From positions 14,448 through 78,447 of the forward strand of contig JAVKIY010000004.1 of NCBI GenBank assembly GCA_031459235.1: a DNA stretch of 64,000 nt, in the 5' to 3' direction. Of the stretch, positions 1 through 64,000 are shown piece by piece; position 1 is the stretch's first letter, and every line of letters begins with the position of its first letter. The DNA is from Candidatus Fervidifonticultor tertius (GTDB taxonomy: Bacteria; Sysuimicrobiota; Sysuimicrobiia; Sysuimicrobiales; Humicultoraceae). The position numbers were made by a program, and so were the translations under genes. Under the pieces are notes generated by a model. The model was not told the origin of the DNA, made no database searches, and saw only the letters and a list, made by a program, of their open reading frames with translations.

Positions 1-1156
1 CGGTGAGTACCGGGTGAAGAGCGCGCACCTGATCCCGTTGCACGGCCGGGCGTTGCGCGCGCTCGGCGGGTTCCGCGCGTGGCAGGTACGGCACGTTCCG
101 CGCGAGGAAAACGCCGCCGCGGACGCGCTGGCGAACCGCGCGCTGGATGAGGCCGCGGGCGCAGGCGCGACCCCACGCCATCGGGGCGCGCGGGCCGGGC
201 AGGCCACGCCACCAGGCTCGGGGGCCACGGCGCGGGGCCCGCGAGCTGGTGGCGCGAGCCCGCGCAGCCGGTCGGCCGTGTTCGACCACCTGTGCCGCGG
301 CCTGACGCGCGTGGCCCGCGGGCTGCGCGGCACGCTCGGCCTCGGCCTCAAGACCACATGGGACGGTGCCGAGTTCTACCTCGATCCCGACCGGCCGTTT
401 CCCATGGCCAGCGTCTTCAAGGTGCCTGTGCTCCTCGAGCTGCTGATGCAGGCCGAGGAAGGTCGGTTACGCCTCGAGGAGACCATCGCGCTGGACGAGG
501 CGATGAAGGCGCCAGGCTCCGGCGTGCTCAAGGAGCTGACGTCGCGACCCGCGCTCAGCCTGCGCGATCTGGCGCTCTTGATGATCATCATCAGCGACAA
601 CACCGCGACGGATATCCTGGTGCAGCGCGTGGGCACCGACGCGATCAACCGCCGGCTGGCCGGGTGGGGATTCGCCGTCACGCGCGTGGTCGTGGACTGC
701 CGCGCGCTCCTCTTCGACCTGGCGGGCCGGCCTGTCGGCGCCTCCGGGCCCGAGGCGCGTTTCGAGGTGGAGCGTCTCCTGAAGACCGCGCCGCGGGTGT
801 TCACCGGGCGTGCCTACGCGGCCACCGGGACCAACGTCACCACGCCGCGCGAGATGACCGCGCTGCTCGAGATGCTCGTCTCGCCCGGCCGGCTGCCCGA
901 GGGGGTCCGCGCGCAGGCGCTCGACATCCTGCGGCGCCAGCAGGTGCGCGACCGCCTGCCGCTATACCTCCCGCCGAGCGCCGAGATCGCCCACAAGACC
1001 GGGTCGATCGCCGGCGTGCGCAACGACGCTGGTATCCTGTTCGTCCCGCCCGGGCCCGCGCTGATCTGCGCGTTCGCGCGCGACCTCGAGAGCGACCTGG
1101 CGGGCAGCGCCGCCATCGCCGAGATCGGCCGCCTCGTCTACCAGGCGTACGCGTAG
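1..1156 (+). CDS. 5'-truncated ORF: C-terminal end of an RNase H-like domain continuing in frame into a class A beta-lactamase-like serine hydrolase domain (the hydrolase might instead start independently at GTG 278)
   Basis: Frame 2 is open from base 2 to TAG 1154-1156. The first ~45 aa (..WQVRHVPREENAAADALANRALDEA) resemble the conserved C-terminus of RNase HI-type domains. The rest carries the class A beta-lactamase motifs S-x-x-K (ASVFKV), S-D-N (ISDNTATD) and K-T-G (HKTGSI). No signal peptide is visible. Confidence 0.7.
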   Translation, partial: GEYRVKSAHLIPLHGRALRALGGFRAWQVRHVPREENAAADALANRALDEAAGAGATPRHRGARAGQATPPGSGATARGPRAGGASPRSRSAVFDHLCRGLTRVARGLRGTLGLGLKTTWDGAEFYLDPDRPFPMASVFKVPVLLELLMQAEEGRLRLEETIALDEAMKAPGSGVLKELTSRPALSLRDLALLMIIISDNTATDILVQRVGTDAINRRLAGWGFAVTRVVVDCRALLFDLAGRPVGASGPEARFEVERLLKTAPRVFTGRAYAATGTNVTTPREMTALLEMLVSPGRLPEGVRAQALDILRRQQVRDRLPLYLPPSAEIAHKTGSIAGVRNDAGILFVPPGPALICAFARDLESDLAGSAAIAEIGRLVYQAYA

Positions 1157-1173
1157 GGCAAGAGGGAAGTGCG

Positions 1174-1746
1174 ATGATCAGGCCGCGCCTGCCCGGCTGC
1201 TGGCCGGTGCTCCTGCTGCCGGTCGCGCTGCTCGCCGCGACGTCGCTCGCGCCGGCCGCCGCAGCCGACCCCTCCACGGCCCCGTGGACCACGTTTCGTC
1301 ATCCGGTCTACGGGTTTGCGGTGAGCCATCCGCACGCGTGGGAGACGCTGAGCGGCGAGGGCCGTGCCGCCTTCGCGGCCATGGGCCCGCCGGCCGCGGG
1401 CGCCTCGGGGCTCCGGCTCAGCGTGGTCGTGGCCACCGGCCCGGTGCCTGCGGGCGCGTCCATCGAACAGGCCGACGCCGAGGTCCAGCAGCTCCTGGCC
1501 GGCCAGTCCGGGACCGTGCGCGTGCTGCGCCGCGATCGCATCGATCTGCGCGGCGTGCCATCGTTTATTCTCTACATGGCGCGGACCACTCCCACGGGGC
1601 AGCAGCTCTATCAAATGGTGCTCGTCGTGATCCACCGTGGCCGCGGCTACGCGGTGGTCGGGACGACCGCCGCGGCGTCCACCAACCTGGCCGAGGAAAC
1701 GCGTCTGTTGCAGCGCGTGCTCCTCACGTTCCAGCCCGGCACGTAG
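1174..1746 (+). CDS. secreted hypothetical protein (signal peptide, no domain I recognise)
   Basis: ATG 1174 is preceded by the purine-rich AGAGGGAAG. The N-terminus MIRPRLPGCWPVLLLPVALLAATSLAPAAAADP is a typical signal peptide. It shares a frame with track ORF 292..1746, whose upstream part overlaps the preceding gene and is Arg/Pro/Gly-rich. Confidence 0.6.
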   Translation: MIRPRLPGCWPVLLLPVALLAATSLAPAAAADPSTAPWTTFRHPVYGFAVSHPHAWETLSGEGRAAFAAMGPPAAGASGLRLSVVVATGPVPAGASIEQADAEVQQLLAGQSGTVRVLRRDRIDLRGVPSFILYMARTTPTGQQLYQMVLVVIHRGRGYAVVGTTAAASTNLAEETRLLQRVLLTFQPGT

Positions 1747-1774
1747 GCGTGGCCTGGCGCTGGCGACGGCGCCT

Positions 1775-1802
1775 TTGCGGTCCTGGACCCGGGTGTTACC
1801 AT
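1775..1802 (+). promoter_or_regulatory. candidate sigma-70-type promoter for the RNase P RNA gene
   Basis: TTGCGG (1775-1780), a 16-nt spacer, then TGtTACCAT (extended -10, TACCAT 1797-1802). The predicted start about 6-7 nt downstream coincides with the 5' end of the P1 helix at ~1808. Confidence 0.35.
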
Positions 1803-1807
1803 GGAGT

Positions 1808-2175
1808 GGGAGCAGGCCGGGCCGTCGCGGCGCCACTGACGCCGAGGAAAGTCCGGGCTCCGCAGGGCAGGGTGCTGGGTAACACCCAGCGGGGGCGACC
1901 CCAGGGACAGTGCCACAGAAAAACACCGCCAGCCGGGAAACCGGCCGGTAAGGGTGCAACGGCGGGGTAAGGGCCCGCCGGCGGCCCGGCGACGGGCCGG
2001 CCAGGCAAACCCCACCCGGAGCAAGGCCAGATAGGGGGAGATGAGGTGGCCCGCCGATCCCCGGGTAGGCTGCTCGAGGCCGCGGGCAACCGCTGGCCCT
2101 AGAGAGATGACCGCCGCGCCGCCGGCGCCGTTCAGGCGTTGCGGCGTACAGAACCCGGCTTACAGGCCTGCTCCC
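1808..2175 (+). ncRNA. rnpB: RNase P RNA (bacterial type A)
   Basis: Universally conserved blocks are present in the right order: GAGGAAAGTCCGGGCTCC (~1846), ACAGAAAAACA (~1914), GGTAAGGGTGCAAC (~1949) and ACAGAACCCGGCTTA (~2148). The 5' GGGAGCAGGCC (1808-1818) pairs perfectly with the 3' GGCCTGCTCCC (2165-2175) as helix P1. No credible protein ORF explains the region. Confidence 0.9.
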
Positions 2176-2185
2176 CGGCCGTTCG

Positions 2186-2212
2186 CCGCGCCGCGCGGCG
2201 CGGGTATCTTTC
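2186..2212. terminator. GC-rich hairpin plus T-rich tail between convergent rnpB and the DUF1343 gene
   Basis: CCGCGCC (2186-2192) pairs with GGCGCGG (2197-2203) around a 4-nt loop. It is followed by GTATCTTTC and sits exactly between the two convergent gene ends. Confidence 0.4.
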
Positions 2213-3428
2213 AGCGCTCTGGATAGAGGAGGAAGGCCGCCCGCAGCGCCTCGAAGCGGCGCAGGTCCGGTTCCCACCGGGCCGCGATGGCCGCGGCAGG
2301 CGCGCCGCGTTCGAGGTCCTTGCGCACGCGGTCGGTGCCCCAGACGAAGTCGAAGATCTGGCGTCCGTTGCGGGGTACGAACTGGAACCGCCGCGGGTGG
2401 AGCGCGCGCACCGCGGCGAGCACGTGAACCGCAGTGGTGGCGGGCCGGAAGCGCAGCGAATCGGTGATGCGCACGCGGACGCCGCTGTGCAGGCCACCGC
2501 GGATGACCGTCGCGTACGGCTCGAACGCCACGCCCGGTAGGCCAGCGGCGTTCAACCGCTCGGCCAGGCGCCGGCCGTCGAGCCACGGGCTGATGACCAG
2601 CTCGAACGGGTGCGGCGTGCCCACGCCGTTGGAGAGGTTCGTGCCGTCCAGTACGCCGGTGGCCGCGTAGTAGAACGGCGTGTGCATCGTCGGGATATTG
2701 GGCGACGGTCGGACCCACGGCAGGCCGGTCTCCTCCCAGGTCATACGCCGGGTCCAGCCCTTCATCGGCACGATCCCCAGGTCGGCGTTGAGGTCGAAGA
2801 CCGAGTTGAACATCCAGGCCAGCTCGCCGATGGTCATGCCGTGCACCATGGGGATCGGGAACATCCCGATGAACGACCGGTAGGCCGGGTCCAGCACCGT
2901 GCCGTCGACCTGTACGCCGCCCAGCGGGTTGGGGCGGTCGAGCACCACGACCGGCTTGCCCGCCTCCCGTGCCGCCTGCATCACCTGCGCCAGCGTGGAG
3001 GTGTACGTGTACGCCCGCGCACCGACGTCCTGCAGGTCCACCACGAAGACGTCGATGGCCGCCATCATCTCGGCGGTCGGCCGCCGCGTGGCGCTGTAGA
3101 GGCTGAAGACCGGGATGCGCCCGGCCACGTCGGGGACCGGCTGGCCCGCCGGGATCGTGCCCGCCAGGCCGTGTTCCGGCGCGAAGAGCGCCGCGACCGC
3201 AAAGCGCGGGTCGCGGAGGAGCACGCTCGCGGTCGGGTCGCCCGCGGCGGTCTGCCCCGCGGCGTGCGTGACCAAGCCGATCCGGCGCCCCTGCAGGAGG
3301 CCCGGAGACTCCAGCAGAATGTCCACGCCGGGTCGCGTCAGGCCCGGCGCCTGCGCCTGCGATTGCGCGATCAGGACGACGCCAAGCGCGACGGCAAGGG
3401 CGACGCGTGCCAGGATCCGCATGTGCAT
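2211..3428 (-). CDS. DUF1343 family protein (NamZ/YbbC-like exo-beta-N-acetylmuramidase), secreted
   Basis: Family-typical blocks: LFAPEHGL, IPVFSLYS..RRPT.EMM, IDVFVVDLQDVGARAYTYTSTL, VVLDRPNPLGG and PIPMVHGMTIGELA. I moved the start to ATG 3428 (MHMRILARVALAVALGVVLIAQSQAQA is a signal peptide). The upstream 61 codons of the track ORF are Arg/Pro-rich. Confidence 0.85.
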   Translation of the reverse strand: MHMRILARVALAVALGVVLIAQSQAQAPGLTRPGVDILLESPGLLQGRRIGLVTHAAGQTAAGDPTASVLLRDPRFAVAALFAPEHGLAGTIPAGQPVPDVAGRIPVFSLYSATRRPTAEMMAAIDVFVVDLQDVGARAYTYTSTLAQVMQAAREAGKPVVVLDRPNPLGGVQVDGTVLDPAYRSFIGMFPIPMVHGMTIGELAWMFNSVFDLNADLGIVPMKGWTRRMTWEETGLPWVRPSPNIPTMHTPFYYAATGVLDGTNLSNGVGTPHPFELVISPWLDGRRLAERLNAAGLPGVAFEPYATVIRGGLHSGVRVRITDSLRFRPATTAVHVLAAVRALHPRRFQFVPRNGRQIFDFVWGTDRVRKDLERGAPAAAIAARWEPDLRRFEALRAAFLLYPER

Positions 3429-3537
3429 AGGGTGATTCGGGTCGCCGCCGGCGACTCCTTGAGGGGCCGGCGGCGGACGGCGCCCGCGATAGCGCCGGTG
3501 GGCTGAGCCGGCAGTCCGCCACCCACGAGGCGGACGT

Positions 3538-5124
3538 GTGACCACGCTGACCGCCACACAACCCGCGGACGAAGGCCAGGGCGGCTTTCTGGCCGTGATG
3601 CGGCACCGCAACTACGCGCTGCTGTGGACCAGCCAGCTCATCTCGCACCTCGGCGACCGCTTCCACTGGGTGGCGATTTCGCTGTGGGTGTACGCCGAGA
3701 CCGGGTCGGCGCTGTCGGTCTCGTACGCCATCGTCGCCCTCATGGTCGCGCCCGCGCTCGTGGGGCTCTTCGCCGGCGCCGTGGCTGACCGGTATGACCG
3801 GCGGCGGATCATGATCGTCACCGACCTGCTCCGGGCCGTGCTGGTCGCCGCGATCCCGGCGTTGATGACGCGCGGGCTGCCGTGGGTGTACGGTGCGCTG
3901 TTCCTGATGTCGGCCGCCTCAGCGTTCTTCCGGCCGGCCATGTGGGCGGCGGTGCCGCAGTCGGTCCCTCGCGACCGGCTGCTGCAGGCGAACGCCTACT
4001 TTGCGTCACTCGAGTCCGCGGTGGAGGTCGTCGGCCCGGCGCTCGCCGGTCTGCTGGTTATGCGGTTCTCGTACGCGGCGGCGATGTACGTGGACGCGGT
4101 GAGCTACCTGGTGTCGGCGGTCCTTGTGGCGGGGATGAGACTGCCTCCGGTGGCTGGCCGGGGCGGCGGTGTGGTGGTAGTGGAGGGCCCGGGGGGGATT
4201 CTGGCGTCGATTCGGGAGGGGTTGCGGTACGTACGGGGGGATAGGATTCAGGTAGCGCTTTTGGCGCTGTTGCTTTTGGGTCAGTGGGTTGTCGGTCTGA
4301 GCTCCCTGCAGACGCCGCTGGCAAAGGGCGAGGTCGGCATCTCAGATCGTCAATTTGGCTGGTTCCAGAGTGTGTGGGGAGCGGGCTTCATCGCGGCATC
4401 AGTCGCAACCGCGTGGTTTGGCGGACGGGTTCCCACTGGACAGGCTATTGTCCTTGGCTACGCGCTTTGGGCGCTCGCCGCAGCCGCCATGGCCATGAGT
4501 GCTAATCTCGGGATGCTGGTGGTTACTGGATTCTGGGTGGGGTTCGCAAACATTCTGGTGTTCGTGAATGTTAGTACCTTGCTCATGGAGCACACCCCGT
4601 CAGATAGGCTCGGTCGGGCGATAACCCTACGCCAGATCGGCGTTGCCATCGTTCGCGTGAGCGCTCTACTCGGGTTCGGATGGATGGCGGATCTCGTCGG
4701 GGTAAGAGAAGCGATACTTGCAATGGCTTGGCTCGCTCTCGCTGGTACCACTATCGCAACGTTACGCTTCCCTGCCTTGTGGCGGTACTCGAGCAATCCC
4801 GTTCGCTCCGTGCCGCGCAGCCACAGTGGAACGTATCTTCCGTTGCTTCGGCAACTTGGGGAACCCTCGATCTCCAGGGCGGTGCTCCGGCTTGCAGGGG
4901 CGCACGTCGATCAAGAGTTCGCACATGATGAGCAGAGGTGGCTCAACGCGGCCTGCCTTGTCATCGTGACGGTTGGCTGGCTAGTGCTGGCGTTCCACTC
5001 CCCGGGCCCTGCCGCCGCCGTCGCAGGTTCAGCGTGGGCTGCGACCATCGTTCCGCGCTTGCTACAGGCTTGGTGGCGACGCAGATCAGCCAGGGCCGCG
5101 GAGCGTCACCGTCTGCCTGCCTAG
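3538..5124 (+). CDS. MFS transporter with a ~110-aa C-terminal extension
   Basis: N-terminal LWTSQLISHLGDRFHWVAISLWVY and DRYDRRRIM loop motifs, with about 12 hydrophobic segments. Nucleotide composition changes abruptly within the gene at ~4150-4260 (see findings). Confidence 0.85.
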   Translation: MTTLTATQPADEGQGGFLAVMRHRNYALLWTSQLISHLGDRFHWVAISLWVYAETGSALSVSYAIVALMVAPALVGLFAGAVADRYDRRRIMIVTDLLRAVLVAAIPALMTRGLPWVYGALFLMSAASAFFRPAMWAAVPQSVPRDRLLQANAYFASLESAVEVVGPALAGLLVMRFSYAAAMYVDAVSYLVSAVLVAGMRLPPVAGRGGGVVVVEGPGGILASIREGLRYVRGDRIQVALLALLLLGQWVVGLSSLQTPLAKGEVGISDRQFGWFQSVWGAGFIAASVATAWFGGRVPTGQAIVLGYALWALAAAAMAMSANLGMLVVTGFWVGFANILVFVNVSTLLMEHTPSDRLGRAITLRQIGVAIVRVSALLGFGWMADLVGVREAILAMAWLALAGTTIATLRFPALWRYSSNPVRSVPRSHSGTYLPLLRQLGEPSISRAVLRLAGAHVDQEFAHDEQRWLNAACLVIVTVGWLVLAFHSPGPAAAVAGSAWAATIVPRLLQAWWRRRSARAAERHRLPA

Positions 5125-5149
5125 CCCGTACTGTTTCGATTTATCGGCA

Positions 5150-5583
5150 AGCTCAAGGGCGTAGGCACAGTTTGGCAGCACACCGCCTGCGATGCGGCGT
5201 GCTCGTACGCCGTGGCCTGGGTCACCACCGAGGGCTCGGCCCGGGCGGCGGCCCGCTTCCTGCTCGACCGGATGCTGCCCGCCTACCGCGTCGCGGGCCG
5301 GGCGCTTCAGCGGGTCCTGACCGATCACGGCAGCGAGTACCAGGGCATCCGGCACTCGGATGCGCCCCCGCCACGCCGGGACCAACGCCTTCGTCGAACG
5401 TCTACCAAGCACCATCCTGGCCGAGCTGTGGCACATCGGCGCTTCTTCACGCGGGTGGGGACGATACAGGACGTCCTGAATCGCTACCTCGCCTTCTACA
5501 ACCACCAGCGCCCTCACCTTGGCTACCGGACCCGCGGCTGCAAGCCCGCCAAGGTGTTCATGCTCGCTCCGGAGGTGCACTGA
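5150..5583 (+). pseudogene. decayed DDE (rve/integrase-core) transposase, IS481/IS3-like, N-terminally truncated and frameshifted
   Basis: One frame gives VWQHTACDAACSYAVAWVT..AAARFL..RVLTDHGSEY and later LNRYLAFYNHQRPHLGYRTRG. The intervening conserved block RPRHAGTNAFVERLPSTILAELW is only readable in another frame (~5355-5430). At least two frameshifts are therefore present, and no HTH N-terminus is present. Confidence 0.7.
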
Positions 5584-5917
5584 TGGCCAACGACCTGGCA
5601 GCACCCTTCCGAGAATTGGACACCTAGCAGGACAATCATCGGTCAAGAGAATATACTAGTAGCACCGGACCGACAGCGGAGCAAGTGCGACACTCCACGT
5701 CGCGAACCGAACACGGATCGCCCCCACACCGCCACGAGACTTCGTGGCGAGGGGCACCTAGTCACCTCGCCTGTAGCAGGGCGCGAGACAGTGACGTTCT
5801 TTAAGGTGACAGGTGAAGGTCGTTCGCGCAATCCGCAACATGCTCAACCGAGGGCTGTTGTTGGGTGGGGACGTAGAGCTGTAGGCTGTCGGTCTGGTTC
5901 TCTTTTGTGGGGCACTC

Positions 5918-7222
5918 ATGCAAACGATCACCGGAGAGGTTCGGCTGCTGGTCCTTGCGGTCACAGCTGTGGCCACCATTGGGATTGTGGCGTTCTCCGA
6001 CCAGATCCGTTGGCAAGAGTGGCAGCAACTCGTACTATTCTTTTGCCTCATAGCTCTAGCATCATCGGTTAGAATCGCGGATCCACGGGGGCGTACGATC
6101 ACGCCCAGCACCGTGCTCACGTACTTGGCAATGTACGTCTTCAATGCTCCGACGGTCCTGCTCCTGGTCGCTGTCGGTCGAGCCGTGGGCTATTCCCTGG
6201 ATCGCGGCTGGGTCCCATGGCGCTCCATATTCAACGGAGCCCAGGTTGGGCTGAGCGCATCGGCAGGCGCGTACGTTTTTGGCTTGGTTAGCCAGGGGGC
6301 CGGACCTATCCCTGAGGCTCGGGTCTACGCGGCCGCCTTGATAGCGCCTCTCCTGCACCAGACACTCAACAATCTATTCGTGGCAATAGGCGTCAGCCGG
6401 TGGCGCGGCACACCCTTCGTGAACACATGGTATGCTGGAGTTCAAGCGCTCTTCTGGCCGAATCTCCTGAGCATCCCAACCGCATTCGTACTGGCAATCC
6501 TGTACGTGCGCGTGCATCACGCGGTTACCCTTGCGTATCTGGCTCTTCTGCCATTCCAGTGGATGGCGCTTAGACTCTACGTGCGACGCCGTGAGTTGTA
6601 TGCGCAGATAGTTGATGGGCTCGTTGTGGCAGCCGACGCTAACTTCCCTCTCGGCAAGGGGCATGCACGACGCGTTGCGGAACTCGCGGTCGCGGTTGCA
6701 CGGGAGATGCGTCTCGGGGAAGCGGTCATCGAGTCTGTCCAGTTCGCCGCGCAGCTTCATGATGTCGGAATGATCGGCAAGGACGATCTGTTGGATCGCC
6801 CCGTTCTCACTGCCGAGGAGGTACGTAGCCTTGAGGATCACGTAAAGGTCGGTGCGGAGATTGCCAGGGAACTGCCGCGCAGAGAGATTGCTGAGGCGAT
6901 CCTGTATCACCACGAGCGATTCGATGGCACAGGATATCCAGGTGGTCTCCGGGGTGAGGAAATACCGCTTGGTGCAAGGATTATTGCCCTGTGTGAGGCT
7001 GTAGACAGTATGCGGTCAGGAATGTTTCCGTTTGGCGCCGCAATGCCCTGGGGCGCAATTGTCTCTCTTGTTCAGGCCGAAGCCGGCCGAGCTTTCGACC
7101 CGGGCGTAGTCGACGCGTTCCTTCGGGCGGTTGCAGCTGGGACTGTTCACGCTCGACGCCGCGAACCGTCGAGTGAAGCCTTTTCCAGTACGGCGACGCT
7201 AGGGGGGATTCCCGTCCCATGA
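5918..7222 (+). CDS. polytopic membrane protein with C-terminal HD-GYP domain (divergent copy)
   Basis: About 230 aa of hydrophobic segments are followed by GHARRVAELAV, LHDVGMIG, DHVKVGAEI and YHHERFDGTGYPGGLRGEEIPLGARI. It lacks the HDxGK lysine and the downstream DRPYR motif found in its neighbour. Confidence 0.85.
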   Translation: MQTITGEVRLLVLAVTAVATIGIVAFSDQIRWQEWQQLVLFFCLIALASSVRIADPRGRTITPSTVLTYLAMYVFNAPTVLLLVAVGRAVGYSLDRGWVPWRSIFNGAQVGLSASAGAYVFGLVSQGAGPIPEARVYAAALIAPLLHQTLNNLFVAIGVSRWRGTPFVNTWYAGVQALFWPNLLSIPTAFVLAILYVRVHHAVTLAYLALLPFQWMALRLYVRRRELYAQIVDGLVVAADANFPLGKGHARRVAELAVAVAREMRLGEAVIESVQFAAQLHDVGMIGKDDLLDRPVLTAEEVRSLEDHVKVGAEIARELPRREIAEAILYHHERFDGTGYPGGLRGEEIPLGARIIALCEAVDSMRSGMFPFGAAMPWGAIVSLVQAEAGRAFDPGVVDAFLRAVAAGTVHARRREPSSEAFSSTATLGGIPVP

Positions 7223-8448
7223 TCGACCGAACGGGACTCCTTCGCCTCTGGCCACTCTTGGTCGTAGGTGGCGCGATTGGAGTGGCATTGCCTGGCGGTA
7301 CCCAATCTGATCCGTGGGCAGTCGCGCTCTTTACGGCCCTCGGCGTGGCCTGCGAGTGGCTGGAGATTCGCTTAGGCCCGCTTGGATTCCTGACGCTTCG
7401 GCCAATGGTCGCCTTTGTTGCGCTGTGGCGCGGTGGACTATCAGCGTACATGGTCGTTGGACTAATTTCGGTAATAGCAGCACAACTGCTTGCTCGCAGG
7501 CGTTCTTTCGTGGAGGTAATCGATGAAGCGGGCCGGGAAGTCGTGGCACTGGGGTTGTCCTCTGTAGCCTACAGCAACATCGCCGGGTCACCTGGGGTGG
7601 CGCTCTCCGCCGTCGCACATCGACTGCTTGCCGGGGCGGTTGTGATGTTGGTCTACTGGGGCACTAAGCTGGCACTTCGTGTTGCCCAACTCAGTCATGC
7701 CGAGGGTATGCGCCCTCAGCAGGCGGCACGAAGCCTGCTGCGTCATGCGTGGCCGCACCTTATCGTAATGATTGCTGGGGCAGTCGGGCTGAGCTTCATT
7801 GAGAGTGACTTGGGTCTTGTGGTGACAGGTCTCGCCGCCGTCATGTTTATCGAGGCCTACTACCCCTGGAAACTCTTGGGCGAGCAAGGTGGTGTATTGC
7901 TTACCAGCCTACAAATGATGGCCCAGGCCGTTGATCTCAAGGATCCTTACACATCAAATCACTCGCAGCGTGTGTCCAGGTACGCCGTCCGCCTAGCGCG
8001 CACCATGGGTCTTCCCGAGGAAGAGGTTGAGCGTATCCGCATTGGGGCTCTGATGCACGACATAGGGAAGATCGGCATCAGCGGGCGCATTATACGTAAG
8101 CCTGGTAGGCTCAGTCCGGAGGAGCGTGTGAAGATGCAGCAGCATTCGGCAGTGAGCGCGGACATTATCGAGCCCTTGGAGATCCTCGGCGAGTCCGCTA
8201 GAATGGTCCGGCATCACCACGAGAACTGGGACGGCACCGGCTACCCAGCGGGCTTGAGAGGCGAGGAGATTCCTCTCGGATCCCGGATTATCCTCGTTGC
8301 AGACGCTTTTGACGCGCTTGTGACGGATAGGCCCTATAGAAAGGGCGCGAGCCGGCCCGAGGCTCTCAATGTCATTCGGAAGCACGCTGGCACGCAGTTC
8401 GATCCTGTAGTCGTTCGCGCTCTGGAGAGAGTGTACACTTCGCTCTGA
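7219..8448 (+). CDS. polytopic membrane protein with canonical HD-GYP domain (cyclic-dinucleotide phosphodiesterase family)
   Basis: Motifs HSQRVSRYAV, LMHDIGKIG, HHHENWDGTGYPAGLRGEEIPLGSRI and DAFDALVTDRPYRKG. ATG 7219 overlaps the stop of the upstream paralogue (ATGA). Confidence 0.9.
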   Translation: MIDRTGLLRLWPLLVVGGAIGVALPGGTQSDPWAVALFTALGVACEWLEIRLGPLGFLTLRPMVAFVALWRGGLSAYMVVGLISVIAAQLLARRRSFVEVIDEAGREVVALGLSSVAYSNIAGSPGVALSAVAHRLLAGAVVMLVYWGTKLALRVAQLSHAEGMRPQQAARSLLRHAWPHLIVMIAGAVGLSFIESDLGLVVTGLAAVMFIEAYYPWKLLGEQGGVLLTSLQMMAQAVDLKDPYTSNHSQRVSRYAVRLARTMGLPEEEVERIRIGALMHDIGKIGISGRIIRKPGRLSPEERVKMQQHSAVSADIIEPLEILGESARMVRHHHENWDGTGYPAGLRGEEIPLGSRIILVADAFDALVTDRPYRKGASRPEALNVIRKHAGTQFDPVVVRALERVYTSL

Positions 8449-8463
8449 GAGCTTTCAGACGCG

Positions 8464-8493
8464 TTGGACCCTGTAGAGGTAGTGCGGGATACT
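8464..8493 (+). promoter_or_regulatory. candidate promoter for the SARP/NTPase/TPR gene
   Basis: TTGGAC (8464-8469), an 18-nt spacer, then GATACT (8488-8493). A strong RBS AAGGAG (8504-8509) lies 6 nt before ATG 8516. Confidence 0.3.
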
Positions 8494-8515
8494 CATAGGT
8501 CCGAAGGAGTGGGCG

Positions 8516-11500
8516 ATGTCCAAGGCCATCGTCAGGCTCTTTGGAGCGTTTGAGTTCCTTGTCGGCGGCCGGCCAGTGGATCTTCACACTGCGCAGGCGC
8601 GTTTTGTGGCCTATCTCGCACTAGTTCGTGGGCGCCCCGTAGCCCGACAGGCAATTTGGGGTGCCCTGTGGTCGGAATTATCGGACGAGCGGGCCCGATC
8701 GAATCTCAGTAACATCATATGGCGGTTGCGTCAGACACTTTTGCGCCACGGGATCCCAGAAAGCGCGCTTAGGGTCGACACTAATACAGTCTCGCTGGAT
8801 TCGCGGCTGATACAATCCGACGTCAACATGTTTTTGCGGGATTTGTTGCCCCAAGATAGTCCGTACGCGTCGCTTGAAACACTCGCCCGTGCCGCGGCTG
8901 CGTTGAAGCTCTATAGGGGAGACTTGTTAGCCGATTGGGATGTCGAATGGTGCGTCGCCGAGAGAGAGCTACTGCGTCAGCGGTACGTGGATACACTTCG
9001 GTGCCTTGCCGCCGCGTTCGAGAAGCGCGGGAGAGTAGACTTGGCTCTGCGGTACGGACGCAAGGCGGTGGAGATGGATCCGCTGAACGAGGAACTGGCT
9101 AGGCTGCTAATGAGGCTGTTCATTGAATCGGGCAATCGCACGTCGGCCCTGGCGTTCTATCGACGCTTTGCGGCCGACCTTCGCAGGGAGCTTGGGGTCG
9201 CGCCTGACGAGGAGACCCAGGCGCTTGTCGCCGCTCTTGTCCAGCGTCAGGTTACCCCGATCGGAGCACGCGGTACCAACTGTGTTGATCCGTTGCAGTC
9301 GGCGGTGGCGCTAGTCGGTAGAGACGGCGAGAGGCTACTCATCGCATCAATGATGGAGAGCGCGATCACCCGGAAGGGGGGCGGGATTCTTCTGGCTGGT
9401 GAGCCCGGCATTGGGAAGACCAGGCTCGTGGAGTGGGCCATGGAAGACTGGGTGGCGCGAGGGGGCGCCGTTTCCGCTGCTCGCTGCATTGAGTTCGCTG
9501 AGCCCATTCCGTACCAAGTGCTGTTCGACGCCGTCGGGAGGCGGTCTGCGCAACCATCGTTGTCTCCGTCCGAGGGAGGCTCAACAATGGCGGTCACAAC
9601 GGCGTCTCCTGGTGCGAGTGTCAACAGCGAGATGCCGGGCGAAGTCTGGGCGCAGGAGCGACCCTTCCATAAGCTGAGGCTGCTTGAGTGGTTTCGGGCC
9701 TCCCTGTGGGCGGCCGCGGAGCAGAGACCCCTGCTTCTCGCACTTGAGGATCTGCAGTGGGCGGATGCCGATAGCTTGGATGCCATTGTTTACCTGCTTG
9801 CGCATGCGAGGCGAGCACCGGTACTTCTGCTGCTGACGGCACGCCGTCCCGCCACCTTGTCAGTTGAATCCTACCTCGATAAGCTTCAAAGATATGCGCT
9901 CCACACCGTCAGGCTGCCCCGGCTATCCGGACTCGAAACACGAACCCTTGTCGAGGGGTTGCTTCGAGGTAGAGCCGTTCCGCCGGCGTTCGCAACCTGG
10001 ATTCATGCGGAAACTGAGGGGAATCCACTGTTCGTGGTCGAGACGCTTCGCCTTCTTGAGCAGAAAGGAGATCTGGGAAGTCTGCTTGCAGGGCGCGCGC
10101 CCGAGCCGCTACTAGCCGGGATGACGAAACCTGTGGTGCCAGAGGGAATTCGGTTTTCGATTCAGCAGAGACTTCAACTGCTCGACACGGAATCCTTGAG
10201 AGTAGCCCAAATTGCGTCCATAGCCGGGCGTAGTGTGGATCCACAGCTTCTTGCAGCGGCGAGCGGCGTTTCAAGCAACGAACTGGCCCGGATTCTTCAA
10301 ACCTTGATGCAAGTCGGGATTCTTGAACGCAGCGAGGATAAGCTTCGGTTCTCACATGACAAGATACGTGCGGTCTGCTACGAGACCATTCCGGTGGCAC
10401 TCCTTCAGACGTGCCACGCGCAGTGGGCTAGAACACTCGTGCAGGGTCAGGACGCCTCACCACAAGATGTCGCTTGGCACTGGCAGTCCGCAGGACAGTG
10501 GGCGGAGGCCTGCGTCTATTGGGAGCTTGCCGGAGATGACGCAATGCGCCTTCATGCCTACGAAACGGCCGTTTGCAGCTATCGGTTGGGGCTACAGTGT
10601 TTGCTCAGGGTGCGGGTGGATAGCGACGGCGAAAGGTTTCCACTCAGGATACGACTTCTGCTCAAGTGTGAGCATGCCATGACACACCTTGGCATGCCCA
10701 ATGAGAGACGTGCTGCCTTGAGGGAAGCTCGGTCCCTGATCACACGCGGCCGCCTGTCCGCTCTTGAGCCCTGTTGGTACCTACGGAAGGGCCTACTTGA
10801 AGAACACGTTGGTGACTTCGGCATGGCAGTGAGGTTCGCGCGGAGGTCTTGGGCGCTAGCTCGTTCTATTGGGGATTGCGCTGTCGAGGCCGAAGCACTA
10901 CGCTTGATGGCTATCGCCCTCAGCCGCGGTGGGCGTGAAAAGCGGGCGCGGGCCGTGTCCGCCCTTGCACTCAGGAGGGTAGGAAGCCGCCCCACACGCT
11001 CAAGAGTCGCCGCCTTAACCGACGCCGCGATTGTGCATCTACGACTCGGTGAGTACGATCGGGCTCTTGCCCATGTTGGCGAGGCGCGGGCAGCTATTGT
11101 TGAGCTCGGTGACGACGACGGTTACCTAGTCTCATTGACCGAGGCTGCGATTCAGAAGCGTGTGGGGGAGGTCGAGCCAGCGCGCCTGAACTGTGTAAGG
11201 GCATTGCGAGAGTCAAGCGCGAGGTCGGAAGCAGTATCAACAGCGCGAATTCGCTTTCAGTTGGCAACTCTCGATGCACTCGAGGGCAGGCTTGCCGACT
11301 CCTTGACGAACCTCAGGCACGCCCGGTCCACTCTCCGATCCGCCGGCTACTCCCGCATGTACGCCGCATGCCTCAACGAGATCGCCTACGGTGTCGGCCG
11401 CCTGCTCGGGAACTACCACTGGGCCTGGCGCGCGTCCGAGCAGGCCCTCGAGCTGTCCCGTGCCTACCGGAGCGCGCACGCGACCGCGATTTACCTCGAC

Positions 11501-12220
11501 ACCCAGGCGCAACTCCTCCTGGAGATGGACCGCGTCGAGGAGGCCCAGAAGGTCATCGACGAGGCCATCGCGCTGCTCGGCGAAGAGCTGACGTCCACGG
11601 GACAGTTCGCAGAGTCGCTGGCCCGTCGCGGCATGGTCTACCTCCGCGCCGGCGACCTGCCGCGGGCCATTGAGGACCTGGAAGCGGCGCGGCGCGCGCA
11701 GACGCACCGCGGCGAGAAGCTCCACCTGCCTGACACGCTCACGAGCCTGGCGATGGCGTACGCACTCCTGGGCGACGCGGATCGCGCGGTGGAGGCCTCG
11801 ACCGAGGCGCTGCGCGTGCTGGCGGCGGTCCGGGGCGTCAACCACCAGCCGCAGCGCATCCTGTGGAACCACTACAAGATCCTGGCGCGCTTCGACCGGC
11901 AGCCGCGCCTCCCGTTTCTGCGCCGCGCGGTGCGGTCGATCGAGGCGCAGGCCGCCAGGCTGACCCGCGCGCAGGCGCGTCGTTTCCGCACGTGGGTTCC
12001 GGTCAACCGCGAGATCCTCGACGCGTGGGCCGAGCTGAACATGCCGGCGGCCGCCGGTGCCGAGCCGGAGGTGGACGCGCCTGCGGCGCTGGCGGGGTTC
12101 GAGATCCCCGACGCGCAGGCCGCGGCCCTCGAAGCCGAGGGGCGGCGGGCGCGGCTGGTTGCGGCGCCCGCGCGGTTTGAAACCTCGGAGCCGCCGGCGC
12201 CCTCGTTGAGAGTACCGTAA
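8516..12220 (+). CDS. large SARP/AfsR-type regulator: winged-helix DNA-binding domain + BTAD + P-loop NTPase (AAA_16/STAND-like) + long TPR-like C-terminal region
   Basis: The N-terminus VRLFGAFEFLVGGRPVDL..ARFVAYLAL..NLSNIIWRLRQTL is an OmpR/SARP wHTH. LYRGDLLADW..ELLRQRY..ALRYGRKAVEMDPLNEEL..LMRLF..GNRTSALAFYRRF is a BTAD. Walker A is LLAGEPGIGKTRLVEW (~9398-9421) and Walker B-like is LLLALEDLQWAD. The C-terminal ~600 aa are Ala/Leu/Arg-rich helical repeats. Confidence 0.85.
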   Translation: MSKAIVRLFGAFEFLVGGRPVDLHTAQARFVAYLALVRGRPVARQAIWGALWSELSDERARSNLSNIIWRLRQTLLRHGIPESALRVDTNTVSLDSRLIQSDVNMFLRDLLPQDSPYASLETLARAAAALKLYRGDLLADWDVEWCVAERELLRQRYVDTLRCLAAAFEKRGRVDLALRYGRKAVEMDPLNEELARLLMRLFIESGNRTSALAFYRRFAADLRRELGVAPDEETQALVAALVQRQVTPIGARGTNCVDPLQSAVALVGRDGERLLIASMMESAITRKGGGILLAGEPGIGKTRLVEWAMEDWVARGGAVSAARCIEFAEPIPYQVLFDAVGRRSAQPSLSPSEGGSTMAVTTASPGASVNSEMPGEVWAQERPFHKLRLLEWFRASLWAAAEQRPLLLALEDLQWADADSLDAIVYLLAHARRAPVLLLLTARRPATLSVESYLDKLQRYALHTVRLPRLSGLETRTLVEGLLRGRAVPPAFATWIHAETEGNPLFVVETLRLLEQKGDLGSLLAGRAPEPLLAGMTKPVVPEGIRFSIQQRLQLLDTESLRVAQIASIAGRSVDPQLLAAASGVSSNELARILQTLMQVGILERSEDKLRFSHDKIRAVCYETIPVALLQTCHAQWARTLVQGQDASPQDVAWHWQSAGQWAEACVYWELAGDDAMRLHAYETAVCSYRLGLQCLLRVRVDSDGERFPLRIRLLLKCEHAMTHLGMPNERRAALREARSLITRGRLSALEPCWYLRKGLLEEHVGDFGMAVRFARRSWALARSIGDCAVEAEALRLMAIALSRGGREKRARAVSALALRRVGSRPTRSRVAALTDAAIVHLRLGEYDRALAHVGEARAAIVELGDDDGYLVSLTEAAIQKRVGEVEPARLNCVRALRESSARSEAVSTARIRFQLATLDALEGRLADSLTNLRHARSTLRSAGYSRMYAACLNEIAYGVGRLLGNYHWAWRASEQALELSRAYRSAHATAIYLDTQAQLLLEMDRVEEAQKVIDEAIALLGEELTSTGQFAESLARRGMVYLRAGDLPRAIEDLEAARRAQTHRGEKLHLPDTLTSLAMAYALLGDADRAVEASTEALRVLAAVRGVNHQPQRILWNHYKILARFDRQPRLPFLRRAVRSIEAQAARLTRAQARRFRTWVPVNREILDAWAELNMPAAAGAEPEVDAPAALAGFEIPDAQAAALEAEGRRARLVAAPARFETSEPPAPSLRVP

Positions 12221-12266
12221 GAGCACCGGCGCCTACCGTCCGATTATCCAGGCACGTCGAGGGCGG

Positions 12267-13013
12267 GTGATCGGGATGGGGGGCGTGGTCACGGCGCGCT
12301 TTCTGGTCGACCGGCCGATTCGTCAGGGCATGGTCCGGGCGATCCTGGATACCCTGACCGCGCAGGGCGGTTACTACGAGCCGCACCTGATCCGGCGGTC
12401 CGCAGATGACGGCGACCGTCGCATCTTCTGGGGCCGGCCGGCGGGGTTGCTGGACGACGTCGCGCAGGGGCCGGACGCGACCTTCCTGCGCGTTGCCGAA
12501 GGCCTGGCGGAGCCGGTGCTGACGTTCCGCATCAGTCCCTCGCCTCGGGCGTTGCCGAGCGTGGTTACGCTGCGGCTCCCGGCGGAAGCGCTCGCGAGCA
12601 CCCGCGACGTCGAGCAGCTTCTCGGCGTGGGTAAGGGGCTCTACCTGTTCCTGGAGTCGCCGTGGGGGACGATCGGCGCCGCATCCGCCGCCGACGGCGC
12701 GCCGCGGACCCTCCTCCAGTGGGCCACCTATGTCGGGCCGGAGACGGTCAGCCGCGCGGGACCGGCGCGCTTCCTGACCTCGCTGGCGTTCATCGTGGAG
12801 ATCCTGCCGGACGGCGGTGTCATGCTCGTTACCCACGCCTCGCCGTCGCTCGCGGAGACCGACGACGGGCGGGCGCTGCGCCGACACCTCGAGGACGCGA
12901 CGGGACTCGCGGACGCCCTGGGCGGTCTCGCCCGCCACGCGCCCCCTGACGGCGATGTGCCGCGCACGGCAGGGATCACCCGGAGGAGCCAGGGACCGTC
13001 CTCGCAGGTCTGA
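12267..13013 (+). CDS. hypothetical protein (248 aa), no domain recognised
   Basis: The ORF has a balanced amino-acid composition (D, E, F, Y, W present) and high third-position GC like neighbouring genes. Competing ORFs on the other strand and frames are Arg/Pro/Gly-rich. Confidence 0.55.
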   Translation: MIGMGGVVTARFLVDRPIRQGMVRAILDTLTAQGGYYEPHLIRRSADDGDRRIFWGRPAGLLDDVAQGPDATFLRVAEGLAEPVLTFRISPSPRALPSVVTLRLPAEALASTRDVEQLLGVGKGLYLFLESPWGTIGAASAADGAPRTLLQWATYVGPETVSRAGPARFLTSLAFIVEILPDGGVMLVTHASPSLAETDDGRALRRHLEDATGLADALGGLARHAPPDGDVPRTAGITRRSQGPSSQV

Positions 13014-13245
13014 CGGCCGTTTCCCCGGCGGGTCCCAGCGCCCTGACCCGGCGCGAGGGCTCTTCTTCCCGGCGACCACGCTGCAGTTGCATCTGACTTC
13101 CGCCACTAGATCTGGTGGCGTCGCACCTATTCACCCCCACATCTCCACGCTCGCTTTGGTGGCGCAAACCCGCATGGCGCATGGATTCCCGCCCGTGGTC
13201 TTCGCCGACTAATTTCGTGATTTTGAGGACTACGAGAAGGACTTC

Positions 13246-13291
13246 GTGGGAACATGGAGAATGGTGTGGGGCAAAGTGGGGAACTGTGGGG
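13246..13291 (+). promoter_or_regulatory. putative MraZ operator: phased GTGGG(G/A) direct repeats
   Basis: GTGGGG occurs at 13266-13271, 13276-13281 and 13286-13291 with exact 10-bp spacing, plus GTGGGA at 13246-13251. The last repeat directly abuts the mraZ ATG (13292). Confidence 0.6.
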
Positions 13292-13714
13292 ATGCTCAGA
13301 GGCGAGTACGAGTACGCGCTGGACGACAAAGGGCGCGTGGTAATCCCGACCAGGTTTCGCCGTGTGCTCGGTGACCAGGTCGTCGCCGCCCGCGGGCTCG
13401 ATCCGTGCGTCAGCATCTACTCGCCCGAGGGCTGGGCGAGGGTAGAGGAGGAGCTCGTCCAGCTCTCCACCGGCAAGCGCGACATCGTGCGGGTGATCCT
13501 GGCCAGCGCGGTGGACCTGGAACTTGACCGGCAGGGCCGCGTGACGCTGCCGGCGCGGCTTCGGCAGTACGCGGGGATCGACCGCGACGTCGTCGTCGTG
13601 GGACTGATCAGGCGGGTCGAGATCTGGAACCGGTCCGCGTGGGCGGCTTACATCGAGCGTGCACAGAAGGCGGCGTTGCAGATCGCGGAGCAGGTGGAGG
13701 GGTTGCGGCTGTAG
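13292..13714 (+). CDS. mraZ: transcriptional regulator MraZ
   Basis: MLRGEYEYALDDKGRVVIPTRFR plus a second DxxGR(V)xLP repeat (LDRQGRVTLPARLR). It is 141 aa and is the first gene of the dcw cluster. Confidence 0.95.
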   Translation: MLRGEYEYALDDKGRVVIPTRFRRVLGDQVVAARGLDPCVSIYSPEGWARVEEELVQLSTGKRDIVRVILASAVDLELDRQGRVTLPARLRQYAGIDRDVVVVGLIRRVEIWNRSAWAAYIERAQKAALQIAEQVEGLRL

Positions 13715-14826
13715 ACGCCGAGGGTATCGACGCCGGGCACGTCCCGGTGATGCGCGACGAGGTTCTGGCCTGGCTGGCCCCGAGGCCCGGCGGAGTGTAC
13801 GTGGACGCGACGATCGGGGCGGGAGGGCACGCGGAGGCGATCCTGCGGCGGATCGCCCCCGGGGGGCGGCTGATCGGGATCGACCGCGACGCCGAGGCGC
13901 TGGCGATCGCGGCGCGACGACTGGCTCCATACGCAGCATCGGTCACACTACGGCACGCCAACTTCACGGCTATCCGCCAGATCGTGGCGGAGGCCGGCGT
14001 CGAGACGGTGGACGGGATCGTCATGGATCTGGGGGCCTCATCGCTGCAGTTCGACGCGCCCGAGCGCGGGTTCAGCTTCTCGCGGCCTGGCCCGCTCGAC
14101 ATGCGCATGGACCGGTCGCAACCGACCACTGCGGCCGACCTGATCAATGGCCTCCCCGAGCGCGAGCTGGCCAATCTCATCCACCGGTATGGTGAGGAGC
14201 GATTCGCGCGCCGGATCGCCCGGGCGATCGTCCGGCGCCGGCCGATCCATACGACCACGGCGCTCGCCGATGCCGTCAGCGCCGCCATCCCGCGCCGCGC
14301 CTGGCCGCGGGGTCTCCACCCGGCGACGCGCACCTTCCAGGCGCTGCGTATCGCCACCAATCACGAGCTCGACGATCTGGAACGCGCACTGCCGGATGCC
14401 GTGGGGGCTCTCCGGGGGGGAGGTCGACTCTGCGTCATCACCTTCCACTCCCTGGAAGATCGAATCCTCAAACACACCTACCTGCGCCTCTCCCGTGGCT
14501 GCACCTGTCCTCCCGGGAGCCCCCTCTGCACCTGTGGCGGACGCCGCTGGCTGCGCGTGCTCACGCGCCGGCCGCTGACCCCGTCACCGAGCGAGATCGC
14601 GGCCAACCCGCGCGCCCGCAGCGCGAAGCTGCGGGTGGCGGAGCGGCTGGTCGACCCTGCCGTGCACGGCTCGAGGTTCCCAGATGCGCCGGAGGCCGGT
14701 CAACCTTGCGCTGATCCCACCCTCCCCACCGTCTCTCCTGACGTCGTCTCTCCGGCACCCGGCCTCCGGCGCTTGACCGTCCGTACGCGCTCCGGCGCGC
14801 GCCCGCGCGAGGGTCGGCGGCGATGA
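13639..14826 (+). CDS. rsmH: 16S rRNA (cytosine1402-N4)-methyltransferase RsmH; start codon uncertain
   Basis: Motifs HVPVMRDEVLAWL, YVDATIGAGGHAEAIL, DLGASSLQFD, FHSLEDRI and ANPRARSAKLRVAERL. The first canonical start in frame is GTG 13639, which overlaps mraZ by 76 nt (see finding). There is a ~60-aa low-complexity C-terminal tail. Confidence 0.9.
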   Translation: MGGLHRACTEGGVADRGAGGGVAAVDAEGIDAGHVPVMRDEVLAWLAPRPGGVYVDATIGAGGHAEAILRRIAPGGRLIGIDRDAEALAIAARRLAPYAASVTLRHANFTAIRQIVAEAGVETVDGIVMDLGASSLQFDAPERGFSFSRPGPLDMRMDRSQPTTAADLINGLPERELANLIHRYGEERFARRIARAIVRRRPIHTTTALADAVSAAIPRRAWPRGLHPATRTFQALRIATNHELDDLERALPDAVGALRGGGRLCVITFHSLEDRILKHTYLRLSRGCTCPPGSPLCTCGGRRWLRVLTRRPLTPSPSEIAANPRARSAKLRVAERLVDPAVHGSRFPDAPEAGQPCADPTLPTVSPDVVSPAPGLRRLTVRTRSGARPREGRRR

Positions 14827-15290
14827 TCGCCCCGCGTCCTCGCGCGCGCTTCTATCCCGTATGGCTGCCGGACGGCGCCGCGCGCCGGCAGCCGGTTGTT
14901 CGGCGTCGGCCGCGTCTGCACCCGATGGTCGGCGCGACGGTGATGGCGGTCCTTCTCACCCTGCCGGCGGTGCTGTACGTGTCGGTACGCGCGTACAGCG
15001 CCGAGGCCGGCTACACGATCCTGCGCCTGCAGCACGACCTCGCGCGCCTGCGCGCGGAACACGCGCGCCTGTCGCTGCAGGTGGCGGCCCTCAAAGCGCC
15101 GCAGAGGATCGAACGCTACGCCACCAAGGAGCTGGGGATGGCGCCGCCCCGCCAGTCCCAGCTCGCCACCATCACCGTCGGGCCGTCCATCGCGCGGGTC
15201 GAGGTTCCCGCCGGCGGAGGGGGCGTGTTCCGCACGGTCGTCGGGTGGTTCGGAGGAGGAGAGGCCGAGGCCCGCGAGCGACCGCGATGA
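14823..15290 (+). CDS. ftsL: cell division protein FtsL-like (small bitopic membrane protein)
   Basis: It lies between rsmH and the PBP gene. It has a single TM segment (ATVMAVLLTLPAVLYVSV) followed by a coiled-coil-like region (LRLQHDLARLRAEHARLSLQVAAL) and QRIERYA..LGM. ATGA overlaps occur at both ends. Confidence 0.75.
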   Translation: MIAPRPRARFYPVWLPDGAARRQPVVRRRPRLHPMVGATVMAVLLTLPAVLYVSVRAYSAEAGYTILRLQHDLARLRAEHARLSLQVAALKAPQRIERYATKELGMAPPRQSQLATITVGPSIARVEVPAGGGGVFRTVVGWFGGGEAEARERPR

Positions 15291-17083
15291 CCCGCCGCCG
15301 TTCCCGTCGCCCGCCCGGGCGGACGCCTCCACCCGGGCGGCGCGCCTTTCCCCGGGCCGCCGAGGCCGAGGCCGAGCACCAGCGCGTGATCCGCCAGCGC
15401 GCGACCGCGCTCTTCATCTTGCTCGCGCTGGCGCTCGCGGGGCTGGGCGCGCGGCTGGTCTCACTGCACGTCGTGCAGGCGGGGGCGCTGGAGCGGATGG
15501 CGGCGCGCCAGCAGACCGGCGAGTTCCTCATCGAGCCGCGCCGGGGTCGGCTGCTCGACCGCTGGGGCCGGTCGCTCGCCGTCAACGTGGACGCCGAGTC
15601 GATCTACGCGGTGCCGTCGCGCATCGCCGACCGGCGGGCGTTCGCGCGCGCCGTGGCGCCGGCCATGGGCCTGCGCGCTGACGACGTCCTCAGCCGGCTC
15701 GTCCCCGACCGCCACTTCGTGTGGCTCGCGCGCAAGGTCGAGCCCCAGACCGCCGCCGCGGTACGCCGGCTCGGGCTGGGGGAAGGCATCGGGTTCCTTA
15801 CCGAGCCGCGCCGGCAGTATCCCAACGGCACGCTCGCGGCCCACGTGCTCGGCTTCGCCGGCATCGACAACCAGGGGCTCGCTGGCGCCGAGCTGGCCTT
15901 CGACCACTACCTCCGCGGGCGGGCCGGGCTGGCGCGCGTCGAGCGCGACGCGATGGGCAGGCCGCGCCTCGAGACGCGGACGATCGTCCGGCCTCCGGTG
16001 GACGGCGCCGACGTCGTGCTGACCATCGACCAGGTCCTTCAGCACATCGCCGAGCGCGAGCTCGACGCGACGCTCGCGACCACACGCGCGGCCTGGGGCG
16101 CAATCGCCATGCTCGACCCGGAGAACGGCGAGGTGCTGGCCCTTGCCGTTGCGCCACGGTTCGATCCGAACGCCTACGAGCGAGTCCCTCCCGAGCGCTG
16201 GAACAACCCGGTGCTCGCCCACACCTACGAGCCCGGGTCCACGTTCAAGGTCGTGCTCGCCGCCGCGGCGCTTGACGCGGGCGCGGTGGACGCGCACGAG
16301 GTCTTCCGCACCGGCGGGAGCCTGCGCGTGGCCGGCGGGTACGTGATCCGGGAGGCGCGTGGCCGCCGGTTCGAGCGCCAGACGCTGGCCGACGTCATCC
16401 GCAACTCGTCCAACGTCGGTGCGGCCATGATCGCGACGCGGCTCGGCGTGCGGCGCTACCACGACGCGATCCGGCGGTTCGGTTTCGGGGCGCCGACCGG
16501 CATCGACCTCCCGGGCGAGGCGTCGGGGTTGGTCCCGCCGCCCGAGCAGTGGCGCGGCGCGGTGCTCCAGACCGCGGGATTCGGGCAGGGCGTCTCCGCG
16601 ACGCCGCTGCAGGTGCTGGTCGCGGGTGCCACGCTGGCGCGCGACGGGCTGCTGGTGCGCCCGCGCGTGCTCCGGGCCGTGCGCGACCCCGATGGCCGCG
16701 CGATCGAGGTGCCGGCGCCAGCGGCGGGGCCGCAGGTCGTCGCGCCACAGACCGCGCGCCGCGTGCTGGCCATGATGGTCGAGGCGGTGGCGCACGGTGG
16801 CGGCACCCAGGCGGCAATCGACGGGTATCCGGTCGCGGGCAAGACGGGTACCGCGCAGAAGCCCTCGCCCGCGGGCGGCTACCTGCCGGACTCCTACGTC
16901 GCGTCGTTCCTCGGCATCGTGCCCGCCGACCGGCCCCGCCTGGCCGTGCTGGTGCTGCTCGACGATCCGCGCGGCGAGTACTTCGGCAGCGTGGTGGCGG
17001 CGCCGTTGTTCCGCGCGGTCGCCTCGCAGGCGCTGTGGCACCTGCGGGTGGCGCCATCGCAGGCGCCCACGGCGGCGCGCTAG
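15287..17083 (+). CDS. ftsI: penicillin-binding protein 2B / FtsI-type transpeptidase
   Basis: A TM anchor (ALFILLALALAGLG), a PBP dimerisation region, then the transpeptidase motifs STFK (EPGSTFKV), SSN (RNSSNVG) and KTG (AGKTGTAQ). ATG 15287 overlaps the ftsL stop. Confidence 0.9.
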   Translation: MTRRRSRRPPGRTPPPGRRAFPRAAEAEAEHQRVIRQRATALFILLALALAGLGARLVSLHVVQAGALERMAARQQTGEFLIEPRRGRLLDRWGRSLAVNVDAESIYAVPSRIADRRAFARAVAPAMGLRADDVLSRLVPDRHFVWLARKVEPQTAAAVRRLGLGEGIGFLTEPRRQYPNGTLAAHVLGFAGIDNQGLAGAELAFDHYLRGRAGLARVERDAMGRPRLETRTIVRPPVDGADVVLTIDQVLQHIAERELDATLATTRAAWGAIAMLDPENGEVLALAVAPRFDPNAYERVPPERWNNPVLAHTYEPGSTFKVVLAAAALDAGAVDAHEVFRTGGSLRVAGGYVIREARGRRFERQTLADVIRNSSNVGAAMIATRLGVRRYHDAIRRFGFGAPTGIDLPGEASGLVPPPEQWRGAVLQTAGFGQGVSATPLQVLVAGATLARDGLLVRPRVLRAVRDPDGRAIEVPAPAAGPQVVAPQTARRVLAMMVEAVAHGGGTQAAIDGYPVAGKTGTAQKPSPAGGYLPDSYVASFLGIVPADRPRLAVLVLLDDPRGEYFGSVVAAPLFRAVASQALWHLRVAPSQAPTAAR

Positions 17084-17098
17084 GCGCGTCGCGGCGCG

Positions 17099-17109
17099 TA
17101 CTATAGAAT
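17099..17109 (+). promoter_or_regulatory. AT-rich -10-like element (TACTATAGAAT) in the ftsI-murE gap; possible internal dcw promoter
   Basis: It is the only AT-rich patch in the 53-nt gap. TAGAAT (17104-17109) lies 27 nt upstream of the murE ATG. No good -35 is present (TAGGCG at 17081). Confidence 0.25.
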
Positions 17110-17136
17110 GAACGGGGACCGGGCGGAGGTGACCGG

Positions 17137-18627
17137 ATGGAGCTGCGCGCGCTGCTGACGGAGCTCGACGCGCCGTCGGTGGTGGGCGACGCCGGCTGCC
17201 ACATCCGCGGGCTGGCCTACGACTCCCGGGCGGTCGAGCCCGGGTTTCTGTTTGCGGCGCTGCGGGGTCGGGCGCACGACGGACATGCCTTCATTGACGA
17301 AGCCGCCGGGCGGGGCGCCGTCGCGGTGCTCGTGGATCGGCCGACCGCCGCGCCGCCGGGCGTCGCGGTCGTGCGGGTGGCCGACACGCGGCGGGCGCTG
17401 GGACAGGTCGCCGCCGCGCTCGCCGCCCACCCCTCGCGCCACCTGACGGTCATCGGGGTGACCGGCACCAACGGGAAGGGCGCGACGACCTACCTGATCG
17501 AGGCGATCCTCCGCGCGGCCGGGCACCCGTGCGGAATCATCGGTACCATGGGCGTTGTGATCGGGGGCGAGGTCACCCCGTCGGCGCGCACGACGCCCGA
17601 GGCGCCGGAGCTGCAGCGCGCGCTGACCACAATGGTCGCCCGGGGTCAGGCCGCCGTTGCCGTGGAGGTCGCGTCCCACGCGCTCGCGCTCGAGCGCGTC
17701 GCCGGGACGCGGTTCCGTATCGGCGTGTTCACCAACCTCACGCGCGACCACCTGGACTTCCACCAGAGCATGGAGGCGTACCGGGCGGCGAAGGCGCGGC
17801 TGTTCGCCGGACTGCCCGCCGAGGGCTGGGCCGTGCTCAACGCGGACGACCCGGCCGCGGCCCTGATGCGGCGCGTCACGCGGGCGCGCGTGGTCACCTA
17901 CGGGGTCCACGCGGCGGCGGACGTGCGCGGCCGCGACATCCGGCTGCGCCTGGACGGGACCGAGTTCATCGCCGAGACGCCGGCGGGCACCACGCCCATC
18001 CGGCTGCGGCTGGCCGGCGGGTTCAACGTGTGGAACGCGCTTGCGGCGGTGGCGGTAGGTCTCGCCCAGGGTGTGCCGCTGACAACGATCGCCGGCGCGC
18101 TCGAGGCGATGCGCGGCGTGCCGGGCCGGTTCGAGCGCGTCGAGGAAGGGCAGCCGTTCGCCGTGATCGTGGACTACGCGCACACGCCCGACGGTCTCGA
18201 GAACGTGCTGCGCAGCGCCCGCGAGGTCGCCGCCGGGCGGCTGATCGCGGTCTTCGGTTGCGGCGGCGATCGCGATCGTCCGAAGCGGCCGCTCATGGGA
18301 CGGATCGCGGGGGAGTGGGCCGATGTCGTCATCGTCACCTCCGACAACCCGCGCTCCGAGCCCCCACAGGCGATCATCGCGGAGATCCGGCCGGGCGTGG
18401 AGGCCGCAGCCGCGGCGCGCGCCGCGGCCGGGCGGCCGGTGCGCGTCATCTACGAACCCGACCGGCGGCGCGCGATCGCGGCCGCGGTGGGCGAGGCCGG
18501 CCCGGGCGACCTGGTGCTGATCGCCGGCAAGGGCCACGAGACCTATCAGGAGATCGCGGGCGTGCGCCATCCCTTCGACGACCGCGAGGTCGTGCGTGAT
18601 GTGTTGCGCGCCCCGGCCCGGCCGTGA
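17137..18627 (+). CDS. murE: UDP-N-acetylmuramoyl-L-alanyl-D-glutamate--2,6-diaminopimelate ligase
   Basis: Mur ligase P-loop GVTGTNGKGATT, the DNPR motif (TSDNPRSEPP) typical of meso-DAP-adding MurE, and GKGHE near the C-terminus. RBS GGAGG lies 8 nt upstream. Confidence 0.95.
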   Translation: MELRALLTELDAPSVVGDAGCHIRGLAYDSRAVEPGFLFAALRGRAHDGHAFIDEAAGRGAVAVLVDRPTAAPPGVAVVRVADTRRALGQVAAALAAHPSRHLTVIGVTGTNGKGATTYLIEAILRAAGHPCGIIGTMGVVIGGEVTPSARTTPEAPELQRALTTMVARGQAAVAVEVASHALALERVAGTRFRIGVFTNLTRDHLDFHQSMEAYRAAKARLFAGLPAEGWAVLNADDPAAALMRRVTRARVVTYGVHAAADVRGRDIRLRLDGTEFIAETPAGTTPIRLRLAGGFNVWNALAAVAVGLAQGVPLTTIAGALEAMRGVPGRFERVEEGQPFAVIVDYAHTPDGLENVLRSAREVAAGRLIAVFGCGGDRDRPKRPLMGRIAGEWADVVIVTSDNPRSEPPQAIIAEIRPGVEAAAAARAAAGRPVRVIYEPDRRRAIAAAVGEAGPGDLVLIAGKGHETYQEIAGVRHPFDDREVVRDVLRAPARP

Positions 18628-20021
18628 GCGTGCGCCTGGAGCTGGCCGACCTGCTCGATGCGACCGGCGGCCGCCTGGCGGTGCCCGCGGGCTGGGTGCC
18701 GCCCCCCGTCGTCACCGGCGTCGCGACCGACAGCCGGCTCGTGGAGCCGGGCGACGTGTTCGTGGCGTTGCGCGGGCCGCGGACCGACGGGCACCGGTTC
18801 GTGGCGCAGGCGATGGAGCGCGGCGCGGTGCTCGCCGTCGTCTCCGAGGCCACGGCGGCCGCGGGCCCGGCGCTCGTGGTGGCTGACACCCTGCGCGCGC
18901 TGGGCGCGATCGCCGGGGTGCACCGGCGTGCCCTGCCCGTCACCGTCGTCGGTGTCACCGGCAGCGTCGGGAAGACGACGACGGTGACGTTGTGTGCGCG
19001 CGTGCTGGAGACCCGCTACCGCACCGCGCGGTCGGCCGAGTCGTGGAACGCCGAGATCGGTGTGGCGCTGACGCTGCTGGGCCTGCGCGAGGCGCACGAG
19101 GTCGCGGTGGTGGAGATGGCGATGCGCGGTGCGGGCCAGCTCCGCGAGCTGGTGGCCATCGCGCGGCCGCGCCTGGGCATCGTGACCAACATCGGGGACG
19201 TGCACCTCGAGCTCCTCGGGTCGAGGGAGCGGATCGCCGAGGCGAAGGCCGAGCTCCTCGAGGGCCTGCCCGCGGACGGCGTCGCCATCGTGAACGCCGA
19301 CGATCCCTACGCTCCGCGCCTGCTGGCGCGCGCGAGGTGCCGGGCGGTGCGCTTCGGGGTCGGGCCGGATACCGAGGTGCGAGCGAGCGACCTCGTCGGT
19401 GACGCCGGGGGCTCGACCTTCACGCTGCACACCGGGGAGGCCGCGGTGCCGGCCCGCCTGCCCCTGGTCGGCACCCACCAGGTGCACAACGCGCTGGCCG
19501 CCGCGGCCGCGGGGTGGGCGCTGGGCCTCGACGCCGCGACCATCGCTGCGGGCCTCGCGCGCGCGCAGCCGGTGAAGATGCGGCAGACCGTCATCGCCGC
19601 GGGCGACCTCCTCGTCCTCGACGACACGTACAACGCCGGGCCGCAGTCGATGGCCGCGGCCTTCGAGGTGCTCACGCGGATCGCTGGGACGCGGCGCCGG
19701 GTGCTGGCGCTTGGCGAGATGCTCGAGCTCGGGCCGGCCTCGCCGGCCTTCCACCGCGAGGTCGGGCGTCAGGCCGCCAGTCTCCAGCCGGCCTATCTCC
19801 TGGCGGTCGGCCCGAACGCGCGCTGGTACCTGGACGGGGCGGCCGCCGCCGGGCTGGCGCCGGGCGCCATGGCATGGGTGCCGACCGCGCCCGAGGCCGC
19901 GACGGTCCTGCGGCCGGTGCTGCGGGCAGGCGACGCGGTGCTCGTGAAGGGGTCGCGCGGGATCGAGATGGAGCACCTGGTGGACGCCCTGCTGGACCGG
20001 GCGCCGGCGGGCAACCGATGA
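18624..20021 (+). CDS. murF: UDP-N-acetylmuramoyl-tripeptide--D-alanyl-D-alanine ligase
   Basis: Motifs GVTGSVGKTTT, DDTYNAGP and VLVKGSRG. The GTGA overlap with murE fits its dcw position. Confidence 0.95.
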   Translation: MSVRLELADLLDATGGRLAVPAGWVPPPVVTGVATDSRLVEPGDVFVALRGPRTDGHRFVAQAMERGAVLAVVSEATAAAGPALVVADTLRALGAIAGVHRRALPVTVVGVTGSVGKTTTVTLCARVLETRYRTARSAESWNAEIGVALTLLGLREAHEVAVVEMAMRGAGQLRELVAIARPRLGIVTNIGDVHLELLGSRERIAEAKAELLEGLPADGVAIVNADDPYAPRLLARARCRAVRFGVGPDTEVRASDLVGDAGGSTFTLHTGEAAVPARLPLVGTHQVHNALAAAAAGWALGLDAATIAAGLARAQPVKMRQTVIAAGDLLVLDDTYNAGPQSMAAAFEVLTRIAGTRRRVLALGEMLELGPASPAFHREVGRQAASLQPAYLLAVGPNARWYLDGAAAAGLAPGAMAWVPTAPEAATVLRPVLRAGDAVLVKGSRGIEMEHLVDALLDRAPAGNR

Positions 20022-21001
20022 GCTGGGCGGCGGCGCTCCCGGAGATCGCGCGCTACGCGGCGGCACTCGTTCTCGCGGCCGGGACCGTGGTGCTGGCCGC
20101 GCCGCGCGCGATCGCGGCGCTGGCCGCGGCCGGCCAGCGGCAGCGCATCCGGGAGGACGCGCCCGGCCGCCACCAGGACAAGGCCGGGACACCGACGATG
20201 GGCGGCCTGCTCATGATCGCGGCGACGACGCTGGCCGCACTGGTCGTCGCGGGGCCGGACGCGCGGGTGCTCTTCGGCCTGGCGGTGCTGGCCGGGTTCG
20301 GCGCGATCGGCCTGATCGACGACCTGCGGGCGATCCGGCTCGGCCGCAACCTGGGCCTGCGGGCGCGCGAGCGGCTGGCGCTGCAGGCAGGCCTCGCGCT
20401 CGCCCTCGGCGCAGCGGCGACGGTCGTCCCGGGCACGAGTTCGGTCGTGGCGGTGCCGGGCGTCGGGCCGGTCGACCTCGGCCGCGCGTACATCGTGGTG
20501 GCGGCGCTGCTTGTCATGGGCTTCGCGAATGCAGTCAACCTGACCGACGGGCTCGACGGCCTGGCGGCAACGCTGGTACTGGTCGCCGCCGGAGGCTTCC
20601 TGGCGATCGCGGTCGCGCGTGACCAACCGACGGACGCGGTGCTGGCCGCGGCCCTCGCCGGTGCGTGCGCCGGATTCCTGCCCTTCAACCGGCACCCGGC
20701 GCGCGTCTTCATGGGCGACGTGGGCTCCAATGCGCTCGGCGCGGCGCTGGCCGCGCTGGCGATCCTGGCCCGGGCCGAGGCAGCGCTGTTTGTGATCGGC
20801 GGCGTCTTCACTGCCGAGGCCGCGTCCGTCTTCCTCCAGGTCGCCTACTTCAGGGCCACCGGCGGTCGGCGCATCTTCCGCATGAGCCCGCTGCACCATC
20901 ACTTCGAGCTCGTCGGCTGGTCCGAGCCCGCGATCGTGCGGCGGTTCGTGCTGGCCGGTGGGGTCTGCCTGGTTCTCGGGCTCATGGTGGCGCTGCCGTG
21001 A
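20018..21001 (+). CDS. mraY: phospho-N-acetylmuramoyl-pentapeptide transferase
   Basis: Motifs KAGTPTMGGLLMI, NAVNLTDGLDGLA, FMGDVGSNALGAAL and SPLHHHFEL. ATG 20018 overlaps the murF stop. Confidence 0.95.
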   Translation: MSWAAALPEIARYAAALVLAAGTVVLAAPRAIAALAAAGQRQRIREDAPGRHQDKAGTPTMGGLLMIAATTLAALVVAGPDARVLFGLAVLAGFGAIGLIDDLRAIRLGRNLGLRARERLALQAGLALALGAAATVVPGTSSVVAVPGVGPVDLGRAYIVVAALLVMGFANAVNLTDGLDGLAATLVLVAAGGFLAIAVARDQPTDAVLAAALAGACAGFLPFNRHPARVFMGDVGSNALGAALAALAILARAEAALFVIGGVFTAEAASVFLQVAYFRATGGRRIFRMSPLHHHFELVGWSEPAIVRRFVLAGGVCLVLGLMVALP

Positions 21002-22488
21002 CCGGCGCGACGCGGGCGCGCGTCGAGGCGGTGGTGGCCGGGCTCCGCGGCCGCCGCATCCACGTGCTCGGCCCGTCGGGTACCGAGGGGTCGTCGGTGC
21101 TGGACTTCCTCGTCGCGCACGGCGTCGGACCGGTCGTCGCTCACGACCTGGAGCCACCGGAGCGCTTCGCTTTGACGCTGGAGCGCACGCACCCCTGGCT
21201 CGATGCCGCCGGTCGCGCGGCACTGCTCGACCGCCTGCGGGCCGCGTCCGTGACCTGGCGGCAGGGTGCGCGTTACCTGGAGGGCATCGAGGAGGCGGAG
21301 GTGATCTTCGTCCCACAGTCCTGGCGCCGCCACCCGCAGAACGCGCGGGTGCGCGAGGCCGCCGAACGCGGCGCGCGGTTGTCGAGCCTGACCCACCTGT
21401 TCTTCGAGACCTGGCCCGGTCCGATCGCGGGCATCACAGGCACCAACGGCAAGTTCACGGTGGCGACCCTGCTCGCCGCGATGTTGGAGGCCGCGGGCAT
21501 CCCTCACGTGGTCTCCGGCAACGACCGCACCCACACGCCGGCACTGTACCGGCTCGACGTGGCGAGCCCGCGGACGTGGCTCGTGCTCGAGATCAGCAAC
21601 CGGCAGCTCGTGGACCTGCCCTACAGCCCGCGCCTGGCCGTGGTCACCAACATCGCGCCTCACCACCTGGACGACCACGGCACCATGGAGGCCTACGTGG
21701 AGGCGAAGCGGACGATCGTGCGGCACCAGACCGCCGCCGACGCGGCGGTGCTCAACGCCGACGATCCGGCCGTGGCCGCGTTCGCGGACGGTCTGCCCGC
21801 GACCGTGCACTGGTTTAGCCGCCGGGGGCCTGTCGCGCGGGGCGCCTTCGTGCGTGACAGGACGATCGTGCTCCCGGACGCGGGGCCAGTGCTGTCGGTC
21901 ACCGCGCTGGCCGTCCCGGGCGCGCACACCGTCGAGAATGCCCTGGCCGCCGCCGCGGCGGCCGCGGCCGCGGGGACCCCGGTCCATGCGATCGCCGACG
22001 CGCTGCGCGCGTTCCGCGGCCTGCCCTACCGGTTCCGCCTGGTGGCCGAGCGCGACGGCGTCCGCTTCTACGAGGACTCGCTGGGCACCAACCCGACCTC
22101 TGCCGCGGCCGCCATCGCGGCGATGGACCGGCCATTCCACCTGATCGCCGGCGGGCTGCGCAAGGGTGCGCGGCCCGAGGACTTCGCGCCGATGGTCGCG
22201 GCGCTCGGCCCCGCGCCCGTGCGCGGCGCCTACCTGATCGGCGCCACCGCCGCCGTCCTGGCGGAGGCGATCGGCAAGGTGGCGTCGAGGCCGCCGGTGG
22301 TGGCGGCCGGCACGCTCGAGGCCGCGATGGCCGCGGCCTGGGCAGCCGCCGTCCCGGGCGAGGCGATCCTGCTCTCGCCGGGCTGCGAGAGCTTCGACCA
22401 GTTCGCTGACTACCGCGAGCGCGGGGACCGGTTCCGCGCGCTCGTCGGGACGCTGCCGCATCGTGCCGGGGAGCGCGCCGCCCGATGA
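20998..22488 (+). CDS. murD: UDP-N-acetylmuramoylalanine--D-glutamate ligase (atypical N-terminal domain)
   Basis: dcw position, Mur ligase P-loop GITGTNGKFTVATL, central and C-terminal ligase blocks (NIAPHHLD, YEDSLGTNP, LLSPGCESFDQF.DY..RG). GTG 20998 overlaps the mraY stop. Confidence 0.85.
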   Translation: MTGATRARVEAVVAGLRGRRIHVLGPSGTEGSSVLDFLVAHGVGPVVAHDLEPPERFALTLERTHPWLDAAGRAALLDRLRAASVTWRQGARYLEGIEEAEVIFVPQSWRRHPQNARVREAAERGARLSSLTHLFFETWPGPIAGITGTNGKFTVATLLAAMLEAAGIPHVVSGNDRTHTPALYRLDVASPRTWLVLEISNRQLVDLPYSPRLAVVTNIAPHHLDDHGTMEAYVEAKRTIVRHQTAADAAVLNADDPAVAAFADGLPATVHWFSRRGPVARGAFVRDRTIVLPDAGPVLSVTALAVPGAHTVENALAAAAAAAAAGTPVHAIADALRAFRGLPYRFRLVAERDGVRFYEDSLGTNPTSAAAAIAAMDRPFHLIAGGLRKGARPEDFAPMVAALGPAPVRGAYLIGATAAVLAEAIGKVASRPPVVAAGTLEAAMAAAWAAAVPGEAILLSPGCESFDQFADYRERGDRFRALVGTLPHRAGERAAR

Positions 22489-23663
22489 GCGCGCGCATCG
22501 ACGTCCTCCACCGGCGGGCCGGCGATGCCTACCTGTTCGGAACGGTGCTGGCGCTGCTGGCCGTCGGGCTCGTCATGGTCTACAGCGCGAGTAGCGTGGT
22601 CGCCTACGATCAGCTCGGGGACAGCGGCTACTTCCTCAAGCGGCAGGCGGCCTGGATCGCGATCGGCCTGACGGCGATGTGGCTCGCCGGCCGCATCCAC
22701 TACCGGCGGCTGCGCCGCCTAGCGGTGCCCCTGCTCGTCGTGGGCCTGGTGCTGCTGATCGCCGTGCTTCTCCCCGGCGTGGGACGCGTGGCCGGCGGCG
22801 CGCGCCGCTGGCTTCAGGCGGGGCCGTTCAGCTTCCAGCCGGTGGAGGCCGCCAAGCTGGCGTTGCTGGTCTACGTGGCGCACTTCGCCGCGCGGCGCGG
22901 GCTGGGCGTCCGCGACCTGGCGCGCGGCGTCGCCCCGCCGCTGCTCGTCACCGGGATCGCGGCGGCGCTGGTGCTCCGGCAGCCCGATATGGGATCGGCG
23001 ATGATGCTCGTGGCGGGCACGGTGCTGCTGCTGTTCCTGGCCGGTGCCCGCGTCGCCCACCTGGCCGCGCTGGCCGTCGCGGCCCTCCCCGCAGCGGCCG
23101 TCGCGATCGTCGCCGCCGACTACCGCATGCAGCGTATCCTGGGTTTCCTCGATCCGTGGAGCGACCCGCAGGGCGCGGGCTTCCACGTGATCCAGTCGCT
23201 GCTCGCCTTCGGGTCCGGTGGACTGCTCGGGGTGGGGCTGGGCGCGAGCAGCCAGAAGTTCTACTATCTGCCCGAGCGGCACACCGACTTCATCTTCGCG
23301 ATCGTCGGCGAGGAGCTCGGCCTGCTGGGCACCGGCGGGCTGCTGGCGCTGTTCGCGCTGTTCGCCTACCGCGGCTACCGCATCGCGCGCGCGGCGCCGG
23401 ATCGGTTCGGCGCGCTGCTCGCCGCGGGCATCACCGCGACGATCGTGGGCCAGGCTGCCCTCAACATGGGGGTGGCGACCGGGCTGCTGCCCGTCAAGGG
23501 CGTGACGCTGCCGTTTGTCAGCTTCGGCGGGACGTCGCTCATCATGACCCTGGTGCAGGTGGGCATCCTCTCCAACATCTCGCAGTACGCGCGCCTGGAG
23601 GCGCGCGAGGCGGCGCGCCGGCTGCCGGCGCGGCCACCCGTGCGGGCCTGGGGCGCGTCGTGA
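22485..23663 (+). CDS. ftsW: SEDS family peptidoglycan polymerase FtsW
   Basis: About 10 TM segments with [23 protein letters not shown] and [21 protein letters not shown]. Its position is between murD and murG. Confidence 0.9.
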
Positions 23664-24790
23664 GGATCGTCATCGCCGGAGGTGGCACCGGCGGGCACAT
23701 CTACCCGGGGCTCGCCATCGCGGAGGCCCTGCGCCGTCGCGCCCCTGACGTCGAGGTGCTGTTCGTTGGCGGGCGGCGGCTGGAGGCGCACGTCGTGCCG
23801 GAGGCGGGCTGGCCGTTCCGCGCGATCGCGGGGCGCGGCCTGCCGCGGCGCGCCTCGGTCGGGGTGATCGCGGCGCTCGCGGCCGCGGCGCTCGGCGGCG
23901 CGCAGGCCCTGGCCCTGCTGTGGCGGTGGCGGCCGGATGCCGTGGTGGCGACCGGCGGATACGTCTGCGCGCCGGTGGGCGCCGCCGCTGTGGCGCTCGG
24001 CGTGCCGCTGGTGCTACAGGAGCAGAACGTTCGCGCCGGGCTGGCCAACCGCGTGCTGGCGCGGTGGGCGCGGTGGGTCTCGCTGCCGCATCCCGAGGCC
24101 GCGGCGTCGCTGCCCGCGCGCGCGGCCACCGCGACCGGGGTGCCGCTGCGCCAGGGGGCTCTGCGCGGAGACCGCGCGCGCGCCCAGGCACGCTGGGGGC
24201 TGGAGGCCGACCGGTTCACGGTGCTGGTGCTCGGCGGCAGCCAGGGTGCGCGCAGCCTGAACGCCGCGATCTGCCGGCTCGGCGACCTGCTGATGTACGA
24301 CGCCCGGCTCCAGGTGCTCCACCAGACCGGCGCGGCCGACCTGGAGACCGTACGGCGCGCGATCGGGCACCGCGAGCACGTGGGCCCGCCCGCCCTGCGT
24401 CACCTGGCCGCGGCGTTCCTCGACCCCATCGGGGACGCCTACGCGTGCGCAGACCTGGTCGTCTGCCGCGCGGGGGCCTCCACGCTGGCCGAGGTCACCG
24501 CGTGGGGTCTGCCCGCGATCCTGGTGCCCTACCCGCACGCGGCCACCGGGCACCAGGACGACAACGCCGCGGTGCTCGCGCGCGCCGGCGCCGCCTTGGT
24601 CATCGCCGACCATGCGCTCGCCGGCACGGCCCTGCTGGAGGCCGTCAGAGCGCTGCTGGACAATCCGCCGCGCCGCGCCGCGATGGCCGCGGCCAGCCGG
24701 GCGCTCGGCCGGCCAGACGCCGCCGACGTGGTGGCCGGCCGTGTGCTCGCGCTCGCACGGGCCGCGCGTGGAGAGGAGGTGCCGGCGTGA
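23660..24790 (+). CDS. murG: undecaprenyldiphospho-muramoylpentapeptide beta-N-acetylglucosaminyltransferase
   Basis: Motifs VIAGGGTGGHIYPGLAIAEAL and RAGASTLAEV..GLPAILVPYPHA...HQ..NA. GTG 23660 overlaps the ftsW stop. Confidence 0.95.
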   Translation: MRIVIAGGGTGGHIYPGLAIAEALRRRAPDVEVLFVGGRRLEAHVVPEAGWPFRAIAGRGLPRRASVGVIAALAAAALGGAQALALLWRWRPDAVVATGGYVCAPVGAAAVALGVPLVLQEQNVRAGLANRVLARWARWVSLPHPEAAASLPARAATATGVPLRQGALRGDRARAQARWGLEADRFTVLVLGGSQGARSLNAAICRLGDLLMYDARLQVLHQTGAADLETVRRAIGHREHVGPPALRHLAAAFLDPIGDAYACADLVVCRAGASTLAEVTAWGLPAILVPYPHAATGHQDDNAAVLARAGAALVIADHALAGTALLEAVRALLDNPPRRAAMAAASRALGRPDAADVVAGRVLALARAARGEEVPA

Positions 24791-26202
24791 TCCGCCCGGA
24801 GGTGCGCGCACACTTCGTCGGGATCGGCGGTGCCGGCATGAGCGCGATCGCCGAGGTCCTGCTCCGGCGCGGGTACGCCGTCTCCGGGTGCGACGTGCGC
24901 GACGGGCCGGCGGTGGCGCGTCTGCGACGGCTCGGGGCGCCGGTGGCCCTGGGCCACAGCGCCGATCACCTGGCGGGCAGCGACCTGCTCGTGGTCTCGC
25001 GCGCGGTGGCCGACGAGACCGAGGAGATCAGGGCCGCGCGCGCGGCGGGCATGCCGGTGCGCCACCGCGCCGAGGTGCTGGCGGAGATCATGCGCGGCGG
25101 CCGCAGCATCGCCGTGGTCGGCACGCACGGCAAGACGACGACCACCGCGATGCTGGCCCGCGTGCTCGCCGCCGCCGGGCTCGATCCGACGGCGCTGATC
25201 GGGGCCTACGTACCCGAGTTCGACAGCAACGCGCTCGTCGGCGCCGGCCCCTGGATCGTGGCCGAGGTGGACGAGAGCGACGGCTCGCTCCTGCATGTCG
25301 CGCCCACCGGCGTCGTGCTGACGAGCCTGGACGTCACCGACCACCGTGACTTCTACGCGTCGGCGACGCAACTCGGCGATACGTTCGGGCGCTTCCTGCG
25401 CGCAGCCGCCTCTGACGGCTTCGTGGTAGCGTGCGCCGACGATCCCGGCGCGCGCGAGACGGCGGGCGCGTTTGGGCGCCTGGCCGTCACCTACGGTTTC
25501 GACCCGCAGGCCGCCGTGCGCGGCGAGGTGCGGGCGCTCCGGGGCCGCTGTGCGCAGGCGAGGGTCTACCTTGATGGTCGGCCGGCCGCCGAGCTGGCCC
25601 TGCAGGTGCCCGGCCGGCACAACGTCAGCAACGCGCTGGGCGCGATCGCGGCCGCGCTCCAGGTCGGCGTGCCGCTGTCCACCGCGGTGGACGCGCTCGC
25701 GGGCTTCCAGGGCGCGAGCCGCCGGTTCGAGGTCCACGGGGAAGTGGGCGGCGTGATGGTGGTGGACGACTACGCCCACAATCCCGTCAAGGTTTCGGCG
25801 GTGCTGCGCGCCGCGCGCGAGGGCTGGCCACAGCGCCGCGTCATTGCGTTGTTCCAGCCGCACCGTTTCTCGCGGACGCGCACGACCTTCGCCCAGTTCG
25901 CGCGCGCCTTCGACGCTGCCGACGAGGTGGTGATCACCGAGATCTATGCAGCCGACGAGCCGGTGCAGCCGGGCGTCAGCGCCCGGCTGATCGTGGACGC
26001 CGTGGCCGCGCACCGGCGCGTCCACTACCGGCCGACCATGGAGGAAGCCATCGCGCTGGTTGAGACCCTGGCCACGCCCGCGGCCATCGTGCTCACGCTG
26101 GGCGCTGGTGACGTCGGTCGCGCGGCCGACCTGCTGCTACGACGGTTGGGCGACCGGACCCCGGGAGCCGGCAGCGGCGCCCGGGTCGGAGGCGCGCCGT
26201 GA
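24787..26202 (+). CDS. murC: UDP-N-acetylmuramate--L-alanine ligase
   Basis: Motifs HFVGIGGAGMSAIAEVLL, GTHGKTTTTAML and DDYAHNP. GTG 24787 overlaps the murG stop. Confidence 0.95.
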   Translation: MIRPEVRAHFVGIGGAGMSAIAEVLLRRGYAVSGCDVRDGPAVARLRRLGAPVALGHSADHLAGSDLLVVSRAVADETEEIRAARAAGMPVRHRAEVLAEIMRGGRSIAVVGTHGKTTTTAMLARVLAAAGLDPTALIGAYVPEFDSNALVGAGPWIVAEVDESDGSLLHVAPTGVVLTSLDVTDHRDFYASATQLGDTFGRFLRAAASDGFVVACADDPGARETAGAFGRLAVTYGFDPQAAVRGEVRALRGRCAQARVYLDGRPAAELALQVPGRHNVSNALGAIAAALQVGVPLSTAVDALAGFQGASRRFEVHGEVGGVMVVDDYAHNPVKVSAVLRAAREGWPQRRVIALFQPHRFSRTRTTFAQFARAFDAADEVVITEIYAADEPVQPGVSARLIVDAVAAHRRVHYRPTMEEAIALVETLATPAAIVLTLGAGDVGRAADLLLRRLGDRTPGAGSGARVGGAP

Positions 26203-27119
26203 CGCCGGTGGGCGCGGCGCTGGAGGCGGTCGAGGCCCGGTTACGCGCGGTGGTCGGCGACGTCCGGCGCGACGAGCCGCTCGCGCGTCACGTGCAGTTC
26301 CGCATCGGCGGCCCGGCCGACCTCTTCGTCGTGCCGCGGACGCTCGCGGAGCTGGAGGCCGCATGCGGGGTGCTCGCGGCTGCGGGGGTGCGGCCCGTCG
26401 TCCTCGGCCAGGGGAGCAACGTGCTGGTCGGCGACCGCGGCATCCGCGGCGTGGTGGTCAAGGTCGGCAAAGGATGTGACCGGGTGGCGATCGACGGCAC
26501 CGCGGTGATTGCCGAGGCCGGCGCCGGCCTGCCGGCGCTGGCGCTCCAGACCGCCCGGCGCGGCCTGGCCGGGCTGGAGTTCGGGGCCGGCATCCCAGGG
26601 TCCGTGGGCGGCGCGGTCGTGATGAACGCTGGCGCCCACGGCCACGCCATGGACGAGGTCACCGAGTGGGTCGAGGTGTTGACGCCCTCGGGCCTCCGGC
26701 GGCTCACGCGCGAGGCGCTCGGGTTCGCGTACCGCACCTCCCTGTTGCAGGAGGAGCCCTGGGTGGTCGCGCGCGCCGGCCTGCGGCTCCGCGTCGAGCC
26801 CGCCGCGCAGGTCCAGGCACGCCTGGAGGCCTGGCTGGCGCAGCGCGGGGTCACCCAGCCGCTCGGGCCGCCGAGCTCGGGCTGTGTCTTCCGCAACCCG
26901 CCGGGCGACCACGCGGGTCGCCTGATCGACGCCGTCGGGGGCAAGGGCCTGGCGGTCGGCGGTGCGCGCGTCTCGGAGCTCCACGCGAACTATATCCTGA
27001 ATACCGGGACCGCGACCGCGGCCGAGGTGCTCGCGCTCGCCGATCTGGTGCGGGCGCGTGTGCGCGAGCGCGCCGGCATCGCGCTGGAGATGGAGGTGAA
27101 GCTGCTCGGCGAGTTCTAG
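26199..27119 (+). CDS. murB: UDP-N-acetylenolpyruvoylglucosamine reductase
   Basis: FAD-binding N-terminus (FRIGGPADLFV, GQGSNVLV), SGCVFRNP and NYILNTG. GTG 26199 overlaps the murC stop. Confidence 0.95.
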   Translation: MTPVGAALEAVEARLRAVVGDVRRDEPLARHVQFRIGGPADLFVVPRTLAELEAACGVLAAAGVRPVVLGQGSNVLVGDRGIRGVVVKVGKGCDRVAIDGTAVIAEAGAGLPALALQTARRGLAGLEFGAGIPGSVGGAVVMNAGAHGHAMDEVTEWVEVLTPSGLRRLTREALGFAYRTSLLQEEPWVVARAGLRLRVEPAAQVQARLEAWLAQRGVTQPLGPPSSGCVFRNPPGDHAGRLIDAVGGKGLAVGGARVSELHANYILNTGTATAAEVLALADLVRARVRERAGIALEMEVKLLGEF

Positions 27120-27135
27120 CCGCCCGGCGACCATC

Positions 27136-27906
27136 GTGCCTGCATCGGACCCGTCGCGCCGCCACGCTTCCCCACCCCGGACGCTGCACCGGTTCGCCGT
27201 CGTCATGGCCGCGCTGCTCGCGCTTGCCGCGCTCCCGCAGTCTGCGCTGTTCGTCGTGGACCGGGTGGAGGTCACGGGCATATCGTCCGTGCCCGCCGAC
27301 CAGGTGCTGGCGCTCGCCGCGCTCCGCCGCGGGGAGCGGCTCTTCGCGGTGGACGCGGAGGCGGTCGCGCGGCGGCTTCGGGCCGATCCGCGCATTCGCG
27401 CCGCCGAGGTCCGGGTGCGGCCGCCCCGGACGGTCGGCATCGCCATCGTGGAACGGCGTCCCGTCATCGCGCTCGCCGCCTCCGGCGCCTACGCGCTCGT
27501 GGCCGAGGACCTGATCGTCGTCGAGGTGCGCCCCGACCCGGGCGCACTGCCCGCCGTCGTCGACCGCACAGGCCGCGGTCGGCCGGTGGTCCCGGGCGCC
27601 CCGGCTTCCAGCGCCGCGGTGCGCGCGGCGCTGGACGCGCTGCCGTTGATCCCACCGGAGCTTCGCGACGCACTGGGGACGATCGTGGTGGCGCCCGGCG
27701 GCGGCCTCACGCTGGTGCTGCGCTCGGGGCTCCGGATCCGTGCCGGCGGCCAGGCCGGCCTGACGGAACGGCTGGCCCGGGTGCCTCAGGTGCTGGCCGT
27801 ACTCCGCGCCCGCGGCGTGGTTGCGGCAGCTGTCGACCTGCGCTACGCGGGCTCGATCGCGGTGCAGCTCGATGCAGGGAGGAGAAGCCAGGGGGGCGTG
27901 GAATAG
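27136..27906 (+). CDS. ftsQ: cell division protein FtsQ/DivIB (POTRA domain)
   Basis: A TM segment (FAVVMAALLALAAL) followed by POTRA-like V.RVEVTGISSVPADQVLA...GERLF.VD.EAVARRL..DPRI..AEVRVRPP.TV.I.I.ERRPV. Its position is before ftsA. Confidence 0.8.
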   Translation: MPASDPSRRHASPPRTLHRFAVVMAALLALAALPQSALFVVDRVEVTGISSVPADQVLALAALRRGERLFAVDAEAVARRLRADPRIRAAEVRVRPPRTVGIAIVERRPVIALAASGAYALVAEDLIVVEVRPDPGALPAVVDRTGRGRPVVPGAPASSAAVRAALDALPLIPPELRDALGTIVVAPGGGLTLVLRSGLRIRAGGQAGLTERLARVPQVLAVLRARGVVAAAVDLRYAGSIAVQLDAGRRSQGGVE

Positions 27907-27950
27907 CGCGACCAGATATTGGGGCGCAGCCACCCGTCGGCTACAACAGG

Positions 27951-29195
27951 TTGAGGATGACGCGTCGAGGCACGGTCACGGGCCTGGACATCGGCACGAC
28001 CAAGGTCTGTGCCATCGTCGGCGAAGTGGACGAGGACGGCGACGTCCACATCATCGGGGCCGGCACCGCGCCATCGAGCGGGCTGCGGCGCGGTGTGGTC
28101 GTCGACCTGGACTCCACCGCGAAGGCGATCGAGCAGGCCGTCGACCACGCCGAGCGCATGGCCGGGGTCAGCGTGGGCGCGGCCTACGTCGCGGTCTCCG
28201 GCGAGCACATCGCGTCCGCCGACAGCCGCGGGGTCGTCGCCGTGGCGCGCGGGGACCATGAGATCGCCGACGCTGATGTCGCGCGCGTCATCGACGCCGC
28301 CCGCATGGCCGCGCTGCCGGCCTCCGACCGCGAGATCATCCACCTGCTGCCGCGTGACTTCGTCGTCGACGGCCAGGACGGCGTGAAGCGGCCCGTCGGG
28401 ATGTACGGCACCCGGCTCGAGGTGGAGGCGCACATCGTCACGGGTGTGGCCACGCAGCTCGCGAACGTGGCGAAGGCGGTGCAGCAGGCCGGGCTCGACG
28501 TCGAGGAGATGGTGCTCGAGCCGCTCGCCTCGGCCGAGGCCGTGCTGACGCCGGCCGAGCGCGACCTGGGCGCGGTGGTGGCCGACATGGGCGGCGGGAC
28601 GACGAGCATCGGGGTCTTCGCGAACGGCGGGCTCTGCCACGTCGCGATCCTCCCCGTCGCGGGCGGGCACCTGACGAACGACATCGCGGTCGGGATGCGC
28701 ACACCGATGAGCGAGGCCGAGAAGCTCAAGGTGCGCTGGGGCGCGGCCTCGCCGTCCGCGATCTCCGAGGGCGAGATGATCGAGGTGTTCAACGTTGGCG
28801 GACGCGCGCCGCGCGTGCTGCCGCGGCGCGTGCTCGCCGAGTTCATCGAGCCGCGGCTGGACGAGATGTTCTCGCTGGTGGCTGCGCAACTCCGCCGCAG
28901 CGGCTATCAGCATCGCGTGCCGGCCGGGATCGTGCTGACCGGCGGCGCGTCGCTGCTCGACGGCTTGGTGGAGTACGCCGAGGCGCGGCTGGGCCTGCCC
29001 GCGCGGCTCGGGTCGCCCGAGCACCTGGCCGGGCTGGTCGAGGCGGTTCGCACGCCGGCCTACAGCACCGGCGTGGGGCTGGTGCTCTACGGGGCGCGGA
29101 CGCACGGCCGGGCCGGCGCCGCGCACCGCAACGGGAAGGCGTCGCTGTGGGACCGGACACGGGCATGGGTTCGCGATCTGCTGCAAGGCGCGTAG
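27951..29195 (+). CDS. ftsA: cell division protein FtsA
   Basis: Actin-like ATPase motifs [29 protein letters not shown] and [11 protein letters not shown]. The start is either TTG 27951 or ATG 27957. Confidence 0.95.
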
Positions 29196-29221
29196 ACGGG
29201 TCAGTTGGAGGGGGAGCCGCG

Positions 29222-30277
29222 ATGCCGAACACGGAGCGAGACCTGCGACGGTACGCCGCCATCAAGGTGGTGGGCGTCGGCGGGGGCGGCAGCAACGCCG
29301 TGAACCGCATGATCTCCGCCGGGCTGCGAGGGGTCGAGTACATCGCCGTCAACACCGACGCGCAGGCGCTCGCCCTCTCGTCCGCGGACAAGAAGATCCA
29401 CATCGGCGCGAAGGTCACCAAGGGGCTCGGCGCCGGCGGCGACCCGGCGGTCGGCCGGCAGGCAGCCGAGGAGAGCCGGGACGAGCTGGCGGACGCGGTG
29501 GCCGGCGCCGACATGGTCTTCATCACCGCCGGCATGGGCGGTGGCACGGGCACTGGCGGCGCGCCGGTCATCGCCGAGCTCGCGCGCGATCACGGTGCGC
29601 TGACCATCGGCGTGGTGACCCGGCCGTTCTCGTTCGAGGGTAAGCGGCGCGCGCAGTCGGCCGAGGATGGCGTGCGCACGCTCAAGCAGAAGGTCAACAC
29701 CCTCATCACGATCCCCAACGACCGGCTGCTGCAGATCATCGACCGGCAGGCCACGGTGATCGAGGCGTTCCGGACCGCCGACGACGTTCTTCGGCAGGGC
29801 GTGCAGGGCGTCTCCGACCTGATCACCATCCCCGGGTTGATCAACCTGGACTTCGCGGACGTGCGCACCATCATGGCTGAGGCCGGCTCCGCGCTCATCG
29901 GCATCGGGGTGGCCTCGGGCGAGGAGCGCGCGACGCGTGCCGCCCAGGCGGCCATCAACAGCCCGCTCCTGGAGACGTCGATGCAGGGCGCCCGGGGGGT
30001 GCTCATCAACGTCACCGGCGGCACCGACCTCGGCCTGCTCGAGGTGAGCGAGGCGGCCCAGATCGTGCGTGAGGCCGCCGACGCCGAGGCCAACATTATC
30101 TTTGGAGCGGTGATCGACGAGAAGACGCGCGACGAGATCCGCATCACGGTGATCGCCACGGGCTTCGACGTCGCGCGCCGGCCGGAGGAGGCCATGGTGG
30201 CCAGCGACGACCGCGTCCGGGAGCCGGTGAAGCTCATCGACGATCTCGACATCCCCGCGTTCCTGCGGAGGCGCTAG
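29222..30277 (+). CDS. ftsZ: cell division GTPase FtsZ
   Basis: Motifs [32 protein letters not shown] and [19 protein letters not shown] precedes ATG 29222. Confidence 0.97.
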
Positions 30278-30289
30278 AATCTAGGTACT

Positions 30290-31390
30290 GTGACCACCAG
30301 GTGGGACGACGCGGGGTCGGGCGGCCCGCCCGACCCCGCGGTGCTGCTGGAGCGCGCCATCGAGATCGTCATGCGGGTGTTCCCCGGGGCGGTGCCCGCA
30401 GGCGGGGACGGGCCCCACCCGGTCCTGGCGCTGCCGTCGGCCGAGGGGGCCCGCGACCGGTTCCTCGAGGTCCACCACCGGGTCGCGCCCCTGGGCTGGC
30501 TGCCGATGCTGCGTGCGCAGGCGGGCCGACCCGTGCTGATCCTGGTCCCGAAGCCGCCGCCGGGCCGCTGGGCGTGGCAGACGAACCTGCTGCTCGTCCT
30601 CGCCACGATGGCGGCGACCTTCTACGCGGGGTACGAGCAGTCGCGGAGCCTGGTCGCGCTCGGTTTCCTGGACAGCGCGGTCGCCGGTGGCATCGCGTAC
30701 TCCGCCTCGGTGCTCCTGATCCTGGGCGCGCACGAAATGGGCCACAAGCTGGTGGCCCTCCGCCGCGGCATCGACGCGAGCCTGCCGTACTTCCTGCCCA
30801 TGATCCCGCCGTTTGGGACGATGGGCGCGGTCATCGTTACCCGGACGCCGGCGCCCAATCGCGACAGCCTGATGGACCTGGGCGCCTCGGGTCCGATCGC
30901 CGGGTTCATCGCCGCGCTGCCGGTGCTGGTCTACGGTGTCACCCACTCGTTCCTCATCGACGCCTCGCGGGCCGCGGAGTTCAACGCGATCCCCGATCCC
31001 CTGCTCATCCGGGGCCTCATCCGCCTGCTGCTCGACCCTCCGCCGACCATGGCCGTCCTGGGCCACCCGGCGCTGTTCGCGGGCTGGCTCGGCCTGGTCG
31101 TGACCAGCATCAACCTGCTCCCGGCGAGCATGCTCGACGGCGGGCACGCCGTGCGCGCGGCGCTCGGGCCGAAGGCGCACGCGCTCCTGTCGTATCTGGG
31201 CGTGGGCCTGGCCGCGGCCATGGGATTCTACCCCATGGCCATCCTGATCGCCCTTATGCTCCGGCGGGGACACCCCGGCCCGCTGGACGACCTTTCGCCG
31301 CTGAGCCCGTCGCGCCGCGTGGTCGCAGTCGCCCTGATCGCCGTGTTCGCGGCCAGCGCCGTGGTGCTCCAGCCGCTGTTCGGGTTCTAG
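30290..31390 (+). CDS. M50 family (site-2 protease-type) membrane metalloprotease
   Basis: HExxH (GAHEMGHKLVALRRG) within a TM segment, a downstream NLLPASMLDGGH motif and multiple TM segments. Confidence 0.8.
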   Translation: MTTRWDDAGSGGPPDPAVLLERAIEIVMRVFPGAVPAGGDGPHPVLALPSAEGARDRFLEVHHRVAPLGWLPMLRAQAGRPVLILVPKPPPGRWAWQTNLLLVLATMAATFYAGYEQSRSLVALGFLDSAVAGGIAYSASVLLILGAHEMGHKLVALRRGIDASLPYFLPMIPPFGTMGAVIVTRTPAPNRDSLMDLGASGPIAGFIAALPVLVYGVTHSFLIDASRAAEFNAIPDPLLIRGLIRLLLDPPPTMAVLGHPALFAGWLGLVVTSINLLPASMLDGGHAVRAALGPKAHALLSYLGVGLAAAMGFYPMAILIALMLRRGHPGPLDDLSPLSPSRRVVAVALIAVFAASAVVLQPLFGF

Positions 31391-31398
31391 GCGCCGCC

Positions 31399-32604
31399 GT
31401 GCCGACCGGTCCGTCCGCCGCGGCGTCCCGGCGCTGGGCCTGGGCGCGCGCGGCGCGCGCGGTGGCGGCCAAGGAGCTACTGGAGGCGCGGCGCGACCGG
31501 CGTACTCTGGTCGCGGCGGTGCTGCTGCCCGCGGTCACGATGCCCCTGGTTGTCCTGGCGATGCCGCTGCTGCTCCAGCGCCAGCAGCAGGCGGTGCGCG
31601 ACCGGCCGGCACGGGTCGCGGCGGTGGGGCCAGGCGCTCAGGCGCTAGCTGCGGCCGGCCAGGCCGCCGGCCGGCTCCGCCTGGTGGACGCCGCTGACGC
31701 CCGCCAGGCGCTCCTGGTGGGCCTCGTGGATGCCGTGGTCGAGGATACCGGCGAGGCGACCGGCCGATCCAGACGACTGGCCCTGCTGTTCGACGGGAGC
31801 CGGCCGGCCTCGGCGGCGGCCGTGGAGAAGGTTCTGGCGGTCACGGCGAGGATCGCCCAGCACGAGCTGGAGGACGCGCTTCGGGCCAGGGGGACGACGG
31901 TGACCGAGGTCCTCTCCATTTCCATGGACGCGCGGGACATTGCGTCGCCGGAACGCATGGGCGGTGCGCTGCTCGCCACGGTCCTGCCGTTCTTCGTAGC
32001 GGTCTGGGCGCTGCTGGGCGGCCAGTACGCCGCGCTTGACGTGGGCGTCGGTGAGCGCGAGCGGGGCAGCCTGGAGGCCCTGCTGGTCACCCCCCCGGCC
32101 AGGACCGCCCTGGTCGCCGGCAAGTTCCTCGCGGTCCTCGGCCCTGCGCTGCTGGCCCTCGGGGTGATGCTGACGGCCGCGACGGTCTCGCTGGCCGCTG
32201 GCGGTCGCTGGTTGCCGACCGGACCCGTCAGGATCGCCCTGGGCCCGGGGCAGATTGCGCAGATCGGGACCGTTGGGCTGGCCCTGGCCGCCCTGCTGTC
32301 GGCCGGCCAGCTCGCCGTGAGCCTGGTCGCGCGCACCTTGCGTGAGGCCCAGCAGGCGTTCGCGGGGCTCTACCTGGCCGTGGCGATCCCGTCTATGGCC
32401 GCCGCCATGGTCGATGAAGGGCTCCCGGGTCAGCTCGGCGCGGTCATCCCGGTGTTCAACGCCGCCGTGGCTTTCCGTCACATTCTGCTCGGGACACCCC
32501 AGCCGGTCTGGTTTGCGGCGACCGCCGGTTCCCTGCTCGCGCTGGCTGGGCTGGTTCTGCTCTGGGGCACGACCGCCCTACAGACCGACGCGCCGAATCG
32601 CTGA
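31399..32604 (+). CDS. ABC-2 type transporter permease (NatB-like); no cognate ATPase gene adjacent
   Basis: The N-terminus AKELLEARRDRRTLVAAVLLP.V.MPL, a large extracytoplasmic loop, then about 5 C-terminal TM segments (ABC-2 architecture). GTG 31399 is chosen after the M50 stop; the upstream part of track ORF 30301..32604 is out-of-frame M50 sequence. Confidence 0.7.
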   Translation: MPTGPSAAASRRWAWARAARAVAAKELLEARRDRRTLVAAVLLPAVTMPLVVLAMPLLLQRQQQAVRDRPARVAAVGPGAQALAAAGQAAGRLRLVDAADARQALLVGLVDAVVEDTGEATGRSRRLALLFDGSRPASAAAVEKVLAVTARIAQHELEDALRARGTTVTEVLSISMDARDIASPERMGGALLATVLPFFVAVWALLGGQYAALDVGVGERERGSLEALLVTPPARTALVAGKFLAVLGPALLALGVMLTAATVSLAAGGRWLPTGPVRIALGPGQIAQIGTVGLALAALLSAGQLAVSLVARTLREAQQAFAGLYLAVAIPSMAAAMVDEGLPGQLGAVIPVFNAAVAFRHILLGTPQPVWFAATAGSLLALAGLVLLWGTTALQTDAPNR

Positions 32605-32674
32605 TCCGGGGGCGCGTGGGCGAGAAAACCGGCGCGTGGCGGCCGGCCCGGGCCGCCAGGGCCGCACGCCGGCG

Positions 32675-32703
32675 TTGACACCCAAGATATGGGGGCATAG
32701 AAT
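32675..32703 (+). promoter_or_regulatory. near-consensus sigma-70-type promoter of nrdR-nrdJ
   Basis: TTGACA (32675-32680), a 17-nt spacer, then TAGAAT (32698-32703), 30 nt upstream of the nrdR ATG. The spacer contains the partial palindrome CCCAagataTGGG. Confidence 0.55.
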
Positions 32704-32733
32704 CGACGGTGCCTCTAGCGGTGGGGCCACCTG

Positions 32734-33255
32734 ATGCGATGCCCCGTGTGCGGCCACGAAGAGAGCAAGGTCCTGGACTCCCGCCCCGTGCTCGAGGGCC
32801 GGGCGATCCGGAGGCGCCGCGAGTGTCTGAAGTGTGAGCGCCGGTTCACCACCTACGAGCGCGCGGACCTGGCCCCGCTGCTGGTGGCCAAGCGCGATGG
32901 GCGCCGCGAGCCGTTCGACCGCGCGAAGGTGATGGGCGGGGTGAGCCGGGCTTGCGGGAAGCGGCCGATCTCGGTCGAGGCGATGGACGCTCTGGTCGAC
33001 GACGTCGAGCGGGCGCTGCGGCAGCTCGGGGTCTCTGAGGTGGCCTCGGCCACGATCGGCGAGCTGGTGATGGAGCGGCTCCGCCGTCTCGACGACGTCG
33101 CCTACGTGCGGTTCGCCTCGGAGCACCGCCGCTTCCGCGACATCGACTCCATCGCGGAAGAGATCGAAACCCTCAAGGAACGCAAGCGCCGCGAGGACGC
33201 GGCCCGCGATCAGGTCCCCCTGATCTCGCTGCCCGACGCGCAACGCAGTCGCTGA
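32734..33255 (+). CDS. nrdR: transcriptional repressor NrdR
   Basis: MRCPVCGHEESKVLDSRP....IRRRRECLKCERRFTTYE zinc ribbon followed by an ATP-cone domain. Confidence 0.95.
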   Translation: MRCPVCGHEESKVLDSRPVLEGRAIRRRRECLKCERRFTTYERADLAPLLVAKRDGRREPFDRAKVMGGVSRACGKRPISVEAMDALVDDVERALRQLGVSEVASATIGELVMERLRRLDDVAYVRFASEHRRFRDIDSIAEEIETLKERKRREDAARDQVPLISLPDAQRSR

Positions 33256-33287
33256 CGCACCGCAGATCACACCGCTGGAGGTGGCTC

Positions 33288-35747
33288 ATGGAAGGCGCAT
33301 CGCCCTCTCCGACGCACCCGCTGACCCGCCCCGCCGCACCCGACCTCCCGCCCCGGACCCTGGCCGCCTTCGGCGACGACGAGCTGCGGGCCCGCGTCTT
33401 CCACGACAAGTACGCGTTGCGCGACGCCGACGGTCGGGTGGTGGAGCACACCCCGGACCAGATGTGGCGCCGGATCGCCCGCGAGCTGGCCTCGGTCGAG
33501 GCGCCGGCGAAGCAGCAGGAATGGGAGGAGCGGTTTTACTGGCTGCTGGAGGACTTTCGCTTCATCCCGGGCGGCCGCATCATGCACGGTGCCGGCAACA
33601 ACCGTCGGGTCACCATGCTCAACTGCTATGTCATCCCGGTTGCCGACGACTCCATCGAGTCGATCTTCGGCTGGATGACCGAGGCGGCGCGCACCTATAG
33701 CCTGGGCGGCGGGGTCGGGACCGACATCTCGGTGTTGCGCCCACGCGGGGCGCCCGTGAACAACGCCGCCCGCAGCAGCACCGGGTCGGTCTCCTTCATG
33801 GAGCTGTTCTCGCTGACCACGGGCACGATCGGCCAGTCCGGGCGCCGGGGGGCGCTGATGATCACGATCCGGGACGACCACCCGGACGTGTTGGACTTCA
33901 TCAAGGTGAAGCGCAACCTGACGCGCGTGCGGTACGCGAACATCAGCGTGCGCGTCTCCGACGCCTTCATGCGGGCGGTGGAGGAGGACGGGACCTACGA
34001 TCTGGTCTTCGAGAACGACCGGGCGACGGTCCGTCGGCCGGTGCGCGCCGCCGAGGTCTGGGCAGAGCTGATCCAGGGCGCGCGCGACTACGCCGAGCCC
34101 GGGGTCATCTTCTGGGACACCGTGAAACGGTGGTCCACCTCCGAATACAACGGCATGGGCGTCATCACGACCAACCCGTGCAGCGAGATTCCGCTCGAGC
34201 CCTACGGCTGCTGCTGCCTGGGCAACATCAACCTAGCCTGCTTCGTCCAGGAGGAGTTCACCTCGCAGGCGCGCGTGGACTGGGACGGCCTGGAGCGGGC
34301 GCTACGCTACGCGACGCGGTTCCTTGATAACGTCCTCGACTACAACGCCGAGCGCCACCCGCTGCCGCAGCAGCGGGCCGCCAGCCTCTACTCGCGCCGC
34401 ATCGGCGTGGGGTTCACCGGGCTCGGTGACATGCTCATCAAGCTGTGCCTGCGCTACGACAGCGAGGCGGCGATCGCCTTCGTCGGCGGGCTGTTCGACC
34501 GCATCAAGAATACCGTCTACGACGAGAGTGTGACCCTGGCCGCCGAGAAGGGCACCTTCCCGGGCTATGACCGCGAGCAGCACCTGCGGTCGCCGTTCAT
34601 CGCGACCCTGGCCCCGCGCGTCCGGGAGCGGATCGAACGCGTCGGGCTGCGCAACGTCGCGCTGCTCACGGTGCCGCCGGTCGGCAGCGGCGCGGCCCTG
34701 GCCGGCGTGACGAGCGGGATCGAGCCGATCTTCGACCTGTCGTACATCCGCCGGTCGGAGTCGCTCTCGCAGGAGGTGTTCACCGTCTACCACCCGCTCG
34801 TGCGCGAGTACATGCGGCGGTTCGGGGTGGAGCGCGAGGAGGACCTGCCCGACTACTTCGTCACCGCCCACCAGATCCGGCCCGAGCTGCGGGTGCGGAT
34901 GCAGGCCGCGATCCAGCGGCACATCGACCACTCGATCTCCTCGACCGTCAACCTCCCGCACGATACGCCGCCGGAGGAGGTGCAGCGGGTCTACCTGCTG
35001 GCGTGGAAGCTGGGGTGCAAAGGCATCACCGTCTACCGCGAGGGCAGCCGGGAAGGCATCCTCATCACCGAGGGGCAGGCCAAGGGGCAGCCGGCGGCGG
35101 CGGCGCCCGCGGCGGTCGCGCGCGCGCAGCCCCGGGCGCGGCCGAAGGTCACCGCCGGCCGCACCGAGCGGATCGAGACCCCGCGCGGGCGCGTCTACGT
35201 GGTCATCAACGAAGATGAAATGGGCGTCTGCGAGGTCTTCGTGCACTCGCTGGACGTCGAGGCCGAGGCGATCGGTCGGATGGCGTCGCTGGCCCTGCGG
35301 GGCGGGCTCGACCCGCGCGACGTGATCGAGCAGCTCTGGCGGGTGCAGAGCAAGGAGATCGCCTTCGACCGGTCCAGCGACGGCACGGTGGTCCGGGTCT
35401 CCACCATCGCGCAGGCCGTGGCGCTCGCGCTTGGCCGGGCGCTGTACGGCGACGGTTTCCGGCCGGACAAGGCGTTTCCGCGCGCCGACGCGCTGCCTGA
35501 GCCGGGCCCCCGGGCGCGCCAGGAGTCCCTGCGGTTCGGCCCGAGTCCGGACGGGGCGCCGGCACCCGTGGCCGCGGTGCTCGCGCCGGTGGCCGGCGGG
35601 GCCGCACCCGGCCCGTCCGGCAACGGCTGGGCGCAGGAGGCCGGGGTCGCGCTTGAGTTCATCGGCATCTGCCCGGACTGCGGCGCCTCCCTGGTCCACG
35701 AGAACGGGTGCGCCACGTGCCGGCAGTGCGGCTACTCGCGGTGTTGA
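33288..35747 (+). CDS. nrdJ: class II (adenosylcobalamin-dependent) ribonucleotide reductase
   Basis: Active-site block TTNPCSEIPLEPYGCCCLGNINL, VNLP....EEV..VY..AWK.GCKGITVYREGSR, a TSCPD-like region (RGRVYVVINED..VCEVFV) and a C-terminal Cys cluster CPDCG...CATCRQCGYSRC. RBS GGAGGTGG is present. Confidence 0.93.
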   Translation: MEGASPSPTHPLTRPAAPDLPPRTLAAFGDDELRARVFHDKYALRDADGRVVEHTPDQMWRRIARELASVEAPAKQQEWEERFYWLLEDFRFIPGGRIMHGAGNNRRVTMLNCYVIPVADDSIESIFGWMTEAARTYSLGGGVGTDISVLRPRGAPVNNAARSSTGSVSFMELFSLTTGTIGQSGRRGALMITIRDDHPDVLDFIKVKRNLTRVRYANISVRVSDAFMRAVEEDGTYDLVFENDRATVRRPVRAAEVWAELIQGARDYAEPGVIFWDTVKRWSTSEYNGMGVITTNPCSEIPLEPYGCCCLGNINLACFVQEEFTSQARVDWDGLERALRYATRFLDNVLDYNAERHPLPQQRAASLYSRRIGVGFTGLGDMLIKLCLRYDSEAAIAFVGGLFDRIKNTVYDESVTLAAEKGTFPGYDREQHLRSPFIATLAPRVRERIERVGLRNVALLTVPPVGSGAALAGVTSGIEPIFDLSYIRRSESLSQEVFTVYHPLVREYMRRFGVEREEDLPDYFVTAHQIRPELRVRMQAAIQRHIDHSISSTVNLPHDTPPEEVQRVYLLAWKLGCKGITVYREGSREGILITEGQAKGQPAAAAPAAVARAQPRARPKVTAGRTERIETPRGRVYVVINEDEMGVCEVFVHSLDVEAEAIGRMASLALRGGLDPRDVIEQLWRVQSKEIAFDRSSDGTVVRVSTIAQAVALALGRALYGDGFRPDKAFPRADALPEPGPRARQESLRFGPSPDGAPAPVAAVLAPVAGGAAPGPSGNGWAQEAGVALEFIGICPDCGASLVHENGCATCRQCGYSRC

Positions 35748-35882
35748 GCCACCAGGGACTCCGCGCGCCAGGGGCGAACTCCTCGGGCTAACGCACGGGC
35801 CTGGACCGGCGCACCGGATCGCCCGGGGGGCGTGACGGCGCGGCGGCCCCGGAGTCCCGGCGCAAGAGAGGGGGGCTTCACC

Positions 35883-36413
35883 ATGCGTGCGTGGACTCTG
35901 GCGCTCGCGGTGCTCATCGTCGCGGTCGCGGCACTGGCACCGGCCGGGGCACAACCCGGTACCCGGCCGCCGCAGCCGGCCAACTACATCATCGTGCCCG
36001 GCCACGCCGTCGGCGACATCCAGCTCGGGATGACCCAGCAGCAGGTGCTCAACCGGCTGGGGATGCCCGACGAGATCTCTAACGACCGCGGCGGCGACGG
36101 CGGGCTGAACGTCTACTGGATCTACCCGCAGGGCGAGCGGACGGTCCTGGTCATCTCGTGGACCAAGCGGCAGAACGACGCCGGCGGCGTGGACTTCATC
36201 TTCACCGACGCGCAGAACTACGTCACGAGCCGGGGCGTCGCCATGGGCAACTCCAACTTCAGGGACATCCTGCAGCACTACGGCGCGCCCGAGCGGCTGC
36301 AGGGCGGCGGCCGGGGCTCGGTCATGCTCTACTACGAGGCGCAGGGAATCCGCTTCCGCGTGGAGGGCGAGGGCGGCCGGGTAACGGCCATCACCGTCGT
36401 GCCGCGCAAGTAG
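35883..36413 (+). CDS. secreted hypothetical protein
   Basis: ATG 35883 and a signal peptide MRAWTLALAVLIVAVAALAPAGAQP. The mature part has a balanced composition. No domain is recognised. Confidence 0.6.
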   Translation: MRAWTLALAVLIVAVAALAPAGAQPGTRPPQPANYIIVPGHAVGDIQLGMTQQQVLNRLGMPDEISNDRGGDGGLNVYWIYPQGERTVLVISWTKRQNDAGGVDFIFTDAQNYVTSRGVAMGNSNFRDILQHYGAPERLQGGGRGSVMLYYEAQGIRFRVEGEGGRVTAITVVPRK

Positions 36414-36479
36414 CCGCGCCGGGCGCGGGCTGGTAGTCTAGAAGACGGGGAGGCAGACGGCGGGCGCGCAGGCGCCCCG

Positions 36480-37442
36480 GTGGAGGTGGGGAGTGTGAGG
36501 CAACTGACGCGGTGGGCGGTCGTCGCCCTGGCGGCCGTGCTGATGGCCGGCGGGCTGGCGGCGCCGCAGGCTTCCGGCCAGACGAGCCTGGTGCTGGCGT
36601 TCGTGCCCTCCCAGGACACGCAGCGAGTGCTCGAGACGGGCAGCATCCTCGCCCGCATGCTCGAGGTGGCGACCGGGTACCGCGTGCGCGCCGAGGTCCC
36701 GACGAGCTACGTCGCGACGGTGGAGGGTATGTGCGCCGGGCGCGTGGACATCGCCTTCCTGGCGCCCTTCGCTTACGTGCTGGCGCACGAGAAGTGCGGC
36801 GCCGACGTCCGGCTCGTTAGCGTCCGCGCGCAGCTCCCGTTCTACAAGGCGCAGATCATGGTCCGCGCCGACCAGCCGGTCCGGACCCTCCAGGACCTGC
36901 GCGGCAAGCGGTTCGCGTTCGTGACGCCGGCGTCGGCCTCGGGGTACCTGTTCCCCGCGGCCCTGCTCAAGAAGAACGGCATCGATCCCGACCGGTTCTT
37001 CAGCCAGGTGGTCTTCGCCGGCGGGCACGACCGTGTGGTGCTGGCCATCTACACCGGGTCGGTGGACGCCGGTGCCGGCTTCGGCGACGAGGTGTTCAGC
37101 GACGCCCGGACGCTGGTGGCGCGCCAGTACCCGGACGTCAAGGACAAGGTCAAGGTGCTGATGTACACCGACCCGATTCCCAACGACACCGTGTCGTTCC
37201 GCCGCGGGCTCTCCGAGGAGGTCAAGGAGCGCACGACCAAGGCCCTGTTCCGGATCGCCGCGACCGCGCCGGGCCGCGAGAGCCTGGACCGCCTCTACCA
37301 GATCCAGGGCTTCGCCGACTTCAACGAGTTGACCACGACCTACAAGCAGGGGAAGCTCCGCACGTTCGACGAGTACTTCCAGCCGATCCGCGACGCGGCG
37401 CGGTTCCTCGGGCTCAACCTCGAGGAGATGCTGCGGCGCTAG
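36480..37442 (+). CDS. phnD: phosphonate/phosphite ABC transporter substrate-binding protein
   Basis: Signal peptide, then the PhnD-type LVLAFVPSQD......YVATVEGM.AGRVDIAFL.PFAYV and F.FV.P.SASGYL.P. It is followed by phnC and phnE. Confidence 0.85.
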   Translation: MEVGSVRQLTRWAVVALAAVLMAGGLAAPQASGQTSLVLAFVPSQDTQRVLETGSILARMLEVATGYRVRAEVPTSYVATVEGMCAGRVDIAFLAPFAYVLAHEKCGADVRLVSVRAQLPFYKAQIMVRADQPVRTLQDLRGKRFAFVTPASASGYLFPAALLKKNGIDPDRFFSQVVFAGGHDRVVLAIYTGSVDAGAGFGDEVFSDARTLVARQYPDVKDKVKVLMYTDPIPNDTVSFRRGLSEEVKERTTKALFRIAATAPGRESLDRLYQIQGFADFNELTTTYKQGKLRTFDEYFQPIRDAARFLGLNLEEMLRR

Positions 37443-37515
37443 GCCGGAGGGCCGGCACGAGGCTGCCACGGGGGAGGGCGGACGCCGCCGCTCCCCCGTG
37501 GTGCGAGGAGGCGGC

Positions 37516-38286
37516 ATGCGCGGGGCGGCGGTCAGGATCGAGCACCTGACGAAGATCTACCCGGACGGCACCCGGGCGCTGCACGACATCACCCTCAACG
37601 TGGCGCCGGGCGAGTTCCTGGTCATCATCGGGTTGTCGGGGTCGGGCAAGTCCACGCTGATGCGCTGCATCAACCGGCTGATCGAGCCCACCTCCGGCAA
37701 GGTGTTCGTGGACGACGTCGAGATCACGGCGCTGCCGCCCGAGGGCCTCCGGCGCGCGCGGCGGCAGATCGGCATGATCTTCCAGCAGTTCAACCTGGTG
37801 AAGCGGGCCTCGGTGCTGACCAACGTGCTCTCGGGCCGGCTGGGCTACCTGCCGCCGGCGTGGGCCCTGTGGGGCTACTTCCCGCGCGAGCTGCGGGAGG
37901 AGGCGGTGCGCCACCTGCAGACGGTCGGCATCCCGGAGAAGGCGCACACGCGCGCCGACCAGCTCTCGGGCGGCCAGCAGCAGCGGGTCGGCATCGCGCG
38001 CGCCCTCATGCAGGACCCCAAGCTGATCCTGGCGGACGAGCCGGTGGCGAGCCTCGACCCGGCCACCTCGCACTCGGTCCTCAAGTACATCGAGGACCTC
38101 AACCGGCGCGAGGGCATCACCGTGCTCTGCAGCCTCCACTTCCTGAGCCTGGCCCGGCGGTACGGCACGCGCGTGGTCGCGCTCAAGGCCGGGCAGATCG
38201 TCTTCGACGGCCTGCCCCGCGAGATCGACGAGCACCGCTTCAAGGAGATCTACGGCGAAGAGGCCGTCGAGGTGGAGATCGCCTGA
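37516..38286 (+). CDS. phnC: phosphonate ABC transporter ATP-binding protein
   Basis: Walker A GLSGSGKSTL, signature LSGGQQQRVGIARAL, Walker B LILADEP and the PhnC-typical N-terminus IEHLTK.Y.DGT.AL. I prefer ATG 37516 because RBS GAGGAGG lies at 37505-37511, over the track start GTG 37498. Confidence 0.9.
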   Translation: MRGAAVRIEHLTKIYPDGTRALHDITLNVAPGEFLVIIGLSGSGKSTLMRCINRLIEPTSGKVFVDDVEITALPPEGLRRARRQIGMIFQQFNLVKRASVLTNVLSGRLGYLPPAWALWGYFPRELREEAVRHLQTVGIPEKAHTRADQLSGGQQQRVGIARALMQDPKLILADEPVASLDPATSHSVLKYIEDLNRREGITVLCSLHFLSLARRYGTRVVALKAGQIVFDGLPREIDEHRFKEIYGEEAVEVEIA

Positions 38287-39455
38287 TGCAGCGTCACGAC
38301 GCCACGAGCGGACTGCCGCGCGCGCCCGAGCTGCCCCGCCCTGGCCTGGGCTCGCTGCGCGTGCTGGCCTGGATCCTCGTGCTGGGGCTCATCTACGCGT
38401 ACGGCTGGCGGGTCACCGAGATCAACCTGGTCGAGCTCGCGACGAAGTGGTCGCTGGCGCGGCCGCTGCTGGTGGACCTGCTGCGGCCCGACCTGGTGGC
38501 CCGCGTGCCCCGTATCCAGCTGGCCGACGCCGGGGTCGGCCTGGAGGGGACACCGCCGCCGGCCCCGGAGGTGCGCCGCCCGGCCGGCCAGGTGACGGTG
38601 ACGCCGGCCAACGCCGCGATCGGCCAGCCGGTGACGGTGAGCGGGTCCGGGTTTGCGCCCAACCGGCCGGTGGAGCTCATCTGGAAGGACCAGGCCGGCT
38701 CCGAGGCGGCGGTCGGCCGCCTCACCACGGACGCGCAAGGGGCGTTCCAGACGACCCTGCGGGTTCCCGACGTCATCGGCACGTCCAATCACGTCATCGC
38801 CCGGGTGACGCTCGAGGGTACCGTGCTGGCGCCGAGCAACGCGCTGCGGCTCACGTTCTTCCGCATGATCGAGACGGTCTTCCTGGCCCTGATGGGGACC
38901 ACGATGGCGGTGGTCTTCGCCGTGCCGCTCTCGTTCCTGGCCGCCAAGAACCTGATGTCGCGGAGCGCGCTCAGCCTGGGGGTCTACTTCGTCATGCGGA
39001 CCGTCTTCAACATCGCCCGGTCGATCGAGCCGCTGATCATGGCGACCGTGTTCGCGGTGTGGGTGGGGATCGGGCCGTTCGCGGGCGTGCTCGCGCTCGG
39101 CGTCCACTCGATCGCCTCGCTCGCCAAGCTCTACTCCGAGCAGATCGAGTCGATCGACCCCGGGCCGATCGAGGCCATCACCGCGACCGGGGCGTCGATG
39201 CTCCAGGTCGTTCGCTACGCGGTGGTTCCGCAGATCGTGCCGCCGTTCATCGCCTTCACGATCTACCGCTGGGACATCAACGTGCGGATGTCCACGGTCA
39301 TCGGCTTTGTCGGCGGCGGCGGGCTCGGGTTCCTCCTCATCCAGTACATCAACCTGCTCCAATGGCGGCAGGCTGCGACCGCGGTCTGGGCCATCACCCT
39401 GGTGGTTGCGGCGATGGACTACCTGAGCGCCAGGGTCCGGGAGAAGGTCGTCTAA
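38286..39455 (+). CDS. phnE: phosphonate ABC transporter permease with an extra ~110-aa extracytoplasmic insertion
   Basis: The C-terminal 260 aa match the PhnE pattern (ETVFLALMGT..A...A.PLSFLAA.N, SIEPLI.A.VFV..VG.GPFAGVLAL..HS...L.KL..E..E, RWDINVR.STV.G.VG.GG.G). ATG 38286 overlaps the phnC stop by 1 nt (TGATG). Confidence 0.85.
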   Translation: MQRHDATSGLPRAPELPRPGLGSLRVLAWILVLGLIYAYGWRVTEINLVELATKWSLARPLLVDLLRPDLVARVPRIQLADAGVGLEGTPPPAPEVRRPAGQVTVTPANAAIGQPVTVSGSGFAPNRPVELIWKDQAGSEAAVGRLTTDAQGAFQTTLRVPDVIGTSNHVIARVTLEGTVLAPSNALRLTFFRMIETVFLALMGTTMAVVFAVPLSFLAAKNLMSRSALSLGVYFVMRTVFNIARSIEPLIMATVFAVWVGIGPFAGVLALGVHSIASLAKLYSEQIESIDPGPIEAITATGASMLQVVRYAVVPQIVPPFIAFTIYRWDINVRMSTVIGFVGGGGLGFLLIQYINLLQWRQAATAVWAITLVVAAMDYLSARVREKVV

Positions 39456-39576
39456 CACGACGCCCGTCCTCCCGCCCGGCTGGTCCTGGCGGCGCCACGA
39501 CGGCCTCCTGCTCCTGGAGGCCGAGGCCTTCCGACGGTTCGGCGCGTCCCACGCGTTCACCACGCGTACCGGCGGC

Positions 39577-40269
39577 GTGAGCGTGGCGCCCTTCGAGACG
39601 CTGAACCTCGGCCGCGGCGTGGGTGACGACCCGGACGCGGTCCGGACCAACCGCGCGCGCGCCCTGGCCGCGCTGGGCCGCTCGCCCGACGACCACGTGG
39701 AGGCCGCGCAGGTGCACGGGGCCGCGGCCGCCACTGTGGACCGCCGTCACCGGGGCGCGACGATCCCGGCGGTGGACATCCTGATCAGCGCCGATCCGGC
39801 GGTGGTGCTCGCCATGCACGGCGCGGACTGCGTCCCGCTGCTGCTGCTCGACCCCGTGCGCGGGGCGGTCGCCGCGGTGCACGCGGGATGGCGGGGGGCC
39901 GCCTCGGACGCTGCCGGCGCCGCAGTGCGCGCGATGGCCCGGGCGTGTGGCACCGAGCCTGCCGCGCTGCTCGCGGCGATCGGGCCGGCGATCGGGCCGT
40001 GCTGCTACGAGGTGGACGGGCCCGTGTTCGACCGGTTCCACGCGTGGCCGTGGCGGGACGAGGTGTTCCACGCGACCGGCCCGGGGCGCTGGCAGTTCGA
40101 CCTCTGGCAGGCGATTCGCCGGCAGCTGCTGGCGGCGGGCCTGCGCGACGGGGCGGTGGCGACCGTCGGGCTGTGTACCGCCTGTCATTCCGCGCTGTTC
40201 TACTCGCACCGTCGCGACCGGCGCACCGGCCGCACGGCGGGCCTGATCGCGCCCCTCGTCCGGGGCTAG
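39577..40269 (+). CDS. pgeF: YfiH/PgeF (YlmD) family purine nucleoside phosphorylase / laccase-domain protein; the true N-terminus probably lies upstream of this first canonical start
   Basis: Motifs HGADCVPLLLLD, AAVHAGWRG, IGPCCYEV and YSHRRD...TGR. The conserved TRxGGVS block of the family is encoded just upstream of GTG 39577 in the same frame (see finding). Confidence 0.85.
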   Translation: MSVAPFETLNLGRGVGDDPDAVRTNRARALAALGRSPDDHVEAAQVHGAAAATVDRRHRGATIPAVDILISADPAVVLAMHGADCVPLLLLDPVRGAVAAVHAGWRGAASDAAGAAVRAMARACGTEPAALLAAIGPAIGPCCYEVDGPVFDRFHAWPWRDEVFHATGPGRWQFDLWQAIRRQLLAAGLRDGAVATVGLCTACHSALFYSHRRDRRTGRTAGLIAPLVRG

Positions 40270-40314
40270 CGTGCGCAGGGAATCGGGGGTGGTCGAACGA
40301 ACCCCCGATCTGGC

Positions 40315-40998
40315 GTGGCGGGCGTGGCGGAGCGGCTCGAGGGGATCCGGGAACGGATCGCGGTCGCCGCGGCGCGTGCCGGCCGCGATCCGGCGGCGGT
40401 CACGCTGGTCGGCGCTACGAAGGGCGTCGATGTGGGCCGGATCCGGGAGGCGATGGCCGCCGGGTTGGCGGACTTCGGCGAGAACTGGGTCCAGGAGGCC
40501 CTGCCGAAGATCGCGGCCGTGGGGCCAGGACCCCGGTGGCACTTCATCGGCCGCCTGCAGCGGAACAAGGCCCGGCACGTGGCCGGTGCGTTCGAGGTGG
40601 TCCACTCGATCGACCGACTGCGCGTCGCCGAGGCGCTCGACCGCGCTGCGGCGCGCGCCGGGCGGCGGCTGAGGGTGCTGGTGGAGGTGAACATCGCCTC
40701 CGAGGCCACGAAGTCCGGCGTGGCGCCGGAGGCGGTGGACGCGCTGGTTGCCGCGTTGTCGGGCCTGCGCTACCTCGAGGTGGCGGGGCTAATGACGATC
40801 GGGCCGATCGTCGATGTGCCCGAGGCGATGCGGCCGTACTTCCGCCGGCTGCGCGAGATGCGCGACCGGCTACGGGCCGGCCCGGCCGGCCCGGGGTTCG
40901 CTGAGCTGTCGATGGGCATGTCTGCGGACTTCGAGGTCGCGGTCGAAGAGGGGGCGACCATCGTGCGCGTCGGGCGCGCCGTCTTCGGCGAGCGATGA
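40315..40998 (+). CDS. yggS: YggS/YlmE family pyridoxal-phosphate homeostasis protein
   Basis: Motifs LVGATKGV, FGENWVQE, WHFIGRLQRNKARHV, ELSMGMS.DFE.A.E.G and R.G...FG. Confidence 0.9.
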   Translation: MAGVAERLEGIRERIAVAAARAGRDPAAVTLVGATKGVDVGRIREAMAAGLADFGENWVQEALPKIAAVGPGPRWHFIGRLQRNKARHVAGAFEVVHSIDRLRVAEALDRAAARAGRRLRVLVEVNIASEATKSGVAPEAVDALVAALSGLRYLEVAGLMTIGPIVDVPEAMRPYFRRLREMRDRLRAGPAGPGFAELSMGMSADFEVAVEEGATIVRVGRAVFGER

Positions 40999-41059
40999 CG
41001 GTCTGGCCACGGGAGAGGCCGACGATTCCAGGGAGGGAGGGGAGAGCGGGAGGTGCGCG

Positions 41060-41461
41060 ATGGGCGCGATGCAGCGACTGTGGACGTTCCTGGGCTTCGC
41101 CGATGACGAGGCCGAGACCCCGCCGCCTGACGGCGAGGAGCCGCGCCGGCGGCGCGCGCCGGTCTTCAACCTGCACGCGGTCCGGCCGATGGAGATCGTG
41201 GTCCTCGAGCCCCGCACGTTCGACGAGGCCCGGGCGGCCGCCGACCACCTGAAGGCCCGGCGCCCGGTCATCGTGAACCTGCGCGACGCGGAGCGCGACC
41301 TGGCGCGCCGCGTGGTGGACTTCACCTGCGGGGTCACTTACGCCGTCGACGGACAGATGCAGCGCATCGGCGACGAGATCTTCCTGTTCGCGCCCAGCAC
41401 CGTGACGGTCACGGCGGAGACGGCGCGCGAGGGTGCGCGCGACCTCTTCCCGATGACCTGA
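41060..41461 (+). CDS. sepF: cell division protein SepF
   Basis: The N-terminal amphipathic MGAMQRLWTFLGF, then P..F.EA....D.L...R.VIVNL........ARR..DF..G..YA..G....I...IFL..P. RBS GGGAGG precedes ATG 41060. Confidence 0.9.
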   Translation: MGAMQRLWTFLGFADDEAETPPPDGEEPRRRRAPVFNLHAVRPMEIVVLEPRTFDEARAAADHLKARRPVIVNLRDAERDLARRVVDFTCGVTYAVDGQMQRIGDEIFLFAPSTVTVTAETAREGARDLFPMT

Positions 41462-41481
41462 GCCGTCCCGCGAGTCCGCCC

Positions 41482-42525
41482 GTGACGACCCGCACCGTCT
41501 GGTGGGAGGAAGGGACCGTGCGTCTGGTGGACCAGACGCGCCTCCCGCACGAGACCGTGGTGGCCGTGTGCGCGACCGCCGCTGACGTCGCCTCAGCGAT
41601 CCGGACCCTGCGCGTCCGGGGCGCGCCGGCGATCGGCGTGACCGCTGCCTACGGGCTGGCGCTCGCCGCCTACCGCGCGGCGGAGGCCGGGGCAGATGCC
41701 CTCGCCGCGGTGGAGGCCGCCTCCGGCCTGCTGCGCGCCGCCCGGCCCACGGCGGTCAACCTCCGCTGGGCGGTGGACCGCCTGCTCGCGGTGGCGCGCG
41801 GGGCGCCGCGCGGCGCCGCGCTCGCGGAGCGCCTGCTGGCGGAAGCCGAGGCGATCGCGGCCGCCGACGTGGCGGCCAACCAGGCGATCGGCCGGCTCGG
41901 CGCCGCGATGATCGGGCATGGCGAGTGCATTCTGACCTACTGCCACACCGGGGGCCTGGCGACTGCCGGGTACGGCACGGCGTTCGGCATTCTCCGCGCC
42001 GCGCACGAGGCCGGACGGGGCATCCGCGTGGTGGCCTGCGAGACCCGGCCCGTTCTCCAGGGCGCCCGCCTGACCGCCTGGGAACTCCTCCAGCACGGAA
42101 TCCCCGGGGTCCTGATCACCGACAACGTGGCCGGGAGCCTGATGGCCCGCGGCGAGGTGGACCGCGTGATTGTGGGCGCCGACCGCATCGCGCGCAACGG
42201 TGACGTCGCCAACAAGATCGGCACGTATGCGCTCGCGGTCCTGGCCCGCGCGCACGGTATCCCCTTCGTGGTGGCCGCGCCAACCTCCACGGTGGACCTG
42301 GCGACGCCCGACGGCGCGGCGATCCCCATCGAGGAGCGCGACGCCCACGAGGTCACGCACCTCGCCGGGGTGCGGGTCGCGCCCGAGGGCATCGCCGTGC
42401 GCAACCCCGCCTTCGACGTCACCCCGCACCGTCTGATCACCGCTATCGTCACGGAGGCCGGCGTGGCCGCGCCGCCCTACGACCGCAGCCTGGCCGCGCT
42501 GGCGGGCGCCGCGGTGGGGAGTTGA
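41482..42525 (+). CDS. mtnA: S-methyl-5-thioribose-1-phosphate isomerase
   Basis: Motifs LRVRGAPAIGVTAAYGL, RPTAVNL, THCNTG-like (TYCHTGGLAT), ETRP.LQGARLTAWEL, GADRIA.NGD.ANKIGTY and NPAFDVTP. Confidence 0.92.
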   Translation: MTTRTVWWEEGTVRLVDQTRLPHETVVAVCATAADVASAIRTLRVRGAPAIGVTAAYGLALAAYRAAEAGADALAAVEAASGLLRAARPTAVNLRWAVDRLLAVARGAPRGAALAERLLAEAEAIAAADVAANQAIGRLGAAMIGHGECILTYCHTGGLATAGYGTAFGILRAAHEAGRGIRVVACETRPVLQGARLTAWELLQHGIPGVLITDNVAGSLMARGEVDRVIVGADRIARNGDVANKIGTYALAVLARAHGIPFVVAAPTSTVDLATPDGAAIPIEERDAHEVTHLAGVRVAPEGIAVRNPAFDVTPHRLITAIVTEAGVAAPPYDRSLAALAGAAVGS

Positions 42526-42526
42526 C

Positions 42527-43855
42527 GTGCCCAGGCGCAGCGCGGCGGCGCGGCACGCGATCCTGCTCGGGCTGGCCCTGGCCTGGGTCGCGCTGGTCGT
42601 GGACAGTATCACCTACCGGGACGCGCTCTGGTTCCGCTACTATGTCGTGAACCTGGCGTGGCTGCAGTACCTGTTCATGGGGCTCGCCGCGTTCGGCGCC
42701 GCGCTGCTGCTCGCGGGCGCGGTGGCGCGGGGCCCACGGCCGGGCCGCTGGCCGCACCCCCCCGCGGTGACCGTGGTCATCCCGGCGAAAGACGAGGTCG
42801 CGGTCATCGAGGGCGCGGTACGCGCCGCTTGCGCACAGGTCTACGACGGCGACCTCCAGGTGGTGGTGGTCGACGACTGGTCCACCGACGGCACCTCGGC
42901 GGTGCTCGAGCGGTTGCGCGCCGAGCTGCCCGTGGAGGTGGTGCGGACCCGGCCCGGCTCGCTCGGCAAGGCCGCGGCGCTCGCCGCCGGGGTCGCGGCG
43001 AGCCGCGGCGAGCTGATCGCGGTCTTCGACGCCGACGCGCGACCGGGGCCGCGCGTGATCGCCACCCTGGTGCCGCACCTGGCGGACCCGCGGGTCGGCG
43101 CGGTCCAGGGCCGGCGGCTCGTCCACAACGCGGGCCGCAACTGGCTCACGCGCGCTCAGGACGACGAGTACCGGGTCTTCACGACGCTCATGCAGCGGGC
43201 CCGGCAGGCGCTCGGTGGCTTTGTTCTGCTCGCCGGGAACGGGCTGATCGTCCGGCGATCGGCGCTCGCGGCGGTCGGCGGGTGGAACGAGGAGGCGCTG
43301 ACCGAGGACGTGGACCTCAGCATCCGGCTCCACCTGGCCGGCTGGGACGTCCGCTACTGCTACGAGGCGGAAATCTGGGAGGAAGGCGTCGTCACCCTGC
43401 GCGACCTGATCCGGCAGCGGGAGCGGTGGTTCGAGGGTGGGCTACTGTGCCTGGGCACCTACCTGCCGGAGATCGTCGGCGGGCGGCTCCCGCTGTTGCG
43501 GCGCGTAGACATGGTGTTCTTCCTGTCGGGATCGATCCTGAGCACGCTCGCGCTGGTGACGGGCTACCTGTACATGCTGCTCGCGCTCGCGGTCGAGGTG
43601 GTGGTCTATCTGCAACTCCCCCGCGACGCGGTGATGATCGCCTCGGCGGCGGCAACGACCGCGCTCGCGGCGGCGGCGGCACGGGAGGTCGGCGTGCATC
43701 CGGTGCACCTGCTGGGCACCATCGCGCGGTGGAGCGTGTTCACGATGCACACGCTGCTGGTCGTGCCGCTCTCGATCCGTCGCTACGTCTACGCCGCGGT
43801 GACCGGGGCGCGCGACTGGCGCAAGACGGCGCACGAGGGCGTCCCGCCGCCGTAG
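42527..43855 (+). CDS. family 2 glycosyltransferase, integral membrane (processive synthase-like architecture)
   Basis: An N-terminal TM pair, then VVIPAKDE, VVVVDDWSTDGT, FDADARP and QRERWFEG (a Q-R-x-R-W-like motif), followed by about 4 C-terminal TM segments. Confidence 0.8.
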   Translation: MPRRSAAARHAILLGLALAWVALVVDSITYRDALWFRYYVVNLAWLQYLFMGLAAFGAALLLAGAVARGPRPGRWPHPPAVTVVIPAKDEVAVIEGAVRAACAQVYDGDLQVVVVDDWSTDGTSAVLERLRAELPVEVVRTRPGSLGKAAALAAGVAASRGELIAVFDADARPGPRVIATLVPHLADPRVGAVQGRRLVHNAGRNWLTRAQDDEYRVFTTLMQRARQALGGFVLLAGNGLIVRRSALAAVGGWNEEALTEDVDLSIRLHLAGWDVRYCYEAEIWEEGVVTLRDLIRQRERWFEGGLLCLGTYLPEIVGGRLPLLRRVDMVFFLSGSILSTLALVTGYLYMLLALAVEVVVYLQLPRDAVMIASAAATTALAAAAAREVGVHPVHLLGTIARWSVFTMHTLLVVPLSIRRYVYAAVTGARDWRKTAHEGVPPP

Positions 43856-43866
43856 CCCGGCGCGCG

Positions 43867-44853
43867 CTAGATGACGCGCGCGTAGAGGTCCCGCAGCCGC
43901 CGCCCCACGACCTCGATCGAGTGCGCTTCGGCGAACCGCCGGGCCTGCGCGCCCAGGTGGGCCCGGAGCTCGGGCGAGCCCACCAAGCGGGCCAGCCGCT
44001 CGCTGAGCCCGTCCGGGTCAGCGGCCATCAGGCAGTTCACGTTGTCGACAAACCGGCCCGCGAAGCATTCGGCGTCCCGGAGCACCAGCGGCTGGCCCGC
44101 GGCCGCCGCCTCGAGCACGGCGATGCCCTCGTTCTCCACGGCGCTCGGGAAGAGGAAGACGTCCCCGGCGGCGTAGGCCTCGGTGACGTTCTCCACGTAG
44201 CCGGGGAACCGCACGTTCGGGGGCGCCTCCTCGATCACGCGCAGCGTCTCGGGCTTCACCGCGCGGTGGATGCGGCCGAACCACACGAACGTGAGTTCGG
44301 GGAAACGCCGCGCGACCTCGCAGAACACGTCCACGCCCTTGCGCAGCAGGACGAGCCCGACCGCGAAGACCACAACGCCCGCCAGACGGTATCGCCCGCG
44401 GCCGAGGGACCGCGCGCGCCGCAGCGAGGCGAACCGGCGCAGGTCCACGCCGTTGCTCACGATCTCCACCGGCCGGTCCACCCCGTGGCGCCGGAGCACC
44501 GCCTGCGTGTAAGCGGTCGGGGTGACCACCACGTCGGCTTTGTTGTAGAAGCGCGTGAGCAGCCGGCCCAGGGCAGGCGCCAGCACGTCGCTCATGACGA
44601 ACGAGTTGGCGAAGTCCTCCGCCGTGGTGTGGCCGTGGATAACCACGGGGCGGATGCCCGCGTACCGCTCGGCCAGATAGAACGAGCGCGGGCCGATCGC
44701 CTCGAGGTGGAGGACGTCGAACGGCCCGTCCGGGTCGCTGGTGACCTCGACGCCCGCCCGGCGCAGCGCGCGCAGGTGGTTCTCGTACGCCTGGCGGATG
44801 CCGCTGCTCCACGAGGCGCTCGCCTGGTGCTCGCTGTAGAGGCAGACTCTCAC
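43867..44853 (-). CDS. family 4 (GT-B, group 1) glycosyltransferase
   Basis: N-terminal MRVCLYSE...G.....H..AL...GVEV and the C-terminal E-x7-E-type block FLFPSAVENEGIAVLEAAAAGQPLVLRD. It is convergent with the GT2 gene, with stops 11 nt apart. Confidence 0.85.
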   Translation of the reverse strand: MRVCLYSEHQASASWSSGIRQAYENHLRALRRAGVEVTSDPDGPFDVLHLEAIGPRSFYLAERYAGIRPVVIHGHTTAEDFANSFVMSDVLAPALGRLLTRFYNKADVVVTPTAYTQAVLRRHGVDRPVEIVSNGVDLRRFASLRRARSLGRGRYRLAGVVVFAVGLVLLRKGVDVFCEVARRFPELTFVWFGRIHRAVKPETLRVIEEAPPNVRFPGYVENVTEAYAAGDVFLFPSAVENEGIAVLEAAAAGQPLVLRDAECFAGRFVDNVNCLMAADPDGLSERLARLVGSPELRAHLGAQARRFAEAHSIEVVGRRLRDLYARVI

Positions 44854-44918
44854 GAGCGTTCCGGTTCGCCGCGATGGGGCCTGTGGAGAGGGTTCGGGCC
44901 ACGCCCGCGCGTCCCTGC

Positions 44919-44948
44919 TGGACGCTGCGCGCGCCGCCGTGGTACACT
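44919..44948 (+). promoter_or_regulatory. candidate promoter of the ileS T-box leader
   Basis: TGGACG (44919-44924), an 18-nt spacer, then TGgTACACT (extended -10, TACACT 44943-44948), about 40 nt upstream of the first T-box stem I elements. Confidence 0.3.
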
Positions 44949-44984
44949 ACGCCGGAACTGGCGAGGACGGGGACGGAGCCGTGC

Positions 44985-45195
44985 GCGGCCGCAAGCGAGC
45001 CGGGAGGGCGGTGCGAGCCCGGCGGGCGCGAGCGGTTTCCCATCACCCCCGAGCCGCGGCCCGAGCAGGAACGCTTGCCAGGCGCCGCCGGGACGCTCCC
45101 CCGTCATCGGGAGCCGAGTGCCGGCCGCGGTCACCCGGCCGGAACGAGGGTGGAACCACGGGCAGCGCCCGTCCCTTGGGGGCGGGCGCTGCCCG
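44985..45195 (+). promoter_or_regulatory. T-box leader (tRNA-Ile responsive) upstream of ileS
   Basis: In order: AG-bulge-like AGCGAG (44994-44999), distal-loop-like GGTGCGA (45010-45016), candidate specifier AUC + A (ATC 45042-45044), and T-box core GAGGGTGGAACCACGGG (45146-45162). A perfect 13-bp hairpin, CGGGCAGCGCCCG (45159-45171) with CGGGCGCTGCCCG (45183-45195), overlaps the 3' half of the T-box as in terminator/antiterminator switches. Confidence 0.7.
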
Positions 45196-45233
45196 CGTTC
45201 GCGCACCACGACGGTCGAGGGAGGACAGTCGGC

Positions 45234-48200
45234 ATGACCCGCTTTGCGCCGCTGCCCGCGAAGGTGGATTTCCCCGGGCTCGAGCGCGAGATTCTCGCTT
45301 GGTGGCGCGAGCAGCAGATCGTCGCGCGCTATCTCCGCCGCAACGAGACCGCCGCGCAGCGGTTCTCCTTCCTCGACGGCCCGATCACGGCCAACAACCC
45401 GATGGGGATTCACCACGCGTGGGGCCGGACCTACAAGGACCTGGTACAGCGCTACAAGACGATGCGCGGCTACCGGCAGCGCTATCAGAACGGCTTCGAC
45501 GGGCAGGGGTTGTGGGTCGAGGTCGAGGTCGAGAAGGAGCTCGGCTTCAAGAGCAAGCGGGACATCGAGACCTACGGCGTCGCCCCGTTCGTCGAGCTGT
45601 GCAAGGCGCGCGTGATGCGGTTCGCGGACATCATCACGCAGCAGTCCCAGCGTCTGGGCTACTGGATGGACTGGGACCGTTCCTACCACACGCTGGCCGA
45701 CGAGAACAACTACACGATCTGGCACTTCCTGAAGCGGTGCTGGGAACGCGGGATGATCTACAAGGGCCACGACGTCATGCCGTGGTGCCCGCGCTGCAGT
45801 ACCGGCATCTCCGAGCACGAGATCGTCACCGAGGGCTACCGCGAGATCACCCACCCCGGCCTGGTCGTGCGCCTGCCGCTGCTGGAGGAGCCCGGGCGCG
45901 CGCTCCTGGTGTGGACGACCACACCCTGGACGCTGACGAGCAACGTGGCCGCCGCCGTGCACCCGGCGCTGGCCTACGCGCGCGTCCGCCAGGGCGACGA
46001 GGAGTTCTACCTGGCCACCGGCGCGCTGGGCGTGCTGGCCGGCCCCTACCGCGTGCTGGAGACCCTGCCCGGTGCGGCGCTCGTGGGCCGGCGCTATCGC
46101 GGCCCGTTCGACGACCTGCCGGTGCAGCAGGGCATCGAGCACCGGGTCATCCCGTGGGACGAGGTGAGCGCCGCCGAGGGCACGGGCATCGTGCACATCG
46201 CGCCCGGCTGCGGCGCCGAGGACTTCGGGCTTGGCAGGGTCCACGGGCTGCCGGTGCTCGCCCCGCTGGACGAGTTCGGTGTCTTCGTGGACGGTTACGG
46301 CTGGCTGGCGGGACGCATGGTCTACGAGGTGGCGGGGCCGGTCGCGGATGACCTGCGGCGGCGCGGGCTGCTCTACCGCGCCGACCCCTACACCCACCGC
46401 TACCCGGTCTGCTGGCGCTGCGGGAGCGAGCTGATCTTCCGCCTGGTGGACGAGTGGTTCATCGCGATGGACCCGGTGCGCGAGGCCATGATGGCCGTGA
46501 CCCGGCAGATCCGGTGGATCCCCGCGTTCGGGCTGGAGCGCGAGCTCGACTGGCTGCGCAACATGCACGACTGGATGATCAGCAAGAAGCGCTACTACGG
46601 CCTCGCCCTGCCCATCTACGAGTGCGCGTCCTGCGGGGCGTTCGAGGTGATCGGGTCGAAGGACGAGCTGCGCGCGCGCGCCGTGGCGGGCTGGGAGCAG
46701 TTCGAGGGCCACTCGCCCCACCGGCCGTGGATCGACGCGGTGACGATCCGCTGCCGCGCCTGCGGCGCCTCGGTGCCACGGATCAGCGACGTGGGCAACC
46801 CCTGGCTGGACGCTGGGATCGTGCCGTTCTCCACCCTGCTCGACCCGGCGACCGGCGGGGTATCCTACCTGGAGGACCGCCGGTACTGGCGCGACTGGTT
46901 CCCCGCCCACTTCATTACCGAGGCGTTTCCCGGGCAGTACCGGAACTGGTTCTACGCGCTGCTGGTGATGAGCACCGTGCTGGAGAACCGGCCGCCCTTC
47001 GAGGTCTGCCTCGGCCATGCCATGGTCCGGGACGAGCGGGGCCGGGAGATGCACAAGTCGTGGGGCAACGCGATCGAGTTCGAGGAGGCGGCCGAGCGCA
47101 TCGGCGCCGACGTGGTGCGCTGGTTGTATGCGACGCAGAACCCGGCGCAGAACGTGAACTTCGGCTACGGGCCGGCCGACGACGTCCGACGCCGGTTCGT
47201 GCTGCCGTGGTGGAACGTCTACGCGTTCTTCGTCACCTACGCGTCGCTGGAGGCGCTCGACTTCGCCCGGCTGGCCGCCGAGGCGCCGCCGCTGCGGCTG
47301 CTGGACCGCTGGATTCTCTCGCGCGCCTGTGGCTTGGTGGCGACCATGCGCGAGCGTCTCGACGACTACGACATCGCTGGCGCCGCGCGGCCCGCGGAGG
47401 CGTTCGTGGACGAGCTGTCCACCTGGTACGTCCGCCGCAGCCGCCGGCGGTTCTGGAGGAGCGGGGACGACGCGGACAAGCGCGCCGCGTACTACACGCT
47501 CTATCATGTGCTGCGCACACTGGCGACCGCGCTCGCGCCCTTCGTGCCCTTCATGGCCGAGGCGATCTACCAGAACCTGGTGCGGCCGGTCGAGCCCGAC
47601 GCACCGGAGAGCGTACATCTCTGCACGTACCCCGAGCCCGACCCGGCCCGCCGCGACCCGGAGCTCGAGGCGCGCATGGACGCGGTGCGCGCGCTGGTGG
47701 CGCTCGGCCGGGCGGCGCGCGGCGCGGCGCGGGTGCGGGTGCGGCAGCCGCTTCCCGCGGTGCTCGTGGCGACCACCGACCGGCGGCTGCGAGAGGAGCC
47801 TGAGCTCGTGGACCTGCTGGCGGACGAGTTGAACGTCAAGCGGGTCGAGTTCGCGGACGAGATCGGCGAGGTCGTGACCTACGAGGTCAGGCCGCGTTTC
47901 GACCGGCTGGGGCCGAAGTACGGTGCGCGCGTGCAGGCCGTGGCGGCCGCGATCCGTCAACTCCCCGCCCGCCAGACCGCGGAGGCCATCGCCGCCGGCG
48001 GCCCGCTCGCGGTGCGGGTGGGCGGGGAGACGCTCGCGCTCGAGCCCGACGACGTCGAGGTGCGGCTGCGGACCGCCCCGGGCTACGCAGCGGAGAGCAG
48101 CGGGGGCCACGTGGTGGTGCTGGAAACGACGATCGACGAATCGCTGCGGCGCGAGGGCCAGGCGCGCGAGCTGGTTCACCACATCCAGCAGCTCCGGAAG

Positions 48201-48410
48201 GACCGGGGTCTGGAGGTCAGCGATCGGATCGCCCTCCACCTGGCCGGCGACGCCGGGCTCGAGGCGCTCCTGGCGGCGCATGGAGACTACATCCTGTCCG
48301 AGACGCTCGCCGTCCGGGTCGTGGTGGGGACGGCCGCCCCGGCCGACGGCCGGGAGGTGAACCTGGACGGCACGGTCGTGCGTGTCGCCCTGGAGCGCGC
48401 GGGCACCTAA
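45234..48410 (+). CDS. ileS: isoleucine--tRNA ligase (long, type 2-like, 1058 aa)
   Basis: HIGH-type motif (PMGIHHAWGR), KMSKS-type motif (EMHKSWGN), CP1 editing domain blocks (TTTPWTL) and a Cys cluster CWRCGSEL. RBS GGGAGG precedes ATG 45234. Confidence 0.97.
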   Translation: MTRFAPLPAKVDFPGLEREILAWWREQQIVARYLRRNETAAQRFSFLDGPITANNPMGIHHAWGRTYKDLVQRYKTMRGYRQRYQNGFDGQGLWVEVEVEKELGFKSKRDIETYGVAPFVELCKARVMRFADIITQQSQRLGYWMDWDRSYHTLADENNYTIWHFLKRCWERGMIYKGHDVMPWCPRCSTGISEHEIVTEGYREITHPGLVVRLPLLEEPGRALLVWTTTPWTLTSNVAAAVHPALAYARVRQGDEEFYLATGALGVLAGPYRVLETLPGAALVGRRYRGPFDDLPVQQGIEHRVIPWDEVSAAEGTGIVHIAPGCGAEDFGLGRVHGLPVLAPLDEFGVFVDGYGWLAGRMVYEVAGPVADDLRRRGLLYRADPYTHRYPVCWRCGSELIFRLVDEWFIAMDPVREAMMAVTRQIRWIPAFGLERELDWLRNMHDWMISKKRYYGLALPIYECASCGAFEVIGSKDELRARAVAGWEQFEGHSPHRPWIDAVTIRCRACGASVPRISDVGNPWLDAGIVPFSTLLDPATGGVSYLEDRRYWRDWFPAHFITEAFPGQYRNWFYALLVMSTVLENRPPFEVCLGHAMVRDERGREMHKSWGNAIEFEEAAERIGADVVRWLYATQNPAQNVNFGYGPADDVRRRFVLPWWNVYAFFVTYASLEALDFARLAAEAPPLRLLDRWILSRACGLVATMRERLDDYDIAGAARPAEAFVDELSTWYVRRSRRRFWRSGDDADKRAAYYTLYHVLRTLATALAPFVPFMAEAIYQNLVRPVEPDAPESVHLCTYPEPDPARRDPELEARMDAVRALVALGRAARGAARVRVRQPLPAVLVATTDRRLREEPELVDLLADELNVKRVEFADEIGEVVTYEVRPRFDRLGPKYGARVQAVAAAIRQLPARQTAEAIAAGGPLAVRVGGETLALEPDDVEVRLRTAPGYAAESSGGHVVVLETTIDESLRREGQARELVHHIQQLRKDRGLEVSDRIALHLAGDAGLEALLAAHGDYILSETLAVRVVVGTAAPADGREVNLDGTVVRVALERAGT

Positions 48411-48432
48411 ACCTCGATCCCGGCTCGCAGGC

Positions 48433-48461
48433 TTGTCAGCGGTAGGGGCGACGAGTAAGAT
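48433..48461 (+). promoter_or_regulatory. candidate promoter for the dksA-like/lspA/lgt/rluD/pyrR genes
   Basis: TTGTCA (48433-48438), a 17-nt spacer, then TAAGAT (48456-48461), in the 88-nt gap after ileS. Confidence 0.4.
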
Positions 48462-48498
48462 AGGGGCGGCTTTTCGACCGAACGCGTGTGTGGAGGGG

Positions 48499-49101
48499 AT
48501 GAGGGTCATGCCCAGCAGGTCTGCCGGACGGTCGGGAAAGGCCCGAGGTGGGTCGGCTCGCCCGGCGGCGACCAGGAAGGCCCGAACCGGGGCGGCCCGG
48601 CCCAGCGCCCGCAAAGCGGCGCGGCCACGGTCAGGCCCGGCCCGGCCGGCCCGGCCCGGCCGGGCGCTCAAGAGCCGGCTGAGGCCCGCGGCGCCCGCCC
48701 GGCCGGCGGTGAAGACGCGGCCGCTGACCAAGCGTGAGCTCGAGGAGTTCCGCCGCCAGCTCGAGGCCGAGCGTGACCGGCTGAGCGCCGAGCTGGAGGC
48801 GATGGAGGAGCACCTGCCCGAGGTGGAGCAGGTCAGCGTGGACGCGAGTGGCGGCTACGACGAGGACCTGGCGGACGTCGCGAGCGACACGTTCGAGCGC
48901 GAGAAGGGCATCGCCATCGAAAACAGCGTCCAGGACCTGTTGCAGCAGGTCGAGGAGGCGCTGGAGCGCATCGACCAGGGGACTTTCGGCATCTGCGAGG
49001 CGTGCGGATCGCCGATCCACCCGGAGCGGCTGCGGGCGCTGCCCTACGCGCGGCTGTGCATCGACTGCAAGGCGCGGGAAGAGCAGGCGATCCCCCGATA
49101 G
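48499..49101 (+). CDS. TraR/DksA family C4 zinc-finger protein (YlyA/YteA-like) with an ~80-aa highly basic N-terminal tail
   Basis: The C-terminus IDQGTFGICEACGSPIHPERLRALPYARLCIDCK is the DksA/TraR C4 finger, preceded by a coiled-coil (ELEEFRRQLEAERDRLSAELEAMEE). The start is ATG 48499 or 48508. Its position between ileS and lspA matches B. subtilis ylyA. Confidence 0.8.
   Translation: MRVMPSRSAGRSGKARGGSARPAATRKARTGAARPSARKAARPRSGPARPARPGRALKSRLRPAAPARPAVKTRPLTKRELEEFRRQLEAERDRLSAELEAMEEHLPEVEQVSVDASGGYDEDLADVASDTFEREKGIAIENSVQDLLQQVEEALERIDQGTFGICEACGSPIHPERLRALPYARLCIDCKAREEQAIPR
48634..48661 (+). repeat. perfect tandem duplication of a 14-nt unit (GGCCCGGCCCGGCC x2) inside the basic tail coding region
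   Basis: Read directly: 48634-48647 equals 48648-48661. It encodes ..GPARPARPGRA... Confidence 0.6.
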
Positions 49102-49118
49102 CCGCGCCGTCCCCGCAA

Positions 49119-49589
49119 GTGCCGGCGACGCGCGGGTGGCGCGTGCTGGCCGGCGCCGCGGCGGTGTTCGTGGCCGATCAGGCTGCGAAGGCGGCCGTGC
49201 TCGCCTGGGTGCCCATGGGGACTACCCGGCCGATCCTGCCCGGCGTGCTCAGTCTCTCGCCGGTCGCCAACACCGGCGTCGCGTTCGGTTTGCTGCCCGG
49301 GTTGCCGCCGGTCGTCGCCGTGCTCGCCGCCTTGAGCCTGTTCGCCGCCCTTCTCTACAACAGGTCCGGCCGACCCGGCACGCGCGTCTGGGCGACCGGT
49401 ATCGCCCTGATGGTCGGCGGCGCGGCGGCGAACCTGCTCGACCGTCTCCGGCTCGGGTACGTGATCGACTACCTGGACCTGCACGTCTGGCCTGTCTTCA
49501 ACGCGGCGGACGCGGCCATCGTCGTCGGGGCGGGTGCGCTGGTCGTCGCGCTCGCACGCGAGGAGCGCCGCGCGGATTCTCGGAGGTGA
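49119..49589 (+). CDS. lspA: lipoprotein signal peptidase II
   Basis: Motifs NTGVAFGL and VIDYLDLH.WPVFNAADAAIVVGA, with 4 TM segments. GTG 49119 is the first start after the upstream stop. Confidence 0.9.
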   Translation: MPATRGWRVLAGAAAVFVADQAAKAAVLAWVPMGTTRPILPGVLSLSPVANTGVAFGLLPGLPPVVAVLAALSLFAALLYNRSGRPGTRVWATGIALMVGGAAANLLDRLRLGYVIDYLDLHVWPVFNAADAAIVVGAGALVVALAREERRADSRR

Positions 49590-49593
49590 TGGC

Positions 49594-50388
49594 GTGCGGC
49601 CGGTGCTGTTCGACCTCTTCGGCGTAATCCCGGTCTCGTCGTTCGGTGTCTTCCTCCTGCTCGGGTTCTTCGCCGGCATTACCATCGCCCGCCGCACCGC
49701 GCGCGAGCGGCTCGACCTGGACCCCAACCAGGTGCTCGACCTCTCGCTCTACCTGATCATCGCGGGCATCGTCGCGGGCCGGCTCGGGTTCATCGTGGCG
49801 AACCCCGAGGCGTTCCTCACAGACCCGGCGCGCATGCTCACGCTCTGGCGCGACGGCGGGCTCACCTACTACGGGGCGCTGCTCGGGGGGCTCTGGCTGG
49901 CGTGGGCGTTCGCGCAGCGCTGGCGGGTCGCCTTCGGTGCGCTCGCCGACGCCTACGCGCCCGCGCTGATCGCCGGCTACGCGGTGGCGATGATCGGCGC
50001 GTTGCTCCACGGGCTCTTCGTCGGCCGCCCCACGGGCGTGCCCTGGGCAATGGAGCTGTTCCTCGAGCGCCGGCACCCGGCGCCGCTCTACCTGCTCGCG
50101 GCCGCCGCGGGCATCCTGGCGATCCTGCGGGCACAGCGCCACCGCGATCTCCCACCGGGCACGCTGTTGGCGCTGGCCGTGCTGCTGCAGTCGGTGGCGC
50201 GGTTCGCGGTGGACGTCTTCGTGGACGCGCCGGCGGTGCTGGGGCCGCTGACCGCCGGGCAGGTGGCGAGCGGGGTGGCGGTGCTGGTGTGCGCCGTCGT
50301 GCTGGTCCGGCTACAGCGCCGTGCGCCGCAGGCCGCCGAGCCTCCCGCCGGGCCGCCACCCGAGCCGCCGTCCGAGGTACCGGCGTAG
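49594..50388 (+). CDS. lgt: prolipoprotein diacylglyceryl transferase (Lgt family)
   Basis: Polytopic, with SFGVFLLLGF..G, I.AGIVAGRLGF, LW.DGGLTYYGALLGG and G..GN. RBS GGAGG (49582-49586) lies 7 nt before GTG 49594. Its position next to lspA fits. Confidence 0.75.
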   Translation: MRPVLFDLFGVIPVSSFGVFLLLGFFAGITIARRTARERLDLDPNQVLDLSLYLIIAGIVAGRLGFIVANPEAFLTDPARMLTLWRDGGLTYYGALLGGLWLAWAFAQRWRVAFGALADAYAPALIAGYAVAMIGALLHGLFVGRPTGVPWAMELFLERRHPAPLYLLAAAAGILAILRAQRHRDLPPGTLLALAVLLQSVARFAVDVFVDAPAVLGPLTAGQVASGVAVLVCAVVLVRLQRRAPQAAEPPAGPPPEPPSEVPA

Positions 50389-50402
50389 GCGCCGACAGGT
50401 CA

Positions 50403-51910
<1,508 letters not shown>

Positions 51911-51931
51911 CCGCCGCGTGCCGGGCGACCA

Positions 51932-53674
51932 CTACCGCGACGGCGCGCCGGGGCGGCGCGGCGGCAATCCCGGGGTGACCACCAGCGTGCGCTCGTGCGT
52001 GTAGGTTACCTGACCCGGCTGGCCGCCGCGCATCCGGCGGACATAGCGGCGCGCGGTCACGTCCACGGGCACCTTCGCCGCGGCCCGACCCGCGCTGTAG
52101 TATGCGGCCAGCGCGGCGGCGGCCCGCACCGCCTCCTCGGTCGGCGGCCGCCCGGGGGTGAGCAGGACGACGTGCGCACCGGGCATGCCACGGGCGTGCA
52201 GCCACAGGTCGTTCGGGCCTGCCACCTCGAACGTCAGCCGGTCGTTCTCCCGGGCGCTGCGGCCGACGCGCGCGCGGATGCCGCCGGGGAGCTCGAACGT
52301 GCGGCCGGCCTCCGTCGTGCGCGGCGCGACGACCGGCCGCCCGCGACGCCGCAGCCCGGCGGCGATCAGGTCCTGCTCGATCTCCCACAGGTCGTCGGCA
52401 TCCTCGGCCCGGGCAATCGCGGTCGCGGCGGCCTCGAGGGAGGCGCGCTCGGCCTCGAGCGCCGCGCGCCGGGCGGGCAACCTGCGGCGCGCGGCCTGCG
52501 CGCGCGCGTAGCGTTTGAAGTACGTCTGGGCGTTCTGCACCGGGCCGAGCGCCGGATCGAGCGCGATGCACAGCGGCCGGCCGTCATAACCGACGACCTC
52601 GACCTCGGAGGCGCCCGGCGTGACCCGGGCCTGATAGGCCAGGAGCAGCTCGCCTGCCTCGCGCAGCCGGTCGGCGTTGGCCGCCGCGCGCTCGTCGGCG
52701 GCGAGTGCGTCGAGCGCGCGGGCCACGCGGGCGCTCGCCGCTGCGAGCGACGCGGCCAGGCTGGCGCGCACCTCCTCGACGCGCGCGACCTCCGCGGCCC
52801 GGCCGACCACGGCCTCGACCGCCTGACTCATTGAGGCCGGCTCAGGATAGAGCCCGTCGAACAGCCGCATGGGCAGCGCGGCATAGGCGGTCGGCTCGCC
52901 CCGCGCGTCGCGATACAGCGCCGGAGCGAACGCACCGGCGAGCACGGCGTCGCCGAGCCCGCGCGCGGCCTCCGCGAGCCGGCCGGCGTCCTCCAGCGCC
53001 GCCGGTCGCATCGGGTCCACGCCGGCCCGCAGGCAGATCTCCCACGCATGCGCCGGCCCGAGCCCGCCGGCGGCCGCCATGACCGCGCGCCAGGCCTGCG
53101 GCGGCCCGCCGCCCGCGGAGGGCTGCGCGGACGCCGCCATCACGTCGTCCGCCGTGACGGTCGCCGGAGTGCGGGCGGGCCGGGCCGGCGGCTCGTACGG
53201 TCGACCCGGCGTGGCGGGTCGCCGGCCCGCCGACGGCCGCAATGCGCCGATCACGAGGCCACCCGCGCGGAGGACGACGTTCCCGAAGCGTCCCATCAGC
53301 TCGATCACGAGGTCCTGCGGCCCCTCGAGCGTCTCGAAGCTGACGGTGACCACGCGCTCGAACGGGAGCGCTTCGATCGCGCGCACCGTGGCGCCCTCCA
53401 GGCGGCTACGCAGCATCTGCGCGAAGGGCGTGGCCTCGCCCTCCGGCGCTCGGCGTGTGAGCACCAGTCTCGTCCACCGCGGTTCCAGCGAGACGCGGAG
53501 CGCTCGGGCGCCGCGTCCCCAACGAAGCCCCACGGTGAGGTCGGCCGCCGCGGGCTGCAGCACGCGGCCCACGCGCGCGCCCGCCAGCGGCCGGCACTCG
53601 ACCAGGACCGCGGCCAGAATGACGCTGTCAAATGACGCCGACGGGGCGCGGGAGCGGGAGGAGGAAGCGTCCAT
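51932..53674 (-). CDS. rqcH: ribosome quality control factor RqcH (NFACT / fibronectin-binding protein A family)
   Basis: An NFACT-N start (FDSVILAAVLVE....L.GARVGRV.QP), a central coiled coil and a C-terminal NFACT-R/DUF814 block (DLWLHARGMPGAHVVL). The start is moved to ATG 53674. Confidence 0.85.
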   Translation of the reverse strand: MDASSSRSRAPSASFDSVILAAVLVECRPLAGARVGRVLQPAAADLTVGLRWGRGARALRVSLEPRWTRLVLTRRAPEGEATPFAQMLRSRLEGATVRAIEALPFERVVTVSFETLEGPQDLVIELMGRFGNVVLRAGGLVIGALRPSAGRRPATPGRPYEPPARPARTPATVTADDVMAASAQPSAGGGPPQAWRAVMAAAGGLGPAHAWEICLRAGVDPMRPAALEDAGRLAEAARGLGDAVLAGAFAPALYRDARGEPTAYAALPMRLFDGLYPEPASMSQAVEAVVGRAAEVARVEEVRASLAASLAAASARVARALDALAADERAAANADRLREAGELLLAYQARVTPGASEVEVVGYDGRPLCIALDPALGPVQNAQTYFKRYARAQAARRRLPARRAALEAERASLEAAATAIARAEDADDLWEIEQDLIAAGLRRRGRPVVAPRTTEAGRTFELPGGIRARVGRSARENDRLTFEVAGPNDLWLHARGMPGAHVVLLTPGRPPTEEAVRAAAALAAYYSAGRAAAKVPVDVTARRYVRRMRGGQPGQVTYTHERTLVVTPGLPPRRPGAPSR

Positions 53675-53784
53675 CGCCGGTGACACCATACGACACGGCC
53701 TGCGCTGCCGCAAGCGCGCCAAAGCGTCCGCGCGCTCACTCGCGCGGGCAGGAACGCCCTGGCGGGAGCCGAACAGGAGCGCTT

Positions 53785-54666
53785 GTGATCCGCAGCATGA
53801 CCGGGTTCGGTACGGCGGTCGCGGAGGTCCCGGGCGGGCGCATGACCGTCGAGGTCCGGTCGGTCAACCACCGGTTTAGCGAGGTCGCGGTCCGGCTGCC
53901 GCGTGACCTGGCGTCGCTCGAGGATCGCGCGCGCGCGCTGGTGGGGGAACGGGTGCGCCGCGGGCGCGTCGAGGTGATCGTCACGCGCGACGAGGGCGCA
54001 CGCCGGCCGCGCGCGGTCCGCGTGGACACCGAGCTCGCCGCCGCCTACGCCCGCGCCCTGCGAGAGCTGGCGGCGGCGGTCGGGGTCGCGGGAGAGGTGC
54101 CGCTCGCGCAGGTGGCCGCGTTGCCCGACGTGCTGCGCCTGGAGGATGAGCGGACCGACCCGGAGGCGGTCTGGCCGGGCATCGAGCGGGCGATCCGCGC
54201 CGCCACCGACGCGCTCGTCGCGATGCGCGAGGCCGAGGGCCGGCGTTTGGCCGCGGACCTGCTCGCGCGGGTGGCGGCGGTGGACGCGCTGGCCGCGGCG
54301 ATCGCGGCGCGAAGCCGCGAGGTCGTGCGCGTGTACGGCGAGCGGCTGCGCGCGCGGCTGGCCGAGATGCTCGCGGAGGTGCCGGTGGATGAAGCGCGCA
54401 TCGCCACCGAACTGGCCATGTTCGCCGAGCGCAGCGACATCACCGAGGAGCTCGTGCGGTTGCGCAGCCACCTAGTCCAGTTCCGTCAGACCGTGGCCGA
54501 CGAGGACGGCGCGGTGGGCCGCAAGTTAGACTTCATCCTGCAGGAGATGGGTCGGGAGACGAACACCATCGGCGCCAAGGCCAACGACCTGGAGATCACC
54601 CGGGCGATCATCGACATGAAGAGCGAGCTCGAGAGCCTGCGCGAGCAGGTGCAGAACGTCGAGTAG
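53785..54666 (+). CDS. yicC: YicC family stress-induced protein (endoribonuclease family)
   Basis: N-terminal (V)IRSMTGFG..........VE.RSVNHRF and the C-terminal DUF1732 block FILQEMGRETNTIGAKAND.EI. RBS AGGAG lies 5 nt before GTG 53785. Confidence 0.9.
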   Translation: MIRSMTGFGTAVAEVPGGRMTVEVRSVNHRFSEVAVRLPRDLASLEDRARALVGERVRRGRVEVIVTRDEGARRPRAVRVDTELAAAYARALRELAAAVGVAGEVPLAQVAALPDVLRLEDERTDPEAVWPGIERAIRAATDALVAMREAEGRRLAADLLARVAAVDALAAAIAARSREVVRVYGERLRARLAEMLAEVPVDEARIATELAMFAERSDITEELVRLRSHLVQFRQTVADEDGAVGRKLDFILQEMGRETNTIGAKANDLEITRAIIDMKSELESLREQVQNVE

Positions 54667-54678
54667 CGGCGGGCCGGG

Positions 54679-54945
54679 ATGGATGCGCGCCTGATCAACA
54701 TCGGTCACGGTAACATCCTGGCCGCGAACCGCATCGTCGCCATCATCAGCCCGGACTCCGCGCCGGTGAAGCGCATCGTGCAGGAGGCCCGCGAGCGGGG
54801 CACGCTGATCGACGCGACGTATGGGCGGCGCACGCGCGCCGTGGTCATCACCGACAGCGGGCACGTCGTGCTGTCGGCGATCCAGCCCGAGACCCTCGCC
54901 CATCGCTACGACGCGCGGGAGGCCGGCGACGAACCTGCGGAGTGA
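54679..54945 (+). CDS. remA: extracellular matrix/biofilm regulator RemA (DUF370)
   Basis: [70 protein letters not shown] is the near-invariant RemA/YlzA sequence pattern. Confidence 0.93.
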
Positions 54946-54958
54946 GCCGGGCGCGGAC

Positions 54959-55495
54959 GTGACGGTCGCGCTGGGCGGGCCCATCGGGGCGGGCAAGAGC
55001 ACGCTCGCCCGCTCGCTCGCCGACCGGCTCGGCGTGCCGCTGGTCTCCGCGGGCGGCGTCTTCCGCGAGCTCGCCCGGCGCCGCGGAGTTCACGTGGTCG
55101 AGCTCAACCGCCTGGCCGAGGACGACCCCTCGATCGACCGCGACCTGGACCGCCTGCAGGGCGAGCTCGCCCGCCAGGGGCCGTGCGTGGTCGAGTCGCG
55201 GCTCTCTGGCTGGATGGTGGAGGCCGACCTGAAGGTCTGGCTCGACGCCCCGCTGGAGGTGCGCGCGGCGCGCGTGGCCGCGCGGGAGGGCCAGCGCCCC
55301 GAGGCCGCGCGCGAGGAGCTGCTGGTGCGGGAACGCAGCGAGTGGTCGCGCTATCGCGCGCTCTACGGCATCGAGATGAGCGACCGCGCGCCCTACCAGC
55401 TCGTCATCGACACGAGCCGGTGGGACCCCGACGTGCTCGTCGAGGTCCTCGAGCGCCTGGCCCGCACGGTCCGGCGCGCCTCGCGCGCGCGCTAG
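54959..55495 (+). CDS. archaeal-type cytidylate (CMP) kinase family protein
   Basis: P-loop GGPIGAGKSTLA, then VSAG..FRE.A...G....E..RLAE.DP.ID...D........G..V.ESRL.GW......LKVWL.AP.EVRA.R.A.REG. This matches my memory of the archaeal Cmk family. GTG 54959 is the first in-frame start after the remA stop. Confidence 0.75.
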   Translation: MTVALGGPIGAGKSTLARSLADRLGVPLVSAGGVFRELARRRGVHVVELNRLAEDDPSIDRDLDRLQGELARQGPCVVESRLSGWMVEADLKVWLDAPLEVRAARVAAREGQRPEAAREELLVRERSEWSRYRALYGIEMSDRAPYQLVIDTSRWDPDVLVEVLERLARTVRRASRAR

Positions 55496-55508
55496 GCGCC
55501 CGTCCCGC

Positions 55509-57596
55509 ATGAGCGCCGACCCGCTCGCCGTCGCGCTCGATCTGCCCCTGCGCGCGGGCGACGCAAGCTTCACGTTCGCGGCTGGTGCGGCCGCCGGCGT
55601 GCCGCGCGGCACGGGCGTGGTCGTGCCCTTCGGGGCACGGCTGCTCCCGGGGATCGTGCTCGGGCCCGGCGAGCCGCGGCCAGGGTTGCGACCGGTGCTG
55701 GCGCGTGTCGAGCCCACACCGCTGGTGCCGGCGCCGGTCGTGGATCTGGCGGAGTGGACCGCGCGCGAGTACGTCTCCTCCACGGGCGAGGCCCTGGCGG
55801 TCGCCGTCCCGTGGGACGCGCTGTGGAGCGGGTTGCGCCTCTGGTGCCGCGACCGGGTCGCCGACGCCCTCTCGCCGCCGGCGCGGGCGATCGCCGGGCG
55901 CATCGCCGCCCGGCCGCAGCCGCTCTCGCGCGCGGCCCGCCTGTTCGTGGACGCGCCCGAGGCCCTCGCCGAGCTGGCCGAGGCCGGCGTGCTCTCCGCG
56001 ATCGTCGGGGCGCCTTCGGTCTGGCGCGCGCCCACGGCGGCGGCGCGCGTCGAGGCCGGGGATGTGGCGCCCGGCCCCGGGGAGGAGGCCGTGCGCGCGG
56101 TGGTCGCCGAGGCCATGGCCGCCGACCCACATGCGGTGCTCGTTGTCGGGTGGCCGCGCACGGCCGCGTACCTGGCGGCCGCGCGCGCGGCGCTCGCCAG
56201 CCGGTGGGCTGTTGCCGCGCTCTTTCCTTCAGTGGACGCCGCGGAGGGGTTCGCCGCGGCCGCCGCGGCCGCGGGCCTGCCGGTCCACCGGCTCCATGCG
56301 GGTTTGGCCCCCGCGGCTCGCCTGGCTGCGTGGCGTGGCCTGGCCGGCATGCGCGGGGTCGTGGTCGTCGGCACCCGCGCCGCGGTCTTCGCACCCGCGG
56401 CCGACCCGCTGCTGCTCATCGTGGATGACGAGGATGCCTCCGGCCACAAGGAGGAGCGGGCCCCGCGGTTCCTCACCGCCGCCGTCGCCGCGCACCGCGC
56501 GCGCGACGGGGCGCTCCTCGTCGGCGCCACCACACCGACCGTGGCGCGTTTCGCAGAGACGCAGACCGGCGCGTGCCGGCTCATCGCGCTCCCCACGCGG
56601 CGGCCCCGCGTCGGCGTCATCGACCTGCGCCGCCGCCCCGACCCCGCGGAGCCCATCAGCCGCGCCGCGCGCGAGGCCGTGCGGCGCGTGGCACGCGCCG
56701 GCGGCCGTGCGCTGGTCGTCGCCGACCGGAAGGGTTATGCCGCGGCGCTGCACTGTGCGGAGTGCGGCGCGGTGGAACGCTGCCCGTCCTGCGGCGTGGC
56801 GATGGTCTACGACCGCGCGAGCCGCCGGTTGGGCTGCCGGCTGTGTGGCCGCCGGCTGCCGGCGCCGGACCGCTGCGCGCGCTGCGGCGGGGTGCGGCTG
56901 CGGCCGCTGGGGGCCGGGACCGAGCGTCTGGCCGCGGTGCTCCGGCGCAGCGCGCCCCGCGTGATGCGCTTCGACGCCGACGCGGTCGCGCGGGGCGGCG
57001 ACGCGGACGCCATGCTCGCGCCGTTCCGCGCGCGCGGCGGGGCGCTGGTCGCGACCACCTATGTGCTGCCCTACCTGCCGTCGCTGCATCTTGACCTGAT
57101 CGTCCTGACCGCTGCCGACCGCTGGCTCCACCGGCCCGAGTATCGCGCCGCGGAGCGCGCGCTCGCCCTGCTGCGAACACTCGGCATCACGGGCGGCGCA
57201 CAGGTGCTGGTCGAGACCGCCGACCCTGAGCACCCGGTGCTGCGCGCGGTGCTGGCGCCGGGCCTACGGACCTTCTACGACGAGGAGCTCACGCTGCGCC
57301 GCCAGCTCGGGTTTCCGCCGTACCGTGTGCTGGCAGCGGTGACGATCAGCGGCCGCAGCGTCGCGTCGGTGGACAGCGTGGCCGCGCACCTGGCGGCGGC
57401 GCGCGCGGCCGGCGTCGAGGTGCTGGGACCGGCGCTGCTGCGCGCCCGGGCCGGTGCGCGCGAGGTCGGGCGGGCGCTGGTGGTTCGGGCCCCGGACCGC
57501 ACTGCCGTGCGCGAGGTCCTCTGGCCGGTGGTCACCGGCGCGGCGGTGCCGCCGGGCGTGCGCGTCGCCGTCGACGTCGAGCCGATCGAACTCTAG
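55509..57596 (+). CDS. priA: primosomal protein N' (PriA) homologue with degenerate helicase motifs
   Basis: The N-terminal 3'-DNA-binding pattern (F.F..........G..V.VPFG.R...G.V), the PriA-specific Cys-rich insertion (CAECG..ERCPSCGV.......R.L.CR.CG......RCARCGG) and the C-terminal domain are collinear with PriA. Walker A, motif V and motif VI are not conserved (see finding). Confidence 0.85.
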   Translation: MSADPLAVALDLPLRAGDASFTFAAGAAAGVPRGTGVVVPFGARLLPGIVLGPGEPRPGLRPVLARVEPTPLVPAPVVDLAEWTAREYVSSTGEALAVAVPWDALWSGLRLWCRDRVADALSPPARAIAGRIAARPQPLSRAARLFVDAPEALAELAEAGVLSAIVGAPSVWRAPTAAARVEAGDVAPGPGEEAVRAVVAEAMAADPHAVLVVGWPRTAAYLAAARAALASRWAVAALFPSVDAAEGFAAAAAAAGLPVHRLHAGLAPAARLAAWRGLAGMRGVVVVGTRAAVFAPAADPLLLIVDDEDASGHKEERAPRFLTAAVAAHRARDGALLVGATTPTVARFAETQTGACRLIALPTRRPRVGVIDLRRRPDPAEPISRAAREAVRRVARAGGRALVVADRKGYAAALHCAECGAVERCPSCGVAMVYDRASRRLGCRLCGRRLPAPDRCARCGGVRLRPLGAGTERLAAVLRRSAPRVMRFDADAVARGGDADAMLAPFRARGGALVATTYVLPYLPSLHLDLIVLTAADRWLHRPEYRAAERALALLRTLGITGGAQVLVETADPEHPVLRAVLAPGLRTFYDEELTLRRQLGFPPYRVLAAVTISGRSVASVDSVAAHLAAARAAGVEVLGPALLRARAGAREVGRALVVRAPDRTAVREVLWPVVTGAAVPPGVRVAVDVEPIEL

Positions 57597-57718
57597 GGAC
57601 GCGGGCGACGCCCGCCGGCCGGGCGCCGCGCAGGGAGCGCCCCGTGGTCTTGGCGAACCTCACCCCTCAGACCGCGGCGTGGTCGTCATCGAGGCTCGCG
57701 CCGCGAGAGAGGGGACCC

Positions 57719-59230
57719 ATGATGCCCATGATTGGCCGTCTCCCGCGCACCGCGCTGTTGCTGGTCGTCATCCTGGCCGCCAGCGGCTTGGCCCAGGCCG
57801 GGCCCGCGGCGCAGCCGGGCACCCTGACCGTCGCTTACCCGCAGCGCGTCGTCTCGCTCGACCCTCACGGGACCGCGGCGGCCGAACGCATCACGATCAT
57901 CCTGGGCCGCCACCTGTTCGACACGTTGGTGACGTGGGATCCGGCCGCCAAGCGGTTCCAGCCCGCGCTGGCCGAACGCTGGCGCAGCGTCAACCCTACC
58001 ACCTGGGAGTTCGAGCTCAGGCGGGGCGTGAAGTTCCACGACGGGAGCGACCTTACGGCCGAGGCCGTGCGGACCACCATCGAGCGCGCCAAGACGGTGC
58101 GCGGCCCGCTGACGCCGCTGTTCGCGAGCGTCACCGCCGAGGCGACCGACCCGCTGCGCGTGGTCCTGCGGACCGCGGCGCCGCTGGGGACCCTGCTGTC
58201 CAACCTGACCATGCTCGGAATTGTCCCGGCCGCCACCCCCATGACCCCGGCGTTCGGCGACCGTCCGATCGGGACCGGACCGTTCCGGTTCGTCGAGATG
58301 GTCCGCGACACGCGGGTGGTCCTCGAGGCCAACGTGAACTACTGGCGCCCGGGCATTCCCAAGGTCCGCCGGCTGGTCTTCGTTGACATCCCGGAGCTGT
58401 CGGGGCGGGTCACCGCCCTGGAGACCGGCGAGATCGACATGACCTTCCAGCTCACCCCCGAGGAGATCCGCCGGTTGCGGGGGAGCACGACCATCAAGAT
58501 CGAGGTCGGCCCCACGTTCTACACGCGGTTCCTCTGGCTGAATGCCAGCCGCAAGCCGCTCGATGACGTTCGCGTGCGGCGCGCGATCGCCCGGGCGCTG
58601 AACATCAGCGCGATCACGAGCTCACTGGTCGCCGGGATCGCGAAGCCCGCCACCGCGCCCATCGGCAGCAACGTCCTGTGCTACGCTGAGCAGCCGCCTT
58701 ACGGGTATAGCGGCGCGGAGGCGCGGCGGATGCTGGCCGAGGCCGGGTACGCGCGTGGGATCGACGTCGAGATGAAGTGGAACGACGCGCTGCCGAAGGA
58801 GCGCGAGGTGGCCGACGCGATCGTCGGCCAGCTCGCGCTGGTGGGCGTGCGGGTCCGGAGCACGCTCCAGCCGCGGGCGATCTGGGTGGACGACCTGGTC
58901 AGGCTGAACTGGGATATGAACCTCCTGGGGACCGGCGCGGTGACGGGCGACGCCGACTACTCGCTCGGCCGCCTCTACCACTCACGCGCCCGGCGCACCG
59001 GCTACGTGAACCCTGAGCTGGACCGGCTTCTCGACGAGGCGGCGAGCACGGTGAACACCGCAGCGCGCTGCCGGCTCTACCAGCGCGTCCAGGAGATCCT
59101 CTGGAGCGAGGTGCCTGGCGTCTTCCTCTTCGAGTCGCTGGAGGTCTACGCGTACCGCACCCGCGTCCAGAGCTTCACCGTGCCGACCAGCGAAATCTTC
59201 AGCCTGAGCGAGGTGTCGGTGGCGCCATAG
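57719..59230 (+). CDS. ABC transporter substrate-binding protein, family 5 (peptide/nickel/opine type)
   Basis: Signal peptide MMPMIGRLPRTALLLVVILAASGLAQA, then SBP_bac_5-like blocks (LD...........I......L......P.LAE.W.......W.F.LR.GVKFHDG..L.A..V). It is followed by two permease genes. Confidence 0.85.
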   Translation: MMPMIGRLPRTALLLVVILAASGLAQAGPAAQPGTLTVAYPQRVVSLDPHGTAAAERITIILGRHLFDTLVTWDPAAKRFQPALAERWRSVNPTTWEFELRRGVKFHDGSDLTAEAVRTTIERAKTVRGPLTPLFASVTAEATDPLRVVLRTAAPLGTLLSNLTMLGIVPAATPMTPAFGDRPIGTGPFRFVEMVRDTRVVLEANVNYWRPGIPKVRRLVFVDIPELSGRVTALETGEIDMTFQLTPEEIRRLRGSTTIKIEVGPTFYTRFLWLNASRKPLDDVRVRRAIARALNISAITSSLVAGIAKPATAPIGSNVLCYAEQPPYGYSGAEARRMLAEAGYARGIDVEMKWNDALPKEREVADAIVGQLALVGVRVRSTLQPRAIWVDDLVRLNWDMNLLGTGAVTGDADYSLGRLYHSRARRTGYVNPELDRLLDEAASTVNTAARCRLYQRVQEILWSEVPGVFLFESLEVYAYRTRVQSFTVPTSEIFSLSEVSVAP

Positions 59231-59268
59231 GCCGCTACCTGCTCCGCCGCGCGCTCGCGGCGCTCCTG

Positions 59269-60147
59269 GTGATCGGGGGCGTGGTCACGATCATCTTCCT
59301 GATCGTCCGGGTCATCCCCGGCGATCCGGCCGCCGTGCTGCTCGGTACGCACGCCACGGCGGAGCTGATCGCGGAGCAGCGCGCGAAGATGGGCCTCGAC
59401 CGGCCGCTCGCGGTGCAGTACGCGCTGTTCCTGCGCCAGGTGGCGGTCGGCGACTGGGGCCGCTCGTACCACGAGGGCCGGCCCGCGTTCGCCATCGTCC
59501 TGGAGCGGCTGCCGGCCACGCTCGAGCTGGCGGCCGCGGCGATCGCCGCCACGCTTGTCCTCAGCGTGCTCCTGGGGTCGCTGGCGGCGAGGCGGATCCA
59601 GTCGACCGCAGACTATGCCATCGGCGTGCTCTCGCTCGTCGGCCAGGCGATCCCGAACTTCTGGCTGGGCCTGGTGCTCATCCTCGTCTTCGCGCGGACC
59701 CTGCGCTGGCTGCCGTCGTTCGGCCGCGGCACGCCCTGGCACCTCGTCCTGCCGGCGGTCACCCTGTCGGTGCAGCTCATTGGTGTGATGACGCGCCTGA
59801 TCCGCGCCGGCATCGTCGAGACCGCGGGTCAAGACTACGTGCGGACCGCGCGGGCGAAGGGGCTAGCTGAGCCCGCGGTCATGACGCGCCACGTCTACCG
59901 CAACATGCTCATTCCCGTGGTCACGATGCTGGGGCTGCAACTTGGATCGCTCGTGGCCGGCGTGGTGGTCGTCGAGACCGTTTTCGCGTGGCCCGGGCTC
60001 GGTCGGCTCATCGTGACGGCGATCAACAACCGGGACTACCCCGTGGTGCAGGCCTCGGTGACGTTCGTCGCGGCGCTGTTCGTCGGGCTGAACCTGCTCG
60101 TCGACCTGACGTACGCCGCGCTGGACCCGCGGATCCGGTACACGTGA
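59269..60147 (+). CDS. ABC transporter permease (DppB/OppB-like); conserved N-terminus extends upstream to ~59227
   Basis: Motifs RVIPGDPA, the EAA-loop region (YVRTARAKGL.E..V..RH..RN) and 6 TM segments. 59269 is the first canonical start (GTG), but the family N-terminus (G)RYLLRRALAALLV is encoded in frame just upstream (see finding). Confidence 0.85.
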   Translation: MIGGVVTIIFLIVRVIPGDPAAVLLGTHATAELIAEQRAKMGLDRPLAVQYALFLRQVAVGDWGRSYHEGRPAFAIVLERLPATLELAAAAIAATLVLSVLLGSLAARRIQSTADYAIGVLSLVGQAIPNFWLGLVLILVFARTLRWLPSFGRGTPWHLVLPAVTLSVQLIGVMTRLIRAGIVETAGQDYVRTARAKGLAEPAVMTRHVYRNMLIPVVTMLGLQLGSLVAGVVVVETVFAWPGLGRLIVTAINNRDYPVVQASVTFVAALFVGLNLLVDLTYAALDPRIRYT

Positions 60148-61049
60148 GGGGCGACGGACCGCGACCGGCCGGACAGGACGGACCGGAGGCGGCGCGCTCC
60201 CGCCGCCGGCCATTGGTGGCCACGCGCAAGGGCCGCCGGGTCCTCGCGACGGGCGTGGTCCTCGCGGCGGTGGCGGTCGCGGGGCTGGCCGGCCCGCTGG
60301 TGGTGCCGTACAACCCGTTGGGGGTGCGGCTGGAGGAGCGCCTGCGGCCGCCGGGCGCCCGGCTCCGTGACGGGGCGATCGCGATCTTCGGCACCGACCA
60401 GTTGGGACGGGACCTCTTTGGGCAGGTCGTGCATGGCGCGCGGGTCTCGATGCTCGTGGCCGGCAGCACCGTGGTCATCGCGGGGTGTTCCGGCACGGCC
60501 GTCGGTCTGCTCGCCGGCTTCACGGGCGGGCGCACCGACACGGTGCTCGTGGCCCTGGTCGATCTGCAGCTCGCGTTTCCTCCGCTGCTGCTCGCGATCC
60601 TCCTCGCCGCGATGATCGGGCCCTCGCTGGCGAACGTCATCCTCACGCTGTCGGTGATCCGCTGGGCGGTGTTCGCGCGCCTGGCGCGCGGGTCGGCGCT
60701 CGCGCTACGCGAGAAGGAGTTCGTGGAGGCCGCGCGGGCGCTGGGCGCGAGCCAGTACCGCATCCTGCTCGCGCACCTGCTGCCGAACGCGCTGACCCCG
60801 CTCGTGATCCTCGCCACCCTCCAGATCGCGCTCCAGATGCTGGCCGAGGCCGCGCTAAGCTTCCTGGGGCTGGGGATCCCCCATCCGTTGCCGTCGTGGG
60901 GCGTGACCATCAGCCAGGGCCGGGACTACCTTCAGAACGCCTGGTGGATCGCCACGGTCCCCGGCGCGGTCATGACGCTCGTGGTGCTCAGCGTGGGGCT
61001 CTTCGGCGACGCGGTCCGCGACTACCTCGACCCGCGCTTCCAGCCCTAG
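60144..61049 (+). CDS. ABC transporter permease (DppC/OppC-like)
   Basis: Motifs GTDQLGRD.F, the EAA-loop region (FVEAARALGAS..RIL..H.LPN) and TM segments. GTG 60144 overlaps the upstream stop (GTGA). Confidence 0.85.
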   Translation: MRGDGPRPAGQDGPEAARSRRRPLVATRKGRRVLATGVVLAAVAVAGLAGPLVVPYNPLGVRLEERLRPPGARLRDGAIAIFGTDQLGRDLFGQVVHGARVSMLVAGSTVVIAGCSGTAVGLLAGFTGGRTDTVLVALVDLQLAFPPLLLAILLAAMIGPSLANVILTLSVIRWAVFARLARGSALALREKEFVEAARALGASQYRILLAHLLPNALTPLVILATLQIALQMLAEAALSFLGLGIPHPLPSWGVTISQGRDYLQNAWWIATVPGAVMTLVVLSVGLFGDAVRDYLDPRFQP

Positions 61050-61062
61050 CCGACTGGCCCGC

Positions 61063-62268
61063 TCATGGATGCCCGCCGCCGGGCCGCCTGATCCACCGGC
61101 CTCCCACCATCACGCCACTCGGGCGTGCCAGCGCGCCCAGGTCGTCGAGGGGATCGCCGTCGAGGACGATCAGGTCCGCGGGCGCGCCCGGCCGCAGCGT
61201 GCCGAGCCCGGGAATGCCCAGCGCGGCTCCCGCCTCCCGCGTGGCCGCCGCCAGCGCCGCGGCCGGCGGGAGCCCGGAGGCCACCAGGGCGCGGAGCTCG
61301 TCGATGAGGCCGCCGTGGCGGGTGAGCGCCACACCCGCGTCGGTGCCGGCGAGGATCCTGACCCCGAGCCGCACCGCCTCCCGCACCGCCCGCTGCCGGT
61401 CCTCGAAGCGCTCCGCGATCGCCCGGCGGCGCGAGGCGTCCAGGCCGGGCTGCGCCAGGACCGCCGCGGCCGGCGCGAGCGTCGGTACGAGGGCTGCGCC
61501 CCGCGCGGCCATGATCGCGAGCGACGCCGCCGACGCGTGGCTGCCGTGCTCGATCGTCGCGGCGCCCGCCTCCGCCGCGAGGCGCACGCCCTCATCCGCG
61601 TGAGCGTGCGCCGCGACCCGGAGCCCGGCGGCCGCGGCCTCGCCGACCGCCGCGCGCAGCTCCTCTGCCGAGAACTGCAGTGCGCGCGGGTTGGTCCGGG
61701 GGCTCGACCCACCGCCCGTGACCATCACCTTGATCAGGTCCATGCCGGCCGCGGCCAGCGCGCGCACCGCGCCCGCCACGGCCTCGGCACCGCGCACCGC
61801 GCCGCCCATCTCGTGCACATGCCCTCCGGGGGAGGTGATGGGCGCGCCGCTCGCCACAACCCGGGGACCGGGGATCGCTCCCGAAGCGATCTCCGCGCGC
61901 AGCGCCGCAATCGGCGCCGTGGGGGCACCGAGATCACGAACCGTCGTAATGCCCGCCGCGGCGCTGCGCGCGGCGTTCGCCCACATGGTGCGCCGCAGGT
62001 CGTCGGCCCCGGCCGCCGCGAACGCCGCCAGCGGATCGTCGCCGGCGTCGAGGCAGAGGTGCACGTGCAGGTCGATCAGGCCAGGCGCCACGACCCGCCC
62101 GGGGAGCGCGACCACCGCGGCCACCGGGCCGAGCCCGGGTGGGGCGCACCGGCCTTCGACGATCCAGAGTTCGCCCGGGGCGGCCGGCCCGCCGAGCCCG
62201 TCAGAGACCCGCGCGCCGCGCACGACCAGCGCCCCGGGCCGCGACGGCCCCCCGGGCGAGGGCCTCAC
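61063..62268 (-). CDS. metal-dependent amidohydrolase family protein
   Basis: An N-terminal beta-sandwich (V.G.RV.DG......W...G......G) followed by PGLIDLHVHL (metal-binding HxH), VAAHAH and GTDAG. The start is set to GTG 62268, which overlaps the upstream gene's stop (GTGA). The 53 codons further upstream in the track ORF overlap the enolase-family gene. Confidence 0.8.
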   Translation of the reverse strand: MRPSPGGPSRPGALVVRGARVSDGLGGPAAPGELWIVEGRCAPPGLGPVAAVVALPGRVVAPGLIDLHVHLCLDAGDDPLAAFAAAGADDLRRTMWANAARSAAAGITTVRDLGAPTAPIAALRAEIASGAIPGPRVVASGAPITSPGGHVHEMGGAVRGAEAVAGAVRALAAAGMDLIKVMVTGGGSSPRTNPRALQFSAEELRAAVGEAAAAGLRVAAHAHADEGVRLAAEAGAATIEHGSHASAASLAIMAARGAALVPTLAPAAAVLAQPGLDASRRRAIAERFEDRQRAVREAVRLGVRILAGTDAGVALTRHGGLIDELRALVASGLPPAAALAAATREAGAALGIPGLGTLRPGAPADLIVLDGDPLDDLGALARPSGVMVGGRWIRRPGGGHP

Positions 62269-63395
62269 CAGTCGGTGATGCGGTGGCGGGCGAGGACCTC
62301 GGGATCCAAGTCGATCCCGAGCCCCGGTCCGGCAGGGACGGGGATCCGGCCGTCGCGCAGCTGCGCCGGACCGCCCACCGGGACCCTGGCCAGCGCCTCC
62401 CGCAGGGGATTGGCCGTGTAGATGCACTCGTAGGTCAGGAACGTCGGGGCTGCGGCCGCCAGGTGCAGCGTGGCGGCGACGCAGACCGCGGCCGAGAACC
62501 CGACGTGCGGCGCGTAAGCCACGTGGTGGCTCGCCGCCAGCGCCACGATCTTGAGGGTCTCGCTGACCCCGCCAGAGCGGGCCACGTCGGGCTGCAGCAC
62601 GTCGAGGATCCGGCGCGCCAGCAGGTCGCGGACGCCGAAGCGCGTAAACTCCGCCTCCCCGGCGGCGAGCGGGATGGACGTCGCGGCGCGGATGCGGGCG
62701 TAGCCGTCCAGGTCGTCGGCCACCACCGGCTCCTCGAGCCAGGCGATCCGTTCTCCCTCGACGCGCCGTGCCAGGTCGATCGCCTCCGCGGCGCGGTAGG
62801 CCCCGTTGGCGTCGAGCATCAGGTCGACGTCGTCACCGATCACGCGTCGGATCGCCCGGATGTTGCCGACATCCTCGGCGACGCCGACCCCGATCTTCAC
62901 CTTGATGGCCCGGAAGCCTCGCTCGACGAGCGCGGCGGCATCCGCCTCCATCTGCTTGCGCTCGCGGACCATGACAGAGGACCCGTACGCCGCCAGCTCA
63001 GTGCGCGTGGCGCCGCCGAGGAGCGCATACAGCGGCAGCCCCAGAGCCCGGGCCTTCAGGTCCCACAGCGCGATATCCACGCCGGCGATGCCCTCGACGA
63101 GCATCCCACGGCTGTGCCCGGAGAACGACCGCAGGTCGCGGAACATGACCGTCCACAGGCGCTCGGTGTCGAAGGGGTCGGCGCCGACCACGAGCGGCGC
63201 CAGCAGGTCGTCTACGATCGCCGCCCAGATCCGGGGTGAGTAGCGTGCCAGGCACTCGCCGTAGCCGACCGTACCGTCGTCGCCGCGCACCTCGACCAGC
63301 GTGGTCGCCAGGCGGGTGTAGGTGGCGACGCCCGTGCGCTGGGGTTCGTCCAGGGTGACGAGCAGCGGAATCGCGCGGACCGACGCGATACGCAC
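62265..63395 (-). CDS. mandelate racemase / muconate lactonizing enzyme family protein (enolase superfamily)
   Basis: Motifs GYGEC, F.AIKVKIG, LMLDANGAY (Asp metal ligand), IAWLEEP (Glu ligand) and P.AAGE. Confidence 0.85.
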   Translation of the reverse strand: MRIASVRAIPLLVTLDEPQRTGVATYTRLATTLVEVRGDDGTVGYGECLARYSPRIWAAIVDDLLAPLVVGADPFDTERLWTVMFRDLRSFSGHSRGMLVEGIAGVDIALWDLKARALGLPLYALLGGATRTELAAYGSSVMVRERKQMEADAAALVERGFRAIKVKIGVGVAEDVGNIRAIRRVIGDDVDLMLDANGAYRAAEAIDLARRVEGERIAWLEEPVVADDLDGYARIRAATSIPLAAGEAEFTRFGVRDLLARRILDVLQPDVARSGGVSETLKIVALAASHHVAYAPHVGFSAAVCVAATLHLAAAAPTFLTYECIYTANPLREALARVPVGGPAQLRDGRIPVPAGPGLGIDLDPEVLARHRITDW

Positions 63396-63409
63396 GCGTG
63401 CCGCCTAAA

Positions 63410-64000
63410 TTAGAAGCGCTTGTACTGCATGTAGAGTCCGGCCACGGACTCCCCGGCGCGGACCCGACCGCGGATCTCGTTCTCGTCCGCCACCACCTGC
63501 TCGGCGTCCAGCAGGACCTCGACCGCCAGCGCGGCCGGCACCACGACTACGCCGTCGGCATCCCCGACGATGAAGTCGCCCGGGCGGACCGGAACCCCCC
63601 CGAGGGTCACCGGACAGTCGAAATCCACGACATTCCACCGGCCTTTCGCGTCGGCCGGCGACCGGTACTTGCAGAAGACCGGGAAGCCGAGCGCCAGGAT
63701 GGCCGCCGTGTCGCGGACGCCGCCGTCTATGACCGCGCCGGTCCCGCCGCGGACCAGCGTTCCGTTGGTGAGCAGCTCGCCCCAGTGGCCGGTGACCTCC
63801 TCACCGCAGCAGTCCATCACGACCACGGTGTGCGGCCGGACCGCGTCCACAGCCTTCACGCCCTGACGAATGGCGCGGTCGGTGCTGCGCTCGGGCCGGC
63901 CGAGCATCGTGAACGCCGGTCCGGCGACCCGCATGCCCATGACCAGGGGCTGGATGCGGCGGTCGACGATTTGATGCCACAATCCCCGATCGTCCAAAGC
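63410..64000 (-). CDS. RraA family protein (4-hydroxy-4-methyl-2-oxoglutarate aldolase / regulator of RNase E activity A-like), probably 5'-truncated by the window edge
   Basis: Motifs GELLTNGTLVRGGTGAVIDGGVRD and GDFIVGDADGVVVVP. The ORF is still open at base 64000. Confidence 0.8.
   Translation of the reverse strand, partial: ALDDRGLWHQIVDRRIQPLVMGMRVAGPAFTMLGRPERSTDRAIRQGVKAVDAVRPHTVVVMDCCGEEVTGHWGELLTNGTLVRGGTGAVIDGGVRDTAAILALGFPVFCKYRSPADAKGRWNVVDFDCPVTLGGVPVRPGDFIVGDADGVVVVPAALAVEVLLDAEQVVADENEIRGRVRAGESVAGLYMQYKRF

Follow-up and report, generated by a model that had tools for sequence, protein, structure and literature searches.

In the comQXP pherotype locus of Bacillus, comQ and comX are polymorphic together with the sensor portion of comP, comA and the kinase portion of comP are conserved, one boundary of the polymorphic block lies inside an ORF, and recombination exchanges the alleles. 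Replacement flexible genomic islands and O-antigen or capsule loci occupy one slot between conserved genes, where a double crossover in the flanks replaces one version by another; they typically lie below the genomic G + C content and occur in many versions per population. The groups of the staphylococcal agr locus are common to several lineages. The variable region of agr starts inside agrB, ends inside agrC, and covers co-adapted signalling partners (PMC12312760). Recombination and G + C content are reported to be positively linked in most bacteria, and regions that recombine less often are expected to have a lower GC3, be it through gBGC or more effective selection (PMC4450053, PMC11879095).

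The locus described here is a cassette within the window (the whole 64-kb stretch of DNA that was analyzed). As in the agr hypervariable region (groups I–IV), the alleles at this locus fall into discrete, deeply diverged classes between conserved flanks, and in both cases the variable region begins in one gene, ends in another, and spans signalling partners that are, or in the cassette would be, co-adapted. However, the gene families differ (peptidase, peptide, and histidine kinase in agr; MFS, HD-GYP, and SARP/STAND in the cassette), no signal-precursor gene was found in the cassette, and we know of no report of a 30-point drop in silent-site G + C as a defining feature of agr. The comQXP locus likewise contains a pheromone gene, which the cassette does not, and belongs to a different pathway, but the resemblance may serve as a lead. 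Replacement islands share with the cassette the same chromosomal slot, the presumed double-crossover swap, the low G + C content, and coexisting versions, but consist of non-orthologous gene sets for surface structures, whereas every cassette allele contains the same four orthologues in the same order. In addition, the predicted cassette products are inner-membrane or cytoplasmic signalling proteins, and the cassette boundaries lie inside genes rather than between genes as in the islands. Mosaic genes such as pneumococcal pbp also have breakpoints inside intact ORFs and segments that differ in their identity to relatives, but the pbp mosaics were imported recently, under drug selection, and vary in extent, whereas the cassette is a four-gene unit with fixed endpoints and apparently old classes common to two species. 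Finally, recombination-linked G + C heterogeneity as published is a weak genome-wide correlation, whereas the cassette has a step of ~0.3 in silent-site G + C within single genes, whose link to recombination we infer.

The block at positions 4267–11309 has a G + C content of 0.605, compared to 0.736 in the rest of the window. In the sliding profile, values of 0.71–0.75 gave way to 0.56–0.64 between ~4200 and ~11400 and recovered in part, to 0.68–0.70, at 4950–5550. Outside the block, 500-nt windows had a mean of 0.736 (sd 0.031, minimum 0.64), and the 64 kb contain no second block of such composition. Silent-site G + C drops from ~0.92 to ~0.62 within the ORFs of an MFS transporter and a SARP-type regulator, both of which are intact and collinear with their homologues. 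GC3 in the MFS ORF changes from 0.93 to 0.68 with a maximum-likelihood change point at nt 4123 (2-lnL support 4105–4144, LRT 50.5), and in the regulator ORF from 0.63 to 0.91 with a change point at nt 11279 (support 11276–11339, LRT 98.1). At four-fold degenerate sites, G + C was 0.89–0.94 in the flanks versus 0.61–0.63 in all four block genes, and these sites had no strand skew in the block genes. The composition pattern is far beyond chance. A sequence-only reading of this DNA had described a low-GC block with both boundaries inside intact ORFs, and the sliding G + C and GC3 profiles that it proposed as a check, together with the four-fold sites, bore this out in both border genes, its coordinates being right to within ~50–150 nt. 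The locus comprises the following features:

2211–3428, minus strand: NamZ exo-beta-N-acetylmuramidase, left flank gene (Pfam NamZ_N + NamZ_C; gene call in L001/L005)
3538–5124, plus strand: MFS_3/DHA3-type transporter, 528 aa, mosaic gene (Pfam MFS_1/MFS_3, NCBIfam)
4237–4266, plus strand: left junction 30-mer, exactly common to alleles A and B, in the conserved MFS central-loop motif SIREGLRYVRGDRIQVALLA
4267–11309, plus strand: cassette, allele A of class I
5085–5625, plus strand: decayed, frameshifted DDE transposase fragment (IS481/IS3-like; G + C 0.68; motifs LTDHGSEYQG, TNAFVERL, YNHQRPH)
5629–5657, plus strand: promoter-like site AGGACA-17-TATACT, directly upstream of the leader (1 site versus 0.0 expected from shuffles)
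5664–5898, plus strand: 5' leader of the HD-GYP operon, a predicted structured RNA of ~235 nt, conserved upstream of HD1 in 32 loci
5918–7222, plus strand: HD1, membrane HD-GYP phosphodiesterase, 434 aa, with MASE9-like transmembrane N-terminus (Pfam HD_5, HD, MASE9)
7219–8448, plus strand: HD2, second membrane HD-GYP phosphodiesterase, 409 aa (Pfam HD_5, HD)
8516–12220, plus strand: regulator, 1234 aa, BTAD (SARP) + AAA_16 (STAND NTPase) + TPR, mosaic gene (Pfam)
11310–11339, plus strand: right junction 30-mer, common to alleles A and B, in the conserved TPR motif FQLATLDALEGRL..LRHARSTLR (codon alignment)
12276–13013, plus strand: conserved 245-aa protein, right flank gene, GC-rich (gene calls)

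The cassette thus contains the C-half of the MFS gene, an IS remnant, the leader RNA, two HD-GYP genes, and regulator residues 1–931. Within the MFS gene, the N-domain (3538–4122) is GC-rich, positions 4123–4266 are transitional, and the C-domain plus tail (4267–5124) form the cassette part; regulator residues 932–1234 belong to the GC-rich flank, and the C-terminal TPR region (932–1150) is 96% identical to that of the sister species. The NamZ gene on the left is GC-rich as well (four-fold-site G + C 0.93). The right flank gene, whose 245-aa product matched no domain in Pfam, NCBIfam, or PADLOC, is syntenic in L011, L021, and L030 and is followed by mraZ and then the dcw cluster. The transposase fragment, whose rve_3 match is weak (E 0.005, under the Pfam cut-off), is restricted to the allele lineage of the window and missing from L009, L011, and L013; the MFS ORF takes its final 12 codons from this fragment, and the G + C content of the fragment accounts for the rebound inside the block. 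A search for tRNAs or border repeats at the block found none, and signatures of a mobile island are absent. The -10 element of the promoter-like site is kept in close relatives. A 14-bp helix closes the leader RNA, and a U-rich tract follows; 86.9% of cells are paired (31–49% in slid controls), and the covariation score of 0.176 (versus 0.131) was reached by 0 of 500 shuffles. The leader matched no family in Rfam.

As the source is a metagenome-assembled genome and the assembly graph of one run branches exactly at both junctions, the block might be an assembly chimera of two populations, as the sequence-only reading had offered as its second option. However, Logan contig L001 (run SRR27730039; window 2152–12817, 1 mismatch) and the NCBI MAG contig L005 (window 1–18448, 7 mismatches) run unbroken across both joins, the right join is also crossed by L002–L004 and L006 from further runs, and L001–L006 have at most 7 mismatches each to the window (99.96–100% identity). 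The same joins occur in a related species on contigs from other studies and other assemblers, with L011 crossing both homologous joins and L009 the left one, and the graph branches at the junctions because two alleles share flanks. A chimera is thus excluded as far as assemblies show, and its probability is negligible.

These two alleles were recovered from run SRR27730047, in which contigs L007 (7103 nt, allele A) and L013 (6573 nt, allele B) have identical first and last 30 nt, starting with the 30-mer at 4237–4266 and ending with the 30-mer at 11310–11339; the right-flank contig L012 of this run begins with the 30-mer that ends both. Contig L008 joins the left flank of the window, with 100% identical NamZ protein and MFS N-domain, to allele B. 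Its break lies exactly at 4267, with 8 mismatches to the window in the 2.2 kb up to 4266 and ~65% identity thereafter, and the codon alignment also places the onset of A/B divergence at 4267. For the passage of allele B into the right flank no spanning contig was found, and this join rests on the shared 30-mer. The flanks of A- and B-bearing strains are ~99.7% identical, yet protein identity between A and B is 58% for MFS-C, 67% for HD1, 58% for HD2, and 40% for regulator-N, and synonymous differences are saturated (pS 0.75–0.81). The A–B distance equals that between different genera, with flanks that differ by only ~0.3%. By domain, the MFS transporters of the window and allele B are 100% identical in the N-domain, 69% in the C-domain, and 38% in the tail; HD2 is 39% identical in the transmembrane sensor part and 80% in the catalytic domain. 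Both alleles have a G + C content of 0.60. Very different cassette versions thus occur on near-identical flanking DNA in one population, and the switch between them falls in two short stretches of conserved sequence in the border genes, namely the linker between the halves of the MFS fold and a TPR motif. On the left side, the GC3 change point at 4123 precedes the A/B break at 4267 by ~140 nt, and the two boundaries are not exactly coincident. With A and B on common flanks in one sample, replacement of the whole cassette at these two points is directly visible, and the earlier view of the block as a recombination unit ending inside two intact genes, and not a simple insertion, is supported.

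Cassette contigs of two other studies (L014; L083 and L086) end at the same boundaries. L085 matches the flank of the sister species, L011, over its 5' 69 nt (~45 nt of flank/junction zone, then the cassette start), and L083 does so over its last 30 nt; class II alleles are tied to these flanks by 30–70 nt at contig ends only. In a neighbour-joining tree of HD1 + HD2, class I (window, L009, L082, L011) and class II (L013, L014, L083) formed sister clades with 100% bootstrap support, and both split by species; nucleotide identity between species within a class is 76% (A to A') and 75–77% (B to C or D). Because the classes are sister clades that each split by species, the presence of both in two related species with the same boundaries appears to represent a trans-species polymorphism. 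Coexisting alleles, as judged from contig ends, were found in three independent datasets, and a second, independent clade from soil has the same decoupling, with NamZ 93–99% identical and HD1 65–81%. When the two halves of each border gene were compared separately, as had been proposed, they had the same nearest relatives but not similar identities (MFS 93–94% versus 79–80%; regulator 87% versus 72–74%). Between the window and L011, dS is 1.0–1.3 in the block and 0.2–0.5 in the flanks, and part of the higher block value could result from strong GC3 constraint in the flanks. The dN/dS values are similar (0.08–0.14 in the block against 0.11–0.30 in the flanks), which indicates that the block is under purifying selection and not decaying.

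The low G + C content is shared by all six alleles found (0.59–0.61), and the nearest relatives, whose flanks have a G + C content of 0.72–0.74, have an equal step at the same place. The module of MFS, HD-GYP, HD-GYP, and regulator, compared at 42 loci of the CSP1-3 ("Armatimonadota") clade, lies on average 0.10 below its flanks. The dip is at least 0.08 in 30 of these loci and reaches loci with MFS identity down to 40%; little or no dip was found in L051, L053, L059, L068, and L070. Cassette G + C barely follows flank G + C (r 0.31, slope 0.22). Substitutions in the block, polarised with a saturated outgroup, numbered 90 for S>W and 47 for W>S, with the same direction in the flanks, and did not contain the upward G + C drift expected of amelioration after recent import. 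Since every allele is at ~0.60 and the module dips across 42 loci, the low G + C content is an old property of the locus and no recent import from a lower-GC relative.

These results bear directly on the possibility that an ancestral GC-rich MFS-to-regulator interval underwent a one-off homologous replacement and that the block retains the composition of a lower-GC donor. Sharp composition steps within intact ORFs would fit such an event, cassette replacement at these points does happen, and some clade members have low genomic G + C (e.g., 0.53 in the L059/L070 flanks). However, besides the equal step in GC-rich nearest relatives, the uniform composition of six out of six alleles, the dip in most of the 42 loci, and the lack of a W>S excess, no relative was found whose C-half is closer than its N-half, and this scenario is very improbable. 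From the earlier proposal of homologous replacement with the allele of a lower-GC relative, recombination is retained, but the lower-GC donor as the cause is not supported, as the nearest relatives have equally GC-rich flanks. A locus-specific mutation regime (a higher or more AT-biased rate) or selection in favour of AT-rich DNA or rare codons, as might serve silencing or slow translation, would make recombination incidental. It would account for the 2.5–4-fold increase of both dS and dN at unchanged dN/dS, a per-site S>W rate 2.3 times higher in the block, and the association of the dip with the same operon across the clade. It cannot, however, produce saturated divergence beside 99.7% identical flanks; furthermore, the composition steps lie inside ORFs, away from promoters or terminators, their position varies between genera and matches the allele boundaries in the clade of the window, and four-fold sites lack the strand asymmetry expected of transcription-linked deamination. 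We consider this explanation improbable.

A further alternative is that both species repeatedly received whole cassettes by introgression from a fairly close lineage outside the sample, at the same conserved crossover sites, with only transient coexistence of the alleles. The ~0.3% difference between the flanks of A- and B-bearing strains indicates that the present combination is recent, neither a donor nor an intermediate has been sampled, the conserved motifs would steer independent crossovers to the same sites, and introgression from such a lineage would yield a similar tree. On the other hand, among all lineages sampled, class I has its closest relative in class II and vice versa, the split between the species recurs at similar depth within each class, and coexisting alleles, as judged from contig ends, occur in three independent datasets. 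Introgression of this kind is thus unlikely, though it deserves some weight.

The explanation that we favour, and regard as probable, is that the block is allele A of a cassette that has long persisted in several versions, that strains exchange this cassette by double crossover at conserved motifs, and that its low G + C content may have arisen through escape from recombination. Whole cassettes would pass between strains by double homologous crossover in the two conserved stretches, which would keep both border genes in frame. The two classes would be older than the split of the two species and would be maintained by selection of a balancing, frequency-dependent kind that acts on a signalling module with co-adapted parts; we infer balancing selection on the cassette from the shape of the tree alone. 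Presumably too diverged for mutual recombination inside the cassette, the classes would escape the recombination-linked force, either biased gene conversion or more effective selection, that would drive silent sites in these genomes to ~0.9 G + C. The silent sites of the cassette would then settle near 0.62, and synonymous and non-synonymous substitutions would build up 2.5–4 times faster in it. The low G + C content of this signalling cassette may thus stem from its escape from a recombination-dependent GC drive.

The genes of the locus are arranged in the window as follows.

2211–3428, minus strand: NamZ, the left flank gene
3538–5124, plus strand: MFS_3-type transporter (MFS), a mosaic ORF
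5918–7222 and 7219–8448: two membrane HD-GYP phosphodiesterases (HD1 and HD2)
8516–12220, plus strand: regulator of 1234 aa with BTAD, AAA_16 and TPR domains, a mosaic ORF
12276–13013, plus strand: conserved protein of 245 aa (P245) with no known domain, between the regulator and mraZ, beyond which the dcw cluster is located

Between approximately 4200 and 11400, the sliding G + C content decreases from 0.71–0.75 to 0.56–0.64. The low-GC block proper (4267–11309) has a G + C content of 0.605 versus 0.736 for the remainder of the window, and the 500-nt windows outside the block have a mean of 0.736 with a standard deviation of 0.031. No second low-GC block of this kind was detected in the 64-kb window by a 500-nt GC scan. 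Besides the block, just two 500-nt windows have values below 0.66, one at approximately 13001–13500 (0.64), upstream of mraZ, and one at approximately 45251–45750 (0.65). Within the MFS ORF, GC3 drops from 0.93 to 0.68 with a maximum-likelihood change point at nt 4123 (support interval 4105–4144), and within the regulator ORF it rises from 0.63 to 0.91 with a change point at nt 11279 (support interval 11276–11339). The intragenic composition steps in the transporter and the SARP-type regulator, which a sequence-only reading had proposed, are thus confirmed by the sliding GC and the GC3 change points. At four-fold degenerate sites, GC is 0.89–0.94 in the flanks and uniformly 0.61–0.63 in all four block genes (averages of 0.91 outside and 0.62 inside the block). 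Since silent-site GC is lower than that of the adjacent DNA within the same genes, the decrease is independent of protein composition. The four-fold sites of the block genes display no strand skew; the positive GC skew vanishes at these sites and hence stems from amino-acid usage, and transcription-linked deamination was rejected as the cause of the low GC.

An assembly chimera was one of the two explanations offered by the sequence-only reading. The locus was retrieved by exact-protein lookup from the NCBI MAG GCA_031081715.1 (a contig of 175 kb) and from separate per-run Logan assemblies; lookups of the regulator and HD2 yielded matches, and no exact-protein match to the MFS of the window was found. 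Both joins are crossed by the Logan contig L001, which spans window positions 2152–12817 with one mismatch, and by the NCBI MAG contig, which spans positions 1–18448 with seven mismatches. The right join is also crossed by contigs L002–L004 and L006 with 0 or 1 mismatch, and the homologous joins in a relative are crossed by L009, L011, and L085. This recurrence in independent assemblies contradicts a chimeric origin of the joins.

The assemblies also contained a second version of the cassette. Contig L007 from run SRR27730047 corresponds exactly to window positions 4237–11339, and contig L013 (6573 nt) from the same run has the same first and last 30 nt and a very different interior. The right-flank contig of this run, L012, starts with the terminal 30-mer of L007 and L013. 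Logan contigs are built from k = 31 unitigs, and the shared 30-mer ends thus indicate a graph bubble, in which a single sample contains two alleles with common flanks: allele A (class I), the version of the window, and allele B (class II). In another run, contig L008 joins the left flank of the window to allele B, with 8 mismatches over the 2.2 kb up to position 4266 and an identity of approximately 65% from 4267 on. The flanks of A and B have a nucleotide identity of approximately 99.7%, and gene order and domains are alike. When the encoded proteins are compared, NamZ and the N-domain of the MFS are 100% identical, and identities are 58% for the MFS C-part, 67% for HD1, 58% for HD2, and 40% for regulator residues 1–931. 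Synonymous differences are saturated (pS 0.75–0.81), and the distance between A and B matches that between A and other genera whose NamZ is only 67–79% identical. Allele B has a G + C content of 0.60. The classes differ most in the MFS C-tail (38% identity), in the transmembrane sensor of HD2 (39%), and throughout the N-part of the regulator (38–44%), whereas the catalytic domain of HD2 has an identity of 80%. A full-length allele-B regulator was absent from the protein search, and a contig-cut part of 933 aa was recovered via HD2.

The left break at 4267 is located at SIREGLRYVRGDRIQVALLA, a motif of the central loop by which the MFS N- and C-domains are linked, and the right break at 11309 lies at the conserved TPR motif FQLATLDALEGRL..LR.A of the regulator. 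Both motifs are islands of nucleotide conservation amid dissimilar alleles, where homologous crossovers can occur, and chimeric proteins joined at these motifs likely stay functional. On the right side, the allele break falls within the support interval of the GC3 change point; on the left side, GC3 changes approximately 140 nt upstream of the break. The sequence in between (4123–4266), which spans the indel-rich central loop of the MFS, has an intermediate four-fold-site GC of 0.77, does not differ between strains bearing A and those bearing B, and may be a trace of older crossover points.

Contigs of a sister species (L009, L011, and L033, obtained in other studies from JGI and ENA-derived samples) have flanks with approximately 90% nucleotide identity to the window over NamZ and the N-part of the MFS and approximately 86% over the full aligned flank. 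They carry class I cassettes that are 76% identical to A and have the same GC steps as the window, located at residue 261 of the MFS and residue 942 of the regulator. Class II cassettes were found on L014 (SRR30649429) and on L083, L085, and L086 (SRR358123xx and an ENA assembly); they are 75–77% identical to B and to each other and end at the same two boundaries, and those contigs that reach the junctions carry the flank sequence of the sister species, as seen in short contig ends. In a neighbour-joining tree of HD1 and HD2 (771 columns), class I, class II, and the separation of both classes from all other lineages each obtained 100% bootstrap support, and within each class the species of the window splits from the sister species. 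Allele classes that predate the species split would give this pattern; recurrent introgression of the cassette from a close, unsampled lineage could possibly give it as well. Within a distant sub-clade from soil (L060–L067), NamZ is 93–99% identical and HD1 only 65–81%; independent cassette switching of the same kind seems to take place there. The contigs L060, L061, L062, L065, and L067, from JGI soil metagenomes, have NamZ identities of 93–99% versus HD1/HD2 identities of 59–81%, and low GC extends over their entire MFS gene.

The gene order NamZ, MFS, HD1, HD2, regulator, P245, and mraZ is conserved through the clade; synteny from NamZ to the regulator is kept down to an MFS identity of 40%, and P245 is syntenic in L011, L021, L030, and L071. 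Among the 42 loci with at least one flank, some of which are near-duplicates and thus not all independent, the HD1–HD2 core averages 0.10 below the flanks, with a dip of at least 0.08 in 30 loci. The G + C content ranges from 0.52 to 0.64 in the cassettes and from 0.53 to 0.74 in the flanks, and cassette GC follows flank GC only loosely (r 0.31, slope 0.22). The residues at which the composition changes vary by genus, both in the MFS (residues ~63–73, 196–261, 336, and 418–455) and in the regulator (residues 922–942, 1064–1078, and 1229). The locus has long been low in GC, and since this is shared by related loci, the homologous replacement by the allele of a lower-GC relative that had been suggested from the sequence alone does not explain the composition. 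An acquired low-GC island agrees with the atypical composition, but synteny is unbroken across the clade and the relatives hold the same low-GC segment. In some relatives, an extra regulator paralogue sits in tandem behind the first one or upstream of the MFS gene (L025, 4558–8076 and 8211–11336; L059/L070, 5622–9260; L068, 1016–1834), so that duplication or rearrangement has affected the regulator of the module in these cases.

For the window compared with L011, dS amounts to 1.0–1.3 in the block and 0.20–0.51 in the flanks. As dN rises alongside dS, dN/dS is similar in both (0.08–0.14 in the block versus 0.11–0.30 in the flanks), indicating that the block genes are under purifying selection, and the comparison of L009 with L011 gave the same picture. 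When four-fold changes in the block of L009 and L011 were polarised by the window, a saturated outgroup, 90 S>W and 47 W>S changes were counted, and the per-site S>W rate in the block was 2.3 times that in the flanks with the same saturated outgroup. This S>W excess, the opposite of amelioration, is only suggestive because of the outgroup saturation.

Upstream of HD1, the following non-coding features and remnants were identified.

5664–5898, plus strand: structured leader RNA of approximately 235 nt, found upstream of HD1 in 32 loci
L008 3140–3375, L011 2247–2482, L013 948–1183, L021 8035–8267, L030 11729–11960, and others: copies of the leader RNA
5629–5657, plus strand: promoter-like site AGGACA-17-TATACT, ending 6 nt before the first helix of the leader
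~5085–5625, plus strand: decayed, frameshifted DDE transposase fragment with IS481/IS3-like motifs, GC 0.68

In all alleles and the 32 loci, the leader is far better conserved than the surrounding coding DNA; more distant loci contain a shorter form of approximately 195 nt. Its multi-helix fold is closed by a near-invariant 14-bp helix (ACCGGACCGACAGC / GCUGUCGGUCUGGU), after which a U-rich tract follows approximately 20 nt before the ATG of HD1. The internal helices covary (score 0.176 versus 0.131, with 0.176 reached in 0 of 500 shuffles), and 86.9% of the alignment cells are paired compared to 31–49% in slid controls. RNAalifold recovered only P1 and P2 from mixed long and short leaders, whereas the long-form subset gave a fuller structure. 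A known riboswitch upstream of the HD-GYP genes was rejected, as no Rfam match at E ≤ 1 was obtained for 3000–14000 on either strand, and the leader may be a new cis-regulatory RNA or riboswitch. The −10 element of the promoter-like site is conserved in close relatives, and the leader would start at or near the transcription start; a simple scan of 5000–6000 found no terminator-like site. The transposase fragment between the MFS gene and the leader occurs in this allele lineage only, being absent from L009, L011, and L013. The MFS ORF takes its final 12 codons from this fragment, which is also the cause of the GC rebound inside the block.

This internal, allele-specific, and GC-rich remnant is the sole transposase trace. 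No tRNA gene was found within window positions 1–16000, and neither border repeats nor an intact integrase were found at the cassette ends; lacking tRNA and border repeats, the locus was not regarded as an integrative element. An anti-phage defence system or defence island was not supported by PADLOC, which returned only weak cross-matches of the HD domains to Cas3/Cas10; the MFS, the regulator, and P245 gave none, and P245 also had no match in Pfam or NCBIfam. The dcw/SARP framing of the sequence-only reading had implied an actinomycete origin, which was rejected as well, since the hits to the locus are labelled Armatimonadota at NCBI and the named relatives are Candidatus Fervidifonticultor of the candidate phylum CSP1-3/Sysuimicrobiota. 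CSP1-3-type loci have also been deposited under a “Nitrospiraceae bacterium” MAG (L016, JBPKLU010000014.1) and an “Ignavibacteriae bacterium” MAG (L032, JACPVN010000187.1), names that are probably binning or labelling errors in public records.

The cassette has fixed ends inside two genes and exists as several deeply diverged, collinear alleles. These coexist on shared flanks, both classes occur in two species (with the class II flanks of the sister species represented by short contig ends), and silent-site GC is low over the whole locus in the clade. We propose that a double homologous crossover, one at each conserved motif, would transfer the cassettes, and that balancing selection on a co-adapted signalling module would keep both classes. 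Because the classes would be unable to recombine internally, the cassette would be shielded from a GC-raising force that in most bacteria is linked to recombination, be it biased gene conversion (PMC4450053) or, alternatively, more effective selection (PMC11879095). Silent sites would hence be nearer to mutational equilibrium and evolve faster. This is the weakest step of the proposed mechanism and somewhat doubtful, and the low GC could instead be due to a local mutation regime or to selection for AT-rich sequence.

In its logic, the closest analogue of the cassette is staphylococcal agr, in which a hypervariable region defines specificity groups, and Bacillus comQXP is similar to agr in this respect. 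The variable region of agr begins in agrB, spans agrD, and ends in agrC (PMC12312760). The cassette shares with these systems discrete, deeply diverged alleles of collinear orthologues on near-identical flanks, boundaries inside the ORFs of partner genes (4267 in the MFS and 11309 in the regulator), and classes common to two species, judged for class II of the sister species by flanks in short contig ends. Functionally, agr and comQXP are defined by a signal that acts on a cognate receptor, through group-specific activation or cross-inhibition; gene calls, Pfam, and NCBIfam revealed no gene for a signal precursor or synthase in the cassette. O-antigen-type replacement islands resemble the cassette in slot-swapping, in a GC lower than that of the genome, and in the presence of several versions in one population, but consist of non-orthologous gene sets, whereas every allele described here contains the same four orthologous genes. 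We consider it rather unlikely that the locus is as a whole an agr-like “specificity haplotype” system of an uncultivated phylum. Such a system would comprise at least two co-adapted versions of transporter, c-di-GMP phosphodiesterases, and STAND regulator, kept by balancing selection across speciation. Recombinational isolation would have lowered silent GC from approximately 0.92 to approximately 0.62 within single genes, high GC would depend on ongoing homologous recombination, and the operon would be under the control of the leader as a new structured RNA class, possibly a riboswitch.

What looked like a foreign island or chimera is thus probably a trans-species allelic cassette of long standing, in an uncultivated phylum of which little is known (CSP1-3/Sysuimicrobiota), with crossover points that are visible exactly in assembly graphs and with a candidate new structured RNA. 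As a caution, abrupt changes of GC inside the genes of a MAG are not necessarily due to binning or assembly errors. Since its GC-rich and GC-poor halves lie in the same reading frame and the same genome and have the same expression level, the locus is an unusually clean test bed for the old question of whether bacterial GC is upheld by recombination-linked forces, mutation bias, or codon selection. If the specificity-haplotype reading is true, the locus would be a natural experiment demonstrating that high GC depends on ongoing homologous recombination. The conserved four-gene signalling module adjoins the cell-division cluster, and its diversity, which would be actively maintained, could be a sign of recognition at the strain level or of an arms race.
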